Positions 1 through 64,000 of a stretch of DNA of 64,000 bases are shown here, piece after piece (within the stretch, counting starts at the first letter, position 1; every line of letters begins with the position of its first letter). Position numbers and translations under genes: made by a program. This stretch comes from Alphaproteobacteria bacterium. GTDB taxonomy: Bacteria > Pseudomonadota > Alphaproteobacteria > JAJFIK01. The stretch is taken from NCBI GenBank assembly GCA_050331455.1, contig JBHJGV010000029.1, positions 21,596 through 85,595 on the forward strand, written 5' to 3'. The notes beneath the pieces were generated by a model. That model saw only the letters and a list, made by a program, of their open reading frames with translations. It was not told the DNA's origin and searched no databases.

Positions 1-209
1 TTCTGTACACTGACGAGGAAATGCTCCTCGGTGCCTTCCGGCGGGCCCATGGGTTCGGGCGCAATGACCGGGTCCTGGGCCATGCCGGACTGGCTGCCGC
101 TCGTCGCCACGGTTTGCGTGTCTTTGGACGCACAAGCCGCAGCGGTCAGCGCAAGGGCCAGCACGGCCGCGAGACGAAGGACGATCATGGGGTGCAGTTG
201 GGGAGCCAT
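1..209 (-). CDS. pal: peptidoglycan-associated lipoprotein Pal, N-terminal part only (gene runs off the window start)
   Basis: Reverse-strand translation from the ATG at 209 (alternative ATG at 188) reads MAPQLHPMIVLRLAAVLALALTAAAC ASKDTQ..., a lipoprotein signal with lipobox. It lies directly downstream of tolB, as in tol-pal operons. It is absent from the ORF track because the window edge truncates it. Confidence 0.6.
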   Translation of the reverse strand, partial: MAPQLHPMIVLRLAAVLALALTAAACASKDTQTVATSGSQSGMAQDPVIAPEPMGPPEGTEEHFLVSVQ

Positions 210-465
210 CACTTGATCCACTTCACATGCGATCCGAACGACCGGGCAATCCGAGTAACCGGATGCCACATTGGCATCATGGCGATCCCGACATTCCGAC
301 CCGCACGGACCATTGACATCGGGCCGGCGATTCGGCAGCCGCCATGCGTGACAGTAGTCGGTGCGTTGGTTGCGTTCAAGCCAAGCCCGCCGCGGGCTCC
401 GAGACGCCCAAAAGCGTAAGACTTCACACCGTCATCGCCTGACCACCCGATCGCCGCACTGAGTG

Positions 466-1872
466 TCAAAACCGCGGTTCCGACAGCAGCGGGGACCAGG
501 CGGGATCGGAGGCATCGCCGAACGTTGCGACCGGCCGCTCATTGTATCCCGTCAGATCCACGGACCACAGGCGGACGGAGCCGCCGGAGCCATCCTCGCC
601 AGTGGGCGTCTGACGGAAGAACATCAGGACGCGGCCGTTCGGCGACCAGGTGGGCGCCTCGTCGAGAAAGCTCTCCGTCAAGAGCCGCTCCCCCGACCCG
701 TCCGTGCTCATGACGCCAATATAGAACCGCCCCTTCAAACTCTTGGTGAAGGCGATCAGATCGCCCCGGGGGGACCATACCGGTGTCATATACCGCCCGT
801 CGCCGAAACTGATCCGCTTGGCGTTCAGGCCTTCCGCGCCCATGACATAGATCTGCTGGGCCCCACTCCGGTCGGAGTCGAAGGTGACCCTTGATCCGTC
901 CGGGGAATAGGACGGGGAGACATCAATGCCCGGATGGGAGGTCAGACGGCGGGTCATCCGTGTCTGAAGATCCATGGAGTAGATATCGGTGTTCCCCTAA
1001 AGATAAAAAAACATGATCACTCCGCGCCCGTCCGGAGAAAATCGCGGCGCGAAGGTCATGCCCGGGAAATCGCCCACCACTTCCTGATGGCCGCTTTCGA
1101 TATCCAGCAGATAGACCCGGGGCCGATAGCCCGCAAAGGACATGTAAACGACCTGCTGCTGGGTGGGACTGAACCGCGGTGTCAGCACCAGGGAGCGCCC
1201 GTCGGTCAGGTACATCGGGTTCGCGCCGTCCTGGTCCATGATCGCGAGGCGTTTGCGCCGATCCACCTTCGGCCCGGATTCGGCAATGAAAACGATCCGG
1301 GTGTCGAAATAGCCGGTCTCGCCCGTTAAAGCCTCATATATGTCATCGGAGATCATATGGGCGACCTTACGCCAGCTGTCCGGCGTGATCTTATATTCAA
1401 AGCCGATCACGTCACGCTCCGCGAACACGTCCCACAGCAGGAACTTGACCTTCAGCCGGCCATTCGTCAGGGGCAGGATCTGTCCTGTCACCAGCACCTG
1501 CGCATTGATCAGCCGCCAGTCGCCGAAGCGCGGGCGCCGGTCGAAGGACCGGATGGTCTCGATGAATGCGGCCTCTTCAATGGGGTCGAACAGGCCGGAA
1601 CGCTTCAGATTGCTGCGGATCACGGCGGCGATATCGGCCCCATAGCCACGACCGCTGTCGAGGGTGTCGACGAAGCGGGCAATGGCGACGGGCATGGGCT
1701 CCACCGTCCCGTCGGTGATGGTAATGCGCGGCGGGGTATAATCGTCCTGGGCAAGGGCGGCGCGCGGCGCCATCGGCCCGGCTATCGTCAGCACCAGGAC
1801 GAGAAGTGAGAGCGCCCAGAAGGATCCCGCAGCGACCGTCCATCGGGTAGCGAAAGCGTAAGTCACCGTCAT
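466..1872 (-). pseudogene. tolB: Tol-Pal system beta-propeller protein TolB, interrupted by an in-frame TAG at 997-999 (disrupted gene or sequencing error)
   Basis: ORFs 997..1872 and 466..975 share one frame. The N-terminal part has a signal peptide and TolB N-domain. The C-terminal part reads ...[13 protein letters not shown]... with beta-propeller PD/WSPDG motifs typical of TolB. The expected ~8 residues before GNTDIY are replaced by VIMFFYL* encoded by an AT-rich stretch. Confidence 0.8.
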
Positions 1873-1944
1873 TTCCCTGATCTCCCATCCCCCGTCGGGT
1901 CCGTGCGCATAAGGAAGGACCGCCCCTGCGGCCCTAAGGCCCCG

Positions 1945-3060
1945 TCAATGGCCCAGCAGGAAGCGGGGGTCGAATTCCAGATCAACCCGGCGCCAGCTCT
2001 TGTACCGCTCCACAGGCAGTTGGAAGGGCTGGCACTGGAGAACCGCGCGGACGGCCCGGTCGGTTGCCGCGCGCATGTAGCCGTCCGATTGGGAATGCCA
2101 CGAACTGACCACCCGCGGCACGCCCGCCACGGATCCGTCCGGGTTGAAATTGACCCTGAGGGTCACAATAAGTTCCTGGGCGTTGGGCGCGCCGGTCGGC
2201 GGTGACCAGCACCGCTTCAACTGGGCCTTGATCGCATCGGTCTCATTCACGGTCAGGCCGGTCTGCTGTCCCGCCGCGGCCCGGGACCGGTCCGCCGCTT
2301 CGCCCTCCAGCGAGGGCGCACGCCGGTGGAACACGCGCTCCTTGTCCGCATCGGGATGCTTGTCCAGAAGCGCGGCCGTCTGGGTGAAGAAATCATCCGC
2401 GGGCGCCGGTTCGCGGGGCGGCGTCGCTTGGGTCGGTGCAATGGGACGGGCCAGAGCCTTGGGCGCCTGTCTCGGCGGGCTCGCCGGCGTTTGCGCGTCC
2501 GCTGGCGCAGGGTCCGGCTGGGGTTCGACCACGCGCTTTTCCGGCTCGGGCAGCGGCGCGGGCTCGGGTGCCGGCTCCGGATCCTCAGGCAGCGCCTCAA
2601 TCGGTTTGGGAGCCGGCTCGGGCTCCGGCTGCGAAACAGAGGGAATGGCCGGTTCGGGTGGCGCTTCGGCCACCACCGCGGGGCTCGGTTCAGGGGCGGG
2701 CGCAGGCGGGCTCGGCTCCACGTCGGATGGGGGCTTCGGCTCGGGTGCGGGCTTCGACTCGGCGGATACCGACGGGCGACGGGCCGGTGCCGGCGGCGCC
2801 CGCCGGACTTGGGGCCGAGCCGGGGGCCGGGCGGCGGGACGCGCTGGACCTTGGGGCTTGGGGGCGGCCACCGCCTCGGCCGGATCGGCGGGCTGGCCGA
2901 TCAGCGGCTCGATATTCGTCTCGTCACTGATGGTGACGTAGTCCACATTGAGCACGGGTGGCACGTCCACCGGCGGCGTGTTGCGCAAGGGAAGAGCGAC
3001 CACGCCAAGTGCCAGAACACCCGCATGGAGCAAAGCCGATATGGCAATGGCGGTCCGCAT
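1945..3060 (-). CDS. tolA: Tol-Pal system protein TolA (TonB-family, Pro/Ala/Glu-rich periplasmic linker)
   Basis: Position between tolR and tolB. N-terminal membrane anchor MRTAIAISALLHAGVLALGVVAL, a long Pro/Ala-rich linker, and a TolA/TonB-like C-terminal domain. Start moved to the MRTAIAIS Met (the ORF track begins at 3108). Confidence 0.75.
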   Translation of the reverse strand: MRTAIAISALLHAGVLALGVVALPLRNTPPVDVPPVLNVDYVTISDETNIEPLIGQPADPAEAVAAPKPQGPARPAARPPARPQVRRAPPAPARRPSVSAESKPAPEPKPPSDVEPSPPAPAPEPSPAVVAEAPPEPAIPSVSQPEPEPAPKPIEALPEDPEPAPEPAPLPEPEKRVVEPQPDPAPADAQTPASPPRQAPKALARPIAPTQATPPREPAPADDFFTQTAALLDKHPDADKERVFHRRAPSLEGEAADRSRAAAGQQTGLTVNETDAIKAQLKRCWSPPTGAPNAQELIVTLRVNFNPDGSVAGVPRVVSSWHSQSDGYMRAATDRAVRAVLQCQPFQLPVERYKSWRRVDLEFDPRFLLGH

Positions 3061-3156
3061 GAGCGCCCTACCCCCGCGCCCGCATGACGAACCGGGGGAC
3101 GCGGACACAGTGTCCGTACCCTGACGCTACCGGTCCCGTGATTGCCGAGCGGACGG

Positions 3157-3606
3157 TCATGGCGCCGGCGCCTCCCCGACCAGACCGACCCGGTTGAACC
3201 CGGCCGCGTTGAGCGTCCCGAGGACCGTCATGAACCGCCCGTAATCCACGGTCTCGTCGGCCCGCAGAAAGATCCGCACATCCGGATTGTTGCGGGTGAT
3301 CTGCATGAGTTTCGGGACGAGCGCGTCGATCGGGATTTCCGTATCCTGAACGTAAACGCGGGCATCGGCGGTAATGCTCACCGACAGCGGCTCGTCCGAC
3401 CCCGTCAAGGGTCCGGCCTGCGTTTCCGGCAGATCCACCGGCACACCGACGGTCAGCAGAGGGGCCGTGACCATGAAAATCACCAGGAGCACCATCATGA
3501 CATCAACAAAAGGGGTCACGTTGATCTCGCTCATGGGGCGGAACCGGGGCGCGCGGCGCGGGCGGCCGCGACCGGAGCGGACGGGGCTGTCGGGGGACAT
3601 GGCCAT
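3157..3606 (-). CDS. tolR: biopolymer transport protein TolR (ExbD family)
   Basis: MSEINVTPFVDVMMVLLVIFMVTAPL is the ExbD/TolR signature. Its start overlaps the tolQ stop. Confidence 0.9.
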   Translation of the reverse strand: MAMSPDSPVRSGRGRPRRAPRFRPMSEINVTPFVDVMMVLLVIFMVTAPLLTVGVPVDLPETQAGPLTGSDEPLSVSITADARVYVQDTEIPIDALVPKLMQITRNNPDVRIFLRADETVDYGRFMTVLGTLNAAGFNRVGLVGEAPAP

Positions 3607-4331
3607 TACTGCCCCCGGTCCGCGCCCTCGCCCCGCACTCTCTCGTCGACCTGGCGCGAGAGAATGGCAGCGAATTCGTCCGCAAAGCCTTCGAGGCGGC
3701 CCGCATAGCGTCCCACCTGGCTGGAAAACCGGTTATAGGCGACGACCGCCGGGATCGCCGCGAGCAAACCCAGCGCCGTGGCAAACAGGGCCTCCGCGAT
3801 GCCCGGCGCGACGACGGCAAGGGTGGTGGCCTTGTTCACGCCAATGGCCTGCAGCGTGTTCATGATTCCCCAAACCGTGCCGAACAGGCCGACGAATGGC
3901 GCCGTCGAGCCCACGGTGGCCAGAAAGCCCAACTGACCCTCGACCCGGCCGAGCTCCCGGCTGATGGTGACGGTCATAATGCGGTCGATGCGTTCCTGCA
4001 GGCCGTGGTAGAGCGGCCCCTTTTCCGTGGAGCGCCGCCATTCCCGCATCGCCGCCGCAAAAACGCTTTCCATGGGCGTGGCCGGGCGCCCGCCGATCTG
4101 ATGGACAAGATCCTCGAGCGGCATGCCGGACCAGAACACATCTTCAAACTTGTCCGCCGCCCGTCCGAGCCGGCGCAGCCGCAAAGCCTTGTCCAAAATG
4201 ATGGCCCAACTCCAGATGGACGCCATCATCAGACCGATGATGACCAGCTTGACCACGATGTCGGCTCGCATGAATAGAGCCCAAATGGAAAATTCAGGTC
4301 CCGGCATGGGTGTCCTCTCCGTATCCAACAT
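3606..4331 (-). CDS. tolQ: Tol-Pal system protein TolQ (ExbB/MotA family)
   Basis: SIWALFMRADIVVKLVIIGLMMASIWSWAIIL ... TVGSTAPFVGLFGTVWGIMNTL are TolQ/ExbB motifs. Operon context supports the call. Confidence 0.9.
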   Translation of the reverse strand: MLDTERTPMPGPEFSIWALFMRADIVVKLVIIGLMMASIWSWAIILDKALRLRRLGRAADKFEDVFWSGMPLEDLVHQIGGRPATPMESVFAAAMREWRRSTEKGPLYHGLQERIDRIMTVTISRELGRVEGQLGFLATVGSTAPFVGLFGTVWGIMNTLQAIGVNKATTLAVVAPGIAEALFATALGLLAAIPAVVAYNRFSSQVGRYAGRLEGFADEFAAILSRQVDERVRGEGADRGQ

Positions 4332-4715
4332 CCGTCCTGGGAGCCGCCGGAACAGGGGCCGGCGTCCATGGGACGATCATGGGCTCCGTTCCGCCGCAGG
4401 AGTGCCGGTCCGCTCCGTTGCGGCCGGGGCACATGCATCCCACTCGGACCGACCTTGCGGCTGCATGATCCGCGAAACGATCCGGCATTCAGACCAGCGT
4501 TTTGTGAACCCCAATGGGCAAAGCGATGGCGGAAGAATGAGCTTTCTGCGCCGTCCCCTCCGCCGCAACGTGTCGAGATTTTGGGATCTTTATGACCAAA
4601 CTGCGGCCCTGTCGCCTCCATGGCCCTTACTGCGCAATCTTCAGGTCTTGGCTCCAGATCCGACTTCGGACCCGGAGCGCTGCCCGCAGGTCTTCAGCCT
4701 CACAGGCCCCGCGCG

Positions 4716-5225
4716 TCATCGACCCTCTTCTGGCGGTTCGATCGGGGCCACATAGGGCTCCATCAAGGTGACCACATCGCCGGGCAAACGGCGGGGCCGA
4801 CCTTCGGCATTGATGCAGGCTGCAAACACGTCGGCTGCGAAAATAAGCTCGTCCCCACGCATGATCCACTGACGGGCTTCGATCCGTGCGCCAATCGCCA
4901 TGGTGAATTGGGTGACCACGACAAGAGTGTCGTCGATTCGTGCCGGGCGGTGGAAGGTCATCTCGATCCGGCGGATCGTGAATGCAAGCGGTTCCGCACG
5001 GGCCCACAGCTCGGCATGGTGGACGCCGGCAAGGCGCAGGCAGTCGCTGCGCCCGCGCTCCAGAAAGCGCAGGTAATTTGCATGGTAGACCATACCGGAA
5101 AAGTCCGTGTCCTCATAATAGATGCGGACAGGCAGGAGATGGCGTGCGCCGAAAAAGGCGCCCCCTGGCGGCAGGCCGGCCCAATCGATTCGATCCTTGT
5201 CCGTCATGGGCGCCTCTCCGGTCAT
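4716..5225 (-). CDS. ybgC: acyl-CoA thioesterase YbgC (4HBT hotdog fold), tol-pal associated
   Basis: [31 protein letters not shown] is the YbgC/4HBT signature. The gene sits between ruvB and tolQ and overlaps the ruvB stop by 4 nt. Confidence 0.85.
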
Positions 5226-6301
5226 TCCGATCGATCCGGCGCCGGAGCATCCAGCGCCGTGAACAAATCCATGGGCTCGGGTTCCAGAAGCGGCGGCGTG
5301 AGCCCCAAATGGGTGAAGGCGACCGGCATCAGGACCCGGCCGCGGGGCGTGCGCGTCCCGAAACCCTGGGGGATCAGATTAGGCTCGACGATATCCTCGA
5401 GCGCATCCTTGGGCTCCGACAGGGCGGCGGCCACGGTTTCGATGCCCACCGGACCGCCTTCGAAATGGACCGCGATGGTGCGCAGGTAACGATGATCGAG
5501 ACCGTCGAAACCCCGCTGGTCCACATCAAGCCGCGACAGGGCCTCGTCGGCCCCCCGGGCGGTAATGGCGGCTGCGCCGCTATGGTCTGCAAAATCCCGA
5601 ACCCGGCGCAAAAGGCGGCCCGCGATGCGCGGCGTCCCCCGCGCCCGCCGGGCGATCTCGAGCGCCCCGTCCGCCTCAATGGCCACATCCATCACCCGGG
5701 CTCCACGCTCTACGATCCGGGTCAGGTCCTCCACGGAGTAAAACTCAAGGCGGATCGGAATGCCGAAACGGTCTCGCAAGGGTGTGCTGAGAAGGCCCAT
5801 GCGGGTCGTCGCCGCCACCAGGGTGAAAGGTGCCAGATCGATCTTTACGGAGCGGGCCGCCGGCCCCTCGCCGATAATCAGATCGAGCTGAAAATCCTCC
5901 ATGGCCGGATAGAGAATCTCCTCGACGGCCGGGTTGAGCCGGTGGATCTCGTCGATGAACAGGACATCCCTCGGCTGGAGATTGGTCAGGATGGCCGCGA
6001 GGTCACCCGCCTTCGCGATGACCGGCCCGGAGGTCGCGCGGAAATTGACGCCCAGTTCGCGGGCGACAATCTGGGCCAGGGTCGTCTTGCCGAGGCCCGG
6101 CGGGCCGGACAGGAGCACATGGTCGAGAGCCTCCCCCCGCCCCTTGGCTGCCTCGATGAAAACGGACAGATTTTTGCGCGCCGCGGGCTGGCCGATGAAT
6201 TCGCCCATGGCCAAGGGGCGAAGGCTGGTCTCTCCGGCGTCCTCTTCGAGCGGATCTGCGGTGGTCAGGCGCTGCTCCATCATATCGGGCGCGCTCCCCA
6301 T
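5222..6301 (-). CDS. ruvB: Holliday junction branch migration helicase RuvB
   Basis: Walker [27 protein letters not shown], and the RuvB C-terminal winged helix. N-terminal boundary uncertain; a later Met (MMEQRL) is possible. Confidence 0.9.
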
Positions 6302-6427
6302 ACTGTGTGCTTTCTGCCGTGTGCATTGCGTGAACGCGGTCCGGTGCGGGCGGATCGCCCGTTTTTTCGCGTTCGCGGTCTGTTCGTCAGACTATCCAGG
6401 TGTTCGTTCGCTTTCCAGCACCAATGA

Positions 6428-6784
6428 CAACCGCCGGGTAAAGCGGCATTTCGCCCGATGACGTCCTTCGCCTTCCTTCTCGGCATGATCCCGTTGGTCA
6501 TCGCGACGGGGGCCGGGGCCGAAATGCGCCAGGCCTTGGGCACGGCGGTCTTTTTCGGCATGATCGGCGTGACCGTGTTCGGCCTCATCTTCACGCCCAT
6601 CTGCTATGTCCTGATCCAAGGGCTGTGCTGCCATCCGCTGGACCGCCGCTTCGCCTTTTCCTGGACCGTCCGGGGCGGGCGAAACGGCAACGGACCGTCC
6701 GGCGATGGGCCATCCGGGGGCATGGAGTCCGGGGACAAGGAGTCTGGGGACAGGGGGGGGGCGCGGACGCCGGCCACCGGCTGA
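6428..6784 (+). pseudogene. C-terminal remnant of an RND (AcrB/HAE1-type) efflux transporter
   Basis: AAFRPMTSFAFLLGMIPLVIATGAGAEMRQALGTAVFFGMIGVTVFGLIFTPICYVLI matches the last two TM helices of AcrB-like pumps (...[27 protein letters not shown]...). The frame opens just after a TGA at 6425, so about 1000 aa of N-terminal sequence is absent. Confidence 0.7.
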
Positions 6785-6812
6785 TATCAGCCGCAAAAAG
6801 GGACGCACGCAC

Positions 6813-7832
6813 ATGATCCGATCAACGCTCGACACGCGGTTCCTGGTCATCGCGTGTGCTTTCGCCCTCACCATTGTCGGCGGGGCCCCGGCACGGGCGC
6901 AGCCGCCGACCCTGATCTTTCCCGTGACCTGCACCTATGGGCAGGACTGCATCATCCAGAACTATGTGGCCTGGGGCGGCGAGACCCCCCGGGACTATCG
7001 CTGCGGGTCCCTCACCTACCCGACCCACAAGGGCACCGACATTCGGGTTCTGGACCTGGAAACCATGGAACGCGGCGTCACAGTGATGGCCGCGGCGGGC
7101 GGCACGGTTCGCGGGATCCGGGACGGCATGGCCGACCGATCCGTCAAGACGATCGACAAGGCGGGCCTCAAGGGCCGCGAATGCGGCAATGGCGTGCTTG
7201 TTTCCCATGCGGACGGTTGGTCCACCCAGTATTGTCACATGAAGCGGGGCAGCATCGCGGTCCGCAGCGGAGACGCCGTGCGGGCGGGCACGCCCCTCGG
7301 CCAGGTTGGCCTGTCCGGCAACACGGTGTTTCCCCATCTCCATTTCGTGGTCCGCCAGGGGGACCGGGTCGTCGATCCATTCACAGGACCGGACGGCCGC
7401 CCGGCCTGCGAGGGCGGCGGCGGCACGGTCCTGTGGGATCGCGAGCAGGCGTCTGCGCTGACTTACGAACCGATCCGCATTTTCGGAGCCGGCTTTTCGG
7501 GCACCCCGGTGTCCCAGGACAGCGTCAATGCCGATACCACCTCGCCGGCCACCATCTCGGCCCGCAGCCCGGTCTTTCTGTTCTGGACCCGGCTGATCGG
7601 CCTGTCGCCGCGTTACCGGGTCAAACTCTCGGTCACGGACCCGCGGGGCACGACCATCGTGGACACCTGGCTCGATCCGGTTGACCGCCACAAGGCCGAA
7701 TGGGTTTCCTGGACCGGCCGCCGCGGCCCCCTGAATGCCTGGCTCCGCGGCACCTATCGTGGCGCTGTGACGGTCTTCGAAGGCAACCGGACCGTCGTGA
7801 CCCGCACCCAGCAGGTGCGCATCGGGGAGTGA
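6813..7832 (+). CDS. M23 family metallopeptidase (LytM-like), secreted
   Basis: Signal peptide MIRSTLDTRFLVIACAFALTIVGGAPARAQ. HKGTDI (HxxxD) and HLHFVV (HxH) zinc-ligand motifs of the M23 family. Start moved to the ATG at 6813 downstream of the ORF-track start. Confidence 0.8.
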   Translation: MIRSTLDTRFLVIACAFALTIVGGAPARAQPPTLIFPVTCTYGQDCIIQNYVAWGGETPRDYRCGSLTYPTHKGTDIRVLDLETMERGVTVMAAAGGTVRGIRDGMADRSVKTIDKAGLKGRECGNGVLVSHADGWSTQYCHMKRGSIAVRSGDAVRAGTPLGQVGLSGNTVFPHLHFVVRQGDRVVDPFTGPDGRPACEGGGGTVLWDREQASALTYEPIRIFGAGFSGTPVSQDSVNADTTSPATISARSPVFLFWTRLIGLSPRYRVKLSVTDPRGTTIVDTWLDPVDRHKAEWVSWTGRRGPLNAWLRGTYRGAVTVFEGNRTVVTRTQQVRIGE

Positions 7833-7880
7833 TCGAGCCGGCCGTTGCGAGATGGTCGGAGGCGGGCGCAGGGGCCATAA

Positions 7881-9122
7881 GTGGGGCACACGATGGGCAC
7901 ACAGACCGGCCATGATCCGTGGCCCGACGTTCTGGGGTGGATCGCACAGCGTGATCTTTCAGGGTCCGTCCTGTCGTCCGAGGCCATGCCTCTCCTGGTG
8001 GTCATCGCGGCAGCCCTCGCCATTCTCGTCATCGCCCGCCGCGCCTGGGAGGCGGGACGCGGGAGAAACGCCCTCCGCTATGCCCGGTCCTTGAGTCCCG
8101 TCGAGACCCGCTTCGTGGACGACAGCCTCGCAGACTTGATGGCCCATCTGGAGCGCGTGGGCCTGTCCGTGTTCGGGCGCGCCCTGCTCTATGCCGGGGG
8201 CTTTATCGCCTTTTTCGCGCTCTGGTTCGGAAGCTGGGCGCTGATCCTTCTCCTCACGGAGCGGTTGCGGCGCATGCTGGCCTTTGATGCGGCCAAAGGC
8301 CTGGAGCGCTTCGTCTGGGGGGCCCAGAGCCTCGATCCTGGTCTTTTGTTCATCAGCCTGTTCGCGAGCTGGGCCTTTGCGCTCGCAACGGTCCAAAATG
8401 TGGACCGGTTCTCGCCGCGCCTTGCAGCGTGGATCTATCTCTATCTCAACTGGAACCGGGTCAGCGATGCGGCACCGACCCAAGAGGATTTCGCCGGCGA
8501 CATCGTCCATTTCGTCCGACAGGGTACGATCCGGCCGGAAACGGGCTTTGAGCCGGGACCATTCCTGCGCCTCGCCTTTCGCCGCAATGCCCATCTGATC
8601 CAGGCCGGCGCGATTATCATGGCAACCCTGACCGGCGTGTCTTTGCTGTTCGCGGTGCACCACTTTCACGTGATCTCGCCGACCGCGATCCGGTATTCTC
8701 CCTATTCATCCTTCGCTGTGAAGACGGCCTCGCTTTCGGATATCGTCCGGGTGCGGCGGGCCTGCCATCTCTCGCCCAGTCGCGGGGGCGAGCGGTTGAC
8801 CGCCCGTTACGACCTTGTGATGCCGGACGGCGAGCGCCTTGCCGTGTGGACCGAAGGCACCGTCACCCCGACGACCCTCCCCATTCTGGAAGCCATCCAT
8901 GGGGCCATCGCGCAGACGGACACCCCGTTCGTTCAGGGCTGGCCGGGGGGCGCCCTGCCGCGCAGACCGGCCTATGCCTTCTCCCCCCGATGCCGCAGCC
9001 TGCTGCGCGACAGGCTCGGCCCGGGTGTAGCCGCCTCGGCCTTCCGCATGCTGACCACACCGCCGGGTGAGGCCCAACAGGGCAAGCCCCGACGCGGCAC
9101 GGCTCAGCCGGGCAGTTCGTAA
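7881..9122 (+). CDS. hypothetical membrane protein (about 4 predicted TM helices), no recognised family
   Basis: Long ORF with several hydrophobic helices (LLVVIAAALAILVIA, FIAFFALWFGSWALILLL, LLFISLFASWAFALA, IIMATLTGVSLLFAV). Follows the M23 peptidase on the same strand. The true start may be a later Met near 7986. Its 3' end overlaps the abgT end by 19 nt. Confidence 0.5.
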   Translation: MGHTMGTQTGHDPWPDVLGWIAQRDLSGSVLSSEAMPLLVVIAAALAILVIARRAWEAGRGRNALRYARSLSPVETRFVDDSLADLMAHLERVGLSVFGRALLYAGGFIAFFALWFGSWALILLLTERLRRMLAFDAAKGLERFVWGAQSLDPGLLFISLFASWAFALATVQNVDRFSPRLAAWIYLYLNWNRVSDAAPTQEDFAGDIVHFVRQGTIRPETGFEPGPFLRLAFRRNAHLIQAGAIIMATLTGVSLLFAVHHFHVISPTAIRYSPYSSFAVKTASLSDIVRVRRACHLSPSRGGERLTARYDLVMPDGERLAVWTEGTVTPTTLPILEAIHGAIAQTDTPFVQGWPGGALPRRPAYAFSPRCRSLLRDRLGPGVAASAFRMLTTPPGEAQQGKPRRGTAQPGSS

Positions 9123-10699
9123 CCGATCCCCGCGCCCGGACCGAGCGGCAGGTTGAGCAGGGCCCAGACGAGGGTCATGACCGAGCCGGCCGCCAGGAAC
9201 CACAGGCCATAGGGGATCATCACCGCCATCAGTGAGCCCAGGCCGAAATCGGCGCGCCAGCGTTGGCAGAAGGTGAGCACAAGCGGGAAATAGACCATCA
9301 GCGGCGTGACAATATTGGTCGCGCTGTCCCCGACCCGGTAGGCGGCCGTCGTCATTTCCGGGCTGATATTCAACAACATCAGCATGGGCACCAGGATGGG
9401 GGCGAGAAAAGCCCATTTGGCGCTGGCTGAGCCCACGAAGATGTTCACGCCCGAAGCCAGGAAAATCACCATGACAAGCAAGAGCGGAGCCGGCAGCCCA
9501 CTGGCACGCAACAGATCCGCCCCGGTCACCGCCATGATGATGCCGAGTTTGGACAGTGCGAAAAACTCGACAAAATGGGCGGCCACGAAGGCGAGCACGA
9601 TATAATAGCTCATGGAGGACATGGAGGCGGTCATCATGTCCACCACGTCCCGGTGGCTGCGGATCGTCCGTGCACTGGCCCCATAGGCGATCGATGCGCC
9701 GAGAAACACGATGAAGAAATAGGCCACCAGAGAGGTATAAAAGGGGCGGAGCTGATAGGCGGGATCGACACTCAAATCCCGCAAGGGCGCGCCGGGACCG
9801 AAACCCAGATAGGCCCACAGGGCCGTCACGCCAAGCACGACGAGACCGGCCAGACGCAGGCCCCTGGATTCGCCTTGCGAGAGGTCGCCGTCCCGGGCGC
9901 CCCCTTCGTCCGCTCCCGGCAGCGCTGTCCAGGGGCCGAGGCGCGGCTCGATCAGGCGGTCGGTGACGTACCAGATGACGGGCATGTAAGCGAACAGCAT
10001 GATCGCCATGAAGAACCAGTTGCCCGCGATCGTGGCGGTCCAGTCCGAGACCAGGATCTGGGCGCCCTCTTCGGTGATGCCGAACAGCAGCGCATCAAGC
10101 TGTCCGGGGAGCAGATTGGCTGAAAAGCCCCCCGAGACGCCCGCAAAGGCGGCCGCGATCCCGGCAATGGGATGTCGTCCGGCACCGGCATAAATGACCC
10201 CTGCGAGGGGGATCAACACCACATAGGCCGCATCGACCGCCAGATTGCTCATCATGGCGAGGAAAGCCACGGCCGGTGTCAGCAGGGCGGTCGGAGCCCG
10301 CCGCATGCCGGCCCGCATGGCCGCCCCGAACAGGCCGACCCGCTCCGCGACCCCTGCCCCCAGCATGACCACGAGCACAAGGCCCAGGGGACGAAAGCCC
10401 ATGAGCGTTTCCGGCATCTGGGTGAGAAAATGGCGCAGTTGCTCGCCGCTGAGCAGGCTCTGAGCCTCGATCACCTCTTTCGTGACCGGGTTGACCGCAC
10501 TCAGCCCGGTTGCCGCCGCGTTGGCACTGACCAGGACGACCGCGACCATGAGCCAGACAAAGATGAGCACCGGGTCCGGCAGGCCGTTTCCGGTCCGCTC
10601 GATCCAGCCCAGAACGCCCTTCAACTCCGACGGCGGCGCACCCGCCGTCCCCGCGCCCTGCCCTGTGCTCTCGCCCCCACCCTGGTTTTGCTCACTCAT
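9104..10699 (-). CDS. abgT: AbgT family transporter (p-aminobenzoyl-glutamate / MtrF-type)
   Basis: N-terminus LGWIERTGNGLPDPVLIFVWLMVAVVLVS and a multi-helix body typical of the AbgT family. Start set at the MSEQNQGG Met (the ORF track begins at 10777). Confidence 0.8.
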   Translation of the reverse strand: MSEQNQGGGESTGQGAGTAGAPPSELKGVLGWIERTGNGLPDPVLIFVWLMVAVVLVSANAAATGLSAVNPVTKEVIEAQSLLSGEQLRHFLTQMPETLMGFRPLGLVLVVMLGAGVAERVGLFGAAMRAGMRRAPTALLTPAVAFLAMMSNLAVDAAYVVLIPLAGVIYAGAGRHPIAGIAAAFAGVSGGFSANLLPGQLDALLFGITEEGAQILVSDWTATIAGNWFFMAIMLFAYMPVIWYVTDRLIEPRLGPWTALPGADEGGARDGDLSQGESRGLRLAGLVVLGVTALWAYLGFGPGAPLRDLSVDPAYQLRPFYTSLVAYFFIVFLGASIAYGASARTIRSHRDVVDMMTASMSSMSYYIVLAFVAAHFVEFFALSKLGIIMAVTGADLLRASGLPAPLLLVMVIFLASGVNIFVGSASAKWAFLAPILVPMLMLLNISPEMTTAAYRVGDSATNIVTPLMVYFPLVLTFCQRWRADFGLGSLMAVMIPYGLWFLAAGSVMTLVWALLNLPLGPGAGIGYELPG

Positions 10700-10814
10700 C
10701 CCGGAACCCTCCTCACCGGGCCGCCACATTCCATGTGTTGCGCACCCGCTGCCCAAAATCACTGCTCCAGCACCCATTCCAGGCCCCAGACATCTTTCAC
10801 AAGCCTAACGGAGA

Positions 10815-11661
10815 TTGCAGGGACTGCACTCTGGATTTTTTTGGGGATGGGCGGTCGCGGCGCTCGCCTGTCGTGCCGGACAGAAGATCGACGCGGACGC
10901 CTTCGACTATGTCTGCAAGCTCGACCTCGATCTGCGCCTGCCGCCGCGCTATTTCGAAATGTTGATGGACCGCATGGAGGCCAATCCCACCATCGCGACC
11001 TGCAGCGGCAAGGCCTATATCGAGGAGAACGGCGCGTTTCGGCCCGAGCGCCACGGCGACGACACCTCCCTCGGCATGACCAAATTTTACCGGACCGACC
11101 GGCTCAAGGCGATCGGCGGCTTCGTGCGCGACATGAATTGGGACGGCATCGATTGCCACCAGTGCCGGATGCAGGGCGGACTGGCCTGCAGTTGGGACGA
11201 TCCGGAACTGCGCGTTGTCCATCTGCGGCCCATGGGATCGAGCCAGAAGGGCATCATCACCGGCAAGATCCGCTACGGCTACGCCCTATTATATGGGCAC
11301 GGGCCTCCTTTACCTGACCGCCAGCGCCCTGACCCGGGTCAATCAACGGCCCTATCTGCTAGGCAGCACCGCGGTCCTGTGGGGCTGGATCGAGGCCAAA
11401 CTCAAGGGCAAGCCCCGGTTCGAGCGCCCGAAAAGCGGTTTCGTGCTGCCCTATGACCGCTGGATGCGCAGCACCTTGGGCAAGCAGATCGACCGTACAT
11501 TGACGGACTCGGATCTCGTGCGCATGGCCGGCCTCGACCCCCAGGCCGTGGCCACCTATTGGCGCAGCTATCGCAAAGGCGCCAAGGGCCAATACTGGAC
11601 CTGCGTCTGGGCCCTTTACGTGCTCACCCAGTGGTGCAGCCGGCATGGGGTTGGGATATAA
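10815..11661 (+). pseudogene. glycosyltransferase-like gene remnant (N-terminally truncated, frameshift near 11280)
   Basis: Two overlapping ORFs in different frames (10815..11456 and 11215..11661) read as one protein: ...TKFYRTDRLKAIGGFVRDMNWDGIDCH...GKIRYGYA / YYMGTGLLYLTASALTRVNQRPYLLGSTAVLWGWIE... A GT2-like C-terminal half with a membrane segment is present, but no N-terminal DXD catalytic region. Confidence 0.5.
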
Positions 11662-11779
11662 GGGCGCGACACCCCCCCTCCCTTTCGCAGAAGAAATCGC
11701 CCGTCAAAGACGCTTTGGACCAATGGGGGGCTGGCACCGTGTGATGCATTCGTACACAGATTGATGAGGAGATTGCCCC

Positions 11780-12580
11780 ATGGCAAAAGCACTGGACTTG
11801 TTCAAGCTGGACGGCAAGGTCGCTGTCGTGACCGGGGGCGCCAAGGGTCTTGGTTATTTCATGGCCGAGGGGCTCGCCGAGGCGGGCGCCGATGTGGTGA
11901 TCTGTGGACGGGGCAAAAGTGGCGGGCTGGAGGATGCACGCGAGCGCATCGAACGCAGCGGGCGTCAATGCCTCGCAATCGAATGCGATGTCAGCAATGA
12001 AAATGCCGTGGTTGCGATGGCCGCGCGGGTCAAGGAGCACTTCGGGCGATGCGATATCCTCATTAACAATGCCGGCCTCGGCGGCGTCACGCCTTCGGTC
12101 AATCTCAGTGCCGATGATTTTGCGCGGATGATGGACGTCAACCTGACAGGCATGTTTCTGTGCGCTCGTGAGATCGGTAAGCTGATGATCGCGCAGGGCG
12201 GAGGATGCATCATCAACCTGTCGAGCGAGAACGGCCAAGTCGGCTTCTCGGCCGGTATGACCCATTACGCCACGAGCAAGAGCGGCGCGATCGGCATGAC
12301 ACGCTCGCTGGCGGTCGAATGGGGAAAGCACGGCATTCGGGTCAACGCGATTCTCCCCGGTAATATGGAGGAGGGTATGATGGAGTTCCTGCAGGACAAG
12401 GAGGGCCCGCTCCATCAGGCATTGGCGCCGCCCTTGCTGGGTCTGACGCCCCTGGGCTCATTCGGCACCGGCGATGATATGAAGGGGGCGGCGGTTTTTC
12501 TCGCCTCTGAAGCCGGGCGTTATGTCACCGGAGCCATGCTCGTCGTGGACGGAGGTTTCACGATCAACAGTGGCCTTTGA
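11780..12580 (+). CDS. SDR family NAD(P)-dependent oxidoreductase
   Basis: GKVAVVTGGAKGLGYFMA (TGxxxGxG), NNAG, and the YATSK catalytic YxxxK motif. RBS GAGGAG upstream. Confidence 0.9.
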   Translation: MAKALDLFKLDGKVAVVTGGAKGLGYFMAEGLAEAGADVVICGRGKSGGLEDARERIERSGRQCLAIECDVSNENAVVAMAARVKEHFGRCDILINNAGLGGVTPSVNLSADDFARMMDVNLTGMFLCAREIGKLMIAQGGGCIINLSSENGQVGFSAGMTHYATSKSGAIGMTRSLAVEWGKHGIRVNAILPGNMEEGMMEFLQDKEGPLHQALAPPLLGLTPLGSFGTGDDMKGAAVFLASEAGRYVTGAMLVVDGGFTINSGL

Positions 12581-12911
12581 GCCGCGCCATGTCTTACCGA
12601 CGCATGGGAATGCTCTTTGTCGGCACACAGACAGGCACCAGGCATTGCCCAGGCAATCGTCATCTCGCACGGGCCTGTAAAAACAGTCGGGGAGCGGACC
12701 ACAGGCCGGTCCTCCCCTCGCCCACATCTGCGAAAATTTGAACGGACTCGTTTTGGCCGCCGGCATATTCGTGCCTGAATGCGGAGCTTTAGAGGACGGA
12801 CATCCCACATTCGGCGAGGTTGGAAACGGCAAAAAACAACGCTCATGCGCGGCGGTGAGACGCCGTTTCCATAGTGGATGTCATGATTGAAAGTGATGTC
12901 ATGATTGACAT

Positions 12912-12998
12912 TGGTGCGGCCGAGAAGACTCGAACTTCCACCCGTGTTACCGGACAGCGACCTCAACGCTGCGCGTCTACCAATTCCGCCACGGCCGC
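12912..12998 (-). tRNA. tRNA-Leu (anticodon GAG), 87 nt with long variable arm and encoded CCA
   Basis: Reverse complement reads GCGGCCGTGGCGGAATTGGTAGACGCGCAGCGTTGAGGTCGCTGTCCGGTAACACGGGTGGAAGTTCGAGTCTTCTCGGCCGCACCA. It has the class II cloverleaf. The anticodon loop TTGAGGT gives anticodon GAG. Confidence 0.85.
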
Positions 12999-13101
12999 GA
13001 AGGAAAGGTTCTTCAAGTAGACCCGGGACGTAGCAAATCGGATCCGCCTTGTGAAGGGCCTTGAGGCGAAAATCGCCCCGAGGCCCGGCCCCGGCGCGCG
13101 C

Positions 13102-13938
13102 TCAAATGCCGTCGCCGTCGGTGAGGGCCGGCTGATGGATGCCGCACTCGTCCTTGTCGAGGCCGGACCAGCGGCCCGAGCGGTAATCCTCGCCCTCCTT
13201 CACCCGATCCGTGCAGGGCATGCAGCCGATGGAGAGATAGCCGTCCTTGACCAGGGGGTGCCGGGGCAGGTTGTGGGTTGCCATGTAATCGTTGAGGTGC
13301 TCCAGGGTCCAACTGGCCAGGGGATTGATCTTGAAGCGCCCTTCGGACACCTCGATGGCCTCCATCCGGGCCCGCGCGCCGGTCTGGAAGCGCTTGCGGC
13401 CCGTGATCTGCGCTTCAAAGCCCGCCAACCCCCGCTCCAACGGCAAGACTTTGCGGAAATGACAGCAGGCATCCGGCTCCTGGGACCACAGCATGCCATT
13501 GGGGTCGAGCCGGGCCGTGTCCTTCGGGTGCGGGTGCAGCACCCGCAGATCGGTCAGGCCCAGCACCTCCTGGAGCCGGTCCCGGTAGCGCAGGGTCTCC
13601 CCGAACAGCTTGCCCGTATTCAGAAACAGCACCGGCACCATGGGGTCCACCCGGGACACCATATGCAGCAGCACGGCGGACTCCGCCCCAAAGGATGACA
13701 CGGCCGCAATGGTGCCGGGAAAATCCTCCTCGATCAGGGGGCGGAGCAGCTCCACCCCACCGAGGTCGCCATGGCGAGCCCACAGATCGGCCAACCGGTC
13801 GGCCAGGGCCGCGTCCTCGGGCGCCGCGCCGTCGCCGCCATCCATGGGCCGGGGGCGCGGCTTGGGCTGGCCCGGCGGCGTCACGCCGTCCACACGGCCG
13901 TTCGTGAGGGGAATGGTGGTGACGCTCATGGCAGCCAT
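13102..13938 (-). CDS. cysH: phosphoadenylyl-sulfate / adenylyl-sulfate reductase (thioredoxin-dependent), CysH family
   Basis: SSFGAESAVLLHMVSRVDP (PP-loop-like), the DACCHFRKVLPL motif, and C-terminal ECGIH. The cysteine pairs suggest the Fe-S-containing APS-reductase type. Start moved inward to avoid a large overlap with the upstream gene. Confidence 0.85.
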   Translation of the reverse strand: MAAMSVTTIPLTNGRVDGVTPPGQPKPRPRPMDGGDGAAPEDAALADRLADLWARHGDLGGVELLRPLIEEDFPGTIAAVSSFGAESAVLLHMVSRVDPMVPVLFLNTGKLFGETLRYRDRLQEVLGLTDLRVLHPHPKDTARLDPNGMLWSQEPDACCHFRKVLPLERGLAGFEAQITGRKRFQTGARARMEAIEVSEGRFKINPLASWTLEHLNDYMATHNLPRHPLVKDGYLSIGCMPCTDRVKEGEDYRSGRWSGLDKDECGIHQPALTDGDGI

Positions 13939-14507
13939 CCTTTCTCGGCCAGCAGGGCTTCGGTGCATTTGGACACCTCGGGAAGGCTCAGGCCCGCGGC
14001 CCGCCAGGTCTCCCGCGCCCGGGCGATTTCCTCCAGCCGGTCCGCCCAGTCCGGGCCGAACCGGGCTTCAATATCCCGCCGCAGCCGCCGGGCGAGGCCC
14101 GGCGATTTGCCATTGGTGGAAATGGTGAACAGCAGGTCTCCACGGCGCACCATGGAGGGCACATGAAAATCGCACAGGGGGCGCACGTCCTCGGTGTTCA
14201 CGAGGACCTTGTGGGCCCGGGCGAGATCGGCAAGCCGCCGGGCAAGGTCATCGGACAGGTCCGCGGTGAACAGCACGGTCAGGCCGGCAATGTCCGCCTC
14301 GTCGGGCCAACGCCGAGACAGGCGATCGCCCGCCTGGGCCACCATGTCCGCGTCCGCATCCGGCGAGAACACGCTCACCCGATCGGCCCCGGCGGCATCC
14401 AGAAGCGCCACGCGGCGCACGGCCGCGCCGCTCCCGCCGACAACAGCGACGGGAACGCCTGTCAGGTCGAGCATAATGGGAAACACCGGACCCGCCTTTC
14501 CGCTCAC
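13926..14507 (-). CDS. precorrin-2 dehydrogenase / sirohydrochlorin ferrochelatase family protein (CysG N-terminal domain-like, siroheme synthesis)
   Basis: FPIMLDLTGVPVAVVGGSGAAVRRVALLDAAGA is the Rossmann signature of the CysG N-domain/SirC/Met8 family. Sits immediately upstream of cysH. Confidence 0.75.
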   Translation of the reverse strand: MSGKAGPVFPIMLDLTGVPVAVVGGSGAAVRRVALLDAAGADRVSVFSPDADADMVAQAGDRLSRRWPDEADIAGLTVLFTADLSDDLARRLADLARAHKVLVNTEDVRPLCDFHVPSMVRRGDLLFTISTNGKSPGLARRLRRDIEARFGPDWADRLEEIARARETWRAAGLSLPEVSKCTEALLAEKGWLP

Positions 14508-14641
14508 GTTTCACGCCCATCGACGCGGTGATCTTGCAACAAAACACCGCGGCACTTGTGGAGACGTGGTCGGGGGCCGGCTAAAATTCAATCGCGCTTG
14601 GAAAACTTTATGATGCACACAAATGCAATGTGGAACATAGC

Positions 14642-14875
14642 TCAGGCAGCGGCGCCGAGCCGGTCCGTGATGGACACAGCGATGCGGTCGCCCTGAACCA
14701 TGATTTCGCCGCGCGCGATAGGCCGGTTGTTGGCCAGCACCCAGACTTCGTCATTCTGGTGGGCATCGAGCTCAATAACGGCTCCTCGCCCCATGCGCAG
14801 CAACTGGTGCATGGGCAGTTCCGTCTTGCCGAGCACAACGGATATCTCCACTTTCACCGAACCGAGGGCGGTCAT
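14642..14875 (-). CDS. FliN/SpoA-domain protein (flagellar motor switch FliN / T3SS YscQ C-terminal-like), 77 aa, orphan
   Basis: [67 protein letters not shown] closely follows the FliN surface-presentation-of-antigens consensus. No other flagellar or T3SS genes are in the window. Confidence 0.7.
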
Positions 14876-15001
14876 GGCACGTCTCCCCTGTTTGGCCGAG
14901 GCCGGTCTTGGACAGGCTCACCCTGGCAGCCAGACCTTGCCGGGCGGTTTCGCGCCCCAAGCTGCGCCCATCCTCCACATCGCCGACCAAAGGAGAGACC
15001 C

Positions 15002-15697
15002 ATGACGGAGCTGTCGGCCCTCAAGCGGGAGGCGCCCGTCGACTGGCTGATTTCGCCGGGCCTTGTCGATTATGCCACGGCGGAACGTGCCATGGCGGAC
15101 CGGGTGGCCGCGATCCTTGAGGGCACGGCGCCTGAGGCGATCTGGCTGCTGGAGCACCCGCCCCTTTACACGGCGGGCACCAGTGCGAAGCCTACGGACC
15201 TTCTGACCCCGGACCGTTTCCCCGTGCATCAGACCGGGCGTGGCGGGCAATACACCTATCACGGGCCGGGCCAGCGGGTGGCCTATGTCATGCTGGATCT
15301 CAAAGCCCGGGGGCAGGATGTGCGCGCATTCGTGACGGGGCTGGAGACCTGGATTATCGAAACACTCGCCGCCTTCAATGTGCGGGGCGAGCGGCGGGGC
15401 GAACGGGTCGGTGTCTGGGTCGCCCGGGGGGGCGGCCGGGAGGACAAGATCGCCGCCATCGGCATCCGGGTGCGCCGCTGGGTCAGCTTCCACGGGATCG
15501 CCATCAATGTGGAGCCGGATCTGGAGCATTTCGCCGGCATCGTGCCGTGCGGCATCAGCCAGCACGGCATCACCAGCCTTGTCGATCTCGGGCTGCCCAT
15601 CACCATGGCCGACCTGGACATCGCCCTGAAAGCCGCCTTCGAGCCCGTGTTCGGTCCGGCCCGCCAGGCCGCCCCGACCATGGCCCCGACGCTTTAG
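15002..15697 (+). CDS. lipB: lipoyl(octanoyl) transferase LipB
   Basis: [21 protein letters not shown]...[25 protein letters not shown]...[22 protein letters not shown] are LipB signatures. RBS AAGGAGAG upstream of the ATG at 15002. Confidence 0.9.
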
Positions 15698-15768
15698 CCG
15701 GGGCAGACCACAAAATGGCGGTTCAGGCTGGGGCGGTTCAGGCTGGCCGGGAGAGCGGCGCCCGCCCC

Positions 15769-16617
15769 TTAGAAATTGGCCTGCAGACCGAAGCCCCAGC
15801 GCAGAGATCCCCGGCGCCCCAGGCCCGGCTCGCCATCCATCAGAAAGTGGTCCCGACTGGCCCGGTCCCACTGCAATCCGGCGGTTAAATCCACCTGATC
15901 GGACAGACCCGTGACGATATTTGCTCCCAGGCCCGCATAACGATAGCCGGGAGCCGTGCCGCTGACCACCTTGCCGACGGCGGCATGGGCCGCAACGTCC
16001 AGGCGGGGCAGGACAGTAAAGGCCTTCTCGACGGCGGCCTCCAGGCTCGCGGTGTTGCTCAAGGCATCGTGGCACAGGCTCAAGGCCGGTTGCCCCGGGG
16101 CATCCATCAGGAGACGGATGACCGGTTCCACAGCGAGGCGGTCCTCATTGGCGATTGCCACCCGGGACCCCGCCCCGTTCGCCACGGCATCGGGGGTCAG
16201 CACGGGCAGGGTCAGAGCCTGAAGCCCCAAATCGAGCGTGAGGCCCGCCATGAGGGACTGTTTGACGCCGCCGAAAACATGGTAGCGCGCCTGGGCCGGC
16301 GCATTTTCCTCTTCAAAGGGGCGCACACCGCGATAGCCCCCGTAAAAGGGTCCATAGTCCACGCGTACCGTGCGGTGCAGCCCGGTCTCGGCGGTCTGGA
16401 TACCGCGGAACACATGCTCACTGTCGAAGTTAACCTCGTGGAAAACGGAAAAACGATATCCCTCGTCTTCGACAAGGTGAACGGGTTGCGGCCCGCGCTC
16501 GACGCTCACGGCTCGGGCCGGCTGGGGCTGAAGCAACAGCCCCAGGGCAACTCCGACGGCCGCACCGGGCAAAGCCGCCGTGCCGCGGGCGCCCGTGCGC
16601 CGGCACGCGGCGCCCAT
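15769..16617 (-). CDS. hypothetical outer-membrane beta-barrel-like protein
   Basis: Signal-like N-terminus (AALPGAAVGVALGLLLQPQPARA), alternating amphipathic strands, and a C-terminal aromatic residue (...GFGLQANF). Start position uncertain; the ORF track begins at 16686. Confidence 0.5.
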   Translation of the reverse strand: MGAACRRTGARGTAALPGAAVGVALGLLLQPQPARAVSVERGPQPVHLVEDEGYRFSVFHEVNFDSEHVFRGIQTAETGLHRTVRVDYGPFYGGYRGVRPFEEENAPAQARYHVFGGVKQSLMAGLTLDLGLQALTLPVLTPDAVANGAGSRVAIANEDRLAVEPVIRLLMDAPGQPALSLCHDALSNTASLEAAVEKAFTVLPRLDVAAHAAVGKVVSGTAPGYRYAGLGANIVTGLSDQVDLTAGLQWDRASRDHFLMDGEPGLGRRGSLRWGFGLQANF

Positions 16618-16849
16618 GCCGCGCCCACCGCGGAAGGCCGCGGCGGGCGCGCTTATTGTGTCGGTCCCCACGAAAAAAGCCCCCAATGCTTCGGGTCGGT
16701 TCCACGCAGCCCCTGAACGACCTTCAAAAGCCGCCCCTCGTCCCGGATCGCAGCCTGTGACACCACCGCATCAATTGCGGGGTTGCAGCCACGCCGCAGA
16801 TCAGGATCTGCGCACGGGCCTTAAAGTCCGGCTAAAATCAGCTTACAAA

Positions 16850-18835
16850 ATGGGATCGGGTGAATGGGATGTCGGGATTGGCGGCGTCGCCCGCTGCGGA
16901 TCGGCGCAGCGGATGCGAGCCGCGAGCGTGGAGACGAGAATGATCAGGGTCGCTATCCGCAGAACCGGGCGCCGCAGTCACCCTGGCGTGCCGGCCACGC
17001 TGAGCCGTTGCAGGGGCGCGGGGTCCCCTGCCGGCCTCCCCCTACAGCATTTCATAATCGGCCTTCTGGTCCTGGTCTTTGCGACCGGCGTGATGCCGGC
17101 CCAGCCATGGGCCAGAGACGTGGATCGCATCCTGCCGCCGCGAACCGTCGAGGCCACGCCGTCGGGCGCTCCGGCGACCATCGCGCCCTGGGTCTGGACC
17201 GTGACGCCGCGCCTGGAGACCCGGGCGGTGCAGGTCTTCGCCACCGTGACGACGCCGGAAGGCCGCGTCTACCCGGCGCTGCGGGCCGTGCCCGGCGTGG
17301 GAGAGTCCAGTTTCGATCCCGGCGGGCCGGTGCGAATCGCGATCCGGGACGCGGCGGGACGGACGGTTGTCGATGTGCCCTTTCCCGGCTCCGAGCAACG
17401 GGTGGGCGCCGGCGAGATTTCCGGAGCCGGTGTGACCCGGATCGCCGTGGAGCTGCGGATGTTCGGCGAGGTGCGCCAGCTCACCTGGACCGTCGAGACG
17501 CCGGTGGAGAGCGGCGCCGAAGCCGAAAAGGTGGCCGCCGCGCCTGAGGCCGTTAAACCGCGCTCCGTGGAGCCCCAAACGGCGCAGACCGGCCGCACGC
17601 CCCCGTCATCCGGTGCGCCCCGCTCTATCCAGCCAGAGCCCGAGGCCTTCCGGCCAGAGCCAATGACGCCCACTGAGGATTTGGCCCGCCAGGCTGCACC
17701 CGCCGAAACACCGCCGCGCCGGGCCCTCGGCGCCACCGGCGACGTGCCCCAACTGGCCGGCGGGGACAATACGGTCAGTCAACGGACCGGCACACCATCG
17801 GGAACCCGGGGCACCGAAGCAACGGGCCCCTTCATTCCGGATGTGGCGCCGGCGCCCCGGCCTCGCCCCACCGCGCCCGAACCGCGCGAGGGACCGCGTA
17901 TTGCCATGGAGATCGCACCGCGGACCGGCTTGGCAAGCGGCCGGCGCACCATGTCCGTGGAGCCGGCGCCGACACCGCCCAGCCAGCCGGCGCAGCCTCG
18001 GGCGTCCTCCATCGCGCCGGCCCCGCCGCCCCCTCCGAGCCGAGCCGCCAGCCCGCCAAGCGCCGGTGTCGGGCGGACCGACGGGCGCTGGTCCAGCTGG
18101 ACTCCGGGCGCGCCTCAGACCGATCGTGAGACCGGTGGACCGGTTTCCCTGGCCCCGGGCAGTGACCGCAGCGCCGCCACGGATCCGTTCCGACCCGACA
18201 GGACCGAACCGACGCAGCGACCATCGCAGGTCAGAACCGCTGCCCTGCCCCCGGCCCAATCCTCGCCATCCCGTCCAAGCGCCGCCGCAGACCGCCCCGC
18301 CGGTTATGACTCCGGCACCGGGGTCCGGGATCCGGCAACGGCCTCCCGGTCGCCGGTCGGCTCTGGCGCCGATATACCGCGTCCGCTGCCCGCGCCCTGG
18401 ACCGTGCGGCGGCCGTCCACGGCCGCGGCCCGCTCGGTCGCCGCGAGAGAAGGCCAGGCGGCCTGGGAACCAAGACGCCCCATGACCCCGGAAGAGACCT
18501 CCCGAACCATCGAACAACTCCTGTCCGGGGCCAGCGGTTCGCCCGTGCAGGTGCCGCCACGCCGCACCGAAGATCCTGGCACGGCACCGGCGGCGGCGCG
18601 CCTGAGCGGACCCGTCGATACCGGTGTGCGCCGTTCCGAACGCGAGCGCAATTGTTCACGCGTCGTCTATACCTATGCCTGTACCGGCCGCCCCGCCTTC
18701 GGCGAGGAAGCCGACAGCATCACCTTTTCCTGCGACCGGGACATGGAAGACTGTTGCGACGCGCGCAAATCCCGCGTCGCGCGCCTGTGCGGCGACCGCA
18801 ATTCAGTCAAGACATTCGACTGCGGCTGTTCTTGA
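16850..18835 (+). CDS. hypothetical membrane-anchored proline-rich protein with cysteine-rich C-terminal domain
   Basis: Open frame of about 660 codons after the MGSGEW Met. Includes a TM/signal-anchor (FIIGLLVLVFATGVM), a ~150-aa region that looks folded, a ~400-aa Pro/Ala/Ser/Arg-rich low-complexity stretch, and a C-terminal ~60 aa with 8 Cys (CSRVVYTYACTGRP...FSCDRDMEDCCDARKSRVARLCGD...FDCGCS). A terminator hairpin follows. High-GC DNA allows long spurious frames, hence moderate confidence. Confidence 0.55.
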   Translation: MGSGEWDVGIGGVARCGSAQRMRAASVETRMIRVAIRRTGRRSHPGVPATLSRCRGAGSPAGLPLQHFIIGLLVLVFATGVMPAQPWARDVDRILPPRTVEATPSGAPATIAPWVWTVTPRLETRAVQVFATVTTPEGRVYPALRAVPGVGESSFDPGGPVRIAIRDAAGRTVVDVPFPGSEQRVGAGEISGAGVTRIAVELRMFGEVRQLTWTVETPVESGAEAEKVAAAPEAVKPRSVEPQTAQTGRTPPSSGAPRSIQPEPEAFRPEPMTPTEDLARQAAPAETPPRRALGATGDVPQLAGGDNTVSQRTGTPSGTRGTEATGPFIPDVAPAPRPRPTAPEPREGPRIAMEIAPRTGLASGRRTMSVEPAPTPPSQPAQPRASSIAPAPPPPPSRAASPPSAGVGRTDGRWSSWTPGAPQTDRETGGPVSLAPGSDRSAATDPFRPDRTEPTQRPSQVRTAALPPAQSSPSRPSAAADRPAGYDSGTGVRDPATASRSPVGSGADIPRPLPAPWTVRRPSTAAARSVAAREGQAAWEPRRPMTPEETSRTIEQLLSGASGSPVQVPPRRTEDPGTAPAAARLSGPVDTGVRRSERERNCSRVVYTYACTGRPAFGEEADSITFSCDRDMEDCCDARKSRVARLCGDRNSVKTFDCGCS

Positions 18836-18840
18836 ATGTT

Positions 18841-18885
18841 AAAATATAAAAGGCAGCGGTGCTTCCACGCCGCTGCCCTCTGTTT
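18841..18885. terminator. rho-independent terminator hairpin between convergent genes (mainly serves the minus-strand exoF-like gene)
   Basis: GGCAGCGG (18852-18859) pairs with CCGCTGCC (18870-18877). On the minus strand the hairpin is followed by TTTTATATTTT (18841-18851); on the plus strand by CTCTGTTT. Confidence 0.65.
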
Positions 18886-18912
18886 AGCTCAACGGGTCGA
18901 TACACCGGCTGA

Positions 18913-19512
18913 TTAAAACCGCCGTTCACCCACGCGGACAATATCGCCCGGCTGAATTTTGGTTTGGGAGGTGGCCGGAACGGCGATTTCCGCCTGACTT
19001 CCGGCACGGGTCAGAAAGATGGTCCGGTTATTGGCCCGCGGCGTGAACCCGCCCGCCATGCTGATCGCATTCAGCACATGCATATTGGCCACGTAGGGGA
19101 ACTCTCCGCCCCGCTGGACTTCGCCGAAAATGTAGAAAGGCCTGTTCTCCTCGACCTCGATGCTGACCCGGGGCTCGACGAGATATTGGGCGAAGGCTTC
19201 CGTCAGGCGCTCTTCCGCCTCGCGCAGCGTGAGTTGATTGACATCGACCACGCCGACCAAGGGCAAGGCGATGCCACCGGTGGCATCCACCTCGAAAGAT
19301 CCCGACAGATTGGTTTCATTGAAAACGATGACCCGCAGTTGATCCCGAGGTCCCAGGCGGTAGGCCTGCTGGTTCACGGCGGATACGGGCATGACATTGG
19401 CCGAAGCCGAGGTCATGGGCTCCGGTTGCATGGCACAGCCGGCCATGAGCACGCAGGCAATCACCGGCCCGAAGACCCTGGACGGCATTTTGGCAACAAA
19501 CGACATGATCAT
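18913..19512 (-). CDS. polysaccharide export protein (Poly_export/OPX family, ExoF/Wza/GumB-like), short 199-aa form, lipoprotein
   Basis: Lipoprotein signal VIACVLMAGCAMQ. YRLGPRDQLRVIVFNETNLSGSFEVDATGGIALPLVG is the Poly_export (PF02563-type) motif. A SLBB-like segment and C-terminal QPGDIVRV follow. Confidence 0.8.
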   Translation of the reverse strand: MIMSFVAKMPSRVFGPVIACVLMAGCAMQPEPMTSASANVMPVSAVNQQAYRLGPRDQLRVIVFNETNLSGSFEVDATGGIALPLVGVVDVNQLTLREAEERLTEAFAQYLVEPRVSIEVEENRPFYIFGEVQRGGEFPYVANMHVLNAISMAGGFTPRANNRTIFLTRAGSQAEIAVPATSQTKIQPGDIVRVGERRF

Positions 19513-19707
19513 GACTCACTTACCCTCGACATATCCTCTTGGCACGTGCTCTGGGCACGGATGTCCAAGCCCTGTTGTTGTGCCCTGATCGGTCAGGGCC
19601 GAATCCGTCCGCAGCACCGCTTCACGCCGGGCAGCATTGGGAACGCAGCCCCCCCGGCGCGCGTGCCGCACTCCTTGTGTACCCGCCGGCTCCGCCCACT
19701 CCAAGGG

Positions 19708-21084
19708 TCAGGTCCGAAAGGCGGGCATAGTGGCCGGGCCATAGGCCGGGTGCGCCATCGCGGGCGCCGCCGTCGCCTGTGCATGGTCATACCGGGCCCG
19801 CTCGGCCGCAACGAAAACAATCAGCATGATGACCCAGGACACATTCTGCCCCAGGAGGATCGTGCTTTCGGTCAGGTTGTGAACAATAGCGTAGAGCATC
19901 AGTCCCCAGGCGATATTGTGCGTATGGGGATGACTGTCTCGTGCGATCCGCAGGGCCTGGTCGAAACGCCACAGAATGGGGAAAAACAACAGTACGCCAA
20001 TGATACCCAGGTTCAGCCAGATATCCAGAAAGCCGTTATGGGCCTGGTTGAGCTGTCGGATGAAATAGACCGGGGCGGTCAAGTTGACCGAATCGAGCCC
20101 CACGGCCCAGAATGACATGTGCCCATACCCCAGCAGCCAGCGCTCACTCGCCTTGTCCGACACATAGTCCCAGATGATCGTACGGTCCGTGAAGGTCACG
20201 TCGGCCACGATGACGCCCAGCACATCGTCGGATTCGATGCCGAACCCGAAAACCAGGATCCAATAGGTCAGGAACAAGAGGGTGAGGAACATCATCAGTG
20301 TGGTCCCCACCGAGACCCGGAGCAGACGGGATGCTATGAGAGCCACAATCGTCAGCACGGGGATAATCAATATCTCTTGCTGAGCCGTTTTGGACTTGGC
20401 GATCACCAGAATGAAGACGAATGCCGCCAGAAAAACCACATTGGCCAGCTTCAGCACGGCGCCCGGCAGATCGCGGTGGATGAATAGGCCCGTAATGAAG
20501 GCATAGCCCGCAATCGCACCCATGGTGTTCTTGTGGTTCTGGAAGCCGCGGAACTCATCGAGGCTCGTGTAGGACGTGCCCATGGTGGCGGCGATCAGGC
20601 TCTGGATCAGGGCCACGGCAAAGGCGGCATACAGCACAAAGAACATCCGCCGGGGGCTGCGGACATAGATGCTGGTGATGATCAGACAATAAATGATGAT
20701 GAGCGCGAGCACGGCGCGGCGGAAACTGATTGAGGGGACGATGGCCCAGTTTGACGAAAGCAGAACATAGCCCATCAGCAGAAGGAGCGGCAGATAGCCG
20801 AGAATGGTGCGCAAGAACCGTTCCGGCTGGCGTAGGATCAGCAGGCTGAGCAGCGCCGCAGCGGCGAGCCAGAAGAACTGGTTCAGCGTGTTGGCCTTGG
20901 AGGCCTGAACGGCGAAGGCCGTGATGCTCAAATCGATCTGTTCGATCTCCGGTGTAAAGATCTGGAACAGATAGAGCAGGATGATGAAGAAGATGACCTC
21001 GGCAGCGCGATAGACGGGCGCGTGGTCTGGCCGGCCCCAGAGCGGAGCCGGCGCGATCGACGCAGTGGTTTGGCCGCCAAACAT
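19708..21084 (-). CDS. O-antigen ligase / Wzy-type polysaccharide polymerase family membrane protein (ExoQ-like)
   Basis: About 10-12 hydrophobic helices. NQAHNGFLDIWLNLGIIGVLLF matches the Wzy_C/O-antigen ligase motif. Sits between the exoP-like and exoF-like genes. Looks visibly lower in GC than its neighbours. Confidence 0.75.
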   Translation of the reverse strand: MFGGQTTASIAPAPLWGRPDHAPVYRAAEVIFFIILLYLFQIFTPEIEQIDLSITAFAVQASKANTLNQFFWLAAAALLSLLILRQPERFLRTILGYLPLLLLMGYVLLSSNWAIVPSISFRRAVLALIIIYCLIITSIYVRSPRRMFFVLYAAFAVALIQSLIAATMGTSYTSLDEFRGFQNHKNTMGAIAGYAFITGLFIHRDLPGAVLKLANVVFLAAFVFILVIAKSKTAQQEILIIPVLTIVALIASRLLRVSVGTTLMMFLTLLFLTYWILVFGFGIESDDVLGVIVADVTFTDRTIIWDYVSDKASERWLLGYGHMSFWAVGLDSVNLTAPVYFIRQLNQAHNGFLDIWLNLGIIGVLLFFPILWRFDQALRIARDSHPHTHNIAWGLMLYAIVHNLTESTILLGQNVSWVIMLIVFVAAERARYDHAQATAAPAMAHPAYGPATMPAFRT

Positions 21085-21186
21085 TCCGATGGGCCCCTTC
21101 TCACACGTCCCAACCGGACTGCACCCCCGGTCTGGAGAGGGCAGTCCCCAGATGAGCCGCTTTGATATCGCCAGGCCTGATGCCCG

Positions 21187-23484
21187 TCAGGCCTGATCGG
21201 ACCGGTTGCCCCAAAGCCCCGATCCGCCGCCCGCGGCCCCCGCCGTCTGTCCGTAATTGCCATACCCATAAGCGCGCCGGTTCGACGTGTCCGCAAAGGT
21301 CACGACACCGCCGAGAATGTTCGACTGGACCGCCCTTAATTCCTTCAGGGCCATGGCCACATCGCCCCGGGCGGTCTTGCGCGCCCGCACCACAAACACC
21401 ACGTGATCGGCAAGGGGCGCCAGTTGTAACGTGTCGCCCACGGGAAGGATCGGGGCCGTATCCAGGATGATGACGTCGAAGTGCTCTTTCAGGGTGCTGA
21501 GCAATTCCTGAAACGCATTGCTGCCGAGCAGACTGCCGGGATCAGGCGCGGCACGGCGCATGGCGAGGACGGCGAGGCCGGTCTCCGGTTCCCGGAGCAT
21601 GGCGGCCCCGAGGGAGACCTCACCATTCAACACTTCCGTCAGGGAATGTTCGAAGGGCAAGTCAAGCTGCCAGCCCACCTTGGGCATGCGCAGATCGGCC
21701 TCAATCAGCACCGTGCGCTTGCCGGATTTCGCCGATGCCAAAGCAAAGCACATGGCATTGGTGGTCTTGCCTTCCGCGGGCAGGGCGGAGGTGAACAGCA
21801 CGACGTGACGCGTGCGCTCCCGGTCGGCCAGGGTCACCGTGGCCAAAAGTGTGCGATAGGCCTCCGAGAAACCCGATAACGGGTGTTGGAGCATGTAGCG
21901 GAAGGGACGCTGGGAGTCGCCGCCGCTGATCTGAGGCACGGATGCCAGATGCGGCAGACCCAGGATGTTTTCCATATCCTCGGGGGTGCGGATTCCCGGT
22001 GCCAGGGCTTCCATGGCCAACGCACCGGCGAAAGCGAAGATGCCGGCCAGCACCGCACCGGCGAGAACGATGACGGTCCGCTTCGGCTTGAACGGTTCGA
22101 TGGGCACCGAGGCTTCGCTCAGGATACGCGCGTCCACCTGGTCGGATTCCTTCAGCTCGGTGACTTCTTTCGAGCGGGCCAGGAAGGTCTGATAAATCGA
22201 ACGCGTCGCCTCGGCATCGCGTTCAAGATCCTTCAGTCTGGAAATCGACGTGGCCTTCGAACTCTTTTCGGCTTGATATTTATTGGTGTATTCATCGAGG
22301 GTTTCGGCGAGGGAGCGCTCACGCTCCCGGGAAACATCCACCTCGTTTTCGAGGCTCTTTACGATCAGATCGACTTCCCGGCGGATCTGGGCTTCCAGAT
22401 CCTCAAGCTCGCGGGTCACCTGAACCATATCCGGGTGGGTGGGCTTGTACCGCGAGGACAGTTCAGCACGCCGGCGGATGATAGCGGCCTGCTGGGTGCG
22501 CAACCCGATGATGACCGCGGAGTCCAGCACTTCGCCAATGGACTCGGCATTGGCGCGGGAGCGCACGAGGTTTTGGACGAGCCGGAGCCGGGCTTCTTTT
22601 TCTGCAATGTCCGCTCGGGTCTGGGCAAGCTGGCGGTTCAGGTCGGAGAGAAGCTGCTCATCGAGGCTGCTTTCGCCCACGGCCCCGAGGTCGTTCTCCG
22701 CCCGATATTCCTCGATCGCCCGCTCTTTGCTCACAAGGTCCGCTCGAAGCTCCTGGAGACGCTTGTCCAGGAGATCGGTCGCCCGGTCCGTGGCCTCGAA
22801 TTTATTGGTGAGTTGGGTTTCGAGATATTGGCTGGCGACGGCATTGGCGAGCTGTTGCGCCAGTTTCGGCGACTTGGAAATGGCGGTCACATCAATGATG
22901 TATGTCAGGTCGGCCCGGGTGACGTCGATCCGTTTGCGCAGAGTCTCCAGCACTTTGCGTTCCAGAACATCGGCCCCGTCAAGGCCGGCGCCGTCGTCCG
23001 GCCCCTGGGCGAGCGCCCGCAGATCACCGATCCAGTCAAGCGACATCATATATTGGAGAAAGCCGGACGGTGGGCCATCCGGGTTGAATTCCGGGTGCCG
23101 CAACAGATCCAGGTCCCGGATGACGTTGCGAAGCACCACATCAGAGGCAATGACCTGAACCTGCGTGTCGATGAAATTCTGATCGGTGATCAGAAAATCG
23201 CCGTTGTTCTGGTCCGTTGCCATGATCTCCGTTTCCGGCTTGGCAATCAGGATCCGGGCATTGGTTCGGTACTGGTGCTCCATGCCCAGCGCCAGGGCCG
23301 CCGCGAGGGCCGTACCGAGAACAGTGACAACTGTAATGAAGACGATGCGACGCCGAATGACCCGGAACAATGACTGGAGATTTAGCGTTTCCTGGGTCTT
23401 GGGGCCGTAAGCCCCCTCCACCATTGCGGGCGCCGGACCATAGGCCGGCACGCCATACACCATATTCGGAGCTGAGGTTTCCAT
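21187..23484 (-). CDS. polysaccharide co-polymerase (PCP-2a) with C-terminal BY-kinase domain (ExoP/Wzc/GumC-like chain-length determinant)
   Basis: N-terminal Wzz-like region with TM helices (RRRIVFITVVTVLGTALAAALAL and AGAVLAGIFAFAGALAM). Extensive coiled coil. Walker A LPAEGKTTNAMCFALASAKSGKRTVLIEADLRMP. Asp-rich Walker B VIILDTAPILP. Tyrosine-containing C-terminal tail RRAYGYGNYG. Confidence 0.85.
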   Translation of the reverse strand: METSAPNMVYGVPAYGPAPAMVEGAYGPKTQETLNLQSLFRVIRRRIVFITVVTVLGTALAAALALGMEHQYRTNARILIAKPETEIMATDQNNGDFLITDQNFIDTQVQVIASDVVLRNVIRDLDLLRHPEFNPDGPPSGFLQYMMSLDWIGDLRALAQGPDDGAGLDGADVLERKVLETLRKRIDVTRADLTYIIDVTAISKSPKLAQQLANAVASQYLETQLTNKFEATDRATDLLDKRLQELRADLVSKERAIEEYRAENDLGAVGESSLDEQLLSDLNRQLAQTRADIAEKEARLRLVQNLVRSRANAESIGEVLDSAVIIGLRTQQAAIIRRRAELSSRYKPTHPDMVQVTRELEDLEAQIRREVDLIVKSLENEVDVSRERERSLAETLDEYTNKYQAEKSSKATSISRLKDLERDAEATRSIYQTFLARSKEVTELKESDQVDARILSEASVPIEPFKPKRTVIVLAGAVLAGIFAFAGALAMEALAPGIRTPEDMENILGLPHLASVPQISGGDSQRPFRYMLQHPLSGFSEAYRTLLATVTLADRERTRHVVLFTSALPAEGKTTNAMCFALASAKSGKRTVLIEADLRMPKVGWQLDLPFEHSLTEVLNGEVSLGAAMLREPETGLAVLAMRRAAPDPGSLLGSNAFQELLSTLKEHFDVIILDTAPILPVGDTLQLAPLADHVVFVVRARKTARGDVAMALKELRAVQSNILGGVVTFADTSNRRAYGYGNYGQTAGAAGGGSGLWGNRSDQA

Positions 23485-24133
23485 CGACTGTCAGACCCTT
23501 TGAGGTGCCGATCGGCATCACACATCCGGCGTGCATCGGCGAAGGCCCTCCACGAGGGCGCGAAGCGATCCGCGCGCTGACAAGCTCTGTGGGGCCGGGC
23601 TGCGCCGCTCAGCCTCCACCGAAGGATGTGCTGCAGGCGCGAGAGATTAATTCAAGATTCTTTCCGCACTCTTGAAAGCAGTGGCGCCGGGCTCGCGCAT
23701 CCACTCGCAATCACCTACGCGGAATAGCCTCTCTCTTTCCGTGTTGCAAGGGCGTCCGCGCGACGGCTCCTCCACCATAAGCGGTAGTCCAAACGCATCG
23801 TAAGTTGCAGGCCCCGATGAAATCCGGGGCCGCCCCGGAGTCCTTTCGTCGGCCTTCGCGCTGCCGGCCGGGCTGGTCGTCGGCCTTCACGCTGCCGGCC
23901 GGGCTGGCCTGCGCCATTCTCGCGACAGGGCTTTTAACATCCCATTCGAACATGGATCTTTGGGGCCTTATCCACAGGCTGCCTGGCCGAATGTCCGCGA
24001 GGGCGCCGCCTTTCGGATTTGTTGTGGATGCGCGAGGAATTTAGGTGTGGCCAGCGGATTTGTCAGGTATGAAGGGTAAGCTTTGGAAGGACTCGCCGAA
24101 TGGTGGGGTGTTTTGATCCGGGATGTAGAGTGG

Positions 24134-25048
24134 ATGGCTTCAGATCCCTATATAAGCGTGATTATCCCTCACCTGAACCAGCCTGACCTGCTGAAGCGAT
24201 GCTTGGACTCTCTCCAAATGCAGACCGTGTCGGCGGATCGCTTCGAGGTGATCGTGGTCGATAACGGCTCGTCGGACTTGCCTGTCGATGTGATCCAGCA
24301 CTTCCCAAATGTGAGACTGTGCCAGGAGAGCCAAGCCGGACCGGGACCGGCCCGGAACAAGGGAGTCGAGGAGAGTCAGGGCGATCTCTTGGCCTTTATA
24401 GACTCCGACTGCTATGCCGATCCGGCCTGGCTCGAGACGGTGAAAACCTGCCTGACCCGGACGGGTGCACCCCCGGTCATCGGTGGTGACGTGCGCATAC
24501 CCCTGGCGCAGCCGCCCCACCCGACGATGATCGAAGCGTATGAAATCGTATTCTCGTTTCGCCAGAAGTTTTATATCGAACACCATGGCTATTCCGTAAC
24601 GGCGAATTTGGCTATGACACGGTCGGCGTTCGATCTCGTCGGTGGGTTCGGCACCATTTCGATCGCCGAGGACATGGATTGGGGGCGCCGCGCCCGACAG
24701 GTTGGGCTTGAGATCGCGTTCGAGCCAACCATGGTGGTGTTCCACCCGGCGCGGACGTCATTTCAGGCGCTCCGAAAGAAGTGTTCACGCTTGAACGCGC
24801 ACCGGTTCCACGAGTGGCAAGCGGCTCATCGGGGACAAGTGAGCTGGTTGATGTCCGCCCTCCTCATCGCGGTCTCGCCGGTTCGTGATGTGCCTCGCAC
24901 GCTGGCATCCTCAAGGCTGGATCGGTTGCCGGATCGGCTGAAGGCAGCCTATGTGTTGCTGGCAGTGCGCTTTTTCAGGGCCCTCGATATGGTGGAACTC
25001 TGGCGCGATCCGGCGCATCGCAACGCAGGGGTGGTTTGGAACCGCTGA
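24134..25048 (+). CDS. glycosyltransferase family 2 protein
   Basis: ISVIIPHLNQPDLLKRCLDSLQMQT...EVIVVDNGSSD...GPARNKGVEESQGDLLAFIDSDC is the GT-A fold DxD region. Divergent from the exoP-like gene. Start at MASDPYIS. Confidence 0.85.
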   Translation: MASDPYISVIIPHLNQPDLLKRCLDSLQMQTVSADRFEVIVVDNGSSDLPVDVIQHFPNVRLCQESQAGPGPARNKGVEESQGDLLAFIDSDCYADPAWLETVKTCLTRTGAPPVIGGDVRIPLAQPPHPTMIEAYEIVFSFRQKFYIEHHGYSVTANLAMTRSAFDLVGGFGTISIAEDMDWGRRARQVGLEIAFEPTMVVFHPARTSFQALRKKCSRLNAHRFHEWQAAHRGQVSWLMSALLIAVSPVRDVPRTLASSRLDRLPDRLKAAYVLLAVRFFRALDMVELWRDPAHRNAGVVWNR

Positions 25049-25261
25049 CACGAAGACAGGGGCACAGTTGTCCTCACCGTGCTGATGCTATCCGACGGTT
25101 TGGTCTTTAAACCATCCGTGGGGAGATGGCTGGACCCGGGCAATCGTCAACTCAGCGGCAAACCCTTCCCTGATCCCAGGCATTGGTTGGACCGCGGCCA
25201 TATTAACCTTTGATTGAGAGACACCCTTGAAAATATTGGTCAGAAGTTAGGGTGAGGAGAC

Positions 25262-25774
25262 ATGATCGTGGGAGCGAGGCAGCGTTCGGCCAAGCCGAAA
25301 GTCATGGTAATATCCTCCCCGGGCGGGCACTGGGTTCAGATCCGTCGTCTCAGACCCGCCTGGACCGGGTGTGCCGTGACCTATGTCACCACCGATCCGG
25401 GGTATCTCGGCGAAATCGCGAAGGATCCCGTGGCTGAAGGCAGCACACCGCCCCGCTTTTTTGTCGTGCCTGACGCCAATCGCTGGAACAAGATGCGCCT
25501 CGCCGTTCAGATGCTGATGATCCTGGCTGTGGTCGTTCGTATCCGGCCCGACGTGATCATTACAACGGGAGCGGCGCCCGGCTATTTCGCCGTGCGGTTC
25601 GGGAACCTTATCGGTGCACGGACGATCTGGATCGACAGTATTGCCAATGCCGAGAAATTGTCCCTGTCGGGACAGATGGCGGGTCGCTTCTGCACCCTGT
25701 GGCTGACCCAGTATCAGCACCTGGCCCGCACCCAGGACCAACAGGGCCCATCCTTCAAAGGATCAGTGATCTGA
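25262..25774 (+). CDS. Alg14-like oligosaccharide biosynthesis protein (UDP-GlcNAc transferase membrane/accessory subunit; Cps14F/EpsF-like)
   Basis: KVMVISSPGGHWVQIRRL...RFFVVPDANRW...RPDVIITTGAAPGYFAV matches the Alg14 family (PF08660-type). RBS GAGGAGA. No Alg13-like partner ORF nearby. Confidence 0.7.
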   Translation: MIVGARQRSAKPKVMVISSPGGHWVQIRRLRPAWTGCAVTYVTTDPGYLGEIAKDPVAEGSTPPRFFVVPDANRWNKMRLAVQMLMILAVVVRIRPDVIITTGAAPGYFAVRFGNLIGARTIWIDSIANAEKLSLSGQMAGRFCTLWLTQYQHLARTQDQQGPSFKGSVI

Positions 25775-25822
25775 GAAAGCCCGCCTCGAACGCCGGCCCT
25801 TCGATCACTGTCAAAACACCCC

Positions 25823-27466
25823 TCACGATGTGAGGTCGACCGGTGCCTCGTCGGTCTCAGGCGTCTCACCGATGCCGAGACACCGGGAGGCCGCGGCGAT
25901 GGCATCAAGGGCCGCAGCCGCCTGAAGATCCGACAGAACCGCGGTCAGGTCGGCTTTGAGCGCAGCCTGATCGGCCCCATTGGCCATGGCAAGTTCAAGC
26001 CAGACATAGGCCAGGGGATTGGACTGGGTCACCCCTTCCCCTTTGATGTGCAGAATGCTCATAACGAACTGGGCGTTGGGATGGTTGGCCTGGGCCGCCC
26101 GTTTGAACCAGTGCACGGCGGTTGAGAGATCGCGCACGCGTTCGTCGCCTTCATGGTAGAGCAGGCCGAGGGCCCAGGCGGCATCGCCGCGCCCTGCCTC
26201 GGCGGCACGGGTCAGATAGGTGACCGCCCGCGGATGGTCGGCCCGGATACCCCAGCCATTGGCATAGAGCACGCCCACATTGTAGGCCGCATCGATGAGG
26301 CCCTGATCGGCGGCCTTTTCGAACCAGACCCGCGCCTGTGCCGGATCGCGGCGCCCGGTTTCGCCGCTCATGAGAAGCACGGCGAGATTGTACTGGGCAT
26401 CGGCATGTCCGTCTTCTGCCGCGCGCTCATACCATTTGGCGGCGATTACCGGATCCCGGGCCAAGGGTCCGTCATCGGACAGGGCCAGGCTCGCCAGTTC
26501 CATCTGCGCTGCTGTGTGCCCGCCATCCGCGGCTTTCTCAATCCAGGCGAGTCCCAGCCCCGTGTCCCGGTCTTGGCCGGCATCGTTCAAGTAGTGCAGG
26601 CCCAGGCGATACTGGGCCTCGACATCCCGCCGCATGGCCGCGTAAATGAGATCGGACAGGCTTTCGGCGTCTATCCCGCCGCCTCCGACCGCATCAGCGG
26701 CCCGGACCGCGGCTGCCGGGACGGCTTTTCCCTCCGTAGACGGCGCATCCGAGCCCGCCGGAACATCTGAGCCGGCAGCGACATCTGGGCCGGCAGGCAC
26801 GATGGGTGCCGGGCACAGGCCGGTCTCGGCGAGCAGGGCGTCGCTTGGGATGACGGGCGGTGCCGCCGCATCGGCCGGATCGGCGGTTGAGGCCGCCGTA
26901 ATGCGCTCCAGTGTCAGACCGTTCGCAACCAGATAATGGCTTAATCCCTTCGCGCCGCTGACCGCAATCGGCAGGGCCAGGAAAGGCAGCGCATAGAGGG
27001 CCGCCTGCCGCGCCCGCGCCTGGACCGGAAAACGCCATGCGCCGACGCCAAGGCTGAGCAGAGTGGGCCGGTTGGGTTCCTGAAGGGTTCGGGAAATCAG
27101 CCCCCGGAGGATATCGATGCAGGGCGCTTCCGGGTCGCCTCGCCAGGCGACGAGGTCGGCGAGGGGAAGGGTCCGGAAAGGGGGCGGCGCCTCGAGCCGC
27201 GAGAGGCGGGCCTGCACCAGGTGCCGTTCGCGGAACGCTGCAAGGGCTTCAACCCGTATGCGAGCCGACGCGACACTGTCGCGGGACCAGAGCACCAGCA
27301 CGGTGCGGGCGGTGGCCCGCTCCCGGTCGATGGCGTCGATCAGATCCTCCCCGACCCAGGATGGGAAATCCCAGGCAACCGTGTATCCCGCCCGCTCCAG
27401 GGCCGCCGCGACACGGGCCGCGACGGGCCAGTCCGGACGCAAGTAGCTGATGAATATGTCCGCCAC
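25823..27466 (-). CDS. TIR-domain protein with predicted transmembrane segment and C-terminal Sel1-like repeat (SLR) array
   Basis: N-terminus MADIFISYLRPDWPVAARVAAALERAGYTVAWD...ARTVLVLWSRDSVASARIRVEALAAF matches the bacterial TIR_2-type domain. Hydrophobic segment LYALPFLALPIAVSGAKGL. Pro/Ala-rich linker. Then at least 5 Sel1 repeats (AQYRLGLHYLND..., AAKWYERAAEDGHADAQYNLAVLL..., ARVWFEKAADQGLIDAAYNVGVLYANGWG..., AVTYLTRAAEAGRGDAAWALGLLY..., AVHWFKRAAQANHPNAQFVMSIL...). Confidence 0.8.
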   Translation of the reverse strand: MADIFISYLRPDWPVAARVAAALERAGYTVAWDFPSWVGEDLIDAIDRERATARTVLVLWSRDSVASARIRVEALAAFRERHLVQARLSRLEAPPPFRTLPLADLVAWRGDPEAPCIDILRGLISRTLQEPNRPTLLSLGVGAWRFPVQARARQAALYALPFLALPIAVSGAKGLSHYLVANGLTLERITAASTADPADAAAPPVIPSDALLAETGLCPAPIVPAGPDVAAGSDVPAGSDAPSTEGKAVPAAAVRAADAVGGGGIDAESLSDLIYAAMRRDVEAQYRLGLHYLNDAGQDRDTGLGLAWIEKAADGGHTAAQMELASLALSDDGPLARDPVIAAKWYERAAEDGHADAQYNLAVLLMSGETGRRDPAQARVWFEKAADQGLIDAAYNVGVLYANGWGIRADHPRAVTYLTRAAEAGRGDAAWALGLLYHEGDERVRDLSTAVHWFKRAAQANHPNAQFVMSILHIKGEGVTQSNPLAYVWLELAMANGADQAALKADLTAVLSDLQAAAALDAIAAASRCLGIGETPETDEAPVDLTS

Positions 27467-27936
27467 GATGACCTCTTCCCTCCACCCTCCCTATTTCGCC
27501 CAGCCAGGCATGGATCTGTCAATCGCCGCAGCCGGCCTAAAGCCATTGATGCGCAGTCAGGCCGCGCTTCTCATAAACGACATGCCAGGGAATACATCGG
27601 CAATGGGCCGGAAAGGCGGCGGTCCGGATCGAATCGGGTCACTGGGAGAGTAGCTGTACGATTTGCGCGCTGTCCCAATCGGCATCGAACACAGGTGCAA
27701 TATCGATAAAGATACGTCCGGAGGGGTTCTGACGCGCCTCCGGTCCAAAAACTTTTGGATCCCGGCGATCGATCCGCGTCCGGTAAATTTTTCCTTTGCG
27801 CCCAATTGCCTAGGCAAAACATCTCAAATCGGCAATGCCACTCAACCTGTCGCATCATACAGGATGCCCCCATCAATGATCGCACCGCCCCTGAGGCAAT
27901 CTCCCTATAGCTGAGAAGTGTAACCTTACGTACCAA

Positions 27937-27960
27937 ATGTCACTTATATGAATTTGACAT
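27937..27960. promoter_or_regulatory. inverted repeat ATGTCA-N12-TGACAT in an AT-rich region about 80 nt upstream of the giant adhesin start; candidate regulator-binding site
   Basis: Perfect 6-bp half-sites at 27937-27942 and 27955-27960. The surrounding 27600-28038 region is visibly AT-richer than the genome. RBS AAGGGG lies before the ATG at 28039. Confidence 0.3.
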
Positions 27961-28038
27961 TGACCGGGGCGTGGGTGTTTTTGTTGGTATCGAAGGGATC
28001 CTTTCTGTCATTACAACACAACTTAAAGGGGCATTATC

Positions 28039-31000
28039 ATGGCTCAAATCACTGGCACCGGTGGAAACGACAACGGCATCGACAACCCCGCCCTGATCGG
28101 AGCCGGCGATGCGGACACGATCACAGGGCAGGGCGGCAATGACAGCCTGAGCGGACTTGGCGGAGACGACTCTCTTATTCCCGGCACCGGCGTCGATACC
28201 GTGGACGGCGGAGCCGGCAATGACACCATCGATCTGGGATCGATCAGCGGCACATTCGCGCCCGTCGAGATCTATGATGGGGGGGCGAACACGGACGAAC
28301 TGCGCGCCAACCTGACCAATGACACCCTGGACCTGACCCAGGCCACTTTGATCAGCATTGAAAACATTCTCATTACCGGAAGCAGCAATCGCACGGTGAT
28401 CCTGACGGCAGCCCAGATCGCGGGACTGTCCCGCATCGAGGGCGCCACGGAAATCCGCGTTGTCGGCGGCACCACGGTTGACCTGAGCGGCCTGACGGCC
28501 CCAGATGGATCCGGCCTGCCCACACCCATCGTGCTCGACGACGGCGACCAGACCATTGTGTTCGGCACCAACGACCTGACCGTGAATGGCGGCACGGGCA
28601 ACGACACGGCGGACCTGTCAGGGATCGCATTCCCCATCACGGTCAATCCGTCGGGCTCCGCAACCTTCACGGACGGTGGCGGCAATCTCGTCACCCTCAC
28701 CTTCATCAATATCGATACGATCACGGAAGGGAATCCGCCCCAGACCGTCAACGGCACCGGCGGTGACGACAATCTGACGGGTTCGGAGGATGCCGACATC
28801 ATCAATGGCTTTGCCGGCAACGATGTGATCGACGGCGCCCGGGGCGCCGACACCATCGTTTCGGGCCCCGACACCATCGGCGGCGGCAGCGTTGACCGGG
28901 ACAGCGTTAATGGCGGTCCGGGTGCGGACAGCATCACCGGCGGGGCGGGTCCGGACTCGCTGGTCGGTGACGACGGCAACGCCAGCATCGGCGAGAACGA
29001 CACCCTGATCGGCGGCATCGGCAATGACACGCTCGTGGGCAATGGCGGGGACGACAGCCTCGACGGCGGTGCGGATGATGACAGCCTGCTCGGTCAGGAC
29101 GGGAACGATGAACTCCTTGCGGGAGCTGGCAATGACATCGTCTTCGGCGGCGCCGGCACGGACACGTTGAGTGGCGGCGTTGGCGACGACATCCTGGACG
29201 GGGACGCCGGAGACGACAGTATCGAAGCCGGTGACGGCAATGACCTCATCGAAGCCTCCGAAGGCAATGACATGGTCGATGCCGGCGGCGGCGAAGACAC
29301 CATCCGCTTCAACGAAGGCGATGCGAGCCTGGTCGGCGGATCTGGCAACGACGTCTTCGACTTCGTGAGCTTCGCTGAAAGTGGCTCGCCGACCCTGGAT
29401 GGCGGTGCTGGCGACGACATATTCGAGACCACGTCACGAGGCGATTCCATCATCGGTGGTAACGGCGCCGATGATATTCGCGCGAGTGGCTTCGGTGGAT
29501 TGGATTTCATTGACGGCGGCGCCGGCAACGACACCATCGATCTTTACGGCACCGGCGTCACGGTGCTTGGGGGGGACGGTGACGATTCCATCACCGACGC
29601 GTTCAGGAGCGCTGGCGCATCGAGCATAGAAGGTGGGCTCGGCAACGACACCATTGAGAGCACGGCCAGTGCCGATACCATTGGGGGCGGCGAAGGGGAC
29701 GACCTCATCACGCCGGGTCTGGGCAGTGACAGTGTCGAGGGCGGGATCGGCAGCGACACCATTGTGTTCAACGGTCTGCGTGCCAATTACAGCATCAGCC
29801 GTGTCAATGCCGGCAATATCAATGAGCTGCGCGTCACCGACGTAACCCGTCCGAACGACAGAGATACGATTACAGGTGCGGAATTTCTGCGCTTCAGCGA
29901 CCAGGATTTCGTTCCGACCACGGCCAATACGGGCCTGTTGTTAACCGCGGGCAATGGCGGCAATACACTGACGGGCACGCTCTTTGACGACATGCTGACC
30001 GGCGGCACGGGCGATGACAGCATCGAGGCCGTTGCCGGTAACGATGTGGTGATCGGCGGAGAGGGCACCGACACGGTTGAGGGTGCGGATGGCAATGACG
30101 TCCTGTTCGGCGGCGCGGGAGCCGACAGCGTCGACGGCAGCGCCGGTAACGATTCGATCGAAGGCGACACGGGCGCTGAAGACAGCGGCGACAGCGACAC
30201 CCTGCGCGGCGGCGCCGGCAATGACAGCATGCTGGGCAATGGCGGAGACGACGACATAGCCGGCGGTGACGACAATGACACCCTGCGCGGACAGGACGGC
30301 AATGACAGCCTGCAGGGCGACGGCGGCAATGACAGCCTGTTCGGGGACGCCGGCGACGACACCCTTGAGGGCGGCGACGGGAATGACCGTCTCGACGGCG
30401 GCGTGGGCGTGGACAGCCTGGCCGGAGGGATTGGCAACGACACGATCACATCGATCAATGATGAAGACGCCTTCGTCGACGGCGGCGACGGCAACGACAG
30501 CCTTCGATTTGCGGAATTCTCGGTCAGGATTTCCGGCGGCGACGGCAACGACTTCCTGGATTTCGTTTCTTTCACGGGAAGCGGCAGCCCCACGCTGGAC
30601 GGCGGCGCGGGCAACGACGCCATCGAGACGACCTCGCGCGGAGACTCCATCCTGGGCGGCGACGGCGATGACGACATCCGGGCGAGCGGCTTCGGCGGAT
30701 CGGACACCGTGGACGGCGGCGCCGGCAATGACACCATCGACATTTACGGCAGCCAGACGACGGTCCTGGGCGGCGCCGGTGATGATTTCATTTCGGACCC
30801 GTTCAGATCCGGCAGTGCGGCCAGTGTCGATGGCGGCGAAGGCAATGACACCATCAGCGCCACGAACCAAGCCAACACCCTGACCGGCGGGGCTGGCGAC
30901 GACGAAATCGACGGCCGCGGCGGCGACGATACGGTCTTCTTCACCGGGACCATCGCCGACTACACGATCCAGGAGGGTGTTGATTCCGGCTTCGTCACCA

Positions 31001-34000
31001 TCACGGATCTGCGGCCGGGCGTCCCGGATGGGGTGGACCTGGTCCGGGGTGTGGAGACAGCGCAATTCGCCGATGGCTCGGTCACACTGAACCCCAACCC
31101 GCCCTCCTTCATCGTGGGCACGCCGGGCGACGACACTATCGTGGGAACGTCCGCGGGCGAACGGATCGATGGTCTGGCCGGCAATGACAGCCTGGGCATC
31201 ACGTCCGGCAATGACACGCTGAACGGCGGCGAAGGCAACGACACCCTTCGGTATTCGGAAGAAGACGTCTTGATCAGCGGCGGTCTCGGTGACGATTTCA
31301 TCGATTTCGCCACATTTACCGGAAACGGCAGCCCGACCCTCAATGGCGACGAGGGCAATGACATCATCGAATTGTCCAGTCGCTCGGACAGCGTCTCCGG
31401 TAGCGACGGGGATGACGATATCCAAAGCGGCGCATTTGGCGGCAATGATGTCGTCGACGGCGGCGCCGGCAATGACACCATCGATCTGCACGGCGCCGCC
31501 ATCACTGCGATCGGCGGCAGCGGTGACGACTTTATAGATTATATCAACACCAGCGCCGCGGCTGACATCACCGGCGGAACGGGCGACGACGCCATCGAAG
31601 GCACGCCCTTCGACGACACCATCGATGCCGGAGAGGACAACGACCGGATCACGCCCGGCACAGGCAGCGACTCCGTCGATGCGGGAACCGGTGCCGACAC
31701 GGTCGTTTTCAACGGCAACCGGGCCGATTTCATCATTACCCGGCAGAATGCCGGCGATGTGGACACGCTGATCGTTACCGATGTGACCCGCCCCAATGAC
31801 GTGGACACCATCACGGGCGCCGAAACCCTCACCTTCACGGATGGCGACTTCGTTCCGACCACGGCCAATACTGGTCTGGTGCAGACCGCAAGCGATGGCG
31901 GCGAGACGCTGACCGGTACGCCCCTTGACGACGTGCTGACGGGCGGCGCCGGCAATGACAACATCGACGGTCTCGCCAGCAATGACCTGTTGCGCGGCCA
32001 GGGCGGCGACGACACCGTCGTGGGCGGCGACGGCCGCGACGTGATCGAAGGCGGCGCCGGGCTGGACGATCTGTCCGGCGGGGCCGGCGACGACTCCCTC
32101 GCTGGGGACGACAACAACGGCAGCACCGGCGAGAACGACACCCTTCGCGGCGAAGCGGGCAATGACATCCTGTTCGGCAATGGCGGCAACGACCGGATAG
32201 AGGGTGGAACCGAGAATGACACCCTTGAGGGTCAGGACGGCGACGACGCGCTGCTCGGTGAGGATGGCAACGACAGTCTGCTCGGTGAGGGCGGTGACGA
32301 TTCCCTCGACGGTGGCCTGGGTAACGATACGCTGGATGGTGGTATCGGTTTTGACGTCCTCATCGGCGGCGACGGCAATGACCTCATCTCGAGCACCAGT
32401 GATGCCGACAGCAGCGTGGACGGCGGCAGCGGCGATGACTGGCTGCGTTACGCGGAGCACACCACGGAGATTCTGGGCGGGGACGGCAACGACTTCCTCG
32501 ACTTCGTCAACTTCGCCGGAAATGGTGCCCCAACCCTTGACGGCGGTGCGGGCGACGACATCATCGAGAGCACCAGCCGGAGCGACCTGATCATTGGCGG
32601 CGTGGGCAATGACAGTGTGCGCAGGGCCGGTTTCGGAGGCCAGGACACCATCGATGGCGGGGCCGGCAACGACACCCTGGAATTCTCCAGTGGCTCGCTC
32701 ACCACTGTGATCGCCGGAGACGGGGATGACGTGGTCGACTATGTCAGCGGCTCCGCCGCGGTGAATGCGGACGGCGGCGCCGGCAACGACACCATCGAAG
32801 GCACGGTTGCGGGTGATACCATTGGGGGCGGCGGCGACAACGACCGGATCACCCCCGGGGGCGGCGACGACGCGGTCAATGCCGGATCGGGCGAGGACAC
32901 CATCGTCTATTCCGGAAACCGCAGCGAATACTCCGTTGGCGGAACGGTCAACGGCCTCGTGATCGTCGATCTGCGCAACGGCAATCCGGAGGGCTCCGAC
33001 ACCATCACGAATGCGGAGTTTATCCGCTTTGCCGATGGCGACCTGCCCGTGTCCAGCGGCTTTGCAGGCCTTCTGATCAACGGCACCGGCGGCAATGACA
33101 ATGGCGAGCCGGGCGAGCAACCGGTGCTCGTCGGCACGATCCTGAACGACACCATCAACGGCCTCGCCGGCGATGACCGGTTGGAGGGGCTTGCCGGGTT
33201 TGACATCCTCAACGGGGACGACGGCGACGATACTTTGAACGGCGGCGACGGCGATGACGTGCTGGACGGTGGCACCGGCTTCAACGACATCGCCGAATTC
33301 GACGGTCTGCGCGCCGATTATCAAATCACCACGAATGGCAGCACCACGACGGTCATCGACCAGAACCTGATCGGCGGCAATGACGGCACCGACACGCTGA
33401 CGAATATCCGCATTCTGCGCTTTGCAGACCAGGACGTGGCCCTGTCCAACACCGCGCCGACCCTCGGCGCCGATACCCTGAGCGTGAACGAGGACACGAC
33501 CCTCAACACGCCTGTCGCCACCCTGCTGTCCAACGACTCCGATGCCGACGCCGATCCCCTCACTTTGGTCGGTGCCAACAATGCCGTGAACGGCACTGTC
33601 ACAGTCATCGGTTCTACCACGGTCCAATTCGTTCCGGCTGCGGATTTCAATGGTGCCGCCAGCTACGATTACACCGTCTCCGATGGGTTCACCACCAGCA
33701 CGGTCACGGTGACGGTAACGGTGAACCCCATCAATGACCGCCCCGTGGCCGGCGACGACACGGCCTCGACCAACGAGGATGTGGTCCTTGTGACGGGTGA
33801 TCTGCTCGCCAACGATACCGACGTCGACAACGACAGCCTGACCATCACCACGACCACCGTGATCACGAACCAGGGTGGGACGGCGACAAACAATGGCGAT
33901 GGCACCTTCACTTACACGCCGGCCGCCAATTTCTTCGGCAGCGATTTCTTCTTCTACAACGTGACCGACGGGAACGGCGGAAACGATTCCGCCCGGGTGG

Positions 34001-37000
34001 ACATCACTGTCTTATCCGTAAACGATGAGCCGGTAGCCGAGCCGGATTCCGCTTCGACCACGGAAAATGTCGCCGTCACCACACCGGATGTTCTCGCCAA
34101 CGATACGGATGACGACGGCGATACACTGACCATCACCGCCTTTGACGCAACGTCCGACCAGGGCGGCACGGTCACCGACAATCTCGACGGCACCTTCACC
34201 TATACGCCGGCAACGAATTTTGCGGGGACGGACAGCTTCACCTACACTGTGGCGGACGGTAATGGCGGTTCCGCCACGGGCACCGTCACCGTCACCGTGA
34301 CGGGCCAGAACAATGCGCCCGTCGCCTTGGACGACACGCTGACCCTCAATGAGGATATCAGCACCGTGACGGGCAATCTGCTCACGAACGACACGGATGC
34401 CAATGGCGATCCCTTGAGCCTTGTGGGCTTCGACACGGTCACAGCCAATGGCGGCGTGATCACCACGACCCCGTCCGGCACGGCCCTGCGCTACACTCCG
34501 GCGGCGAATTTCAACGGCACGGACAGTTTCACCTATACGGTGAGCGATGGCCGGGGCGGTACGGACACCGCCACGGTGAACGTGACCGTGACGGCGGTGA
34601 ACGACGCACCGGTCGCGGTCGCCGACACGACCGTCACCGCAGAGGACACGCCGGTCGTTACGCCGGTCTTGGCCGCGAACGACACGGATGTGGAGGGCGA
34701 CGTCCTCAGCGTCACGGGTTTCCCGGGCACTTCGGCCCAGGGCGGGACCGTGACCGACAATGCCGACGGCACCTTCACCTATACGCCGGCGGCGAACTTT
34801 ACGGGCACAGACAGTTTCACCTACACGGTGGAGGACGGAAACGGCGGCTCCGCGACGGGCACGGTATCCGTCACAGTCACGCCGGAAAACGATGCGCCGG
34901 TGGCCGGGGACGACAGCCTCGCAACGCTCCAGGACGTGCCTTTGGTCGTCCCGGGCTTGCTCGATAACGACACGGATGTGGACGGCGACAGTCTCTCCCT
35001 CGCAGGCTTCGACGCCGTCAGCACACAAAGCGGCTCCATTGTCTCCAGCGGTGCCAACACCGTCACCTACACACCGGCGGTCGGTTTCACGGGGACGGAC
35101 AGCTTCACCTACACCGTGGCCGACGGGAATGGCGGCACGGACACGGCGACGGCCACTGTCACCGTGTCTCCGGTGCCGAACCTGCCCAACCTGACCATCG
35201 CCAATGCGGTTCTGCCCGGCGGTGTTGAGGAACAGCAGGTCACGGTCAGCTACGACCTGATCAATAACGGGTCGGCGGATGCCCTGGGCGGCTTCATCAC
35301 CCGGCTGTATTTCTCCGAAGACATGGTCCTCGACAGCGGCGATGAACTGGAGCGCACCGTAAACTTCAGCGCGGATCTGCCGGCCGGCACCACCATCGGC
35401 CGGACCGCCCAGGTGACCCTGCCGGAAAATCCGGGCGAGATCTTCCTCCTCGTCCAGGTCGATGCGGTGAACTTTATTCCGGAAGGCTCCGAACTCGACA
35501 ATGTGGGTGTCAGCCCCGCCGCCGTCATCTCCCCGGAATACGACGCGGAAGTCACAGTCGCCCCCACATTGGCGCCCAACAGCCAGCCCTTCATCATCGA
35601 AGGGGTGGCCACGGATCTTCAGTCCGGTGGCGGCGCCGCGTTCGAATTCGTCACCATCGAGGCGGAAACGGATGGCGTGACCCGGACCTTCTCGGCCCAA
35701 ACGGACAGCCTGGGCCGCTGGTCCCTGCTCTATCAGCCGGGCCCGAAGGATGCCGGACCGGTGACCTTCGCTGCGCGCAATCCTGGCGTTCCGGGTGAGG
35801 ACAGCCTGCCGGAGGAAACCACCAGCCTGTTCGGCATGGACTTTGCCGAAACTTCCGTCAGCGGCACGGTCATCGAAGGGACCACGAAAACCTTCACGGT
35901 CAGCCTGGACAATCTGGCGGCGGTCGATCTGACCAATCTCTCTGTCAATCTGTTCGGGGTTAACCCGCTCCTCGATGTGGACGTCACCGCCCCAAACAAT
36001 CTGTCCGGAGAAACCTCGGTCGATGTGCTTGTCGATGTGACCGTGCCGGACAATCCGGGCTTCACCTTCGACAGCTTCGGGCTGCAGATCACCAGCCAGG
36101 AAGGCGCCGTTGCCGAGGCGCCGTTCAACCTGAACATCACCGACAATGTCCCAGTGCTGAGCTTCAGCGAATGGCCGCTCAATTCCGGCATGCTGCTCGG
36201 GGCGCAGACGCTGATCGATGTGGATGTCACAAATACGGGCGGCGACGACACGGGCGAGATCGTTATCACTCTGCCCGGCGGACCGGATTTCAGCTTCCTG
36301 TCCCTCGCCTCCTCCGAAACGATCGCCAATCTGGCCCCCGGGGAAAGCACGACAGTCACCTTGTCCCTGCAGCCCGAACAAGATGCGCCGATCGAGCTTT
36401 TCCAGGGCAATCTGGCCTTCAATTCCCCATTTACGGCCGCGAGCCTGCCCTTTGCCTTCAACACGGTCTCTTCGGAAACCGGCACCCTCGATCTCACCAT
36501 CGTGGATGAGCTGTTCTACTTCACGCCGGACATGCCAACGCTTGACGATGCCCGCGTCGTTATCCGGAACAACCTGACCAAGGAGATCGTGTTCCAGAGC
36601 GATGACGTGGACGGAACGGCCCTGATCGAGGATCTGCCGGTCGGCTTTTACGACATCGAAGTCAAAGCGGACGACCATGACGCCTTCGCCCGGACGGTCG
36701 AGATCAAGGCTGGCGAAACCACGACGCTCGAGGCGTTCTTGTCCCAGCAGGTGGTCAGCTACACGTTCACGGTCACGGAAGTGGAACTGACCGAGACCTT
36801 CGACGTCACGATCGAAGCGAACTTCAACACCGTCGTGCCCCATCCGCAGGTTCTGGTGGAGCCCACAGTCATCGATCTTGCCGGGCTCGACACCATCGGC
36901 GACAAAAAGACGGTCGATCTGGTGCTGACGAATATCGGCCTGATCCAGACCGAGGACGTCACCCTCAATCTGGGCAGCCATCCCTACTACAAGATCGAAC

Positions 37001-40000
37001 CGGCCGTGGATGTGCTCGACGTCCTGGATGCCCGCAGTTCGGCAAGCATTCCGGTGCACATCACCCGGATCGCCGACGGCCCGCCCAACAGCGCACCCTG
37101 CTCCCTTGGCGGCAATGTCCGCTACTCCTACGATGCCGGACCGAACGACGTGAACAAGGTCGTCCCGATCGGCTATATCAATCTTGATGCGCAATGCACC
37201 GGCGCCGAGGGCCAGCCCGTTCCCACCCTGTTCGGCCCGGGCGCCTTTTTCGACGGTACCCCCGGAACGTCCGCCGTCGGGGCCGGCGGCGTGAGCCTGC
37301 CCCCGCAGATCATCCAGACCGGCTCGGATGTCCCCGTCACGGTGCGCATCCAGATCAATCAGCAGGCCGTGCTCACCCGCCAGGGCTTCGAGGGACTGCT
37401 TGAGCTTGAAAACGCAAGCGACGAAGCGCTGACCAATATCGAGGTGTCGGTCGAGATTTTCGACGAAAACGGCGTCCTGGTCGGCGAAGGCGTTTTCGGT
37501 GTGACGGATCCGGAACTCGACGGCATCACCGCCGCCGACGGGACCGGCGTGCTGGCCGCCGACAGTGCGGGCAGCGCCCTCTTCACCATTGTTCCGAGTG
37601 CGGATGCGGCTCCGACGGGCCCGGAGAACTACACCATCGCCGGCACGCTGAAATACACGCTCGACGGCAACGACATCACCCAGCCCCTGGCCGGGACGAC
37701 GGTGGAGGTCCTGCCCGTCGCCGAACTCAATCTCGACTATTTCTTCCAGCGCGATGTGGCCTCGGACGATCCGTTCACGTCTGAAATCGAACAGGCCGTC
37801 CCCTTCGATCTGGGTCTGCTGATCCAGAATGATGGGGCCGGTACGGCCGGCGATCTGACCATCACCTCCGGCCAGCCGGAGATCATCGAGAATGAAAGCG
37901 GCCTCTTGATCGATTTCGAGATCCTCGGCACGGAGGTGAACAGCCAGCCGATCCAGCCCACGCTGACGGCCGATATCGGCGACCTGCCGGGGGGCGAGAC
38001 TGCGGTGGTGGTGTTCCAGCTCGAATCGAGCCTCCAAGGCAGCTTCTCCGACTATGAGGCCACTTTCGAGAGCGTGAACGATCTGGGCCTGCCCGAACTC
38101 AGCACCATCCAGAGCGTGGAAATCCGCGAACTGATCCAGGTGGTGCGCGACGACCGGGACGGCGCCGACGGCCTCGACGACTTCCTGGTCAACGAGGTGA
38201 TCGATTCGGATATCACGCCGGACACCCTGTTCCTCAGTGACGGGACGACCGAGCCCGTTTCGGTGGCCACGGTCACCATCATCGAGGGCGATCTGTCGGA
38301 CGGCCGGATCACAGTTCAGATGAACCAGGAAACCGGCTGGAACTATGCCTCCTTCGACGATCCGGGCCTGGGCGATTTCGTGATCGACAGCGTGACCCGC
38401 GCCGACGGCTCCACCCTGCCCGGCCGCAACGCCTGGCAGACGGACCGGACCTTCCCCTTCGATCAGACCGAGCGTCCGATCTATGAGGACAAAATCAAGC
38501 TGTTCGACTTCGCCGGCGCGTCGGGCACCCAGACCTACACCATCACCTTCGAGGATTTCGATCTCAACACGGCGCCCGATGCCCGGAACGACGCGGTCAC
38601 GACCGATGAAGACACCGCTGTGAACGGCTCTGTCCTTGCCAATAACGGCTCGGGTGCGGATACGGACGCCGATGGCGATCCCCTCACGGTGACGGACGTC
38701 AATGGCATTTCCGGCTTCGTGGGCACGGCCGCCGCGCTTGCATCCGGCGCGAAAGTGACCGTGAACGCGGACGGCTCCTACAGCTACGATCCCAACGGGG
38801 CCTTCGAGGCTCTCAACACCAGTGAGACGGCTACGGACAGCTTCACCTACACCGTCTCCGACGGCGAAGGCGGGACCGACAATGCCACCGTCTTCGTCAC
38901 CGTCACGGGCGTGGACGAGGATCCGTCCGTCGATCCGCGTCCCAACACGGCCCCCGATGCCAGAAATGACGCTGTTACCGTAAGCGAGGACCAGTCCGCA
39001 GGCGGATCCTTGCTTGCAGACAACGGAAATGGTGCGGACACGGATGCCGACGGCGACCCCCTTACGGTCATTGGTGTGGGCCCCGGCGGCACGGTCGGTA
39101 CTCCGTTCCTGCTCGCCTCGGGCGCCCGCCTAACCGTGGGCATCAATGGGGCATTCACCTACGAGACCAACGGCGCCTTCGAGATCCTCAACACCGGTGA
39201 GACCGCCACGGACAGTTTCACTTACACGGTGTCCGACGGCGAGGGCGGGACGGACACGGCGACGGTCTTCGTCACGGTCACGGGCGATACCGATCTGCCG
39301 CCGGAGAATCCGAACACGGCGCCGGATGCCCGCGACGATGGGTTTACCCTGGGTGAAAACGAAACCAAGACCGGGTCCCTGTTCGCCGACAACGGCAATG
39401 GTGAGGATACGGATGTCGACGGGGATGCCTTTATCGTCACGGCGGTGGATGACAAGGCCGCGTCGGTCGGCTCCACCATCACCCTCGCATCCGGTGCGCT
39501 TTTGACGGTCATCGGCAACGGCACTTTCACCTACGACACCGACAACGCGTTCGAATTCCTGAATAACGGCGAAACGGCCTTTGACAGCTTCACCTACACC
39601 CTCTCCGACGGCGAAGGGGGAAGCGACACGGCCACCGTCAACCTCACCATCACCGGTGAAACCGACGGCAATGATGAGGATAAGGGTGACGTCATCATCG
39701 GCACCAACGGCCCGGACACGCTGGACGGCGGGGCCGGCAACGACACCATCGACGGCGGGAATGGCAACAACGTCCTCAACGGCGGCGAAGGGAACGACTC
39801 CATCACCGGCGGCGACCGGTGGGGTGACGATACCGTCGACGGCGGGGCCGGTGCCGACACGATCCAGGGCGGCAGCAACAACGACTCCCTCCTGGGCGGT
39901 GCGGACGACGACTCCGTGAACGGCGGATATGGCACAGACACCCTCCAGGGTGGTTCTGGCAATGACACCCTCGAAGGCGGGGACAGGAACGACAGCCTGG

Positions 40001-40539
40001 AGGGGGGCGCCGGCGATGACCTCCTGCTGGGCGGTTCGGACTTCGGCTCCGATACGCTCCGCGGCGGTGACGGGAACGACACCCTCCGTGGCGGGCCCGG
40101 CCGGGACAGCCTGGACGGGGATGCCGGCAATGACACCCTCGAAGGCGGCGATCAGCGCGACACGCTGAATGGCGGGGCCGGTGACGACAGCCTCGACGGG
40201 GGTCGCTGGAACGACACCCTGAACGGCGGCACGGGCAACGACACGCTGCGGGGCGGTGACGGCGCAGACACCTTCGAACTCGACCCCGGCTTCCGCGACG
40301 ACGTGCTGGTTGATTTCGACCCCAATAAGGGCGGGGAAGTGATCGATGCCAGCGGCATGGGCCAGAGCTTTGCCGATTTCGAGGACGGCACCCCGGACGG
40401 CCTGATCAATATCGCCGATACCGGCAACACCAATGTGGCCATCGTGAACGGTACGGATCTTCAGCTCACCTTCAATGACGGCTCCACCCTGATCGTGGAG
40501 AATGTCACCGAGCTGGATACCAACACCCTCACTTTCTGA
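28039..40539 (+). CDS. giant (4166 aa) RTX-type calcium-binding repeat protein / putative T1SS-secreted adhesin with CARDB-like and VCBS/cadherin-like repeat modules
   Basis: Uninterrupted 12.5-kb frame. Hundreds of GGxGxDxL nonapeptide (hemolysin-type Ca-binding) repeats from residue ~10. About 350-aa super-repeats occur 4 times. Six tandem ~95-aa Ig/cadherin-like repeats (...TYTPAANFxGTDSFTYTVxDGNGG...). A CARDB-like segment (LPNLTIANAVLPGG...). Three VCBS-like ~125-aa repeats. A C-terminal RTX block. A non-cleaved C-terminal secretion-signal-like tail (...DLQLTFNDGSTLIVENVTELDTNTLTF). Confidence 0.9.
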   Translation: MAQITGTGGNDNGIDNPALIGAGDADTITGQGGNDSLSGLGGDDSLIPGTGVDTVDGGAGNDTIDLGSISGTFAPVEIYDGGANTDELRANLTNDTLDLTQATLISIENILITGSSNRTVILTAAQIAGLSRIEGATEIRVVGGTTVDLSGLTAPDGSGLPTPIVLDDGDQTIVFGTNDLTVNGGTGNDTADLSGIAFPITVNPSGSATFTDGGGNLVTLTFINIDTITEGNPPQTVNGTGGDDNLTGSEDADIINGFAGNDVIDGARGADTIVSGPDTIGGGSVDRDSVNGGPGADSITGGAGPDSLVGDDGNASIGENDTLIGGIGNDTLVGNGGDDSLDGGADDDSLLGQDGNDELLAGAGNDIVFGGAGTDTLSGGVGDDILDGDAGDDSIEAGDGNDLIEASEGNDMVDAGGGEDTIRFNEGDASLVGGSGNDVFDFVSFAESGSPTLDGGAGDDIFETTSRGDSIIGGNGADDIRASGFGGLDFIDGGAGNDTIDLYGTGVTVLGGDGDDSITDAFRSAGASSIEGGLGNDTIESTASADTIGGGEGDDLITPGLGSDSVEGGIGSDTIVFNGLRANYSISRVNAGNINELRVTDVTRPNDRDTITGAEFLRFSDQDFVPTTANTGLLLTAGNGGNTLTGTLFDDMLTGGTGDDSIEAVAGNDVVIGGEGTDTVEGADGNDVLFGGAGADSVDGSAGNDSIEGDTGAEDSGDSDTLRGGAGNDSMLGNGGDDDIAGGDDNDTLRGQDGNDSLQGDGGNDSLFGDAGDDTLEGGDGNDRLDGGVGVDSLAGGIGNDTITSINDEDAFVDGGDGNDSLRFAEFSVRISGGDGNDFLDFVSFTGSGSPTLDGGAGNDAIETTSRGDSILGGDGDDDIRASGFGGSDTVDGGAGNDTIDIYGSQTTVLGGAGDDFISDPFRSGSAASVDGGEGNDTISATNQANTLTGGAGDDEIDGRGGDDTVFFTGTIADYTIQEGVDSGFVTITDLRPGVPDGVDLVRGVETAQFADGSVTLNPNPPSFIVGTPGDDTIVGTSAGERIDGLAGNDSLGITSGNDTLNGGEGNDTLRYSEEDVLISGGLGDDFIDFATFTGNGSPTLNGDEGNDIIELSSRSDSVSGSDGDDDIQSGAFGGNDVVDGGAGNDTIDLHGAAITAIGGSGDDFIDYINTSAAADITGGTGDDAIEGTPFDDTIDAGEDNDRITPGTGSDSVDAGTGADTVVFNGNRADFIITRQNAGDVDTLIVTDVTRPNDVDTITGAETLTFTDGDFVPTTANTGLVQTASDGGETLTGTPLDDVLTGGAGNDNIDGLASNDLLRGQGGDDTVVGGDGRDVIEGGAGLDDLSGGAGDDSLAGDDNNGSTGENDTLRGEAGNDILFGNGGNDRIEGGTENDTLEGQDGDDALLGEDGNDSLLGEGGDDSLDGGLGNDTLDGGIGFDVLIGGDGNDLISSTSDADSSVDGGSGDDWLRYAEHTTEILGGDGNDFLDFVNFAGNGAPTLDGGAGDDIIESTSRSDLIIGGVGNDSVRRAGFGGQDTIDGGAGNDTLEFSSGSLTTVIAGDGDDVVDYVSGSAAVNADGGAGNDTIEGTVAGDTIGGGGDNDRITPGGGDDAVNAGSGEDTIVYSGNRSEYSVGGTVNGLVIVDLRNGNPEGSDTITNAEFIRFADGDLPVSSGFAGLLINGTGGNDNGEPGEQPVLVGTILNDTINGLAGDDRLEGLAGFDILNGDDGDDTLNGGDGDDVLDGGTGFNDIAEFDGLRADYQITTNGSTTTVIDQNLIGGNDGTDTLTNIRILRFADQDVALSNTAPTLGADTLSVNEDTTLNTPVATLLSNDSDADADPLTLVGANNAVNGTVTVIGSTTVQFVPAADFNGAASYDYTVSDGFTTSTVTVTVTVNPINDRPVAGDDTASTNEDVVLVTGDLLANDTDVDNDSLTITTTTVITNQGGTATNNGDGTFTYTPAANFFGSDFFFYNVTDGNGGNDSARVDITVLSVNDEPVAEPDSASTTENVAVTTPDVLANDTDDDGDTLTITAFDATSDQGGTVTDNLDGTFTYTPATNFAGTDSFTYTVADGNGGSATGTVTVTVTGQNNAPVALDDTLTLNEDISTVTGNLLTNDTDANGDPLSLVGFDTVTANGGVITTTPSGTALRYTPAANFNGTDSFTYTVSDGRGGTDTATVNVTVTAVNDAPVAVADTTVTAEDTPVVTPVLAANDTDVEGDVLSVTGFPGTSAQGGTVTDNADGTFTYTPAANFTGTDSFTYTVEDGNGGSATGTVSVTVTPENDAPVAGDDSLATLQDVPLVVPGLLDNDTDVDGDSLSLAGFDAVSTQSGSIVSSGANTVTYTPAVGFTGTDSFTYTVADGNGGTDTATATVTVSPVPNLPNLTIANAVLPGGVEEQQVTVSYDLINNGSADALGGFITRLYFSEDMVLDSGDELERTVNFSADLPAGTTIGRTAQVTLPENPGEIFLLVQVDAVNFIPEGSELDNVGVSPAAVISPEYDAEVTVAPTLAPNSQPFIIEGVATDLQSGGGAAFEFVTIEAETDGVTRTFSAQTDSLGRWSLLYQPGPKDAGPVTFAARNPGVPGEDSLPEETTSLFGMDFAETSVSGTVIEGTTKTFTVSLDNLAAVDLTNLSVNLFGVNPLLDVDVTAPNNLSGETSVDVLVDVTVPDNPGFTFDSFGLQITSQEGAVAEAPFNLNITDNVPVLSFSEWPLNSGMLLGAQTLIDVDVTNTGGDDTGEIVITLPGGPDFSFLSLASSETIANLAPGESTTVTLSLQPEQDAPIELFQGNLAFNSPFTAASLPFAFNTVSSETGTLDLTIVDELFYFTPDMPTLDDARVVIRNNLTKEIVFQSDDVDGTALIEDLPVGFYDIEVKADDHDAFARTVEIKAGETTTLEAFLSQQVVSYTFTVTEVELTETFDVTIEANFNTVVPHPQVLVEPTVIDLAGLDTIGDKKTVDLVLTNIGLIQTEDVTLNLGSHPYYKIEPAVDVLDVLDARSSASIPVHITRIADGPPNSAPCSLGGNVRYSYDAGPNDVNKVVPIGYINLDAQCTGAEGQPVPTLFGPGAFFDGTPGTSAVGAGGVSLPPQIIQTGSDVPVTVRIQINQQAVLTRQGFEGLLELENASDEALTNIEVSVEIFDENGVLVGEGVFGVTDPELDGITAADGTGVLAADSAGSALFTIVPSADAAPTGPENYTIAGTLKYTLDGNDITQPLAGTTVEVLPVAELNLDYFFQRDVASDDPFTSEIEQAVPFDLGLLIQNDGAGTAGDLTITSGQPEIIENESGLLIDFEILGTEVNSQPIQPTLTADIGDLPGGETAVVVFQLESSLQGSFSDYEATFESVNDLGLPELSTIQSVEIRELIQVVRDDRDGADGLDDFLVNEVIDSDITPDTLFLSDGTTEPVSVATVTIIEGDLSDGRITVQMNQETGWNYASFDDPGLGDFVIDSVTRADGSTLPGRNAWQTDRTFPFDQTERPIYEDKIKLFDFAGASGTQTYTITFEDFDLNTAPDARNDAVTTDEDTAVNGSVLANNGSGADTDADGDPLTVTDVNGISGFVGTAAALASGAKVTVNADGSYSYDPNGAFEALNTSETATDSFTYTVSDGEGGTDNATVFVTVTGVDEDPSVDPRPNTAPDARNDAVTVSEDQSAGGSLLADNGNGADTDADGDPLTVIGVGPGGTVGTPFLLASGARLTVGINGAFTYETNGAFEILNTGETATDSFTYTVSDGEGGTDTATVFVTVTGDTDLPPENPNTAPDARDDGFTLGENETKTGSLFADNGNGEDTDVDGDAFIVTAVDDKAASVGSTITLASGALLTVIGNGTFTYDTDNAFEFLNNGETAFDSFTYTLSDGEGGSDTATVNLTITGETDGNDEDKGDVIIGTNGPDTLDGGAGNDTIDGGNGNNVLNGGEGNDSITGGDRWGDDTVDGGAGADTIQGGSNNDSLLGGADDDSVNGGYGTDTLQGGSGNDTLEGGDRNDSLEGGAGDDLLLGGSDFGSDTLRGGDGNDTLRGGPGRDSLDGDAGNDTLEGGDQRDTLNGGAGDDSLDGGRWNDTLNGGTGNDTLRGGDGADTFELDPGFRDDVLVDFDPNKGGEVIDASGMGQSFADFEDGTPDGLINIADTGNTNVAIVNGTDLQLTFNDGSTLIVENVTELDTNTLTF
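33451..35175 (+). repeat. six tandem ~285-nt (about 95-aa) Ig/cadherin-like repeats inside the giant adhesin
   Basis: Each unit starts (I/V)ND(R/E/A)PVA...D, contains LANDTD..D.L and TYTPAANF.GTDSFTYTV.DGNGG, and ends TVTV. Coordinates approximate. Confidence 0.75.
38566..39660 (+). repeat. three tandem ~370-nt VCBS-like repeats inside the giant adhesin
   Basis: Units begin NTAPDAR(N/D)D and contain ADNGNG.DTD.DGD and TDSFTYT(V/L)SDGEGG.D.ATV.(V/L)T(V/I)TG. Coordinates approximate. Confidence 0.7.
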
Positions 40540-40550
40540 TTACAGGAAAG

Positions 40551-40640
40551 CGGGGCGGGGCCGGGTGGACCGGCTCCGCCCCGAAGCACGGAAAAAAGCG
40601 GTGCCCGGAGACGATCCGGACACCTCTTTTCTTTTCGCCC
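40551..40640 (+). terminator. putative terminator region downstream of the giant adhesin
   Basis: GC-rich hairpin CGGGGCGG...CCGCCCCG (40551-40583), then a second short stem CCGGA-gacga-TCCGG followed by the T-rich run TCTTTTCTTTTCG (40625-40637). Confidence 0.5.
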
Positions 40641-40670
40641 GATCCGCCAGCTCAATCTGAACAAGAGGGG

Positions 40671-41324
40671 TCAGGGGGAATGGGGCTCGACGGCGTCGGA
40701 CCCGGTCCGCAGTTTGGCAACGAAATCGGTGAGGCCAATCTGGCGCTGCCGGCGCAGGCGTTCCGCGGTAAGAATGGCGCACACCTGCCCCAGCGCCTCG
40801 GTGCGATCCCGGTTCACGATGACATAGTCATATTCGGCCCAGTGGCTCATTTCCGTGCCCGCCTGGGCCATACGCCGGGCCACGACATCTTCCGGATCGG
40901 AGGCACGATTGCGCAGGCGGGTTTCGAGTTCCGTCCAGGACGGCGGCAGAATGAACACCCGGACAAGATCGTTGAGCGCATTGCGCTCCAGTTGCTGGGC
41001 CCCCTGCCAGTCGATGTCGAACAGCACATCCCGGCCCGAAGCCAGGGCCTCCTCCACGGGGGCCCGCGGCGTGCCGTACCGGTTCCCGAAGACCTCGGCA
41101 TATTCCAGAAGGGCACCGTCGCGCACCATGGCCTCGAAGGCCTCGACACTGCGAAAATGATATTCGCGGCCATTCTGTTCGCCAGGACGGGGCGCGCGCG
41201 TCGTGACGGATACGGACAGCTCGATCAGCTGATCCGCCTCCAACAGGCCTTTTGCAAGGGTGGATTTGCCCGCCCCCGAGGGCGAGGACAGGACGAACAT
41301 CATGCCGCGGCGCTCGATCACCAT
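40671..41324 (-). CDS. gmk: guanylate kinase
   Basis: FVLSSPSGAGKSTL P-loop, TTRAPRPGEQNGREYHF, DIDWQG. Start set at the MVIERRG Met; the ORF track extends to 41453. Confidence 0.9.
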   Translation of the reverse strand: MVIERRGMMFVLSSPSGAGKSTLAKGLLEADQLIELSVSVTTRAPRPGEQNGREYHFRSVEAFEAMVRDGALLEYAEVFGNRYGTPRAPVEEALASGRDVLFDIDWQGAQQLERNALNDLVRVFILPPSWTELETRLRNRASDPEDVVARRMAQAGTEMSHWAEYDYVIVNRDRTEALGQVCAILTAERLRRQRQIGLTDFVAKLRTGSDAVEPHSP

Positions 41325-41415
41325 GGCTTCCTCCGATCCCGCGCCGTTGCTCCCGTCCTGGGCTCCCGTCCGGGGCTCCCGTCCGGGGCTCCCGTCCGGG
41401 TCGACGCCTGGGTGA

Positions 41416-42288
41416 CTATTCCACGTTCTGGATCTGCTCGCGCATCTGATCAATGACGGCCTTCAGCTCCAGGCCGATGCGGGTCAGGGCCAGATCGGAC
41501 GATTTGGAGCAGAGAGTATTGGCTTCCCGGTTAAATTCCTGGCTCAGAAAATCGAACCGGCGCCCGACGGCCCCGCCGCCCGCCAGGAGATCCCGCGCCG
41601 CCTGGGCATGGGCACGCAATCGATCCAGTTCCTCGGTGATATCGGCCTTGGTCATCAAGAGGGCGGCTTCTTGATGGAGCCGCTCTTCGGACAGGGCCTG
41701 GTCTTCGAGCAGGGCACTCACCTGGAGGCGCAGGCGCTCCCGCAATCGGTCGGGCTGGGCAGCGGCACAGGAGGCCGCCTCGTCCACCAGCGTTTCGAGG
41801 GTGGCGATCTGGCCGCCAATGGTCTGGGTAAGGGCCCGCCCCTCCTCTGCACGCGCGGTTTCCAGGGCCTCAAGAGCCTTTTCGAGGCTGTCAGTCAGGG
41901 CCTCCATCCGCGCGGCCCGTTCCTCCTCGCTCTCCTCAGGCTCCTGCACATCAAGCACGCCCCGCAGGGACAAAATGCCCTCAAGAGCCGGCGCAGGCGC
42001 ATCGGGGACGCGCTCGCGCAACGGCGCGAGGACGCTGAGCACCTGGTCGAGGGCGTCCCTGTTCACGGACAGGGTCGCCGCCCCGCCGGAGCGGGCGATC
42101 TGCAAACCGATCTGCAGCGAGCCGCGCTTGAACCGGGCGGCCGCCCGCTTGCGCGCCTCCTGCTCCAGCACCTCAAGACCCGAGGGCACCCGCACCCGCA
42201 TGTCGAGGCCCTTGCCGTTCACGCTGCGCAACTCCCAGGCCCAGTGATGGGCGCCGTGGCTCGCCTCGACACGGGCAAAGCCGGTCAT
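41416..42288 (-). CDS. yicC: YicC/YloC family stress-induced protein
   Basis: MTGFARVEASHGAHHWAWELRSVNGKGLD N-terminus and C-terminal DITEELDRLRAH...FDFLSQEFNREANTLCSKS, both typical of YicC. Start set at MTGFARV. Confidence 0.85.
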   Translation of the reverse strand: MTGFARVEASHGAHHWAWELRSVNGKGLDMRVRVPSGLEVLEQEARKRAAARFKRGSLQIGLQIARSGGAATLSVNRDALDQVLSVLAPLRERVPDAPAPALEGILSLRGVLDVQEPEESEEERAARMEALTDSLEKALEALETARAEEGRALTQTIGGQIATLETLVDEAASCAAAQPDRLRERLRLQVSALLEDQALSEERLHQEAALLMTKADITEELDRLRAHAQAARDLLAGGGAVGRRFDFLSQEFNREANTLCSKSSDLALTRIGLELKAVIDQMREQIQNVE

Positions 42289-42338
42289 GCTGGCGAGCGT
42301 CACCCCTTCCGGATCATGCCGCTTGGTCCGCCCGGCCA

Positions 42339-43346
42339 TCAACGCTGCCCCTTTTCCCGCTGGACGCGCCGCCAGCGCGCGACATTCTCGTTGTGCTCTT
42401 TGAGCGTTTTCGCAAAGACATGGCCGCCCGTGCCGTCGGCGACGAAATAGAGAAAGTCCGTCTGGGGCGGATTGAGAACGGCGGCGATGGCCGCCCGTCC
42501 GGGATTGGCGATCGGCGTGGGCGGAAGGCCGCCTTTCACATAGGTATTGTAAGGATTGTCCGCATCGAGATCGCTGCGCCGAATGCGCCGGCCCAGAGGC
42601 CGTCCCTTGGTGATCGGGTAAATCACGGTCGGATCGGACTGGAGACGCATTCCCTTGCGCAAGCGGTTGACGAAAACCGAGGCCACGAGAGGCCGTTCAT
42701 CCGCAAGGCCGGTTTCTTTTTCGACGATGGACGCCAGGATCAGCGCTTCATAGGGCGTCGCGAGGGGCAGGTCGGCGGCCCGATCGTCCCACAGGGCATC
42801 CAGCACCGCGCGCTTGTCCGCCTGCATCCTTGCAAGCAGATCCATCCGGGTGGTGCCGCGCTGGAAGAGATAGGTCTCCGGCAGGAGCAGGCCTTCCTCG
42901 GGCGGGTCCGTCACCTCTCCCACAAGGACCGGATCCGCGCGCAGCAAATCGACGACCTGGGCCACGGAATAGCCCTCGGGCACGGTGAGCCGGTGCAGGA
43001 TCGATTTGCCTTGGGTCAGGATATCCAGAATCTTGGCCATGCTGGCCCGGCTCGGAATGGCGTATTCCCCAGCCTTCAGATTGCTGCCGCGTCCCTGGAT
43101 CCGGGCCGCCAGGGAGAAGATCCTGGCCTGGGTGATCACGCCTCGGGCCTCGAGCCGCCGGGCGATGGTCCCCAGGCCGATCCCCCGCTCTAAAAGCACC
43201 ACCGTCTGGGCGGCCCGGTCGGGTGCCGCCGGTCCCGGCGCCTCGAAACGATGCTTTCCGTACAAAAACAGGCCCCCGGCGCCCAGCCCTGCCACGAGGA
43301 CGAGCACGGCGGAAAGGCCGAACAGGATCTTCAGGAGACGAAGCAC
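42339..43346 (-). CDS. mltG: endolytic murein transglycosylase MltG (YceG-like)
   Basis: N-terminal TM, then YceG-like domain motifs ...LLPETYLF..., LILASIVEKETG, and NPYNTYVKGGLPPTPIANPG. Confidence 0.85.
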   Translation of the reverse strand: MLRLLKILFGLSAVLVLVAGLGAGGLFLYGKHRFEAPGPAAPDRAAQTVVLLERGIGLGTIARRLEARGVITQARIFSLAARIQGRGSNLKAGEYAIPSRASMAKILDILTQGKSILHRLTVPEGYSVAQVVDLLRADPVLVGEVTDPPEEGLLLPETYLFQRGTTRMDLLARMQADKRAVLDALWDDRAADLPLATPYEALILASIVEKETGLADERPLVASVFVNRLRKGMRLQSDPTVIYPITKGRPLGRRIRRSDLDADNPYNTYVKGGLPPTPIANPGRAAIAAVLNPPQTDFLYFVADGTGGHVFAKTLKEHNENVARWRRVQREKGQR

Positions 43347-43374
43347 GGGGCCGGTTCCTTTCCCGCCGGCGGGA

Positions 43375-44640
43375 TCACGCGGGCGGCTTGACCATGACCA
43401 GGGTGGCGTTGGTGCCGCCGAACCCGAAGGAATTGGAGAGCACCGTGTTGATCTCCCGCTTGCGCGGCGTCAGCGGCACCAGATCGAGCGCGGTGTCCAC
43501 GGAGGGATCTTCCAGGTTCAGGGTCGCCGGGGCGATCGAGTCCCGCATGGCGAGAATGCCGAAAATGGCTTCCACGGCGCCGGCCGCGCCCAGCAGATGG
43601 CCGATGGAGGATTTCGTGGACGACATGGCGATGTTGCTCGCCGCATTGCCCACGAGTCGCTCCACTGCACGCACTTCGATCTCGTCGCCCTTGGGCGTCG
43701 AAGTGCCGTGGGCGTTGATATAGTCGATATCGGCTGGTTCCAATCCCGCCCGGGCCAGCGCCATCTTCATGGAGCGATAGCCCCCGTCGCCGTCCTCGGC
43801 CGGCGCCGTGATGTGAAAGGCGTCCCCGGACAATCCGTATCCCACCACCTCGGCATAGATCGGCGCGCCGCGGGCGCGGGCATGCTCCAATTCTTCAAGC
43901 ACGACGATCCCGGCGCCTTCACCCATCACGAAGCCGTCCCGTCGGCGATCATAGGGCCGGGAGGCTTTTTCCGGGGTGTCGTTGAACCCGGTGGACAGGG
44001 CACGGGAAGCGGCGAAGCCGGCAATGCCCAGGGGACTGATCGCGGCCTCGGCACCGCCGGCGACCATGACATCCGCGTCGTCGAGGGCGATCAGGCGGGC
44101 CGCATCGCCGATGGCATGGGCGCCCGTGGAGCAGGCCGTCACCACGGCGTGGTTGGGCCCCTTGAGGCCAAAACGGATGGAGACCTGGCCGGACAGCAGA
44201 TTGATCAGTGCACTGGGGATGAAGAAGGGACTGACCTTGCGTGGACCCTTTTCATGCAGCGTGATCGCGGTTTTTTCGATGGTCGGCAGCCCGCCGATGC
44301 CTGACCCGATCAGAACGCCGGCGCGGCACGCGGCCTCGTCATTGGCCGGTTTGTAGGCCGCGTGGTCCATGGCCTGCTGGGCCGCCGCAAGCCCAAAAAT
44401 GATGAAATCGTCGAGCCGGCGTTGTTCCCGTGGCTCCACCCAGTCGTCGGCATTGAAGGCCGTGTCGGACCCGTCGCCGCGCCGGAGTTGGCAAGCGACT
44501 TTAGCCGGGAGCGCAGAGGTGTCGAAGCCTTCGATGAGCTTTGCTCCGGAGCGCCCCTCGATCAGGTTGCGCCAGGTGGTTTCGACACCGGTTCCAAGGG
44601 GGGTGACGAGCCCGAGGCCCGTGACGACGACGCGACGCAT
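43375..44640 (-). CDS. fabF: beta-ketoacyl-ACP synthase II
   Basis: RRVVVTGLGLVTPLG, active-site VVTACSTGAHAIGDA, and HGTSTPKGDEIE...GHLLGAAG are KAS II signatures. Start at MRRVVV. Confidence 0.9.
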   Translation of the reverse strand: MRRVVVTGLGLVTPLGTGVETTWRNLIEGRSGAKLIEGFDTSALPAKVACQLRRGDGSDTAFNADDWVEPREQRRLDDFIIFGLAAAQQAMDHAAYKPANDEAACRAGVLIGSGIGGLPTIEKTAITLHEKGPRKVSPFFIPSALINLLSGQVSIRFGLKGPNHAVVTACSTGAHAIGDAARLIALDDADVMVAGGAEAAISPLGIAGFAASRALSTGFNDTPEKASRPYDRRRDGFVMGEGAGIVVLEELEHARARGAPIYAEVVGYGLSGDAFHITAPAEDGDGGYRSMKMALARAGLEPADIDYINAHGTSTPKGDEIEVRAVERLVGNAASNIAMSSTKSSIGHLLGAAGAVEAIFGILAMRDSIAPATLNLEDPSVDTALDLVPLTPRKREINTVLSNSFGFGGTNATLVMVKPPA

Positions 44641-44886
44641 GGCAATCCTCACATCACATTTTTTTTCGTTACCGCGTTCCATTCGTCAGCATACGCCATA
44701 CTGCGCCATGGGCCTTCCCGCCATGGGCCTCCCCGGTGTGACGAGACGGGCCGAACACGACGGCGCGTTTGCCGATACACGCGTCAACGCCCGTTAAGCT
44801 CCGCCCCCCGCACAATGCCGGGCACCGGCCGGTGCCAAGGCGCGAGGCCCCGGCCCGGCAGACCCGGCCCAGCAGACCCGGCCCAG

Positions 44887-45123
44887 TCAGGCGTTTTTGC
44901 TTTTCAGGAACTCGATCGCAGCGCCGACGGTCTGGATGGTTTCCGCGGCATCATCGGGAATCTCGACCCCGAATTCCTCTTCGAAGGCCATGACCAGTTC
45001 CACCGTGTCCAGGCTGTCCGCACCCAGATCATCAATGAAATTGGCGGTCTCCACGACCTTGTCGGCCTCCACATTGAGATGCTCGACGACGATCTTCTTT
45101 ACGCGTTCTGCGATGTCACTCAT
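44887..45123 (-). CDS. acpP: acyl carrier protein
   Basis: [21 protein letters not shown] carries the phosphopantetheine-attachment Ser motif. 78 aa. Confidence 0.95.
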
Positions 45124-45286
45124 TGTTCTCGTTCCTCAGGTGGCGCCCGGCCCCGCACCTGTCCACCGGGCATTTTAAAACGGGATCTGGAGTTCAACGC
45201 CTGGGCGGGACCAGCTCCATCCTCTCGAAATCGGTCCGGGCAGGACTGGCGTCATGCCTGGGGTGTCGCCTGGCCGTGCCAGGGGA

Positions 45287-46024
45287 TCAGATCATGGCCA
45301 TGCCGCCATTCACATGCAGCGTCTGCCCCGTCATATATGCCGCTTCGTCACTTGCCACATAAACCACGGCCGCGGCGATGTCATCCGGCGTGCCCATGCG
45401 ACCGGCCGGAACCATGATGTTGATCCGTTCTTTCTGGGCCTCGTCAAGGGATGCGGTCATCGCAGTCTCGATAAAGCCCGGCGCAATGCAGTTGACGGTG
45501 ATGTTCCTGCTGGCGACTTCCTGGGCCAGCGCCTTGGACATACCGATCAGGCCGGCTTTCGAGGCGGCGTAATTGCCCTGGCCCGGATTGCCGGTCACGC
45601 CCACGACCGAGGTGATGGGAATGATGCGCCCCCAGCGGCGCTTCATCATGCCCCGCAGACAACCGCGCATGAGCAGGAAGGTCGATGTCAGATTGACCGC
45701 CAGGACGTCATCCCATTCGGCATCCTTCATCCGCATGAACAGATTGTCCCGGGTGATGCCCGCATTGGCCACCAAGATATCGAGGCCGCCAAGGGCCTCC
45801 TCCGCCCTTCCGGCCAGGGCGCCGACGGCGTCGCGATCCGCAAGATTGCAGGTGAGCGCCGTGGCCCGGTCGCCGAGCGTGTCCTTGAGGGCGTCGAGGG
45901 CGTCGGCGCGGGTGCCTGACAGGGCCACATGGGCGCCCCGAGCATGGAGGGCCTGGGCGATCGCGCTGCCGATCCCGCCACTGGCCCCCGTCACCAGGGC
46001 CTTCTTTCCGGTCAGGTCAAACAT
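45287..46024 (-). CDS. fabG: 3-oxoacyl-ACP reductase
   Basis: GKKALVTGASGGIGSAIA, NAG, and YAASKAGLIGMSKALA (YxxxK) SDR motifs, in fab cluster context. Confidence 0.9.
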   Translation of the reverse strand: MFDLTGKKALVTGASGGIGSAIAQALHARGAHVALSGTRADALDALKDTLGDRATALTCNLADRDAVGALAGRAEEALGGLDILVANAGITRDNLFMRMKDAEWDDVLAVNLTSTFLLMRGCLRGMMKRRWGRIIPITSVVGVTGNPGQGNYAASKAGLIGMSKALAQEVASRNITVNCIAPGFIETAMTASLDEAQKERINIMVPAGRMGTPDDIAAAVVYVASDEAAYMTGQTLHVNGGMAMI

Positions 46025-46080
46025 TCAAAGCCTTTGTTTCGTCATCGCCGCGACTCCGATGCACGCGCGCGTGCAGCATC

Positions 46081-47025
46081 TCACAGCAGTTTTGCAAACG
46101 CGTCCACATCCGCCGGCGTTTCGACCGCGTGGCACCGCAGCCCCCGGTGGATCCGTTTGTGCATGCCCGTCAAGACCTTGCCGGCCCCGACCTCTACGAT
46201 CCCCTCGACGCCCTGGTCGACCATATGCAGGATCGATTCCCGCCAGCGAACCCGACCGGTGATCTGATCGCGCAACAGGGTGCGGATGGTCTCCGGATCG
46301 CCGACGGCATCGGCCGTGACATTGGCGACAATGGGCACGACCGGCGCCTGGATGGGCACGGCCGCCAGGGCCTCGGCCATCGCCTCGGCCGCCGGCTCCA
46401 TCAACGGGCAATGGAACGGGGCGCTGACGGGCAGCAGCACGCCCTTCTTGGCGCCGGCTTCCTTGGCCCGCTCCAGCGCCGCCTCAATGGCTTCCCGATG
46501 GCCCGAAATCACCACCTGGCCGGGCGCGTTGTCGTTCGCGATGGCGCAGACCTGGCCCCCAGCCGCGCCGGGGACCACCTTGGTCGCCACGTCGTCGATA
46601 TCGATGGCCAGCAGGGCCGCCATGGCACCCACACCGACGGGAACGGCGGCCTGCATGGCCTGGCCCCGGGTGCGCAACAGGCGCGCCGTGTCCGCGACGC
46701 TCAAGGCCTTGCCCGAAGCAAGGGCGGAATACTCCCCAAGGGAATGGCCGGCCAGGAAGCGGGCATGGCGGCTGAGATCGAGGCCCGCTTCGCTTTCCAG
46801 GACCCGGATCACGGCGAGGCTGGTCGCCATGAGGGCCGGCTGGGCATTTTCCGTGAGCGTCAGATCGGCTTCGGGCCCCTCCCACATGATCCGGGTGAGC
46901 CGGATGTCCAGCGCATCGTCCACTTCCTCGAAGATCAGCCGCGCCGCGGGAAAGGCATCCGCCAGGGCCCGGCCCATGCCGACGGTCTGGGACCCCTGTC
47001 CGGGAAAAGTAAAGGCGCGTGCCAT
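46081..47025 (-). CDS. fabD: malonyl CoA-ACP transacylase
   Basis: FTFPGQGSQTVGMG and GHSLGEYSALA carry the active-site Ser of FabD. Confidence 0.9.
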   Translation of the reverse strand: MARAFTFPGQGSQTVGMGRALADAFPAARLIFEEVDDALDIRLTRIMWEGPEADLTLTENAQPALMATSLAVIRVLESEAGLDLSRHARFLAGHSLGEYSALASGKALSVADTARLLRTRGQAMQAAVPVGVGAMAALLAIDIDDVATKVVPGAAGGQVCAIANDNAPGQVVISGHREAIEAALERAKEAGAKKGVLLPVSAPFHCPLMEPAAEAMAEALAAVPIQAPVVPIVANVTADAVGDPETIRTLLRDQITGRVRWRESILHMVDQGVEGIVEVGAGKVLTGMHKRIHRGLRCHAVETPADVDAFAKLL

Positions 47026-47432
47026 GGCTCACTCCGTGCTGGGCGGCGGCCGAAAAGACCGTCCGCGGGCCGGGATCATGCGGCCCCGCCGGCGCAATCG
47101 CGCAGACGACACGCAGGAGCGCCGGAAATGCGCGTGGGTTTGGCCGAAATCCACGGGGCCTGTCAAGCAGGCGTGCAAAGACAGGCTTGTCACCGGTCTG
47201 CACGTGGCTATAGTGCGCGCCTTCCCTGGCGGAAGTGAAGACTTGGCGGTCCGGACACCGGACCTCTGCGGCGTCCCTCGACGACGACGAGGTTCCGGCC
47301 GGCAGGCCCCGCGACGGGTCTGCTCCAGTCCGCGATCCACCGGATGCGCTCAAGGTCGGTCTTTTGGCCGGCCGTTGAGCGGTTCCGCCGTCCGGTCTTC
47401 GAATTCAACGATCACAATGATGTGGAGTCGCC

Positions 47433-47933
47433 ATGCCGCTTTACGAGCATGTGTATATTGCGAGACAGGACGTCTCGCAGCAGCAGGTCGATCAGATTAC
47501 CGCCCATATGCGGGGGATCATCGAGGAACACGGCGGAACCATCGCCAAAACCGAATATTGGGGCTTGCGCAACCTCGCCTATAAAGTCCGCAAAAACCGC
47601 AAAGGGCATTATGTCCTTATGAATCTCGACGCTACGCCCGATGCCATCGGCGAGATGGAGCGTCAGATGCGGTTCCACGAAGACATCATGCGCTTCGTGA
47701 CCCTGAAAGTGGACAAGCACGAAACCGGTCCATCGGCCGTGTTGCAGAACCGGGGCGGCGGCCGGGACGACCGGCGCGGCGGCCGGGGCCGCGGCGACAG
47801 GGATCGGGGTGATCGTGGAGACCGCGGCGACAGAGGCGATCGCGCAGACCGGGGCGATCGCGCAGACCGGGGCGATCGTGGCGATCGCGGAGACCGCCCC
47901 CCCAGACCGCCCCGCGAGTCCGAGGGCCAGTGA
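47433..47933 (+). CDS. rpsF: 30S ribosomal protein S6 with Arg/Asp/Gly-repeat C-terminal extension
   Basis: MPLYEHVYIARQD...YWGLRNLAYKV..KGHYVLMNLDA is the S6 core. A ~60-aa (DRG)n tail (DRGDRGDRGDRADRGDRADRGDRGDRGDR) follows. Confidence 0.9.
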   Translation: MPLYEHVYIARQDVSQQQVDQITAHMRGIIEEHGGTIAKTEYWGLRNLAYKVRKNRKGHYVLMNLDATPDAIGEMERQMRFHEDIMRFVTLKVDKHETGPSAVLQNRGGGRDDRRGGRGRGDRDRGDRGDRGDRGDRADRGDRADRGDRGDRGDRPPRPPRESEGQ

Positions 47934-48001
47934 CGCCGTCGCGTCGCCCGCACCGCAATCCGCCATTCAACGCCATCACCTTTGCGTGAAAGGATCTGTC
48001 C

Positions 48002-48256
48002 ATGTCCGACGCCAAGATTCCCCAGGTGCCCGTGAGGCGCCCGTTCTTCCGCCGCCGGAAGTCCTGCCCTTTTTCAGGGCCCGGCGCTCCCGCCATTGAT
48101 TGGAAGGACACCCGCCTGCTCCAGCGCTTTCTTTCGGAGCGGGGCAAGATCGTGCCAAGCCGCATCACCGCCGTCTCCGCGAAGAAACAACGGGAATTGG
48201 CCCGCGCCATCAAACGGGCCCGCTTCATGGCCCTGTTGCCCTATGTGGGCGACTGA
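48002..48256 (+). CDS. rpsR: 30S ribosomal protein S18
   Basis: [10 protein letters not shown]...[51 protein letters not shown] is the S18 signature. Confidence 0.95.
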
Positions 48257-48359
48257 CGGATCCTAAAGGTCCGGCGCGGGCCGGACCGGTTGGACGCGGC
48301 CCCTCTTACGCCCCCGGGGCGATGGCACAGAGTGGGGCGCAGAGTGGAAAGGGATCAGG

Positions 48360-49382
48360 ATGGCGAGCGAGCGGGCCGTGCAGCGGGACTGGATCATTGC
48401 GATCGCGGCGGGGCTCGTCAGTGCCCTGATGTTCCTGTCCATGTTGACGGGCAACCTGTTCTCACTGCTGCTCGTCTATCTGGCACCGCTGCCCCTCGTC
48501 CTGATGGGCCTGGGCTGGGGTCCGGCGGTCAGCAGCATGGCCGCCATCGCCGGCACCCTCATCCTGGCCATCGCGGTCAATCTGAGCATCGCCGCGATTT
48601 TCGGGCTGTTCTATGCGGCGCCCCTGGTGTTCCTGACACGGATCGCCCTGCGCCATGCCGGGGAGGACGAGGCAAAGGCCGAAAACGTCCAGGCCTGGTA
48701 CCCCGCGGGGCGGATTTTGACTTGGATCGTCGGGATCGCGCTTGCGCTGTTCCTGGCCGTCCAATTGGGCCTCACGGCGCCCTATGGCGGCCTTGTCCCG
48801 GTGATCGAGGCCCAGCTTGAAGAGATGGTGCCCAATCCGGAGGTCTTTCTGAGCCAGTTTCGGGAGGCGGGCGCGGATATGACCAAGGATGAGTTCTTCG
48901 GCCTCATGGCCCGGACCATTCCGGGCATTGTGGCCCTGTTCTGGTGCGCGGTGATGGTGCTCAACCTCACGCTGGGCCAGACGATCGTCAAATTGTCGGG
49001 GCGCAATCTGCGGCCCGATTTCGACTGGCTTCAGGTCGATCTGCCTTTTGGCCTCGCCCTTGCCCTCGCAGCGGCCATGGTGGCGGCCTTTCTGCCTGCG
49101 GGGATTGGCTTTATCGGCGGCACGGCGGCGGTCATCCTCGCCGCGCCCTATTTCCTGACCGGCCTGATCACGGCCCACAGCGTGAGTGCCGGCTGGGTGG
49201 CGCGCAGCGACATGCCCGGCGTCACGGGGGGCCTGCGCATGGTCGCACTCGCTTTTCTCTACCTTTTGCTGCTGGCGCCCCAGGGCATCGGCGCTCAACT
49301 GATCAGCCTGCTGGGCATTCTGGATCAATGGTTCAGTCTTCGCCGCCGCTTCGCGGCCGATCCCGCAGCCGGGACGGCCTGA
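48360..49382 (+). CDS. DUF2232-type membrane protein commonly found between rpsR and rplI in Alphaproteobacteria
   Basis: Polytopic membrane protein (about 8 helices) at the conserved position between S18 and L9. Confidence 0.7.
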   Translation: MASERAVQRDWIIAIAAGLVSALMFLSMLTGNLFSLLLVYLAPLPLVLMGLGWGPAVSSMAAIAGTLILAIAVNLSIAAIFGLFYAAPLVFLTRIALRHAGEDEAKAENVQAWYPAGRILTWIVGIALALFLAVQLGLTAPYGGLVPVIEAQLEEMVPNPEVFLSQFREAGADMTKDEFFGLMARTIPGIVALFWCAVMVLNLTLGQTIVKLSGRNLRPDFDWLQVDLPFGLALALAAAMVAAFLPAGIGFIGGTAAVILAAPYFLTGLITAHSVSAGWVARSDMPGVTGGLRMVALAFLYLLLLAPQGIGAQLISLLGILDQWFSLRRRFAADPAAGTA

Positions 49383-49423
49383 CGCCGACGGACGAGACGA
49401 GTACACGCTAAGGAGACGACGTC

Positions 49424-50059
49424 ATGCACGTGGTGCTGCTGGAACGGGTCGAGAAACTCGGCCAAATGGGCGATGTGGTGAAGGTCCGCAACGGCTTCGC
49501 CCGCAATTTCCTTCTGCCGCGGGGCAAGGCCCTGCGCGCCACCCAGGGCAACATGGACCAGTTCGAGCGCAGCCGCGCCCAACTGGAAGCCCAGAATCTG
49601 GAACGGCGCAGCGAAGCGGAACAGGTGGGCGAGAAGCTGGACGGCAAAACCTTTATTGCCATTCGCCAGTCCAGCGAGAGCGGCCAGCTCTACGGCTCCG
49701 TGTCGCCCCGCGATATCGCGACCTTGGTGACCGAAGGCGGCTTCACCCTCACCAGGACGCAAGTGATGCTGGACAAGCCGATCAAGGAATTGGGCCTGCA
49801 CGAGGTGCGCGTCTCCCTCCATCCGGAAGTCACCGTGACCGTCACCATGAATGTCGCCCGGTCCCAGGAAGAAGCCGAACGCCAAGCCCGCGGCGAGGAT
49901 GTCACCGCCCGCACGGACGACGAGGACGACGAGGACGATCTCGACCTCGACGCCCTGCTTGAGGACGACGAGGAGGATGGCGCGTCCGCCGATGGCGACA
50001 CGGACGACGCGGAAGCCGAGGCGCCGGCGCAGACCGATGACGAGGCCGAGAAAGCCTGA
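49424..50059 (+). CDS. rplI: 50S ribosomal protein L9 with acidic C-terminal extension
   Basis: [36 protein letters not shown] is the L9 N-domain. A C-terminal Asp/Glu-rich tail follows. Confidence 0.9.
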
Positions 50060-50398
50060 TCCGCCTACGGGATTTCAGCTGCGCGTTTTGAGAGGGGGAA
50101 GCCACGCTTTCCCCTTTCTTTGTCTTCGGCTTTCAACCGCGGCGATGGTCTTTCGAGGCTATGGGCATGGTCCAGAATCACGCGCTCTGGGGATAACCCT
50201 GTGCTTAACCGCCGATTTATCCCCAACCCACAAACAAAGCGCGATTCTTGTGGACGGTGCCTGCCGCGCCCTTGTTCCCCGCTTTGCGACGATTCATCAA
50301 TAGGACTAGAGCCGGGCGTAGTATGCTCAGCCTTAAGGCGAGGCAACCAATGGATCTTGCCGCCCCCTCTCTCCCCTGTCGTGAGCTGAACACCGTCC

Positions 50399-51994
50399 AT
50401 GCCCCATCCTTCCCAGAGTGCTGCCCTGGCCGACCCCCACACGTCCGGACCGGACGGTGTCGATCCCTCTGCGGACGATATCGACTATCCCAGTGCGCCC
50501 TGTAGTATCGAGACTGAACAGGCCCTCCTCGGATCGATGCTGGTCAACAACGAAGCCTATTTCCAGGCCAGCGGCATTATCGATGCGGACCATTTCTACG
50601 AACCGTTGCACGGCAAGATCTTCGACACCATCGGCAGATTGATCGACAAGGGGCGGATCGCGACCCCCCTCACCGTCCATGCCCTGATCGAAAGCGACCC
50701 GGTGCTGCGGGAGGTGGGCGGCGCGGCCTATCTCGCCAATCTCGCGGCGGCGTCCACGGCCACCGTCCATGTGGCCGATTATGCCCAGACCCTGTTCGAT
50801 CTCGCGGTCCGGCGCGGCTTGATGCGCATCGGCGAGGACATGGTCGTGCGGGCCCGGGACACGGACCTCGACGACGATCCCAGCAAGCAGATCGTGGACG
50901 CCGAGCAGAGCCTTTACGAGATCGCAGAGAAAGGGAAGTACAAGGAGGGCAGTCTGGATTTCGCCAGGGCCCTCGAAACCGCGCTCAACCGCGCCGATGC
51001 CGCCTTCAAGCGGGATGGGGCCATGGCCGGCACCCCGACCGGGTTCGCCGACCTCGACCACAAACTGGGCGGCCTTCAGCGTTCGGACCTGATCATCCTG
51101 GCCGGCCGTCCGGCCATGGGCAAGAGCGCGCTCGCCACGAACATGGCCTTCAACATCGCAAAGGCCCTCCGCCTCGGCAAGGATCCGGCAGGCAAGGACG
51201 TGGTCGAAGACGGCGGCCGCGTCCTCTTCTTTTCGCTGGAGATGTCGGCCGATCAGCTGGCCACACGTATCCTCGCCGAACAGGCCATGGTGCCGTCCCA
51301 CAAGATCCGGGACGGAACGATCACGCGGCAGGACTTTGCACGCCTTGCCGATGCGGTGGCGGAAATTCAGCACATTCCGCTTTTCATCGATGACACGGGC
51401 GGCCTCAGCATCTCCGCCGTTGCGTCCCGCGCCCGCCGCGTCGCCCGCAAGCCGGGCCTCGACCTCATCGTCATCGACTATGTGCAGCTCCTGACCGGAT
51501 CCGGACGGCGCAAGACCGACAACCGCGTCCAGGAACTGACCGAAATCACGACCAGTCTCAAGGCGCTGGCCAAAGAACTCAACGTGCCGATCATCGCCCT
51601 GTCCCAGCTCAGCCGGGCCGTGGAGAGCCGGGATGACAAGCGCCCGCAACTGGCCGATCTCCGGGAATCCGGGTCGATCGAACAGGATGCGGATATTGTC
51701 ATGTTCATCTTCCGGGAAGAGTACTACCATGATCAAAAACGGCCCACCGAGCCGCATCTCGAAATCGGCGCCGGCGCCAGTGAGGAACTCCGCACCCTGA
51801 ATGCCAGCTATGAGCAGAACATGATGGCGTGGGAGGAGAAAAAGCGCCTGGTGCAGAATCTGGCGGAGGTGATTGTCGCCAAGCACCGCCACGGGCCCAC
51901 CGGCGTCATCAAACTGCATTTCGATCCGGAGATCACCCGGTTCCACAATTTCGCCGCGCCCGAGCGGGGTCCGGGCCCGGGCGACGGCTTCTGA
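50399..51994 (+). CDS. dnaB: replicative DNA helicase DnaB
   Basis: N-terminal ETEQALLGSMLVNN. Walker A LIILAGRPAMGKSALATNMAFNIA. Walker B LIVIDYVQLL. Arginine finger region QLSRAVESRDDKRPQLADLRESG. Confidence 0.9.
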   Translation: MPHPSQSAALADPHTSGPDGVDPSADDIDYPSAPCSIETEQALLGSMLVNNEAYFQASGIIDADHFYEPLHGKIFDTIGRLIDKGRIATPLTVHALIESDPVLREVGGAAYLANLAAASTATVHVADYAQTLFDLAVRRGLMRIGEDMVVRARDTDLDDDPSKQIVDAEQSLYEIAEKGKYKEGSLDFARALETALNRADAAFKRDGAMAGTPTGFADLDHKLGGLQRSDLIILAGRPAMGKSALATNMAFNIAKALRLGKDPAGKDVVEDGGRVLFFSLEMSADQLATRILAEQAMVPSHKIRDGTITRQDFARLADAVAEIQHIPLFIDDTGGLSISAVASRARRVARKPGLDLIVIDYVQLLTGSGRRKTDNRVQELTEITTSLKALAKELNVPIIALSQLSRAVESRDDKRPQLADLRESGSIEQDADIVMFIFREEYYHDQKRPTEPHLEIGAGASEELRTLNASYEQNMMAWEEKKRLVQNLAEVIVAKHRHGPTGVIKLHFDPEITRFHNFAAPERGPGPGDGF

Positions 51995-52004
51995 AAGGCA
52001 CACC

Positions 52005-52931
52005 ATGGCGGAACGGTCCCTGGTCTTTCTCAGCGCCGACACGCTGTATGCGGAGGAAAAATCCTCCCGGCACCCGCTCCTGCTGGTGGACGACGAACCG
52101 CTGGTCGATGCTTTGGCACAGCGCGACTATGCGGTCACCTTTGCCGACTGGATGACGACACCGCCTCGAATGCTGGACGGGGCCACGGTCCTCGTTCGGA
52201 CTCCCTGGAACTACACGGATCATCTGGAAGCGTTCGAAACCTGGATCCGTGAGGCCGAGGACGCCAGTGTCCGGCTGATCAATCCGGCGGCCCTTCTGCT
52301 CGGCACCCTGCGGAAAACCTATTTGATGGACCTGCCTCGGCTCGGTGTGCCGGCGATCCCGACCCTGCCCTTCGAGCCCGGTCCAGGCGGCCTGGCGGAT
52401 ACGGACGAAGCACTGGCGCACGCACGCGCCGCGTTCAGAACCGACTCGCTCGTCATCAAACCCGCGGTCGGGGCCGGCGCGCGCAACACGGTTCTGCTGC
52501 GCAGCCCCGCGGCGGAGGCGCCAGCCCATGCCGGCGCCCTCGCCGCGCTCCCCCAGGACCAGGATTATCTGGTCCAGCCCTTCGTGCCGGAAATCGAAAC
52601 CGCCGGGGAAATCTCCGTCGTCTTTTTCGGCGGGCGCTTTGCCCATATGGTTCAGAAGCGTCCCAAGGCCGGCGATTTTCGTGTGCAGACTGAGCATGGC
52701 GGGCACACCACCAGCCTCGTGCCCGACCGCATGGTGGTCGCCCGTGCGGCCCGGGCCTCGGCCCTGTTCGCGGATCCCGCCTATATCCGGGTGGACGGCG
52801 TCGTGACCGAACAGGGCTTTCTGGTCATGGAACTGGAAATGATCGAACCGGAGCTGTTTTTCGGCTTCGCCCCGGACTCCGCCACCCTGTTCGCGGACGT
52901 GCTGGCCGGCCTCCTCGGCGACCGGGAGTAG
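52005..52931 (+). CDS. ATP-grasp domain protein (RimK/glutathione-synthetase-like ligase)
   Basis: SLVIKPAVGAGARNTVLL...YLVQPFVPEI..GEISVVFFGGRF...KAGDFRVQTEHGG resembles ATP-grasp motifs (compare RimK RAKEGDFRSNLHRGG). Start at MAERSL. Confidence 0.65.
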   Translation: MAERSLVFLSADTLYAEEKSSRHPLLLVDDEPLVDALAQRDYAVTFADWMTTPPRMLDGATVLVRTPWNYTDHLEAFETWIREAEDASVRLINPAALLLGTLRKTYLMDLPRLGVPAIPTLPFEPGPGGLADTDEALAHARAAFRTDSLVIKPAVGAGARNTVLLRSPAAEAPAHAGALAALPQDQDYLVQPFVPEIETAGEISVVFFGGRFAHMVQKRPKAGDFRVQTEHGGHTTSLVPDRMVVARAARASALFADPAYIRVDGVVTEQGFLVMELEMIEPELFFGFAPDSATLFADVLAGLLGDRE

Positions 52932-53122
52932 GGCGGGTTGAAACCCGCCGAAAGCGTCTCCCACTGAACACCACGCATGGGGCCGGCCCTGCAAGCGAAC
53001 GCACATCCGGCCGACCGATCCTCTCAAGGGTGTCGGTCCCGGCCCCAAAAAGTCCGGCACACTAAGGGTGTGCAGCCGGTTATCTCGTCCCGCTGCGCAT
53101 AAGGAGAACCCTGTAAGGCCCC

Positions 53123-54034
53123 CTATTTCGGTCCGGCCCGCGTCAAGAGCACCACGCCGCTGACGGTGAGAATAAGCGCCAAGGCCTGGTGTGGGCCGAA
53201 GGGCTCGCCCAGGACCCAAACGGCCACGGCCGCCGTGGCGGCCGGGCCGAACCCGCCGGCGGCGCTGGTGAGCCCCGGCCCGGCCCTGGCGATCGCCTCG
53301 GTCACCATGAAACTGGGCATGACCGTGCAGGCGATGGCCAACAGGGCACCAAGCCCCAGGATCGAAGCATTGATCGGCGGCGAGACGGTCAGCATGGATT
53401 GGCCGGCAAAATGAGCGAGGATGGCAAGCGCTGCCGCCGTCATGGCCACGCATGTGAAAAGCGGCGAGCCCAGCCCCACAATCACGGTTTTGGCGGCCGT
53501 CACATAGACGGCGAAGAGCGCGGCGGCCGCGAAGACGAGACCCGCACCCAGCGCCGCATTAGGGCCCAGGCTGCTTACCTCCTGGCCGAAGAGCACCAGG
53601 ATGCCGCCATAGGACAGGGCGAGGGCCAGTCCGTGGCGCAGGGTCATCCGCTCACCGATGAACCACCAGGCGAGCAGAGCGGTCATGGTCGGGTATAGAA
53701 ACAGGATCAGGCGCTCAAGCTGGGCCGAAATGAACATCAGTCCCGTGAAATCGAGCCAGGTGCAGACATAGTAGCTGAGCACGCCAAGACCGGCAGCCGC
53801 CACGAGGGTGCGCGGCGCGGGCGAGAGGGGACGCGTGCGCAAAGCCATCCATCCGACAACGATGTAAACGGGCAGGGCCATGCCCATGCGCAGGGCCATC
53901 ATCTGCTCCACCGTTCCTCCGACGGTGAAGGCCAGTTTCATGACGACCCCCTTCAGGGAGAACAGGGCCGCGCCGGTGGCCCCCAGCAGCACGCCGCTGG
54001 CCCGGCGCGATAGGGATTGCTTCAATTGGAACAC
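53123..54034 (-). CDS. DMT superfamily (EamA-like) transporter
   Basis: Ten hydrophobic helices in two EamA-like halves. The long Arg-rich N-terminal extension in the ORF track is probably untranslated. The start is tentatively a GTG/TTG near 54034 and is uncertain. Confidence 0.65.
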   Translation of the reverse strand: MFQLKQSLSRRASGVLLGATGAALFSLKGVVMKLAFTVGGTVEQMMALRMGMALPVYIVVGWMALRTRPLSPAPRTLVAAAGLGVLSYYVCTWLDFTGLMFISAQLERLILFLYPTMTALLAWWFIGERMTLRHGLALALSYGGILVLFGQEVSSLGPNAALGAGLVFAAAALFAVYVTAAKTVIVGLGSPLFTCVAMTAAALAILAHFAGQSMLTVSPPINASILGLGALLAIACTVMPSFMVTEAIARAGPGLTSAAGGFGPAATAAVAVWVLGEPFGPHQALALILTVSGVVLLTRAGPK

Positions 54035-55755
54035 GGAACAATATCCATCGCAATGGTGAGGCGGGGTTTTTGCCCGGCGAAAGGAACCGTCCCATGCCAC
54101 AGGCAGGACGGGAACAGCGCAAGACGGCCGATCCGAGGCTGGACGGCCCGTTCCGGCCCTTGCGCGCCGGGCACGGGGATGGGCGGTTCGCCGAAGGTCA
54201 GCCAGCCGGGCCGGGGCTCCGAGCCATTGGCGTCGGCCGCCATATCGGGCGGTAAATCCACATAATAGGCCGAGGAGATCCAGCCCTCCCCGTGAAAATG
54301 GCTCACATGGAAGCCTTCGGGCTGGAGCCGGACGGACCACGCGCCGGAGAGGCGCCAGCGATCCGCCTTGCGACCGAAAAACGGATGGTCCGGATCATCG
54401 GGCATGGCGGCGATGAAGGCGTCCACGGCCGGCCGCAGAGCCTCGAAAAAGGCGTCCAGCAACGGGTCGCCGAGCCGGTTCAGGGGCTGGGTGGTCTGGG
54501 TGCCGCCGCGCAGGGTCTGGTCCAGGGGGCGGCGCACGGCCTTATGCAGCCGGTCCAACCGGTCCGCCAGGGCCCGGTTGAAGGCCGCCGTGTCGGCATG
54601 ACCCGGCGGGGGCGGAATATCGGTGATCGCGGTCAGGGCCGCATAGTCGGCGAGCCGCTCCGCCGGCGGATGGCCGAGGGCGCGGCCCGCCGTGGCGGCA
54701 TAGGCGAGCCAGAACTGGTCAAGGGGATCCGCCCCCAATGCGGCCTTGCACAGGGACAGGGCGCGGTCCGCCTCGCCCCGCTGGAGCAGCACCTTGACGA
54801 GGGAGGTCGCCGCAGCCCAGTCCCCTTTGCTCTCCCCATGGGCCCGCTCGGCCCGGACCAGGGCCTCCTCAAGGGCGCCCTCCTCGCGCAGAAGATCCGC
54901 AGCGAGAAAATCGAAGGCCGGTCGGTGGCCGAAGCGGTTCTCGGCCTCGCGCAGCAGGGCAAGCGCGTCGCGCCTGCGCTCCATCCGCCGCAGGGTCAGG
55001 GCCTGGCGGTACCAGGGATCGGGATTGTCGGGCCGGGCGGCGCGGGCCGCCTCGAAAGGCGCGTCGACCTGCTCCGCGCGGCCCTGCATCCAGCGTATCT
55101 GGGCCAGGCCCTCAAGGGCCGGAGCCAGGGTCGGCGCCCGCCCAAGGGCCTTCTCGAAGGCGTCCCCTGCCCCGTCGAGATCGCCCGCGCCGAGGCAGGC
55201 TTCCCCTAAGGCATTGAGAAGTCCCGGCTCGCCCGGGCTCTGCCCGGCGGCGGCGGACAGGGCCTCGCGGGCCTCGTCGAAACGCAACAGGGCCGTCAGG
55301 GCCCGGCCCTTGGCAAAGAGCCCGGGCCCATGATCGGGGCGGATTGCCAAGGCCGCCTCGGCGGCCGTCAGGGCCTCTTCCGCCCGGCCCGCCGTGAGCA
55401 GCGCCATGGCCCGCGCCGCATGGCCATCGGGAATGGCGGCGGCCTCGAAGGGCGCGAGCACCGTGAGGGCCTCGGACGGCCGCGCCAGATCCGTCAGGGT
55501 CCGCCCGAGATTGATCCGCGCCCGGACATGGCCGGCATCGAGCGTGAGGGCGTCCTCATAAGCCCCCAGGGCCTCACGCGGCCGCTCCATGGCCAGCAGC
55601 AGATCGCCGGCCGTGTTGCGGATATCGGCCCGGCGTGGGGCCGCGGCAATGGCCATTTGCAGGGCCGCGCCAGCGGTCTTGAGATCGCCCTGCGAAAGGG
55701 CCGCGCGGGCCCGGTTGTGAAGAGTATCGGCATCGCTCATGGGGCATCCGGACAA
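54022..55755 (-). CDS. TPR-repeat protein with C-terminal 2OG-Fe(II) oxygenase-like domain
   Basis: About 10 TPR-like helical repeats (residues 1-380), then a C-terminal region with HxD...H spacing (FHVSHFHGEGW...LFPSCLWHGTVP) resembling the PF13759-type 2OG-Fe(II) oxygenase fold. Confidence 0.6.
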   Translation of the reverse strand: MSGCPMSDADTLHNRARAALSQGDLKTAGAALQMAIAAAPRRADIRNTAGDLLLAMERPREALGAYEDALTLDAGHVRARINLGRTLTDLARPSEALTVLAPFEAAAIPDGHAARAMALLTAGRAEEALTAAEAALAIRPDHGPGLFAKGRALTALLRFDEAREALSAAAGQSPGEPGLLNALGEACLGAGDLDGAGDAFEKALGRAPTLAPALEGLAQIRWMQGRAEQVDAPFEAARAARPDNPDPWYRQALTLRRMERRRDALALLREAENRFGHRPAFDFLAADLLREEGALEEALVRAERAHGESKGDWAAATSLVKVLLQRGEADRALSLCKAALGADPLDQFWLAYAATAGRALGHPPAERLADYAALTAITDIPPPPGHADTAAFNRALADRLDRLHKAVRRPLDQTLRGGTQTTQPLNRLGDPLLDAFFEALRPAVDAFIAAMPDDPDHPFFGRKADRWRLSGAWSVRLQPEGFHVSHFHGEGWISSAYYVDLPPDMAADANGSEPRPGWLTFGEPPIPVPGAQGPERAVQPRIGRLALFPSCLWHGTVPFAGQKPRLTIAMDIVPCSN

Positions 55756-55811
55756 AAAAGAGGGGCGAGCCTTGGGCCCGCCCCTTCAACACTGCCTGAT
55801 TTCGGCCTGTA

Positions 55812-58800
55812 TCAGAAGCGGTAGCGCAGACCGATCTGAACCGTCCAGAGCGACGCCGAGAAGCTGATGAACTCGGAGTTGTCGGGATTGAAACCGTCGA
55901 TGATGTAGCGCCCTTCCTCATCCACATTGCCATCGACCAGGTCGATTTCCGACTGGTTGAAGCGGCGGAAGATGTTGGCCTCGCTGGAGATCAGGTTGGG
56001 CAGGTTGTCGATATCGACGAAGAAGATCGTCTCATGCCCCTGCAGGAAACCCGGCAGGGACTGCTGGAAGCGCATGTCGAGATCCAGGAACCAGTCATTA
56101 CGGCAGGAGTTCCGCTGGAAGGTCCGGCCCCGCTGACTGCTCAGGCACTCATCGGCGTCAATAAAGGCATTGAGCGCAGCCAGATCGTCCGGATCGGACA
56201 TGGGGCTGATGAACGGATCATTCGGTCCCGTGGGCACATAGAGCAGGGCGTTGTCGCTGCCCGCTTCGAAACCGGAGAAGAAGCCGCCATCGAAGGTGTA
56301 GCTATAGGGCCGGCCGGAGCGTGCCTGGAAGAAGAAGCTCACGCGGGTCGGATAATCGCGGACGAACTCATTCTCGAAGGTCGTCGCCATGGTCACATTG
56401 TGGCGGGTCTCGAAGTTCGAGGCCGACACGCCCGGATTGTTGTAGTCGAACACCGCCGTGCCATTGAAGTTCGACGTGGACTGGGCACTCGTGTTGTCCC
56501 GGCGGTTGTCGGCGTCCGTGAAGGCATAACCGAAGGCCAGATCCACGGTGGCCGGCGTGTTCAAATACGGCGTCGTGTACTCGAACTCCTTGGTGAAGAA
56601 GGCCGAGAACGTGACCGACTTGAAGCCGTCACTGTTCGTGAGCTGAATTTCGTCGTCCCGGAAGCTGAAGCAATCGGGCGTGACGTCGGAGAAGCCCTGG
56701 CGCGGACCAAGGAATTGGGCGTTACAGCCATCCGCCGTCGGATCGACAGCTTCATAGATAGGCCGTCCGTCCACGGTGAAGCCGTTGAGGCCCTGGGTCG
56801 GATTGACTGCGAGCGAGAGGTCCACGAAATCGGCTGGATTGCGGAAGGCACTGACGATCACGTCGAGCTGAACCGTCCAGTCGTCGAAAAAGCCGCCGGC
56901 GGCACCCTGGAAGTCCGTGAAGTGGGTCAGACCGAAGTTACCGCGGATGACCGTCGGCAGTTCGAAGTCCTGGGCCGTCGACTGGGAGTCGCCGAGATTT
57001 TCCGAAGCCTGGGCGATCTGCTGCGCCGTCACACAATCCGGGACGCCGGTGAAATCGCCGTCCTCGTCGATGACCTGGAGCACGTCCTCCGTACAGCCCG
57101 CGCCGGCGCTGCTGCCTTCGCCGATGGCACCGCCGAAATTCTGGAAGGCATTCGACAGCCACACCGTCGGGTCGCCGCCGGCGAAGATGCCGGCGCCGCC
57201 GCGCAGCTGGGTGCTGCCGAAGCGGGTGAAGGGCACGTCATACGTGAAGCCGAAGCGCGGCAGGAAGGCATCAAGACCGTCGAACGCGGCATCGTTACCG
57301 AAGCCGTAGCGCTCCACAAAGTTCTCGTTCAGCGTCGGCACGTCGCTCTCATAGCGGTCGTAGCGAATGCCGAACAACAGGGTCAGGTCGTCAGTGACGT
57401 CCCACTCGTCCTGGAGATAGAGGGAGTGGATCGCGCGGCTGTAATTGGCGGCGGCATCGACCGGATCGCCGGAGAAGGACCCGGCCCCGATGATCCCGGC
57501 CACGGAACCGTCTTCGAAGTCGCCGGCATCGCTGAAGGGGTTGGTGTTCCCGCCATTATTGGCGATCCCCGCCGCGAAATTCTCCACGCTGGTGAAGCTG
57601 ATCGCGCCAGTCGCGTTCACGATGAACAGGTTGAACACGTCGAGTTGATCGAGTTCGTAGCCGGCGGTCAGGGTGTGGCGGCCTTGCGTATAGTTGGCGA
57701 TGGCCCGGACCTGATCCGTCTGGGTGATAAGGGAGTTTGCCGACCGGAAGATGCCCGGACCGGCCGCCTGGACGATGCCCGATGCGCCATTGTCCGGATT
57801 GGTCACGAGGACGCGCAGACGCGGGATGGGCACATTGTCCTGGGCCTCGCCGCCGCCGACCGGGTTTTGGTTGTCCTGGATGTCGGCGCGGGAGATGCGG
57901 ATTTCCGTGGAGAGTTTGTCCGTCCACTGGGAGAACAGGCGGGCGGAGTAGAACTCGGCCTTGGTGCCTTCTTCCTCGAACGTGCCGCCGAAATGGAAGT
58001 TCTCTGCGTTGATGAACTCCTCTTCGGTGTTCGTCTCACGCAGGCGCTGATAGGTGAATTCCAGGCGGTGGTCGTCGTTGATGATCCAGTCCCACCGGGT
58101 GAGGATCCGGCGCGTTTCCTCGGGCAGGTTCGAGGTGATGCCGCCCGGATCGATGCCGTAAACATCGCGGGTGATCTGGGCAATCTCATTCGCCGTGTCG
58201 ACATTCAGGAACGGGACTTCCGTTGCAAAGCCGCCGCCGAGCGGGCCTTCCGGCTGCACGTCGGAGTCGTCCGTCTCTTCATAGGCGACATAGAAGAACA
58301 GCTTGTCCTTGATGATCGGACCGCCGAGGGACGCACCCCAGTTGTAGTCCCGGAATTCCGCGAAATCGAGGTCCCGGTCTTCCAGGCGGCTGCCGGTCAG
58401 GCCGGAGCTGTTGAAGACGGCAAAGGCCGAACCGTGGAACTCGTTGGTGCCGGACTTGGTGACGGCGTTGATGTTACAGCCCGTGAACTGACCGTACTGC
58501 ACATCGAACGGCGCGAATTCCACGGAGACTTCGCGGATGGAATCGAAGGGCAGCGGGATAACGTTCCGGCCGGCAAAGCCCGTGCCGTTGAGGCCGAAGG
58601 GGTCGGCCTGGCGCACACCGTCCACGGTGAAGGTGTTGAACCGGCTGTTGCCGCCGATACAGCTGATCTGGTCCACATCGTCGCCGGTCCGCTCCAGGCT
58701 GACGCGCGGGTCGATCCGGATGATGTCGCGGAAGTCGCGGCTGATGGACGGGAAGTCCTGGAGCGTTTCCAGGCTGAAGCTCGAGCTCGGGCCGATGGCG

Positions 58801-59216
58801 ACGGACTGGATTTCCTGGCGCGTGCCGGTCACGACCAGGACTTCATCCGCCACGCCGGCTTCGAGGGCCGGGAGCTGGAAAGTCAGGCGGCGCTGGGCAT
58901 TCAGATCCAGGAACACATTGGGAATGGCGCGGGACTGGAAACCGTCCCGGCTGACGGTCACCCGGTACGGGCCGCCGACGACCAGGTTGGTCGCCGTGAA
59001 GCGGCCGAAGTCATCGGTCCTCGTCCGCCGCGTGGCGTTGGTCCGGGTGTCGACAATGACCACCTCGGCGCCGGCCAGGGCCGCACCGCCGGGATCGGTC
59101 ACGACACCGCGAATTTCAGACGTGATCTGCTGGGCATAAGCCGGAGCCGCGAGAGCCGCCGTCAGAGCGAGCGACGCGGTGCCAAGGGCGAGCTGGTTGA
59201 ACAGGCGCATGCGCAC
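55812..59216 (-). CDS. large TonB-dependent receptor with N-terminal carboxypeptidase-regulatory-like domain (Oar-like)
   Basis: Signal peptide LALTAALAAPAYAQQ. CarboxypepD_reg-like IRGVVTDPGGAALAGAEVVIVDTRTNATRRTRTDDFGRFTA. TonB-box/plug region. ~1100-aa barrel ending in the aromatic GLRYRF. Confidence 0.8.
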   Translation of the reverse strand: MRMRLFNQLALGTASLALTAALAAPAYAQQITSEIRGVVTDPGGAALAGAEVVIVDTRTNATRRTRTDDFGRFTATNLVVGGPYRVTVSRDGFQSRAIPNVFLDLNAQRRLTFQLPALEAGVADEVLVVTGTRQEIQSVAIGPSSSFSLETLQDFPSISRDFRDIIRIDPRVSLERTGDDVDQISCIGGNSRFNTFTVDGVRQADPFGLNGTGFAGRNVIPLPFDSIREVSVEFAPFDVQYGQFTGCNINAVTKSGTNEFHGSAFAVFNSSGLTGSRLEDRDLDFAEFRDYNWGASLGGPIIKDKLFFYVAYEETDDSDVQPEGPLGGGFATEVPFLNVDTANEIAQITRDVYGIDPGGITSNLPEETRRILTRWDWIINDDHRLEFTYQRLRETNTEEEFINAENFHFGGTFEEEGTKAEFYSARLFSQWTDKLSTEIRISRADIQDNQNPVGGGEAQDNVPIPRLRVLVTNPDNGASGIVQAAGPGIFRSANSLITQTDQVRAIANYTQGRHTLTAGYELDQLDVFNLFIVNATGAISFTSVENFAAGIANNGGNTNPFSDAGDFEDGSVAGIIGAGSFSGDPVDAAANYSRAIHSLYLQDEWDVTDDLTLLFGIRYDRYESDVPTLNENFVERYGFGNDAAFDGLDAFLPRFGFTYDVPFTRFGSTQLRGGAGIFAGGDPTVWLSNAFQNFGGAIGEGSSAGAGCTEDVLQVIDEDGDFTGVPDCVTAQQIAQASENLGDSQSTAQDFELPTVIRGNFGLTHFTDFQGAAGGFFDDWTVQLDVIVSAFRNPADFVDLSLAVNPTQGLNGFTVDGRPIYEAVDPTADGCNAQFLGPRQGFSDVTPDCFSFRDDEIQLTNSDGFKSVTFSAFFTKEFEYTTPYLNTPATVDLAFGYAFTDADNRRDNTSAQSTSNFNGTAVFDYNNPGVSASNFETRHNVTMATTFENEFVRDYPTRVSFFFQARSGRPYSYTFDGGFFSGFEAGSDNALLYVPTGPNDPFISPMSDPDDLAALNAFIDADECLSSQRGRTFQRNSCRNDWFLDLDMRFQQSLPGFLQGHETIFFVDIDNLPNLISSEANIFRRFNQSEIDLVDGNVDEEGRYIIDGFNPDNSEFISFSASLWTVQIGLRYRF

Positions 59217-59492
59217 GAAATCCCCACATATTGTTCATGAAGCCACGGTCGCGCCTTGGAGCCGTGGAACAGCCTGAAAGCCCCCTCGCGCGCGTCCCAC
59301 GGAAAAACAGGATAAGGCAGAAATAAGACAGCCAAATGACACCCTCTGGTAACCCTTTGACCAGTGGAGCACCCGCTTGGCGTTAGCGCTCATGCCATGG
59401 GTCGCCGGTGACGATCCGGGCTGGTTCCTTTTTCAAGGGACCGCATCCGACAGGGCAGTGATGTGTAAGAAAACGCGTGGTAAGACCGATCC

Positions 59493-60665
59493 ATGACAGC
59501 ACAGCGTTCCGGCTCCGCGCCCGCCTCTCTCGGCCCCGTGCCCGATCCCGCCCTGGCGGGCCCCGGCGCCTGGCTCACCATCGACCTCGACGCGGTGGCG
59601 GCGAATTACCGTCTTATGAAGGACGCGGCCCGGGGCGCGCGGACGGCCGGCGTCGTGAAGGCCGACGGCTATGGCCTCGGTGCCGTCCCCGTGGCCCGGC
59701 GCCTCGCCCGGGAGGGCTGCGACCTCTTCTTCGTGGCCCATCTGAGTGAAGCCCTGACCCTGCGCCGGGATGGTGGGGCGCTCCTGGAGGGCTGCGCCAT
59801 CGCGGTCCTGAATGGCGTGCCGCCGGGCTGCGAAGGTCTCGCCATCGGTCAGAAGATCATTCCCGTGCTGAACGCTCCCGAAGCCGTCATCGCCTGGGCC
59901 GAGGCCGCGGCCGGTCCCGCCGGACCCCACGCGCCGGCCTTTGTGCAAATCGAGACCGGCATGAATCGTCTCGGCTTGACGGGGGAGGATGTGGCGGCGG
60001 TGCGGGGGCGGATCGAGAGCCTGTCCCTGGCGGGGATCCTGTCCCATTTCGCCTGTGCCGACGATCCGGACCATCCCCTGAACGCGGTCCAGACCGATCG
60101 CTTCCGCTCAATGGCCGGGACCTTGCCTTCCGCGCCGTGGAGCCTTGCCAATTCCGCGGCCACTCTATCCCGGCCCGATGCCCTGTTCGATCTGGTGCGC
60201 CCGGGGATCGGCCTTTACGGGGCCAATCCCTTCGCCGAGCGGCCCAACCCCCTTCGACCCACCGTTGAACTGACCGCGCGAATCCTTCAAACGCGCCGAA
60301 TTGACAAGGGGGATGCCGTTGGCTACGGAGCGACCTATGTCGCGGAAGGTCCGCGCCGCCTCGCCACGCTCGCCATTGGCTATGCGGATGGGTATGTGCG
60401 GGCCGGCAGCGGCCGCAACGCGGCCTATGTGCGGACACCCCAGGGGCCCGTGGCGGCGCCGGTCCTGGGCCGGATCTCCATGGATCTGGTAACGGTCGAC
60501 GTGACGGATGCACCGGAAGGCCTGAGCCGCGTGGGCGATAGCGTCATCGTGATCGGCGGCCCCGCGGATGTGGATACGGTGGGCCGCGCCGCAGGCACAC
60601 TTGGATATGAGATCTTGACCAGTCTCGGGCATCGCTATGCCAGGACCTATCTCGGGGCCGTTTGA
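59493..60665 (+). CDS. alr: alanine racemase
   Basis: VVKADGYGLG (PLP-binding Lys), GCDLFFVA, C-terminal GRISMDLVTVD..., and YEILTSLGHR are Alr signatures. Confidence 0.85.
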   Translation: MTAQRSGSAPASLGPVPDPALAGPGAWLTIDLDAVAANYRLMKDAARGARTAGVVKADGYGLGAVPVARRLAREGCDLFFVAHLSEALTLRRDGGALLEGCAIAVLNGVPPGCEGLAIGQKIIPVLNAPEAVIAWAEAAAGPAGPHAPAFVQIETGMNRLGLTGEDVAAVRGRIESLSLAGILSHFACADDPDHPLNAVQTDRFRSMAGTLPSAPWSLANSAATLSRPDALFDLVRPGIGLYGANPFAERPNPLRPTVELTARILQTRRIDKGDAVGYGATYVAEGPRRLATLAIGYADGYVRAGSGRNAAYVRTPQGPVAAPVLGRISMDLVTVDVTDAPEGLSRVGDSVIVIGGPADVDTVGRAAGTLGYEILTSLGHRYARTYLGAV

Positions 60666-60675
60666 AGGAGGACCC

Positions 60676-61479
60676 ATGACCGAGGCGACGCCCGACACTC
60701 CCGCGCCCTGGAACCCGCTGGCGATCATCGGCGCCATTACACTCGCCTTTCTGGAGCAGGTGGGCCAATTTTCCCGCTTCACCGTCGAGGCGGTGACGGC
60801 CTGCGTGCGCCCGCCGATCTATCCGTCGCTGATTCTCAAGCAGATGATGCAGATTGGATATTACTCCCTCCCCGTCGTGGGTCTGACGGCGCTATTCACC
60901 GGAGCCGTCCTGGCCCTGCAGATCTTCATCGGCGGCTCGCGCTTCAACGCCGAAAGCATCGTGCCGAGCATCGTCGTCCTGGGCATCACGCGGGAGCTGG
61001 GGCCCGTGCTCGCCGGCCTGATGGTGGCGGGCCGGGTCAGTTCTGCGATCGCGGCCGAGATTGGCACCATGCGCGTGACCGAGCAGATCGACGCCCTGCG
61101 CACGCTCTCGACCAATCCGTTCCAGTATCTCGTGGCACCGCGCCTGGTGGCGGCCGTGATCTCCTTGCCCATCCTGGTGCTGATCGCGGACGTCATCGGC
61201 GTCATGGGCGGCTGGCTGGTGGGCACCCAGTCCCTGGGCTTTTCCTCCGGACCCTACCTCAAGAACACGCTCGACTTTCTGGAGTTGGGGGACGTGACCT
61301 CCGGCCTGTGGAAGGCCGCCGTGTTCGGTTTCATCATTGCGCTGATGGGCTGTTACAACGGCTATTACAGCAAGGGCGGGGCCCAGGGGGTGGGCGCGGC
61401 GACGACCTTCGCCGTGGTCACCGCCTCGATCTTCATTCTGGCGGCGAATTATCTGCTCACGTCGCTGTTGTTTTCATGA
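60676..61479 (+). CDS. mlaE: phospholipid ABC transporter permease MlaE
   Basis: FLEQVGQFSRFTVEAV..., GITRELGPVLAGLMVAGRVSSAIAAEIGTMRVTEQIDAL, and six TM helices match the MlaE family. RBS AGGAGGA. ATG at 60676. Confidence 0.85.
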   Translation: MTEATPDTPAPWNPLAIIGAITLAFLEQVGQFSRFTVEAVTACVRPPIYPSLILKQMMQIGYYSLPVVGLTALFTGAVLALQIFIGGSRFNAESIVPSIVVLGITRELGPVLAGLMVAGRVSSAIAAEIGTMRVTEQIDALRTLSTNPFQYLVAPRLVAAVISLPILVLIADVIGVMGGWLVGTQSLGFSSGPYLKNTLDFLELGDVTSGLWKAAVFGFIIALMGCYNGYYSKGGAQGVGAATTFAVVTASIFILAANYLLTSLLFS

Positions 61480-62342
61480 CCGGCCCGCAGATCGCCCGCC
61501 GTTCCGGCGCCCCCACCGTGAAAGACTTACCCATGGTCCGTGCCGACACCGCCCTCGCCAACACGACGCCTGATATGCCCAAGATCGAGCTTAACTGCGT
61601 GTACAAGAGCTTCGGGCCGAAAAAAGTGCTGAATGGCCTCACCCTGTCGGTTGACCAGGGCCAGTCGCTGGTGGTCATCGGCGGGTCGGGCACTGGCAAA
61701 TCCGTCATGCTCAAATGTGTGCTCGGGCTCCTGCGCCCGGACGGCGGGTCCATCAAGGTGGACGGTGAAGAGACGACCGCCATGGGAGAGCGCGAGCGTG
61801 GCCGGATGATGGGCAAGTTCGGCATGCTGTTCCAGGGCGCCGCCCTGTTCGACAGCCTTCCCGTCTGGCAGAATGTGGCCTTCGGGCTGATCCGTGCCCA
61901 GGGCATGAACCGGCGGGATGCCAAGGACGTGGCCGTGGACACGCTGCGCAAGGTGGGCCTGGGGCCGGAAGTGGCCGATCTTCAGCCCTCGGAACTGTCC
62001 GGCGGCATGCAAAAGCGTGTGGGCCTCGCGCGCGCGATCGCCACCCAACCGGAGATTATCTTTTTCGACGAGCCCACCACAGGCCTCGACCCGATCATGG
62101 CCGACGTGATCAACGACCTGATCGTGGAGCGCGTAAAAGAACTCGGCGCGACCACCCTGTCCATCACCCATGATATGGCCAGTGCCCGGAAGATCGCCGA
62201 CGACGTCGCCATGATTTATGAGGGCCGCATTATCTGGCGTGGGCCCGCGGCGGAAATCGAAAGCTCCGGCAACGAATATGTGGACCAGTTCATCCACGGC
62301 CGCGCCGAAGGCCCCATCCGCGTGGAAGGGGTGCGGCGGTGA
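61476..62342 (+). CDS. mlaF: ABC transporter ATP-binding protein MlaF
   Basis: Walker A IGGSGTGKS, Q-loop, signature LSGGMQKRVGLARA, Walker B IIFFDEPT. Start tentatively the ATG overlapping the mlaE stop; later Mets (MVRADT, MPKIEL) are also possible. Confidence 0.8.
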   Translation: MTGPQIARRSGAPTVKDLPMVRADTALANTTPDMPKIELNCVYKSFGPKKVLNGLTLSVDQGQSLVVIGGSGTGKSVMLKCVLGLLRPDGGSIKVDGEETTAMGERERGRMMGKFGMLFQGAALFDSLPVWQNVAFGLIRAQGMNRRDAKDVAVDTLRKVGLGPEVADLQPSELSGGMQKRVGLARAIATQPEIIFFDEPTTGLDPIMADVINDLIVERVKELGATTLSITHDMASARKIADDVAMIYEGRIIWRGPAAEIESSGNEYVDQFIHGRAEGPIRVEGVRR

Positions 62343-62621
62343 CCCGACACGGACACTCTTTGTGCAGATAATGCCGCCGTAGGTGGATGTCGGGCTCCCG
62401 GACCACTCAACCAGACGGCTCCCAACCGGACATGGGGGCCTTTTTCGCGGCCGGCGGCGGGGTCCTGACCCTGCGCGAATCTTGACACCCTGTCATAAAC
62501 CACATAGCAATTAAGGGCTATTGAGTCGCACCTCAGCGGTGCGGCTCGAGACGGCGTGGGACACCGGGTTCATCAAAATACGTTTGAAAACAACACCAAG
62601 ACCAACCAAGAGGATCCCCCC

Positions 62622-63230
62622 ATGACCCCCATCACGCGTTTTGCGGCCGCCCTGGCGGCCTTTGGTTTCGCCGCCGCCCCGGCAGGCGCCCATGATCCGC
62701 AAAGCAATGGCGGCCTTGTCGGCGACGACTTCTACGCCACCGCCTTCGTCAGCGGTCAATACGGTATGTTCGGCGCGGACAATGACGACATCTACTATCG
62801 CGGCGGCAAAGGCTTCGGTGGCGGAATTTCCGTTGGCCGCGGTTTTGAAAACGCCTTCGGCAGCGGCCTTGCTTTGCGTACGGAGCTCGAGGGGTCCATC
62901 GGCCTGGGCGAACTCGGTGCATTCGACGCAGACTATCGGTACCAGACCTATTTCGGCAATGTGTGGTGGGATCTGGACTGCGCGATCTGTGAAGGGCGGA
63001 TGACGCCCTATTTCGGCGGCGGTCTCGGCTATGGCCGAATCAATTCGGACGATGCGGGCATTGAAGGCGGCGGTTTCAGCTATCAGGTCGGCGCCGGCTT
63101 CAACTACCGGATCAACGAGGACGTCTTTCTGGGCCTCGGCTACCGCTATCTCGGAACGAATTACGAAGCGGGCAGCGCCGAGGACTTCGAGGGCCACCGG
63201 CTTGACGGGCGCGTCGGCATTCCTTTCTGA
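62622..63230 (+). CDS. outer-membrane beta-barrel protein (OmpW/OmpA-like small barrel family)
   Basis: Signal peptide MTPITRFAAALAAFGFAAAPAGA, alternating Gly/aromatic beta-strands, and C-terminal ...RVGIPF. Start at MTPITRF. Confidence 0.7.
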   Translation: MTPITRFAAALAAFGFAAAPAGAHDPQSNGGLVGDDFYATAFVSGQYGMFGADNDDIYYRGGKGFGGGISVGRGFENAFGSGLALRTELEGSIGLGELGAFDADYRYQTYFGNVWWDLDCAICEGRMTPYFGGGLGYGRINSDDAGIEGGGFSYQVGAGFNYRINEDVFLGLGYRYLGTNYEAGSAEDFEGHRLDGRVGIPF

Positions 63231-63548
63231 AACCGGACGCAACAGGAATGGAGCGAGGCCGCACCCGGCGACCGGCCGGGTGCCTTGCTTTCTCGTCCTT
63301 TTCCTTCCCTCGCCTCCTGCAGCGCAACCGCGCCCTCCCCGGGGGACATTCTTCCCCCTTTGCGCTGCTCACCAAGCATTAAGGCAACGCGCCTAGCGTC
63401 GGGGCTGTTCCGGGAGCGGACAGCCCCCAAGCTCCGTCCAACACGCCCGGGACCTGTCTCGGCCGGCGGTCACCGCCGGTTCCGATCCCCCATGACACTG
63501 CCCTATATGGCACTGTCCCACACGACACTGTCCCACAAGGAGAACGTC

Positions 63549-64000
63549 TTGACCGTTCTGACTCCCTTCCCGACCCGGACCAATACCAATGAAACCTTCA
63601 CCAACGACAACGTCGCGTCCCTGCGTACGGAAATCAACCGTATCGTGAACAACGCATTCGAAAACACGGCCACAGGCCAGTCCCAGATGTCCGCGAGCGC
63701 CCAGACCATCCGGACCGTGATCCTAAACCTCCAGGCGGAGATCAACCGGATCATCGGCCTGCTGATCCAATCGGTGCCGGCGGCACCGGCCGCTCCCATG
63801 GCAACCCCGGTCGCCCAGCCGGCTTTCGCACCTTTCGGCTACGGCCCTGCCCCCTTTTTCGCCACGCCCTACACCCAGGCCCCCGCTGCACCGTTCCCGG
63901 TCGTGCCCTACGGCCAGGCACAGGGCTATGGCGTGGCCCCCGCTCCGGTCCCGGGCTTTGCGGCGATGCCACCCGCCCTTTACAGCGGCTTTCCGAGTTA
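63549..64000 (+). CDS. hypothetical protein, 5' part (runs off window end); helical N-domain then Ala/Pro/aromatic-rich low-complexity tail
   Basis: Open frame to the window end with RBS AAGGAG 6 nt upstream of a TTG at 63549. In-frame upstream ATGs at 63492 and 63507 are alternatives. Absent from the ORF track because no stop occurs in the window. Confidence 0.45.
   Translation, partial: MTVLTPFPTRTNTNETFTNDNVASLRTEINRIVNNAFENTATGQSQMSASAQTIRTVILNLQAEINRIIGLLIQSVPAAPAAPMATPVAQPAFAPFGYGPAPFFATPYTQAPAAPFPVVPYGQAQGYGVAPAPVPGFAAMPPALYSGFPS

Follow-up and report, generated by a model that had tools for sequence, protein, structure and literature searches.

A local error of consensus or assembly as the most likely source of an in-frame TAG in tolB of an alphaproteobacterial genome assembly

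Introduction

In a 64,000-nucleotide stretch of alphaproteobacterial DNA taken from a metagenome-assembled genome (MAG), and called the window hereafter, tolB is interrupted by a TAG in its own reading frame. Has the organism lost TolB, does it decode the stop, or did the stop arise during assembly? A first-pass annotation of the same DNA had listed a pseudogene, a sequencing or assembly artefact at a homopolymer and translational read-through as candidate causes. Here we compare the window with a near-identical MAG, with run-level contigs and with TolB homologues. We propose that the organism itself most likely lacks the TAG patch, which would have entered the source MAG through a local error of consensus or assembly.

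Results

The interrupted gene is tolB, as first annotated. Both halves match TIGR02800, the NCBIfam TolB equivalog (Tol-Pal beta-propeller protein), the 5′ part over profile positions 5–251 (247 bits) and the 3′ part over positions 264–418 (172 bits), and neither reaches the curated cut-off of 343 bits singly. Translation of 466–1872 confirmed that the two halves share a frame and are split only by the TAG (Table 1). The locus is tolB, yet as written it encodes no TolB. Gene calls and Pfam matches on the near-identical contig L086, with coordinates mapped to the window as 13002 − x, gave the order 4HBT (ybgC), MotA_ExbB, ExbD, UCP034077 (tolA position), TolB and OmpA (pal), placing the gene inside a tolQ-tolR-tolA-tolB-pal cluster. 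L086 is identical to window 1–12908 except for two clusters of substitutions and one single-nucleotide polymorphism (SNP).

Table 1. Coordinates of the interrupted gene, its neighbours and the positions at which the window differs from the near-identical MAG.
Feature	Position	Strand	Description
pal (start)	1–209		OmpA Pfam match on near-identical contig L086
tolB	466–1872	minus	1,407 nt, both halves in one frame
tolB, 3′ part	466–996	minus	frame shared with 5′ part
tolB substitution cluster	978–1021		14 changes in 44 nt, no indel; gapless alignment to near-identical MAG
In-frame TAG (cta on plus strand)	997–999	minus	GAC (Asp) in near-identical MAG
tolB, 5′ part	997–1872	minus	291 codons, then in-frame TAG
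Gene in tolA position	1945–3060	minus	call and UCP034077 Pfam match on near-identical contig L086
tolR	3157–3606	minus	call and ExbD Pfam match on near-identical contig L086
tolQ	3606–4307	minus	call and MotA_ExbB Pfam match on near-identical contig L086
ruvB	5222–6283	minus	carries second substitution cluster
ruvB substitution cluster	5355–5380		5 substitutions in 26 nt versus GCA_964406365.1
Isolated SNP	10521		I/N, predicted membrane stretch of AbgT-family transporter; versus GCA_964406365.1
Isolated SNP	13411		synonymous; versus GCA_964406365.1
Tandem array, 13-nt unit GCTCCCGTCCGGG	41349–41400		4 copies in window versus 5 in GCA_964406365.1
Isolated SNP	43217		G/R, N-terminal part of YceG-family protein; versus GCA_964406365.1

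Comparison with a near-identical genome

Two contigs of the MAG GCA_964406365.1 allowed 63,730 bases of the window to be compared. Contig CAYORL010000066.1 aligned to window 1–12908 with 0 gaps and 20 mismatches, distributed as 14 at 978–1021, 5 at 5355–5380 and 1 at 10521, and contig CAYORL010000019.1 aligned to window 13179–64000 with two SNPs and one 13-nt repeat unit as the only differences. This amounts to 22 substitutions (14 in 44 nt, 5 in 26 nt and 3 isolated SNPs) and one change in repeat copy number. So few differences over 63.7 kb identify the window and GCA_964406365.1 as one population, within which the two clusters are extreme outliers. The differences lie mostly in short dense patches, the pattern of assembly error.

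The 13-nt array sits between guanylate kinase and YicC-like genes, and its difference in length stems from natural variation in copy number or from collapse of the repeat during assembly. Both contigs of GCA_964406365.1 stop beside a tRNA-Leu gene with anticodon GAG (12912–12998, minus strand), and the window bridges them across 12873–13179. The first 92 nt of contig CAYORL010000066.1 are an inverted copy of window 12873–12965, a typical contig-end artefact of that other assembly. Elsewhere, a single 4,166-aa open reading frame (ORF; 28039–40539, plus strand) with HemolysinCabind, Cadherin_4/5 and Big_9 repeats has an identical product in the other MAG and is a giant RTX- or adhesin-like protein by its predicted domains. 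Between this gene and an exopolysaccharide cluster (Wzz, Wzy_C, Poly_export and glycosyltransferase) lies the gene for a 547-aa protein (25823–27466, minus strand) that combines a TIR_2 domain with Sel1 repeats.

The substitution patch in tolB

All 14 of the 1,407 tolB positions that differ from the near-identical MAG lie inside 978–1021, where the plus strand changes from CCCGCTCCAGGCT in that MAG to AAAGATAAAAAAA in the window; the canonical sequence at the site is AGCCTGGAGCGGGAC. Two of the 14 substitutions, at 997 and 999, fall in the TAG codon. Outside the patch, the 5′ part is identical to P0001/L081, and the 3′ part equals L081 apart from positions 978 and 994. P0001 is the intact 468-aa TolB of GCA_964406365.1 (contig CAYORL010000066.1), which a protein search recovered at 99% identity to the window TolB; it scores 459 bits against TIGR02800 and reads GRGVIMSLERDGNTDIYAMDLQ across the site (VIM-SLERD-GNTDIYA). 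In the protein, the cluster turns SLERD into FFYL-stop and changes one A to S, and does nothing else. The VIM codons are native, so that of the segment VIMFFYL-stop first thought to have been replaced, FFYL-stop stands (for SLERD) and VIM drops out. With 1,407 nt on both sides and a gapless alignment, the patch is a cluster of substitutions rather than an insertion or one nonsense change; the initial view of a short replacement instead of a point nonsense mutation therefore holds, and that of an insertion scar does not.

On the sense strand, the changes comprise eight G to T, two C to T, one A to T, two C to G and one C to A, so 11 of 14 are to T, and 10 of 13 consecutive bases were turned into one base. 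The AT-rich 24-nt patch described at first pass was borne out: positions 998–1021 hold 5 G+C in 24 bases, the second lowest count among the 63,977 24-mers of the window (64.6% G+C). Inside it lies the sole A7 run of the window (1005–1011; T7 on the tolB sense strand), which is a by-product of the substitutions and not their cause. An artefact is favoured, as one of the first suggestions had it, but not a homopolymer-length error, since the A7 was itself made by substitutions. Under a uniform model corrected for all positions compared, the chance of at least 14 substitutions in some 44-nt stretch is ~2.5e-32. A GGC motif at the start of the cluster was set aside as evidence, because at 65% G+C such a triplet is too frequent to be informative.

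Alignment to orthologues, a check proposed with the first annotation, delimited the replaced segment (SLERD). It is exactly five residues long in 79 of 79 homologues gathered by motif search, with S as the first residue in 74 and T in 5, and none of the 79 has a stop there. SLERD is also present in P0002, an 84%-identical relative. Together, these patterns mark the tolB of the window as the derived, deviant version.

A second cluster in ruvB

The second cluster alters conserved RuvB residues. The near-identical MAG encodes EPYLIQQGFVKRTPRG (its EPYLIQQGFVK portion) where the window differs, and solved RuvB structures have EPYLIQQG, as in that MAG and not as in the window; this agreement identifies the window as deviant here too, at conserved residues. 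The corrected probability of the cluster is ~3e-8 (uniform model). On the plus strand, each of the five wrong bases is the same as one of the two reference bases just before it, which has a chance of 0.42 per base and 0.013 for all five. This preceding-base signature is absent from the tolB cluster (5 of 14 positions only).

Run-level sequence bears directly on the ruvB cluster. The Logan contig L091, an assembly of the single run SRR6462993, covers window 4241–5375, so that its end falls within the cluster. Over 4241–5354 it does not differ from the window, and it carries the bases of the MAG at all four cluster positions that it covers (5355, 5358, 5369 and 5370). An independent run-level contig thus contradicts the ruvB cluster of the window. 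Other Logan contigs, from SRR6462991–SRR6462993, are 100% identical to window 2355–4269, 15515–31084 and 46006–47684, and from this identity the three runs contain the same population as the window.

For the tolB patch, no run-level contig was found over 978–1021, and GCA_964406365.1 is the sole independent sequence. In a gene collection that includes Logan assemblies of three runs containing the organism, the products specific to the window that were looked up (TolB of 291 aa and 169 aa, RuvB of 353 and 359 aa, and YceG of 335 aa) had no exact record. Protein searches with segments of 116 aa and 250 aa around the patch returned only matches of 48–73% identity and limited length, none from the species, and a scan of a genome collection with TolB gave 60% identity at best among the matches listed, with no close relatives among them. 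The flanking 41-mer had no match, and the patch 24-mer no exact match, in the metagenome contig collection. Literature searches with the run and assembly accessions found nothing.

Elsewhere in the window, a 108-aa ORF (6458–6784, plus strand) matches the RND transporter family ACR_tran and looks like a gene remnant, because ACR_tran proteins are normally ~1,000 aa long. The longest G run of the window, a G9 at 6753–6761, lies near the 3′ end of this ORF.

Origin of the patch

The explanation that we prefer is an error of consensus or assembly. The assembler would have been without clean read support at the site, and a run of miscalled bases, such as a low-quality short-read tail, would have entered the contig and overwritten 14 of 44 bases in a tolB that was intact elsewhere, leaving its length unchanged. 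The change from SLERD to FFYL-stop and the A7 run would both be by-products of the miscalled stretch. The same event would have occurred in ruvB, 4.4 kb away, and the organism itself would carry a normal full-length TolB, like the near-identical MAG.

Chen, Anantharaman, Shaiber, Eren and Banfield (2020) described a class of local assembly errors in MAGs that damage protein-coding genes and are present in public databases; short consensus stretches without perfect support from any read are their defining test, and wrong repeat numbers are another common error (PMC7111523). As in that class, a short wrong consensus in an otherwise correct contig would corrupt a gene at more than one site per genome, and the repeat-copy difference at 41349–41400 is of an error type named there. 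The errors of that study were defined by read support, whereas ours is defined by comparison of assemblies only, from which we infer that the patch has no read support.

Both clusters consist of substitutions only and are directionally biased, which resembles two error modes of Illumina sequencing. Nakamura et al. (2011) described runs of consecutive miscalls, ~40 bases long, that copy the preceding base and hinder de novo assembly (PMC3141275), and Kircher et al. (2009) described late-cycle miscalls of G, then of A and C, as T in old chemistry (PMC2745764). Like those errors, the clusters are indel-free runs of substitutions on a scale of ~40 bases; every wrong ruvB base repeats one of the two bases before it (PMC3141275), and the tolB cluster changes G, C and A to T on one strand (PMC2745764). 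Unlike them, the clusters stand in a finished consensus and not in single reads, and the tolB cluster lacks the preceding-base signature of PMC3141275. The likeness is an analogy, and any particular platform or assembler step behind the window would be conjectural.

Alternative explanations

A real and very recent inactivation of tolB is unlikely but is the best-surviving alternative. Here, many clustered bases would have mutated together in the sequenced cells, as in an error-prone repair patch; if so, what would remain, with the same low likelihood, is a fresh pseudogene with a 291-aa N-terminal piece and a C-terminal piece that is untranslated or translated separately. The TAG is, after all, present in the sequence as assembled. 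Moreover, the window is not a mere copy of the other MAG: with three isolated SNPs and a repeat-copy difference, it may represent a slightly different strain or sample, or a distinct clone, in which a real mutation is conceivable. Any real event would have to be extremely recent, because the remaining 1,363 nt of tolB show no difference and hence no further decay. It would also need two dense clusters at conserved housekeeping residues against a background of three SNPs in 63.7 kb. The second of these is the ruvB cluster that the run-level contig contradicts, and the only other sequence of the lineage has an intact tolB. On these two grounds the pseudogene first considered is improbable.

The nature of the change argues in the same direction. 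The split resembles that of a nonsense pseudogene of an envelope gene, in that an in-frame stop leaves a conserved gene in two non-functional pieces, and neither passes the TolB profile by itself. The usual cause of such a pseudogene, however, is a single base change or indel followed by decay, and not 14 clustered changes with an intact copy in a near-identical genome. Mutagenesis by repair patches is, to our knowledge, far less dense than 10 of 13 consecutive bases turned into one base. Tol-Pal is essential or important for envelope integrity in alphaproteobacteria such as Caulobacter, which weighs further against real loss of TolB. More broadly, that the patch is real and that a natural clone carries dense, strand-biased, length-preserving hypermutation tracts (14 in 44 nt in tolB and 5 in 26 nt in ruvB) while living with a split tolB is a reading to which we give low credence.

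Templated replacement and recoding of the stop jointly retain only a sliver of probability. In the former, which we consider very improbable, the patch would have been copied in by short gene conversion, by a template switch at a quasi-palindrome or as the footprint of a mobile element. Both a template switch and a short conversion can replace a short tract at unchanged length, as is seen here. Neither process has a candidate source in the window: no second copy of the patch was found on either strand of the 64 kb at up to three mismatches, and no direct or inverted repeat partner overlapping 996–1013 was found within 700–1300. Nor, as noted, does the patch 24-mer have an exact match in the metagenome contig collection. 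The unchanged length and lack of a target-site duplication led us to reject an insertion or mobile-element scar, and a divergent tolB allele was rejected as donor because a tolB homologue would not encode FFYL-stop.

Programmed decoding is the least probable of all, and we regard it as scarcely credible. It would have the TAG read through (by an amber suppressor tRNA, as pyrrolysine or as a reassigned codon) or bypassed (by hopping, or by frameshifting on the T7), so that full-length TolB is made. The continuing frame, and seven T before the stop on the sense strand, would suit such a mechanism, and the in-frame TAG with a continuing frame recalls amber suppression, pyrrolysine and the hopping of phage T4 gene 60. 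Yet TAG is a normal terminator that ends 4 of the 51 genes called on the near-identical contigs, 0 of these 51 has an internal stop, in-frame TAG or other, and the only tRNA gene in the window is Leu-GAG; on these grounds, the read-through raised at first pass finds no footing. A codon-position G+C scan for other genes running through stops gave a noisy signal in this genome. Frameshifting on the T7 was rejected, because both halves are in frame 0 and a slip would lose the C-terminal half instead of restoring it. In contrast to T4 gene 60, the TAG does not adjoin the only possible GGA take-off codon, which lies 8 codons before it. Read-through would still yield FFYLx where an S/T-L/M-x-x-x segment is conserved. 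Finally, a programmed signal would be conserved, whereas this one is absent from the closest relative, a genome that over 63.7 kb departs from the window only in the two clusters, one repeat unit and three isolated SNPs.

Discussion

A consensus or assembly error remains the reading that we favour, and the TAG in tolB is most likely not a biological feature of this organism, as judged from the sequences compared. Split tolB calls may be common in public metagenome assemblies, since many TolB fragments of 80–200 aa in a public protein collection come from very long contigs, of up to 1.8 Mb.

The case serves mainly as a warning that, when a MAG shows an essential envelope gene as broken, the break could pass for a pseudogene, a gene loss or a recoding event. 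Several signs of such an error can be read in the absence of the reads themselves, namely bursts of substitutions that preserve length, their absence from a near-identical assembly, their recurrence in housekeeping genes nearby and a directional base bias. Were the patch real, it would be a striking case of natural clustered hypermutation, which no finding here favours, and would suggest either that the loss of TolB is tolerated or that a local mutagenic process not described before is at work.

Follow-up and report, generated by a model that had tools for sequence, protein, structure and literature searches.

The gene examined here encodes a protein, TIR-Sel1, in which an N-terminal TIR domain is followed by a weakly hydrophobic segment, a linker and a Sel1-repeat solenoid, and it lies in a 64,000-nucleotide stretch of alphaproteobacterial DNA (hereafter the window) that is core chromosome. 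By homology, TIR-Sel1 is placed, as a divergent representative, in a very large class of experimentally uncharacterised proteins with an N-terminal TIR domain, a transmembrane (TM) helix and a variable C-terminal part (TIR-TM-X), and comparison of genomes within a small alphaproteobacterial clade points to a chromosomal and vertical association of its gene with a Wzx/Wzy-type polysaccharide assembly and export cluster. The best explanation, held tentatively and at slightly below an even chance, is a receptor-like bitopic inner-membrane TIR protein tied to envelope and polysaccharide biology, in which assembly of the TIR domain would be controlled by binding to the Sel1 array.

The sequence-only reading had described a complete ORF combining TIR_2 and Sel1 domains, and its coordinates were confirmed exactly, with both Pfam domains scoring above their cutoffs (Table 1). 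The GTG start is preceded on its 5' side by an AAGAGG Shine-Dalgarno-like motif, the N-terminus MADIFISY is common to many TIR relatives, and the product is identical to NCBI MGF1455389.1, annotated as [quoted passage not shown]. An Rfam scan of the whole window gave no match, and a promoter/terminator scan gave nothing above chance except one hairpin at the stop codon.

Table 1. Features of the TIR-Sel1 gene and of the adjoining polysaccharide genes (positions in the window; aa, residues of TIR-Sel1).
Feature	Position	Strand	Basis or remark
Poly_export/SLBB, Wza-type outer-membrane export protein	18913..19512	-	conserved neighbour
Wzy_C-type polymerase/ligase-like membrane protein	19708..21084	-	conserved neighbour
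Wzz/GNVR/AAA_31 co-polymerase of tyrosine-kinase type ("GumC family")	21187..23484	-	Pfam; conserved neighbour
Two glycosyltransferase-type genes	24083..25774	+	GT2 24083-25048; Alg14-like 25262-25774
Complete TIR-TM-Sel1 ORF	25823..27466	-	547 aa; GTG start, TGA stop
C-terminal capping helices and tail	25826..25966	-	
Sel1-like repeat solenoid, aa 269-500	25967..26662	-	six 36-aa repeats, helix ahead
Ala/Pro/Gly-rich acidic linker, aa 173-268	26663..26950	-	
Hydrophobic segment, aa 154-172 (QAALYALPFLALPIAVSGA)	26951..27007	-	probable but weak TM helix
TIR domain, aa 1-130	27077..27466	-	Pfam, AF2, Foldseek, profile matches
Codon of E73, catalytic-position Glu	27248..27250	-	aligned to AbTir E208
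Codon of R69, Trp position of WxxxE	27260..27262	-	derived substitution

For the TIR domain, Pfam TIR_2 (PF13676) was matched at aa 4-108 (E 1.9e-14, 54.6 bits against a cutoff of 28 bits), and the AF2 model of aa 1-130 showed the TIR (flavodoxin-like) fold with pLDDT >90. In the structural comparison that had been proposed from the sequence, which bore out the TIR assignment, the top Foldseek match of this model was AbTir-3AD 7UXU (TM 0.73 on the target); 52 PDB chains were matched at E<=1e-3, the best 50 of the 52 were all TIR domains, and the matches included the TIR domains of AbTir, MyD88, SARM1, BtpA and SPARTA. At the sequence level, a single-sequence phmmer search of the PDB sequences with the TIR region matched no TIR, a profile of the five orthologues gave a marginal match to 7UXR alone, and a broader 23-sequence profile was needed to match solved TIR domains, including PdTIR 3H16, AbTir 7UWG/8G83, BtTir (7UXR) and those of SARM1.

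The glutamate noted earlier at the catalytic position is E73, which aligned with the AbTir catalytic Glu E208 in the profile alignment. This column is Glu in all of the 148 nearest relatives (50%-identity representatives, out of 8,825 subfamily representatives at E<=1e-10) and in 6/6 family members, although, with 44% of the TIR columns invariant among these six similar proteins, that invariance alone says little. Box-1 FxSY, D33, W60 and S67 were also retained. In all five orthologues and in P0227, the sixth family member, Arg (R69) replaces the Trp of WxxxE; among the 148 relatives this column holds W in 131, F in 7, Y in 5 and R in 2, and R69 is a rare derived state. [quoted passage not shown] Further changes were observed at W31, which is replaced by A or S, and at the BB-loop Gly (G39), which is S or D in two orthologues. 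Because the WxxxE Trp, W31 and the BB-loop Gly are altered, canonical NADase or cyclase activity is not to be assumed, and the domain may not be an NADase.

Behind the TIR domain, the sequence-only reading had predicted one TM helix, with the TIR domain in the cytoplasm and the Sel1 repeats in the periplasm. By its own composition the segment is marginal: its KD19 is 1.49 (1.48-1.79 in the orthologues), compared with 2.0-2.7 for genuine TMs in the window and 1.7-1.85 for the soluble FabF and FabD, it carries two conserved prolines, its Hessa-scale sum is unfavourable at about +5 to +6.3 kcal/mol, and its Wimley-White octanol sum is -3.3 kcal/mol. It nevertheless forms an 18-residue run free of charged or strongly polar residues, bordered by Arg N-terminally and by an acidic stretch C-terminally; the flank at aa 131-153 holds 4 K/R and no D/E, 4 K/R against 12 D/E come after the segment, and the flank charges are +3 (N side) and 0 (C side). 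The AF2 model confident over aa 1-130 continued into one long helix (148-181) of low pLDDT, and the full-length AF2 model from six sequences gave pLDDT <50 for aa 131-268.

Among the 148 nearest relatives, 81 have a strong TM after the TIR domain, with a median start 156 aa from the TIR start, and in 55 of these 81 the TM begins within 140-185. The flanks of these TMs are positive-inside, with a mean net charge of +2.5 (N side) and +0.3 (C side). In P0227 a clear TM (KD19 2.56) is located at residue 155. The TM call was therefore made on family context, namely TM position, positive-inside flanks and P0227, and not on hydrophobicity, and a single membrane span at about aa 154-172 is probable, albeit weak on hydrophobicity. 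The protein has no signal peptide, since beta-strand A begins at residue 3. A TIR-in/Sel1-out topology is likely in view of the relatives' TMs and the flanking charges, with the weak span as its soft point.

The Pro/Ala-rich linker noted from the sequence was recovered with 38% Ala+Pro over aa 177-268. It is poorly conserved (20% pairwise identity) and holds a short conserved helix at aa 208-215, followed by a GxC motif with the invariant C218 (codon 26813-26815). Where at least five Sel1-like repeats had been counted, six were found, at aa 284, 320, 357, 393, 429 and 465 in a 36-37-aa register, and the Pfam match (PF08238; E 5.6e-44, 147 bits against a cutoff of 30.7 bits) likewise covered six stretches. 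This part was modelled by AF2 as helix hairpins with pLDDT about 85, and its Foldseek matches were LpnE, LceB, EsiB (c5321), HcpC and AlgK, bacterial structural neighbours that we take to be exported proteins. A second cysteine, C529 (codon 25880-25882), is invariant in the capping region, and the tail ends with a conserved D-L-x-S-COOH; with C218 ahead of the solenoid and C529 behind it, the two may be joined by a disulfide. Of the 120 closest Sel1 arrays, 46 have a strong TM or a signal peptide upstream, the top matches having neither.

The TIR-Sel1 family comprises only six species, all of them uncultured MAGs from one sequencing project, and scans of genomes and metagenome contigs found full-length orthologues in the SRP128890 MAGs only. 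P0227 has in common with TIR-Sel1 both Cys motifs and the derived residues specific to the clade (A31, R69 and Q85), with 43% identity over the Sel1 array. Beyond this family, the layout of N-terminal TIR, single TM and variable C-terminal domain is common among the nearest TIR relatives (81 of 148). Members of this TIR-TM-X class such as P0121, P0122, P0151, P0194 and P0227 belong to the same TIR subfamily (33-47% identity), and their TM is equally distant from the TIR domain and has the same positive-inside bias; in contrast, the span of TIR-Sel1 is much less hydrophobic and is rich in proline, and its TIR domain has clade-specific substitutions. The C-terminal domains of the class are diverse and mostly unannotated (86 Pfam families in 145 proteins), with four TPR and four WD40 fusions among the 145. 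Sel1 repeats after the TM were found in P0194, P0227, P0274 and P0062, and a TIR-Sel1 protein lacking any TM is represented by P0257. The ThsB_TIR model was matched by 110/145 nearest relatives, and the TIR-TM relatives gave domain-level PADLOC matches to the SAVED-TIR, PDC-S66, Ago-associated TIR and ThsB models. In the literature searched, no description was found of the N-terminal TIR/single TM/variable C-terminal class or of a TIR plus Sel1 architecture.

As had been read from the window, the gene is flanked by an exopolysaccharide (EPS) locus on one side and by a giant adhesin on the other, and comparison of the neighbourhoods across the six genomes separated these two flanks. The Wzz-kinase/Wzy/Wza cluster adjoins TIR-Sel1 in five of the six (the window, L001, L003, L004 and L007), TIR-Sel1 being directly upstream of the three orthologues while the opposite flank and the intervening glycosyltransferases vary. 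In the window the GT2 and Alg14-like genes stand between TIR-Sel1 and the export genes, and in this variable portion the orthologous loci have a WecG-type glycosyltransferase. The Wzz-kinase orthologues next to TIR-Sel1 in L001, L003, L004 and L007 are 53-83% identical to that of the window. Identities to the window are 69, 57, 52 and 50% for TIR-Sel1 and 83, 71, 54 and 53% for the Wzz-kinase, a parallel that is expected for vertical co-inheritance. In the sixth genome, TIR-Sel1 and a related polysaccharide cluster are both present but unlinked, and TIR-Sel1 comes after a gene for a GH5 glycoside hydrolase; outside the clade, the next-closest EPS cluster (L078) showed no linkage to TIR-Sel1. 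Synteny with the EPS locus was confined to the clade of TIR-Sel1 itself, the contexts of P0062, P0128, P0126 and P0194 being unrelated. Since TIR-Sel1 is separated from the export genes by a gap of 0.3-0.9 kb or, in the window, by opposite-strand genes, they are not obviously co-transcribed, and the conserved adjacency may be partly shared ancestry because the six are closely sampled MAGs of one project.

The adhesin, a 4166-aa RTX/cadherin-type protein, is divergently adjacent in the window across a 570-bp intergenic region, but adjacency was seen in only two of the six genomes; it is absent from the flanks in L003, L004, L007 and L026, and in L001 an orthologous adhesin is nearby with two unrelated genes (P-II and SbtA-like) intervening. 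Up to 10 kb away in both directions, every neighbouring gene is of polysaccharide, adhesin or housekeeping type. No ThsA-type gene (SIR2/SLOG or Macro-TM) was found beside the TIR gene within 10 kb on either side, no SAVED, STING, cyclase or short-Ago/APAZ in the protein or the window, and no mobile-element or defence genes in the window. The earlier statement that TIR-Sel1 has no partner genes is thus correct for defence co-effectors but overlooked the conserved polysaccharide-export cluster, and of the two flanks offered as context only the Wzz-kinase/Wzy/Wza side proved to be a conserved one.

With the bacterial TIR_2 NAD+ hydrolases (AbTir, PdTIR/PdTLP, BtTir and BtpA/TcpB), TIR-Sel1 shares the fold and the aligned catalytic Glu, but differs in having its TIR domain at the N-terminus, ahead of a probable TM and a Sel1 ectodomain, in addition to the Trp-to-Arg change relative to AbTir W204 and the altered W31 and BB-loop Gly. 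The likeness to Toll-like receptors (TLRs) drawn in the sequence-only reading survives as an analogy only. As proposed for TIR-Sel1, these receptors combine a solenoid ectodomain, one TM and a cytoplasmic TIR domain, and induced TIR proximity would by analogy be the natural signalling model, but the polarity of TIR-Sel1 is inverted (N-terminal TIR, type II orientation), its repeats are Sel1 and not LRR, and no homology extends beyond the TIR fold. TLR TIRs are non-catalytic scaffolds with box 2 and box 3 motifs, whereas in prokaryotic TIRs box 3 is absent and box 2 is typically absent (PMC7075850). Cytoplasmic TIR-TPR and TIR-WD40 proteins also have an N-terminal TIR followed by alpha-solenoid repeats; those described, e.g., group 6 of Toshchakov and Neuwald 2020, exceed 700 aa, are mostly actinobacterial, lack a TM and have non-canonical boxes 1-3 (PMC7075850). 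In TIR-Sel1, by contrast, a TM-like segment splits the two halves, and the repeats are of the commonly exported Sel1 type.

The TIR fold and conserved Glu are likewise shared with Thoeris ThsB, TIR-SAVED, TIR-STING, SPARTA TIR-APAZ and Pycsar TIR, but TIR-Sel1 is without a ThsA, cyclase, Ago, SAVED or STING gene or domain and has a syntenic core-genome setting. On the Sel1 side, arrays of the same general type occur in PodJ-type factors, ExoR and AlgK, and the database relatives include "localization factor PodJL" proteins whose repeats are preceded by a TM. ExoR and AlgK function in the regulation and secretion of EPS. The Sel1 part gave structural matches to AlgK/AlgKX, but the NCBIfam scores were far below the family cutoffs (bits against cutoff: ExoR 37/450, AlgK 44.8/700, MotX 37.8/330, MerG 78/350), indicating that TIR-Sel1 is not an ExoR or AlgK orthologue. 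None of PodJ, ExoR and AlgK has a TIR domain, and TIR-Sel1 lacks the peptidoglycan-binding domain of PodJ and the lipobox of AlgK.

The weak span leaves room for a different reading, in which TIR-Sel1 would be a soluble cytoplasmic adaptor and the segment either a protein-docking element or what is left, in degenerate form, of the first beta-strand ("VLPFxNxSGD") of the TolB_N-like module found behind the TIR domain in another branch of the subfamily. The low KD19, the two prolines, the Hessa-scale sum and the equal hydrophobicity reached by soluble enzymes of the same genome are all consistent with it, as are P0257 and the several closest Sel1 arrays that have no TM or signal peptide. Moreover, in P0124, P0126, P0129 and P0134 the TIR domain and a linker are followed by "RRVAICVLPFINLSGD" at an equal distance from the TIR, BLAST alignments with them run through the segment, and hhalign gave a weak match to the TolB_N-like module (E 4e-4, probability 33%). 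That probability is low, however, only about 37 columns were aligned, nothing like the rest of the TolB_N-like domain comes after the segment, and AF2 gives a helix, not a strand. The surrounding linker is otherwise disordered, so the segment cannot be buried in a domain; the uncharged run between Arg and the acidic region, the clear TM of P0227 from the same lineage and the TM found at this place in most TIR relatives also argue for a span, and the soluble form is considered rather unlikely.

The main rival to the membrane-receptor reading keeps the topology but changes the function: TIR-Sel1 would be a stand-alone antiphage (abortive-infection) sensor-effector, whose periplasmic Sel1 array senses phage attack or envelope damage and triggers TIR oligomerisation and NAD+ depletion, its position beside polysaccharide and adhesin genes being incidental or due to these being phage-receptor loci. 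The ThsB_TIR and domain-level PADLOC matches of the nearest relatives, the invariance of the Glu in the subfamily and the diversity of C-terminal domains in the TIR-TM-X class, which is typical of conflict systems, point in this direction, and a single-protein system would need no partner gene. We nonetheless rate it as rather unlikely: the TIR-Sel1 protein itself had no PADLOC match at E<=1, its neighbours in the core chromosome include no mobile-element or defence genes, its TIR domain departs from the consensus of defence-type TIRs (W69R, W31A/S, variable BB-loop Gly), and its synteny and vertical co-divergence with EPS genes are stable in five species, while defence genes are typically patchy and island-borne. 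A role as dedicated regulator or anchor of the giant adhesin, suggested by the divergent adjacency in the window and the nearby orthologue in L001, was rejected as very improbable because this adjacency is not conserved, with no adhesin in the flanks of four genomes and two genes intervening in L001. A secreted, host-directed virulence factor of the BtpA/TcpB/TcpC type has a very small chance despite the BtpA-like fold, and was rejected on architecture and host: the protein has no secretion signal and its N-terminal TIR precedes a hydrophobic segment, the carriers are uncultured environmental alphaproteobacterial MAGs, and the WxxxE Trp, reported as important for the microtubule effects of BtpA in work cited in PMC10641520, is lost. 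Overall, the present data give no support for a defence or virulence role of the TIR-Sel1 gene itself.

In the favoured model of a membrane receptor, the protein would run from a cytoplasmic N-terminal TIR domain through a proline-containing weak span and an acidic linker to a periplasmic six-repeat Sel1 solenoid. The Sel1 array would bind an envelope partner or ligand, e.g., a constituent of the neighbouring polysaccharide machinery or its product, this binding would govern how the protein clusters in the membrane, and the clusters would in turn bring about TIR-TIR self-association in the cytoplasm. As E73 is retained, the most likely output would be glycohydrolysis of NAD+ or a related nucleotide, with the product chemistry probably altered because the WxxxE Trp is Arg; a purely scaffolding TIR is another possible output. 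A bolder version, which we think improbable though with an appreciable chance, would make TIR-Sel1 and thousands of TIR-TM-X proteins true transmembrane receptors of Toll-like logic, with a rapidly diversifying, ligand-binding ectodomain controlling assembly of the TIR enzyme, here recruited from conflict to EPS surveillance or regulation and with an active site remodelled by W69R making a different nucleotide-derived signal.

Bacterial TIR domains are known as cytoplasmic NAD+-consuming antiphage effectors or as secreted virulence factors. The architecture of TIR-Sel1 itself appears rare in the sequences compared, and the protein would stand for a large and so far unstudied group of bacterial TIR proteins anchored in the membrane. 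Because all six carriers are uncultured MAGs of one project, work on it must be heterologous. The natural W-to-R change in WxxxE could show how that residue sets product specificity, and the stable association with polysaccharide export in the core chromosome hints at a non-defence role. If the favoured model is true, a TIR domain connected with the cell exterior by a membrane span and a ligand-binding solenoid would represent a different control of TIR assembly, and TIR-Sel1 would be the closest bacterial analogue of TLRs, in logic rather than ancestry.

The N-terminal part of the window protein is, judged from its sequence and model, a real TIR domain that retains the catalytic glutamate within a remodelled pocket, as is suggested by column conservation in its relatives, substitutions particular to its clade and the roles of the matching AbTir residues. 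The sequence-only reading had proposed both a TIR_2-like domain and a glutamate at the NADase position, and both proposals stood. Pfam matched TIR_2 at aa 4-108 (E 1.9e-14) and Sel1 over six stretches (E 5.6e-44), and the AF2 model, built from a 23-sequence alignment, had pLDDT above 90 across aa 1-130. A Foldseek search of the PDB with this model gave 52 chains at E<=1e-3, and the 50 matches listed were all TIR domains, the best being AbTir-3AD (7UXU, TM 0.73 on target), followed by MyD88, SARM1, BtpA (one of the comparisons proposed in that reading), SPARTA and TIR-STING. A profile search of PDB sequences with the TIR subfamily matched the TIR domains of PdTIR, BtTir, AbTir and SARM1, and the subfamily 'SxWVxxE' was aligned opposite 'KDWTNYE' of AbTir (W204...E208) and 'KEWPQKE' of PdTIR, indicating that E73 lies at the catalytic Glu position.

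Glu was present in the E73 column in 148/148 of the nearest 50%-identity TIR representatives, drawn from an exhaustive HMMER search; in the same set the R69 column held W in 131, F in 7, Y in 5 and R in 2. Arg at position 69 was found in all five full-length TIR-Sel1 orthologues and in P0227, a more distant sixth member. Of the TIR positions conserved to 70% or more across the subfamily, 43 in all, the clade retains 32; its changes beyond minor like-for-like ones are A9->L, W31->A/S, L50->R, W69->R and P85->Q, and BB-loop G39 and R80 are variable. In AbTir, the NAD analogue is contacted by the inward-pointing W204 and E208, of which W204 is reportedly important in cADPR production (PMC10641520). 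Enzymatic activity of the window TIR is thus possible but cannot be assumed.

A word-indexed search of 5.8 billion proteins yielded four full-length TIR-Sel1 orthologues with 50-69% identity, and a scan of 185,579 GTDB species genomes yielded four loci, all in 'uncultured Alphaproteobacteria bacterium' MAGs of SRP128890; a scan of JGI metagenomes yielded zero orthologues. Adding the window genome and P0227 brings the family to six species-level members. Its loci (L001-L009, L026-L031) all come from runs SRR6462991-93 or same-project MAGs (SRP128890 where the record title names the project), which places several related alphaproteobacterial species together in one sampled community.

The start codon of the TIR-Sel1 gene was fixed by an AAGAGG Shine-Dalgarno-like motif 5 nt 5' of the GTG and by the MADIFISY N-terminus common to many TIR relatives. 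The gene has a GC content of 67.6%, with overall and third-position GC like its neighbours, and NCBI MGF1455389.1 is an identical protein ('MAG: toll/interleukin-1 receptor domain-containing protein [Alphaproteobacteria bacterium]'). Where at least five Sel1-like repeats had been counted, six were found in a 36-37-aa register (aa 284-500), with a helix before and capping helices after. Among the five orthologues the linker is poorly conserved (20% pairwise identity), against 64% in the TIR, 61-65% in the juxtamembrane and hydrophobic segments and 60% in the Sel1 part. After a variable tail, the five orthologues share a D-L-x-S-COOH ending, which P0227 lacks and which may serve as a tag for docking or for recognition by a protease. 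The hairpin at the stop codon fits a transcription end ahead of the convergent Alg14-like gene, and did not score above chance in the scan.

Positions of the features discussed
Feature	Sequence	Position	Strand	Description
TIR-Sel1 ORF	window	25823-27466	(-)	547 aa, GTG start
D-L-x-S-COOH ending	window	25826-25840	(-)	aa 543-547
GC-rich hairpin, then T-rich tract	window	25821-25835	(-)	overlaps TIR-Sel1 stop codon
Giant adhesin-like ORF	window	28039-40539	(+)	4166 aa; HemolysinCabind (RTX), Cadherin_4/5, Big_9 repeats
751-aa ORF	window	16580-18835	(+)	no Pfam match; convergent with Wza-type gene
TPR/2OG-FeII_Oxy_5 fusion	window	54022-55755	(-)	577 aa; N-terminal TPR array, C-terminal 2OG-Fe(II) oxygenase
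Outer-membrane protein gene	window	55812-59216		large, CarboxypepD_reg/TonB-dependent-receptor-like
Adjacent TIR_2 genes	L024	8001-9421		P0128 (TIR-TM) and 231-aa TIR protein, ~50-nt overlap

The window is core chromosome throughout (tolQRB, ruvB, cysH, lplA/B, polysaccharide locus, giant adhesin, gmk, yicC, mltG, fabF/G/D, rplI, dnaB, alr, mlaEF), and zero mobile-element genes, zero defence genes and zero Rfam matches were found across it. PADLOC gave no match for the window protein at E<=1. The absence of typical TIR co-effectors from the flanks was borne out; the broader claim of no recognisable partner genes holds for defence partners, but a polysaccharide cluster adjoins the gene in 5/6 family genomes. 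In the window and at L001, L003, L004 and L007 (the other orthologues), the TIR-Sel1 gene lies directly 5' of orthologous Wzz/GNVR/AAA_31 ('GumC family'), Wzy_C and Poly_export genes, with variable glycosyltransferases between it and the export genes; no Wzy-type gene was found in the L004 polysaccharide cluster. The opposite flank, compared as that reading had proposed, differs in each of the five genomes: the giant adhesin in the window, a P-II and SbtA-like gene and then the adhesin in L001, a MarR-family gene and DUF87 ATPase in L003, UbiA and GtrA genes in L004, and other genes in L007. Exactly five close orthologues of the Wzz-kinase (100, 83, 71, 54 and 53% identity) were found, on the contigs that also encode the five TIR-Sel1 proteins, and the divergence of the two runs parallel. 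In the sixth genome, the P0227 gene follows LprI and GH5 glycoside hydrolase ('cellulase') genes (L026 8403-11515; 100 bp downstream, co-directional), and a related GumC-type cluster with rearranged gene order lies on another contig (L077). The next-closest cluster beyond the clade has no TIR gene, and more distant TIR relatives lie in unrelated contexts. Gaps of 0.3-0.9 kb to the export genes or, in the window, the intervening opposite-strand genes speak against strict co-transcription. The synteny is moderate evidence that the protein may be functionally tied to the polysaccharide/envelope machinery, a reading given slightly under an even chance, the alternative being shared ancestry within a narrow clade. 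The 751-aa ORF has a counterpart of ~44% identity at the same position in L001 and L003, and is a candidate for a further, uncharacterised part of the polysaccharide locus. Elsewhere in the window, the TPR/2OG-FeII_Oxy_5 gene adjoins the outer-membrane protein gene.

The placement of the gene between an EPS locus and a giant adhesin was correct for the window, where the adhesin is divergent across a 570-bp intergenic region. L001 has an adhesin orthologue (4943 aa called, 56-62% identity across the first 1000 aa), and none adjoins the TIR gene in the remaining family genomes; a role as adhesin regulator was rejected, adjacency being seen in 2/6 genomes only.

The single TM helix proposed earlier is marginal on hydrophobicity by itself. 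The segment QAALYALPFLALPIAVSGA has a KD19 of 1.49 (orthologues 1.48-1.79), against 2.0-2.7 for real TMs and 1.7-1.85 for cytoplasmic FabF and FabD over the same window; on a simple Hessa scale it sums to +5 to +6 kcal/mol, unfavourable because of two conserved prolines, and its Wimley-White octanol sum is -3.3. It is an 18-residue run without charged or strongly polar residues inside an otherwise disordered linker, and AF2 placed a single long helix across the segment (148-181, pLDDT 50-66). A strong hydrophobic helix is present in 84/148 of the nearest representatives, C-terminal to the TIR in 81; its start, counted from that of the TIR, has a median of 156 residues (55 within 140-185), and its mean flank charges are +2.5 (N side) and +0.3 (C side). 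The corresponding values for the window segment are 154, +3 and 0. P0227 is of the same lineage and has a clear TM (KD19 2.56, residue 155); it carries the clade's derived residues (A31, R69, Q85) and both cysteine motifs ('ETGxC' and 'ASxCL'), and its Sel1 array is 43% identical. These relatives tip the balance towards a TM. The 23 residues before the segment hold 4 K/R and 0 D/E, and the 96 after it 4 K/R and 12 D/E; exactly two cysteines, C218 and C529, are invariant, bracketing the solenoid on the putative periplasmic side. The closest solved bacterial Sel1 structures to the model are HcpC, EsiB, LpnE, LceB and AlgK, which we take to be exported proteins. A soluble cytoplasmic TIR-Sel1 adaptor still competes with the cytoplasmic TIR and periplasmic solenoid of the sequence-only reading, since in another subfamily branch the TIR is followed, at equal spacing, by a soluble 'RRVAICVLPFINLSGD...' module, and the window segment aligns weakly with the first strand of the 'RRVAICVLPFINLSGD' module (hhalign E 4e-4, probability 33%); the TIR-in, TM, Sel1-out topology is judged probable.

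TIR enzymes are switched on by self-association, as in SARM1, the filaments of AbTir and TIR-STING and the tetramers of SPARTA, all of them among the Foldseek matches; on this ground a clustering model is the best-supported for the window protein. The periplasmic Sel1 solenoid would bind an envelope partner, its occupancy would govern clustering in the membrane, and clustering would govern TIR assembly in the cytoplasm, with either E73-dependent nucleotide cleavage of altered chemistry or pure scaffolding as the output. A stand-alone antiphage sensor-effector would agree with class-level features of the TIR relatives, but the context of the window gene, its vertical inheritance, its TIR divergence and the PADLOC result count against it; a secreted virulence factor was rejected on architecture and host. 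The protein belongs to the TIR_2 family and the Sel1-repeat proteins, but not to Thoeris, CBASS/Pycsar/SPARTA, ExoR or AlgK. NCBIfam gave only Sel1-type matches to MerG, AlgK, MotX and ExoR, all far below threshold. The layout likened to Toll-like receptors has counterparts in its TIR, probable TM and repeat parts by analogy only, and the protein is not a member of the TLRs. Bacterial fusions of TIR with repeats are already on record (PMC7075850), as are conflict-system cases of Sel1 repeats that follow a TM (PMC7159879). The literature searched appears to contain no description of a protein that combines TIR, TM and Sel1 ectodomain with an active-site change from W to R and synteny with a polysaccharide locus.

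At E<=1e-3 the TIR subfamily counts 15,362 representatives, and at E<=1e-10 still 8,825, with diverse, mostly unannotated C-terminal parts (Sel1, WD40 and TPR in 4/145 members each). Further TIR-TM-Sel1 proteins are P0062, P0194 and P0274, and P0257 is a TIR-Sel1 protein without TM. Of the 148 nearest representatives (P0139-P0286), 81 show the layout of the TIR-TM-X class (N-terminal TIR, single TM, variable C-terminal domain), the TM lying mostly ~150-170 aa from the TIR start and with positive-inside flanks, and 57 of these 81 carry a tail of at least 100 aa past the TM, mostly without Pfam domains; tandem TIRs precede the TM in some (P0139). In a second branch (P0124, P0126, P0129, P0131-P0134), often labelled 'adenylate cyclase' by JGI, a soluble 'VLPFxNxSGDxEQEYFSDGI...' module replaces the TM at the same spacing, followed by TPRs; one such gene (L025) is apparently split by frameshifts. 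The overlapping TIR_2 genes of L024 suggest a paired TIR system. The TIR-TM-X class is uncharacterised and very large, and its size is a more notable by-product than the TIR-Sel1 protein.

Follow-up and report, generated by a model that had tools for sequence, protein, structure and literature searches.

The giant gene and its surroundings

The 64-kb window analysed here, a stretch of 64,000 nucleotides from an uncultured alphaproteobacterium, holds a 12.5-kb gene whose features are collected in Table 1. The original prediction had described a single frame of 4166 codons, and this open reading frame is real: it starts with ATG behind a Shine-Dalgarno-like AAGGGG, runs uninterrupted and has a GC3 of 0.80, similar to that of the adjacent genes. 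The encoded protein is identical to NCBI MGF1455390.1, and the gene recurs in a second assembly, GCA_964406365.1, with DNA that is 100% identical (0 mismatches). The product has already been deposited under a generic name, 'Ig-like domain-containing protein', and as a gene call it adds little. It is a very acidic calcium-binding repeat protein of 420.5 kDa, with a pI of at most 4.05 and two cysteines in 4166 residues; we found no signal peptide in it and, across its full length, no hydrophobic run reaching 12 residues. A sigma-70 promoter scan of the DNA 5' of the gene returned zero sites. The inverted repeat in this region, which is also present in the upstream DNA of an orthologue (see below), is a candidate operator or promoter element, judging by its sequence.

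The gene lies between a TIR_2+Sel1 gene (25823-27466, minus strand) and gmk, the two flanks originally named; PADLOC gave zero matches on the TIR-Sel1 neighbour. A polysaccharide cluster with Poly_export, Wzy_C, Wzz/GNVR/AAA_31, GT2 and Alg14-like genes is found 0.6-9 kb upstream. In line with the original prediction, no gene for a type I secretion system (T1SS) ABC transporter, membrane-fusion protein (MFP) or TolC, and none for LapG or LapD, was present in the 64-kb window or in the adjoining DNA (~9 kb on its right side, ~4.4 kb on its left), a scope of about 80 kb in all, of which about 17 kb is flank.

A related MAG contains a collinear orthologue of 4943 aa (locus L003) in which the whole architecture is kept end to end. 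Its neighbours are an Sbt_1 transporter gene and genes for a hydrolase, EamA and pyruvate kinase, and no T1SS, LapG or LapD gene was found in 23 kb beside it. Identity to the orthologue reaches about 74-92% in the central module versus 44-70% for most RTX parts. Repeat copy number does differ between the two species, with 14 Big_9 stretches in the orthologue against 9 here and three more copies in its tandem-95 array. A metagenome scan for nearer orthologues returned none above 50% identity. Contigs matching the gene's source are present in sequencing runs SRR6462991 and SRR6462993.

Table 1. Positions, in window coordinates, of the giant gene, its parts and its upstream elements
Feature	Position	Strand	Description
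Inverted repeat AATGTCA-N12-TGACATT	27936..27961	.	Contains TTGACA; 78-103 nt 5' of ATG
Shine-Dalgarno-like AAGGGG	28026..28031	+	7 nt 5' of ATG; block kept in orthologue locus L003
Whole gene	28039..40539	+	4166 aa; from ORF, composition and database identity
N-terminal 240 aa	28039..28758	+	RTX nonapeptides start near residue 20 and give way to solenoid-like repeats of short strands; retention module absent
Four ~400-aa RTX super-repeats	28756..33096	+	Self-BLAST; each a long beta-roll closing in a ~65-aa tail module
Tandem-95 / Big_9 / Cadherin_5 array	33415..35418	+	aa 1793-2460; a degenerate copy and six ~95-aa copies
Central module, half A	35386..37215	+	aa 2450-3059; about six beta-sandwich domains
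Short disordered linker	37198..37323	+	aa 3054-3095; pLDDT <50 at model residues 605-646
Central module, half B	37318..38538	+	aa 3094-3500; all-beta; SDDPFT, QPEIIENE and WQTDRTF motifs
Three ~120-aa Big_9/tandem-95 repeats with insertion	38536..39657	+	aa 3500-3873; Pfam, self-BLAST
C-terminal RTX block	39691..40263	+	aa 3885-4075; 11 canonical nonapeptides
C-terminal 91-aa tail	40264..40536	+	Ends ...VENVTELDTNTLTF; presumed signal region, from position and composition

Domain anatomy of the protein

The N-terminal part of the protein is an RTX beta-roll of about 1,800 aa. Pfam HemolysinCabind (PF00353) scored 456.8 bits (cut-off 23) in 28 stretches, and we counted 69 GxGxDx[LIVMFY] motifs, 58 of them in aa 49-1736 and 11 in aa 3898-4073. 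Together with the beta-roll in the AF2 model, the profile score and the motif count place the protein among the RTX proteins with Gly/Asp-rich Ca2+-binding nonapeptides (Linhartova et al. 2010, PMC3034196), and the nonapeptides originally predicted at both termini were recovered. The first HemolysinCabind match already covers aa 21-55, in a region (aa 1-240) modelled by AF2 with low to moderate confidence. Four super-repeats follow, at aa 240-640, 650-1012, ~868/1020-1287 and 1287-1686, which are mutually 45-52% identical in protein sequence (self-BLAST); the predicted number of four copies holds, and their size is about 400 aa here instead of about 350. AF2 predicts a classic beta-roll for aa 240-580 (pLDDT mostly >85). 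The best Foldseek matches of the RTX beta-roll were the CyaA RTX domain, MpIBP RIV (a Ca2+-dependent beta-helix) and RsaA, and the PDB sequence matches of the super-repeat region were CyaA, serralysin and lipase; in addition, aa 497-598 match the RTX-like ligand-binding domain of AhLap (9CSE, E=4.8e-6). CyaA, MpIBP and RsaA are T1SS cargo. The equivalog NF046115 (SMc04171) gave 17 partial stretches on the super-repeats and the C-terminus, with 388.4 bits against a cut-off of 625, and the protein does not belong to this family.

Ig-like repeats make up the next part of the protein. Over the whole sequence, Big_9 scored 504.5 bits and tand_rpt_95 (NF012211) 496.8 bits (cut-off 90), in nine stretches each, which makes this a tandem-95 protein. 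The six tandem ~95-aa Ig/cadherin-like repeats that had been predicted are found at aa 1885-2460, preceded by a degenerate seventh at aa 1793-1884. Further downstream, aa 3500-3873 match Big_9 (156.8 bits), Cadherin_4, Cadherin_5 and tandem-95. These three ~120-aa repeats had been called VCBS-like; the repeats are there, and VCBS (PF13517 / TIGR01965) was unmatched in both Pfam and NCBIfam. Between the two arrays lie the 1,050 aa of the central module (aa 2450-3500), all-beta and free of internal repeats in self-BLAST, which account for 25% of a protein that had been described as almost entirely repeats.

The C-terminal RTX block has PDB sequence matches to serralysin/PrtC and to AlgE R-modules, and the C-terminal 130 aa resemble the same region of rhizobial SMc04171-type RTX proteins and of AlgE R-modules. 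AlgE epimerases are themselves exported by a T1SS. The last 150 aa align with those of the orthologue at 48% identity over 128 residues, and the ending ...VENVT.LD..NF.. is common to both proteins. NCBIfam searches gave zero matches to an HMM for a T1SS C-terminal signal; from its place and composition, the 91-aa tail is presumed to be an uncleaved T1SS signal region.

Proposed export, release and roles

We infer, and consider reasonably likely, that this is a giant Ca2+-dependent extracellular protein that is exported by a T1SS encoded elsewhere, is fully released and acts as an adhesin or in the biofilm matrix. The unfolded protein would leave C-terminus first through the T1SS (ABC transporter, MFP and a TolC-like protein), with the tail as the signal. 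Extracellular Ca2+ would then cause the beta-rolls to fold, the adjacent C-terminal RTX block first and the ~1,800-aa N-terminal super-repeats later. Since the N-terminus carries no Ca2+-independent plug, complete release is probable rather than holding in TolC. The Ig-like tandem-95 repeats of the released adhesin or matrix protein may be spacers, and the central beta-sandwich module may offer the specific interaction surface. Of the giant multi-repeat adhesin originally proposed, an RTX and Ig/cadherin-like exoprotein with no signal peptide and with a C-terminal RTX block followed by a tail stands; the VCBS label fails and the CARDB label is below threshold.

Export by a T1SS is supported by the canonical RTX block directly before the 91-aa tail, by the lack of a signal peptide or hydrophobic segment, by the low pI and the scarcity of cysteine, by the resemblance of the C-terminus to those of SMc04171-type proteins and AlgE R-modules and by the fold matches to T1SS cargo. 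Further support comes from a more distant relative, P0207 (4146 aa; Pseudomonadota MAG GCA_039026755.1), which also bears the name 'Ig-like domain-containing protein': genes for an ABC exporter and for an MFP of the AprE type come directly after its gene, within ~1 kb. P0207 has tandem-95 repeats and shares the central module, at 30-57% identity along the module's length; however, it lacks RTX nonapeptides and has other N- and C-terminal regions, so that only the middle of the protein is common to both. This difference counts against the T1SS route, as do the lack of any T1SS component in the ~80 kb around our gene and the 23 kb around the orthologue, the missing HMM match for a C-terminal signal and the presence of the module mostly on Sec-type proteins.

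The original prediction had treated the gene as an 'orphan'. In rhizobia, the single T1SS PrsDE exports many unlinked Ca2+-binding or cadherin-like substrates (PMC3034196; PMC2275737; PMC9298526), and since one such exporter can serve many unlinked substrates, the distance is not unusual; a substrate gene apart from its exporter gene is ordinary for the class, and giant exoproteins of RTX and Ig repeats whose T1SS is encoded elsewhere are common in Alphaproteobacteria. The PrsDE substrates (Rap proteins, NodO and the SMc04171 family) are, like our protein, alphaproteobacterial RTX or cadherin-like Ca2+-binding exoproteins with an unlinked exporter, whereas the protein described here is about ten times larger and has no Ra/CHDL domain identified as such. 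CyaA (RTX domain) and RsaA share its consecutive long beta-roll blocks, and aa 240-800 match these two best in both sequence and fold; in contrast to them, our protein lacks adenylate cyclase, hydrophobic and acylation regions and is not S-layer-sized.

A narrower role is less likely, though it deserves some weight: as a secreted matrix protein, it could bind the cell's own EPS or capsule and not foreign surfaces, in a manner tied to the adjacent Wza/Wzy/Wzc-type cluster. PrsDE-secreted Rap proteins with cadherin-like domains do bind EPS (PMC9298526), which provides a parallel for the cadherin-like Ca2+-binding repeats found here, and the polysaccharide export and polymerisation genes are close by. 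However, the divergently oriented TIR-Sel1 gene stands between the giant gene and the cluster, the cluster is not kept beside the orthologue, whose neighbourhood differs, and neither Pfam nor fold searches of the module revealed a lectin or CBM domain.

We consider it improbable that the protein is an anchored adhesin of the LapA/MpIBP/FrhA type, held in TolC by an N-terminal retention module and controlled by a LapG/LapD c-di-GMP switch encoded elsewhere. The RTX adhesins LapA, MpIBP, FrhA and AhLap (PMC12077191) do have a comparable layout: they measure hundreds of kDa, lack a signal peptide and combine an Ig-like array with a C-terminal RTX block and tail. Our protein likewise has tandem Ig-like extenders, non-repetitive sequence ahead of the C-terminal RTX block, and a tail. 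In place of the Ca2+-independent retention domain, it has the RTX beta-roll, with nonapeptides from about residue 20 onwards, and its central module consists of beta-sandwiches only, with no split-domain-projected CBM, PBD or vWFA detected. On aa 1-240, neither Pfam nor NCBIfam, the latter even at E<=1, reported anything other than RTX families; homologues of these residues were generic calcium-binding proteins only, the AF2 model contains no compact N-terminal domain predicted with confidence, and all Foldseek matches were beta-roll or beta-helix proteins. The window, its extensions and the orthologue locus were equally devoid of a linked lapEBC T1SS. A motif LTAAQ at aa 122-126, conserved in the orthologue, recalls the di-alanine that LapG targets in LapA, but it reads TAAQ and not as a TAAG-type site. 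The absence of the retention module decides against the LapA-like reading, and the expectation of a LapG/LapD release system does not apply, because the module on which that system acts is missing. As its N-terminus is itself Ca2+-dependent RTX, this megaprotein is a clear example of one unable to use LapA-type retention and release, and 'RTX adhesin' should therefore not imply LapG/LapD control.

An assembly artefact or pseudogene, whether from a repeat array that collapsed or expanded or from a chimeric MAG ORF, is very improbable. The source is a MAG, the gene is rich in repeats, and local error patches occur elsewhere in the window assembly, at 994-1021 (a stop in tolB) and 5355-5380. Near-identical nucleotide stretches had also been reported, and an exact 23-mer is indeed shared between 29908 and 31849 (0 expected by chance). 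The argument from these stretches to mis-assembly or recombination is weak because the repeats are too diverged: copies are 64-72% identical in DNA, and the longest exact repeat measures 29 nt. The uninterrupted frame with its gene-like GC3, the mismatch-free second assembly and the orthologue, collinear throughout, also contradict it. Least credible is a MARTX-like or CyaA-like RTX cytotoxin, as the CyaA matches and a partial match to NCBIfam RTX_toxin (NF033943; 381.5 bits, from RTX repeats only and far under the 1000-bit cut-off) are set against the absence of a hydrophobic pore-forming segment, of any effector or enzymatic domain in Pfam, and of an RtxC-type acyltransferase or T1SS operon nearby.

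The central module and its relatives

The central module, which the original prediction overlooked, is the most distinctive part of the released RTX protein that we favour. Half A shows CARDB-like, NPCBM_assoc-like and CarboxypepD_reg-like matches, all below threshold; for the CARDB-like module predicted here, the best Pfam CARDB (PF07705) scores were 20.4 and 13.6 bits against 22.7, and the search with the full protein did not report the family. In relatives, PF07705 is assigned to the homologous regions, and 'CARDB-like' is therefore reasonable as a description of the fold only. Both cysteines of the protein (3021 and 3053) lie at the end of half A, just N-terminal of the linker. Half B is the best-conserved part (74-92% identity to the orthologue) and is confidently modelled, with pLDDT mostly 84-96. 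No Pfam family matched it, either here or in four homologues.

A HMMER scan with the whole module yielded homologues in 3699 cluster representatives (50%-cluster level) at E<=1e-3, and in a genome scan the relatives came mostly from Verrucomicrobiota and Planctomycetota. The impression of a rare module given by a word-index homologue search (3 hits) was an artefact of sensitivity. Fold searches returned generic Ig/ASH/PapD/MG beta-sandwich arrays alone (hydin, complement/alpha-2-macroglobulin, cadherins, intimin). An alpha-2-macroglobulin-like reading was dropped, as there was no match in the higher-order fold. Peptidase_S8 is likewise not part of the module: it lies ~800 aa downstream of it in P0010 and P0017 and is absent from our protein.

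Most module-carrying proteins are of Sec type (signal peptide, dockerin) and have no T1SS link. A crude screen found a signal-peptide-like N-terminus in 66 of 209, a T1SS pair occurred at one of ~110 fetched loci that have the module, and when all 120 fetched loci were searched by tblastn with the T1SS ABC and MFP of L046, no further linked T1SS appeared. In Verrucomicrobiota, Planctomycetota and Cyanobacteria, giant CARDB/CarboxypepD_reg surface proteins (for example P0001, P0006, P0154 and P0160) share the entire 1,050-aa module at 32-47% identity. Unlike our protein, they are not T1SS-linked, many have signal-peptide-like N-termini, and their partner domains include dockerin, Calx-beta, Ig and Laminin_G.

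We tentatively suggest that the module, above all the ~400-aa half B, could represent a domain family that has so far escaped description and is modelled in neither Pfam nor NCBIfam. It would provide giant surface proteins of many phyla with their functional head, appears to have been swapped between export scaffolds and was possibly acquired laterally here. These scaffolds appear to include Sec export with dockerin (Planctomycetota, Verrucomicrobiota), S8-protease fusions, non-RTX T1SS cargo and the alphaproteobacterial RTX protein described here. Well conserved, widespread and unannotated in half B, the module is an obvious target for learning what such proteins bind. Domain coordinates in the homologues also show that the linker between the two halves is longer by about 220-400 aa in most relatives, the giant CARDB/CarboxypepD_reg proteins among them.

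Identity and integrity of the giant gene

The giant open frame of the original prediction is a real gene, correctly placed: its 4166 codons form one frame that opens with ATG, and an identical copy exists in a second assembly. AAGGGG sits 7 nt 5' of the start codon, and third-position GC is 0.80, the same as in the neighbouring genes. The exact protein is recorded at NCBI as MGF1455390.1 ('MAG: Ig-like domain-containing protein [Alphaproteobacteria bacterium]') and is found on two contigs, the longer of 115 kb. In GCA_964406365.1 (contig CAYORL010000019.1) the gene is present with 0 mismatches against the window.

The worry that the repeats had been mis-assembled is a weak one. The quoted 23-mer matches exactly at both sites; the longest exact repeat within the gene is 29 nt, however, repeat copies share only 64-72% DNA identity, and two agreeing assemblies, although both may be short-read, argue against repeat collapse. 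The size variation that was foreseen is real on the evolutionary scale: the orthologue from another alphaproteobacterial MAG (L003) has 4943 aa compared to 4166, with 14 rather than 9 Big_9 stretches, three additional tandem-95 copies and about 480 additional residues near the C-terminus.

Outside the gene, two kinds of difference separate the window from GCA_964406365.1: a single 13-bp indel near 41.4 kb, and substitutions that cluster at 994-1021 and 5355-5380. At ~41388-41400, between gmk and yicC, the second assembly (locus L001) has GGGGCTCCCGTCC as a direct duplication of 13 bp, which the window lacks. Both substitution patches are A-rich; the second falls in ruvB, and the first places an in-frame stop in tolB, splitting it into ORFs 997-1872 and 466-975 (tolB of locus L049 is intact, 468 aa). 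These patches look like local errors of the window's assembly and not like real pseudogenes.

Protein architecture and the N-terminus

Four Pfam families matched the giant protein far over threshold: HemolysinCabind (28 stretches) and Big_9, Cadherin_5 and Cadherin_4 (9 stretches each). The NCBIfam tandem-95 model scored 496.8 bits (cut-off 90), and the remaining NCBIfam matches were partial RTX, each under its own cut-off. Two labels proposed earlier did not hold: CARDB stayed under threshold (20.4 bits vs 22.7), and VCBS was wholly unsupported, the three C-proximal repeats being Big_9/tandem-95 by Pfam and NCBIfam. The protein (420.5 kDa, pI at most 4.05, two Cys) has no hydrophobic run of 12 or more residues along its length and thus neither a signal peptide nor a membrane segment.

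Features of the giant gene, its product and its surroundings. Boundaries of protein regions (aa), except those of the two module halves, were drawn from self-comparison; other positions are nucleotides.
Feature	Position	Strand, basis or distance
Giant gene	28039-40539	+
RTX-like N-terminus	aa 1-240	self-comparison
Four ~400-aa super-repeats, 45-52% identical, each closed by a ~65-aa tail module	aa 240-1686	self-comparison
Single degenerate tandem-95 repeat	aa 1793-1884	self-comparison
Six tandem-95 repeats	aa 1885-2460	self-comparison
Central module, without internal repeat	aa 2450-3500	self-comparison
Central module, half A	aa 2450-3059	
Central module, half B	aa 3094-3500	
Three ~120-aa Big_9 repeats with insertion	aa 3500-3873	self-comparison
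RTX block, 11 canonical nonapeptides	aa 3885-4075	
C-terminal tail, 91 aa	aa 4076-4166	
Polysaccharide cluster: Poly_export/SLBB (Wza-like), Wzy_C, Wzz-GNVR-AAA_31 (Wzc-like), GT2 glycosyltransferase, Alg14-like	18913-25774	
TIR_2+Sel1 protein, 547 aa, N-terminal TIR_2 and five Sel1 repeats	25823-27466	-, divergent from giant gene
Inverted repeat AATGTCA-N12-TGACATT (contains TTGACA)	27936-27961	78-103 nt 5' of giant gene
gmk, yicC, mltG, fabF, acpP, fabG, fabD, rpsF, rpsR, rplI, dnaB		3' of giant gene

It has been previously reported that what defines the LapA/MpIBP/FrhA/AhLap type of RTX adhesin is an N-terminal retention domain that is independent of Ca2+, plugs the T1SS outer-membrane channel and is targeted by LapG (PMC12077191). 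In contrast, the giant protein has no such domain and is not a LapA-type adhesin. Its RTX nonapeptides start at about residue 20; for aa 1-240, NCBIfam at E<=1 returned RTX families only, and the 123 homologues were small generic 'calcium-binding proteins'. Modelling aa 1-640 with AF2 (pLDDT 73.8) gave a confident beta-roll at aa 240-580 and low confidence at aa 1-60 and 150-230, and Foldseek matched the N-terminal model to CyaA RTX, the Ca2+-dependent MpIBP beta-helix, RsaA and lipases. The N-terminal third would need Ca2+ for folding and so could not act as a cytoplasmic plug, from which we infer that the protein would be released completely and then fold, driven by Ca2+. The interaction surface would be the central module, with the tandem-95 repeats in the role of spacers.

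Genomic surroundings and export

The gene is preceded by a polysaccharide export/polymerisation cluster and then a TIR_2+Sel1 gene, whose product gave no PADLOC defence-system match and has no counterpart beside the L003 orthologue. An ORF adjoining the cluster (16580-18835, +; 751 aa from the first start, 631 aa in the NCBI call) has no Pfam match and an unusually high second-position GC (0.67). Genes elsewhere in the window are tolQRB, ruvB, alr and mlaEF, together with those for an AbgT transporter and a TonB-dependent receptor. The receptor is unusually large (1134 aa, N-terminal CarboxypepD_reg domain) and is directly adjoined by a TPR + 2OG-Fe(II) oxygenase protein (577 aa; 54022-59216, -).

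No T1SS, LapG or LapD genes were found in the window, nor in ~9 kb of right and ~4.4 kb of left flank obtained via the other assembly. MlaF is the window's sole ABC ATPase, and tblastn with bona fide T1SS ABC and MFP queries matched only its ATPase fold. The L003 orthologue has different neighbours (an Sbt_1 transporter; alpha/beta-hydrolase, EamA and pyruvate kinase) and no T1SS genes beside it. A Rap-like tie of the giant protein to the adjacent polysaccharide cluster is possible, although this orthologue lacks that neighbourhood. Only short blocks of 5' DNA are conserved between the two genes; the inverted repeat is kept despite the differing neighbours and is a candidate operator or promoter element.

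The giant protein is most likely a further member of an established class, the giant RTX/Ig-repeat T1SS exoproteins. Export by a T1SS is most likely, given the lack of a signal peptide, the extreme acidity, the near absence of Cys and the RTX block right before the tail; the C-terminus resembles rhizobial RTX exoproteins and AlgE R-modules. The exporter would be unlinked to the gene, and by analogy this 'orphan' state seems not unusual: it is well precedented by Rhizobium PrsDE, which exports NodO, glycanases and Rap proteins whose genes lie elsewhere (PMC3034196 section 31; PMC2275737; PMC9298526).

Among 120 fetched loci, a T1SS pair adjoined a module-bearing gene only at P0207, a more distant Pseudomonadota protein from a MAG (GCA_039026755.1). 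P0207 shares the module and tandem-95 with the giant protein and has an ABC exporter and AprE-type MFP directly 3', but lacks RTX repeats. This stretch (locus L046, 12940-16964) encodes a 245-aa protein, then the exporter (600 aa) and the MFP (457 aa); the 245-aa protein has a signal-peptide-like N-terminus, no Pfam match and no homologue in the window.

The central module

The most interesting outcome was that the central module is widespread, with its half B unannotated. Its 1,050 aa are the best-conserved part between the giant protein and the L003 orthologue (about 74-92% identity, vs 44-70% for most RTX parts). When 1.84 billion cluster representatives were scanned in full with HMMER, 3699 relatives emerged at E<=1e-3 (2084 at E<=1e-30), in proteins of about 1,300-7,600 aa, compared to three by word-index search. 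In most relatives the linker between the halves exceeds the short one of the giant protein by 220-400 aa. Half B had no Pfam-A match in the giant protein or four diverse homologues, and in NCBIfam a marginal FxLYD-domain match only.

Scanning one genome per species matched the module at 43 loci, nearly all in Verrucomicrobiota/Planctomycetota MAGs at 32-47% identity; the sole close match was the L003 orthologue. A metagenome scan with half B added 67 loci, from marine, freshwater, mat, gut and rumen sources, and identity nowhere exceeded 50%. Domain partners are very varied (dockerin, Calx-beta, Ig, Laminin_G, lectin, Peptidase_S8, RTX). By a crude screen, 16 of 209 module proteins, the giant protein counted, carry at least six RTX-like nonapeptides, and several of these also open directly with RTX-like sequence. 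Two relatives, P0010 (locus L052, 10001-23815; no T1SS nearby in L052) and P0017, open with RTX and bear Calx-beta, the module, SdrD_B and Peptidase_S8; a C-terminal dockerin was matched in P0010 only. Such domain sets mix hallmarks of differing export and anchoring routes.
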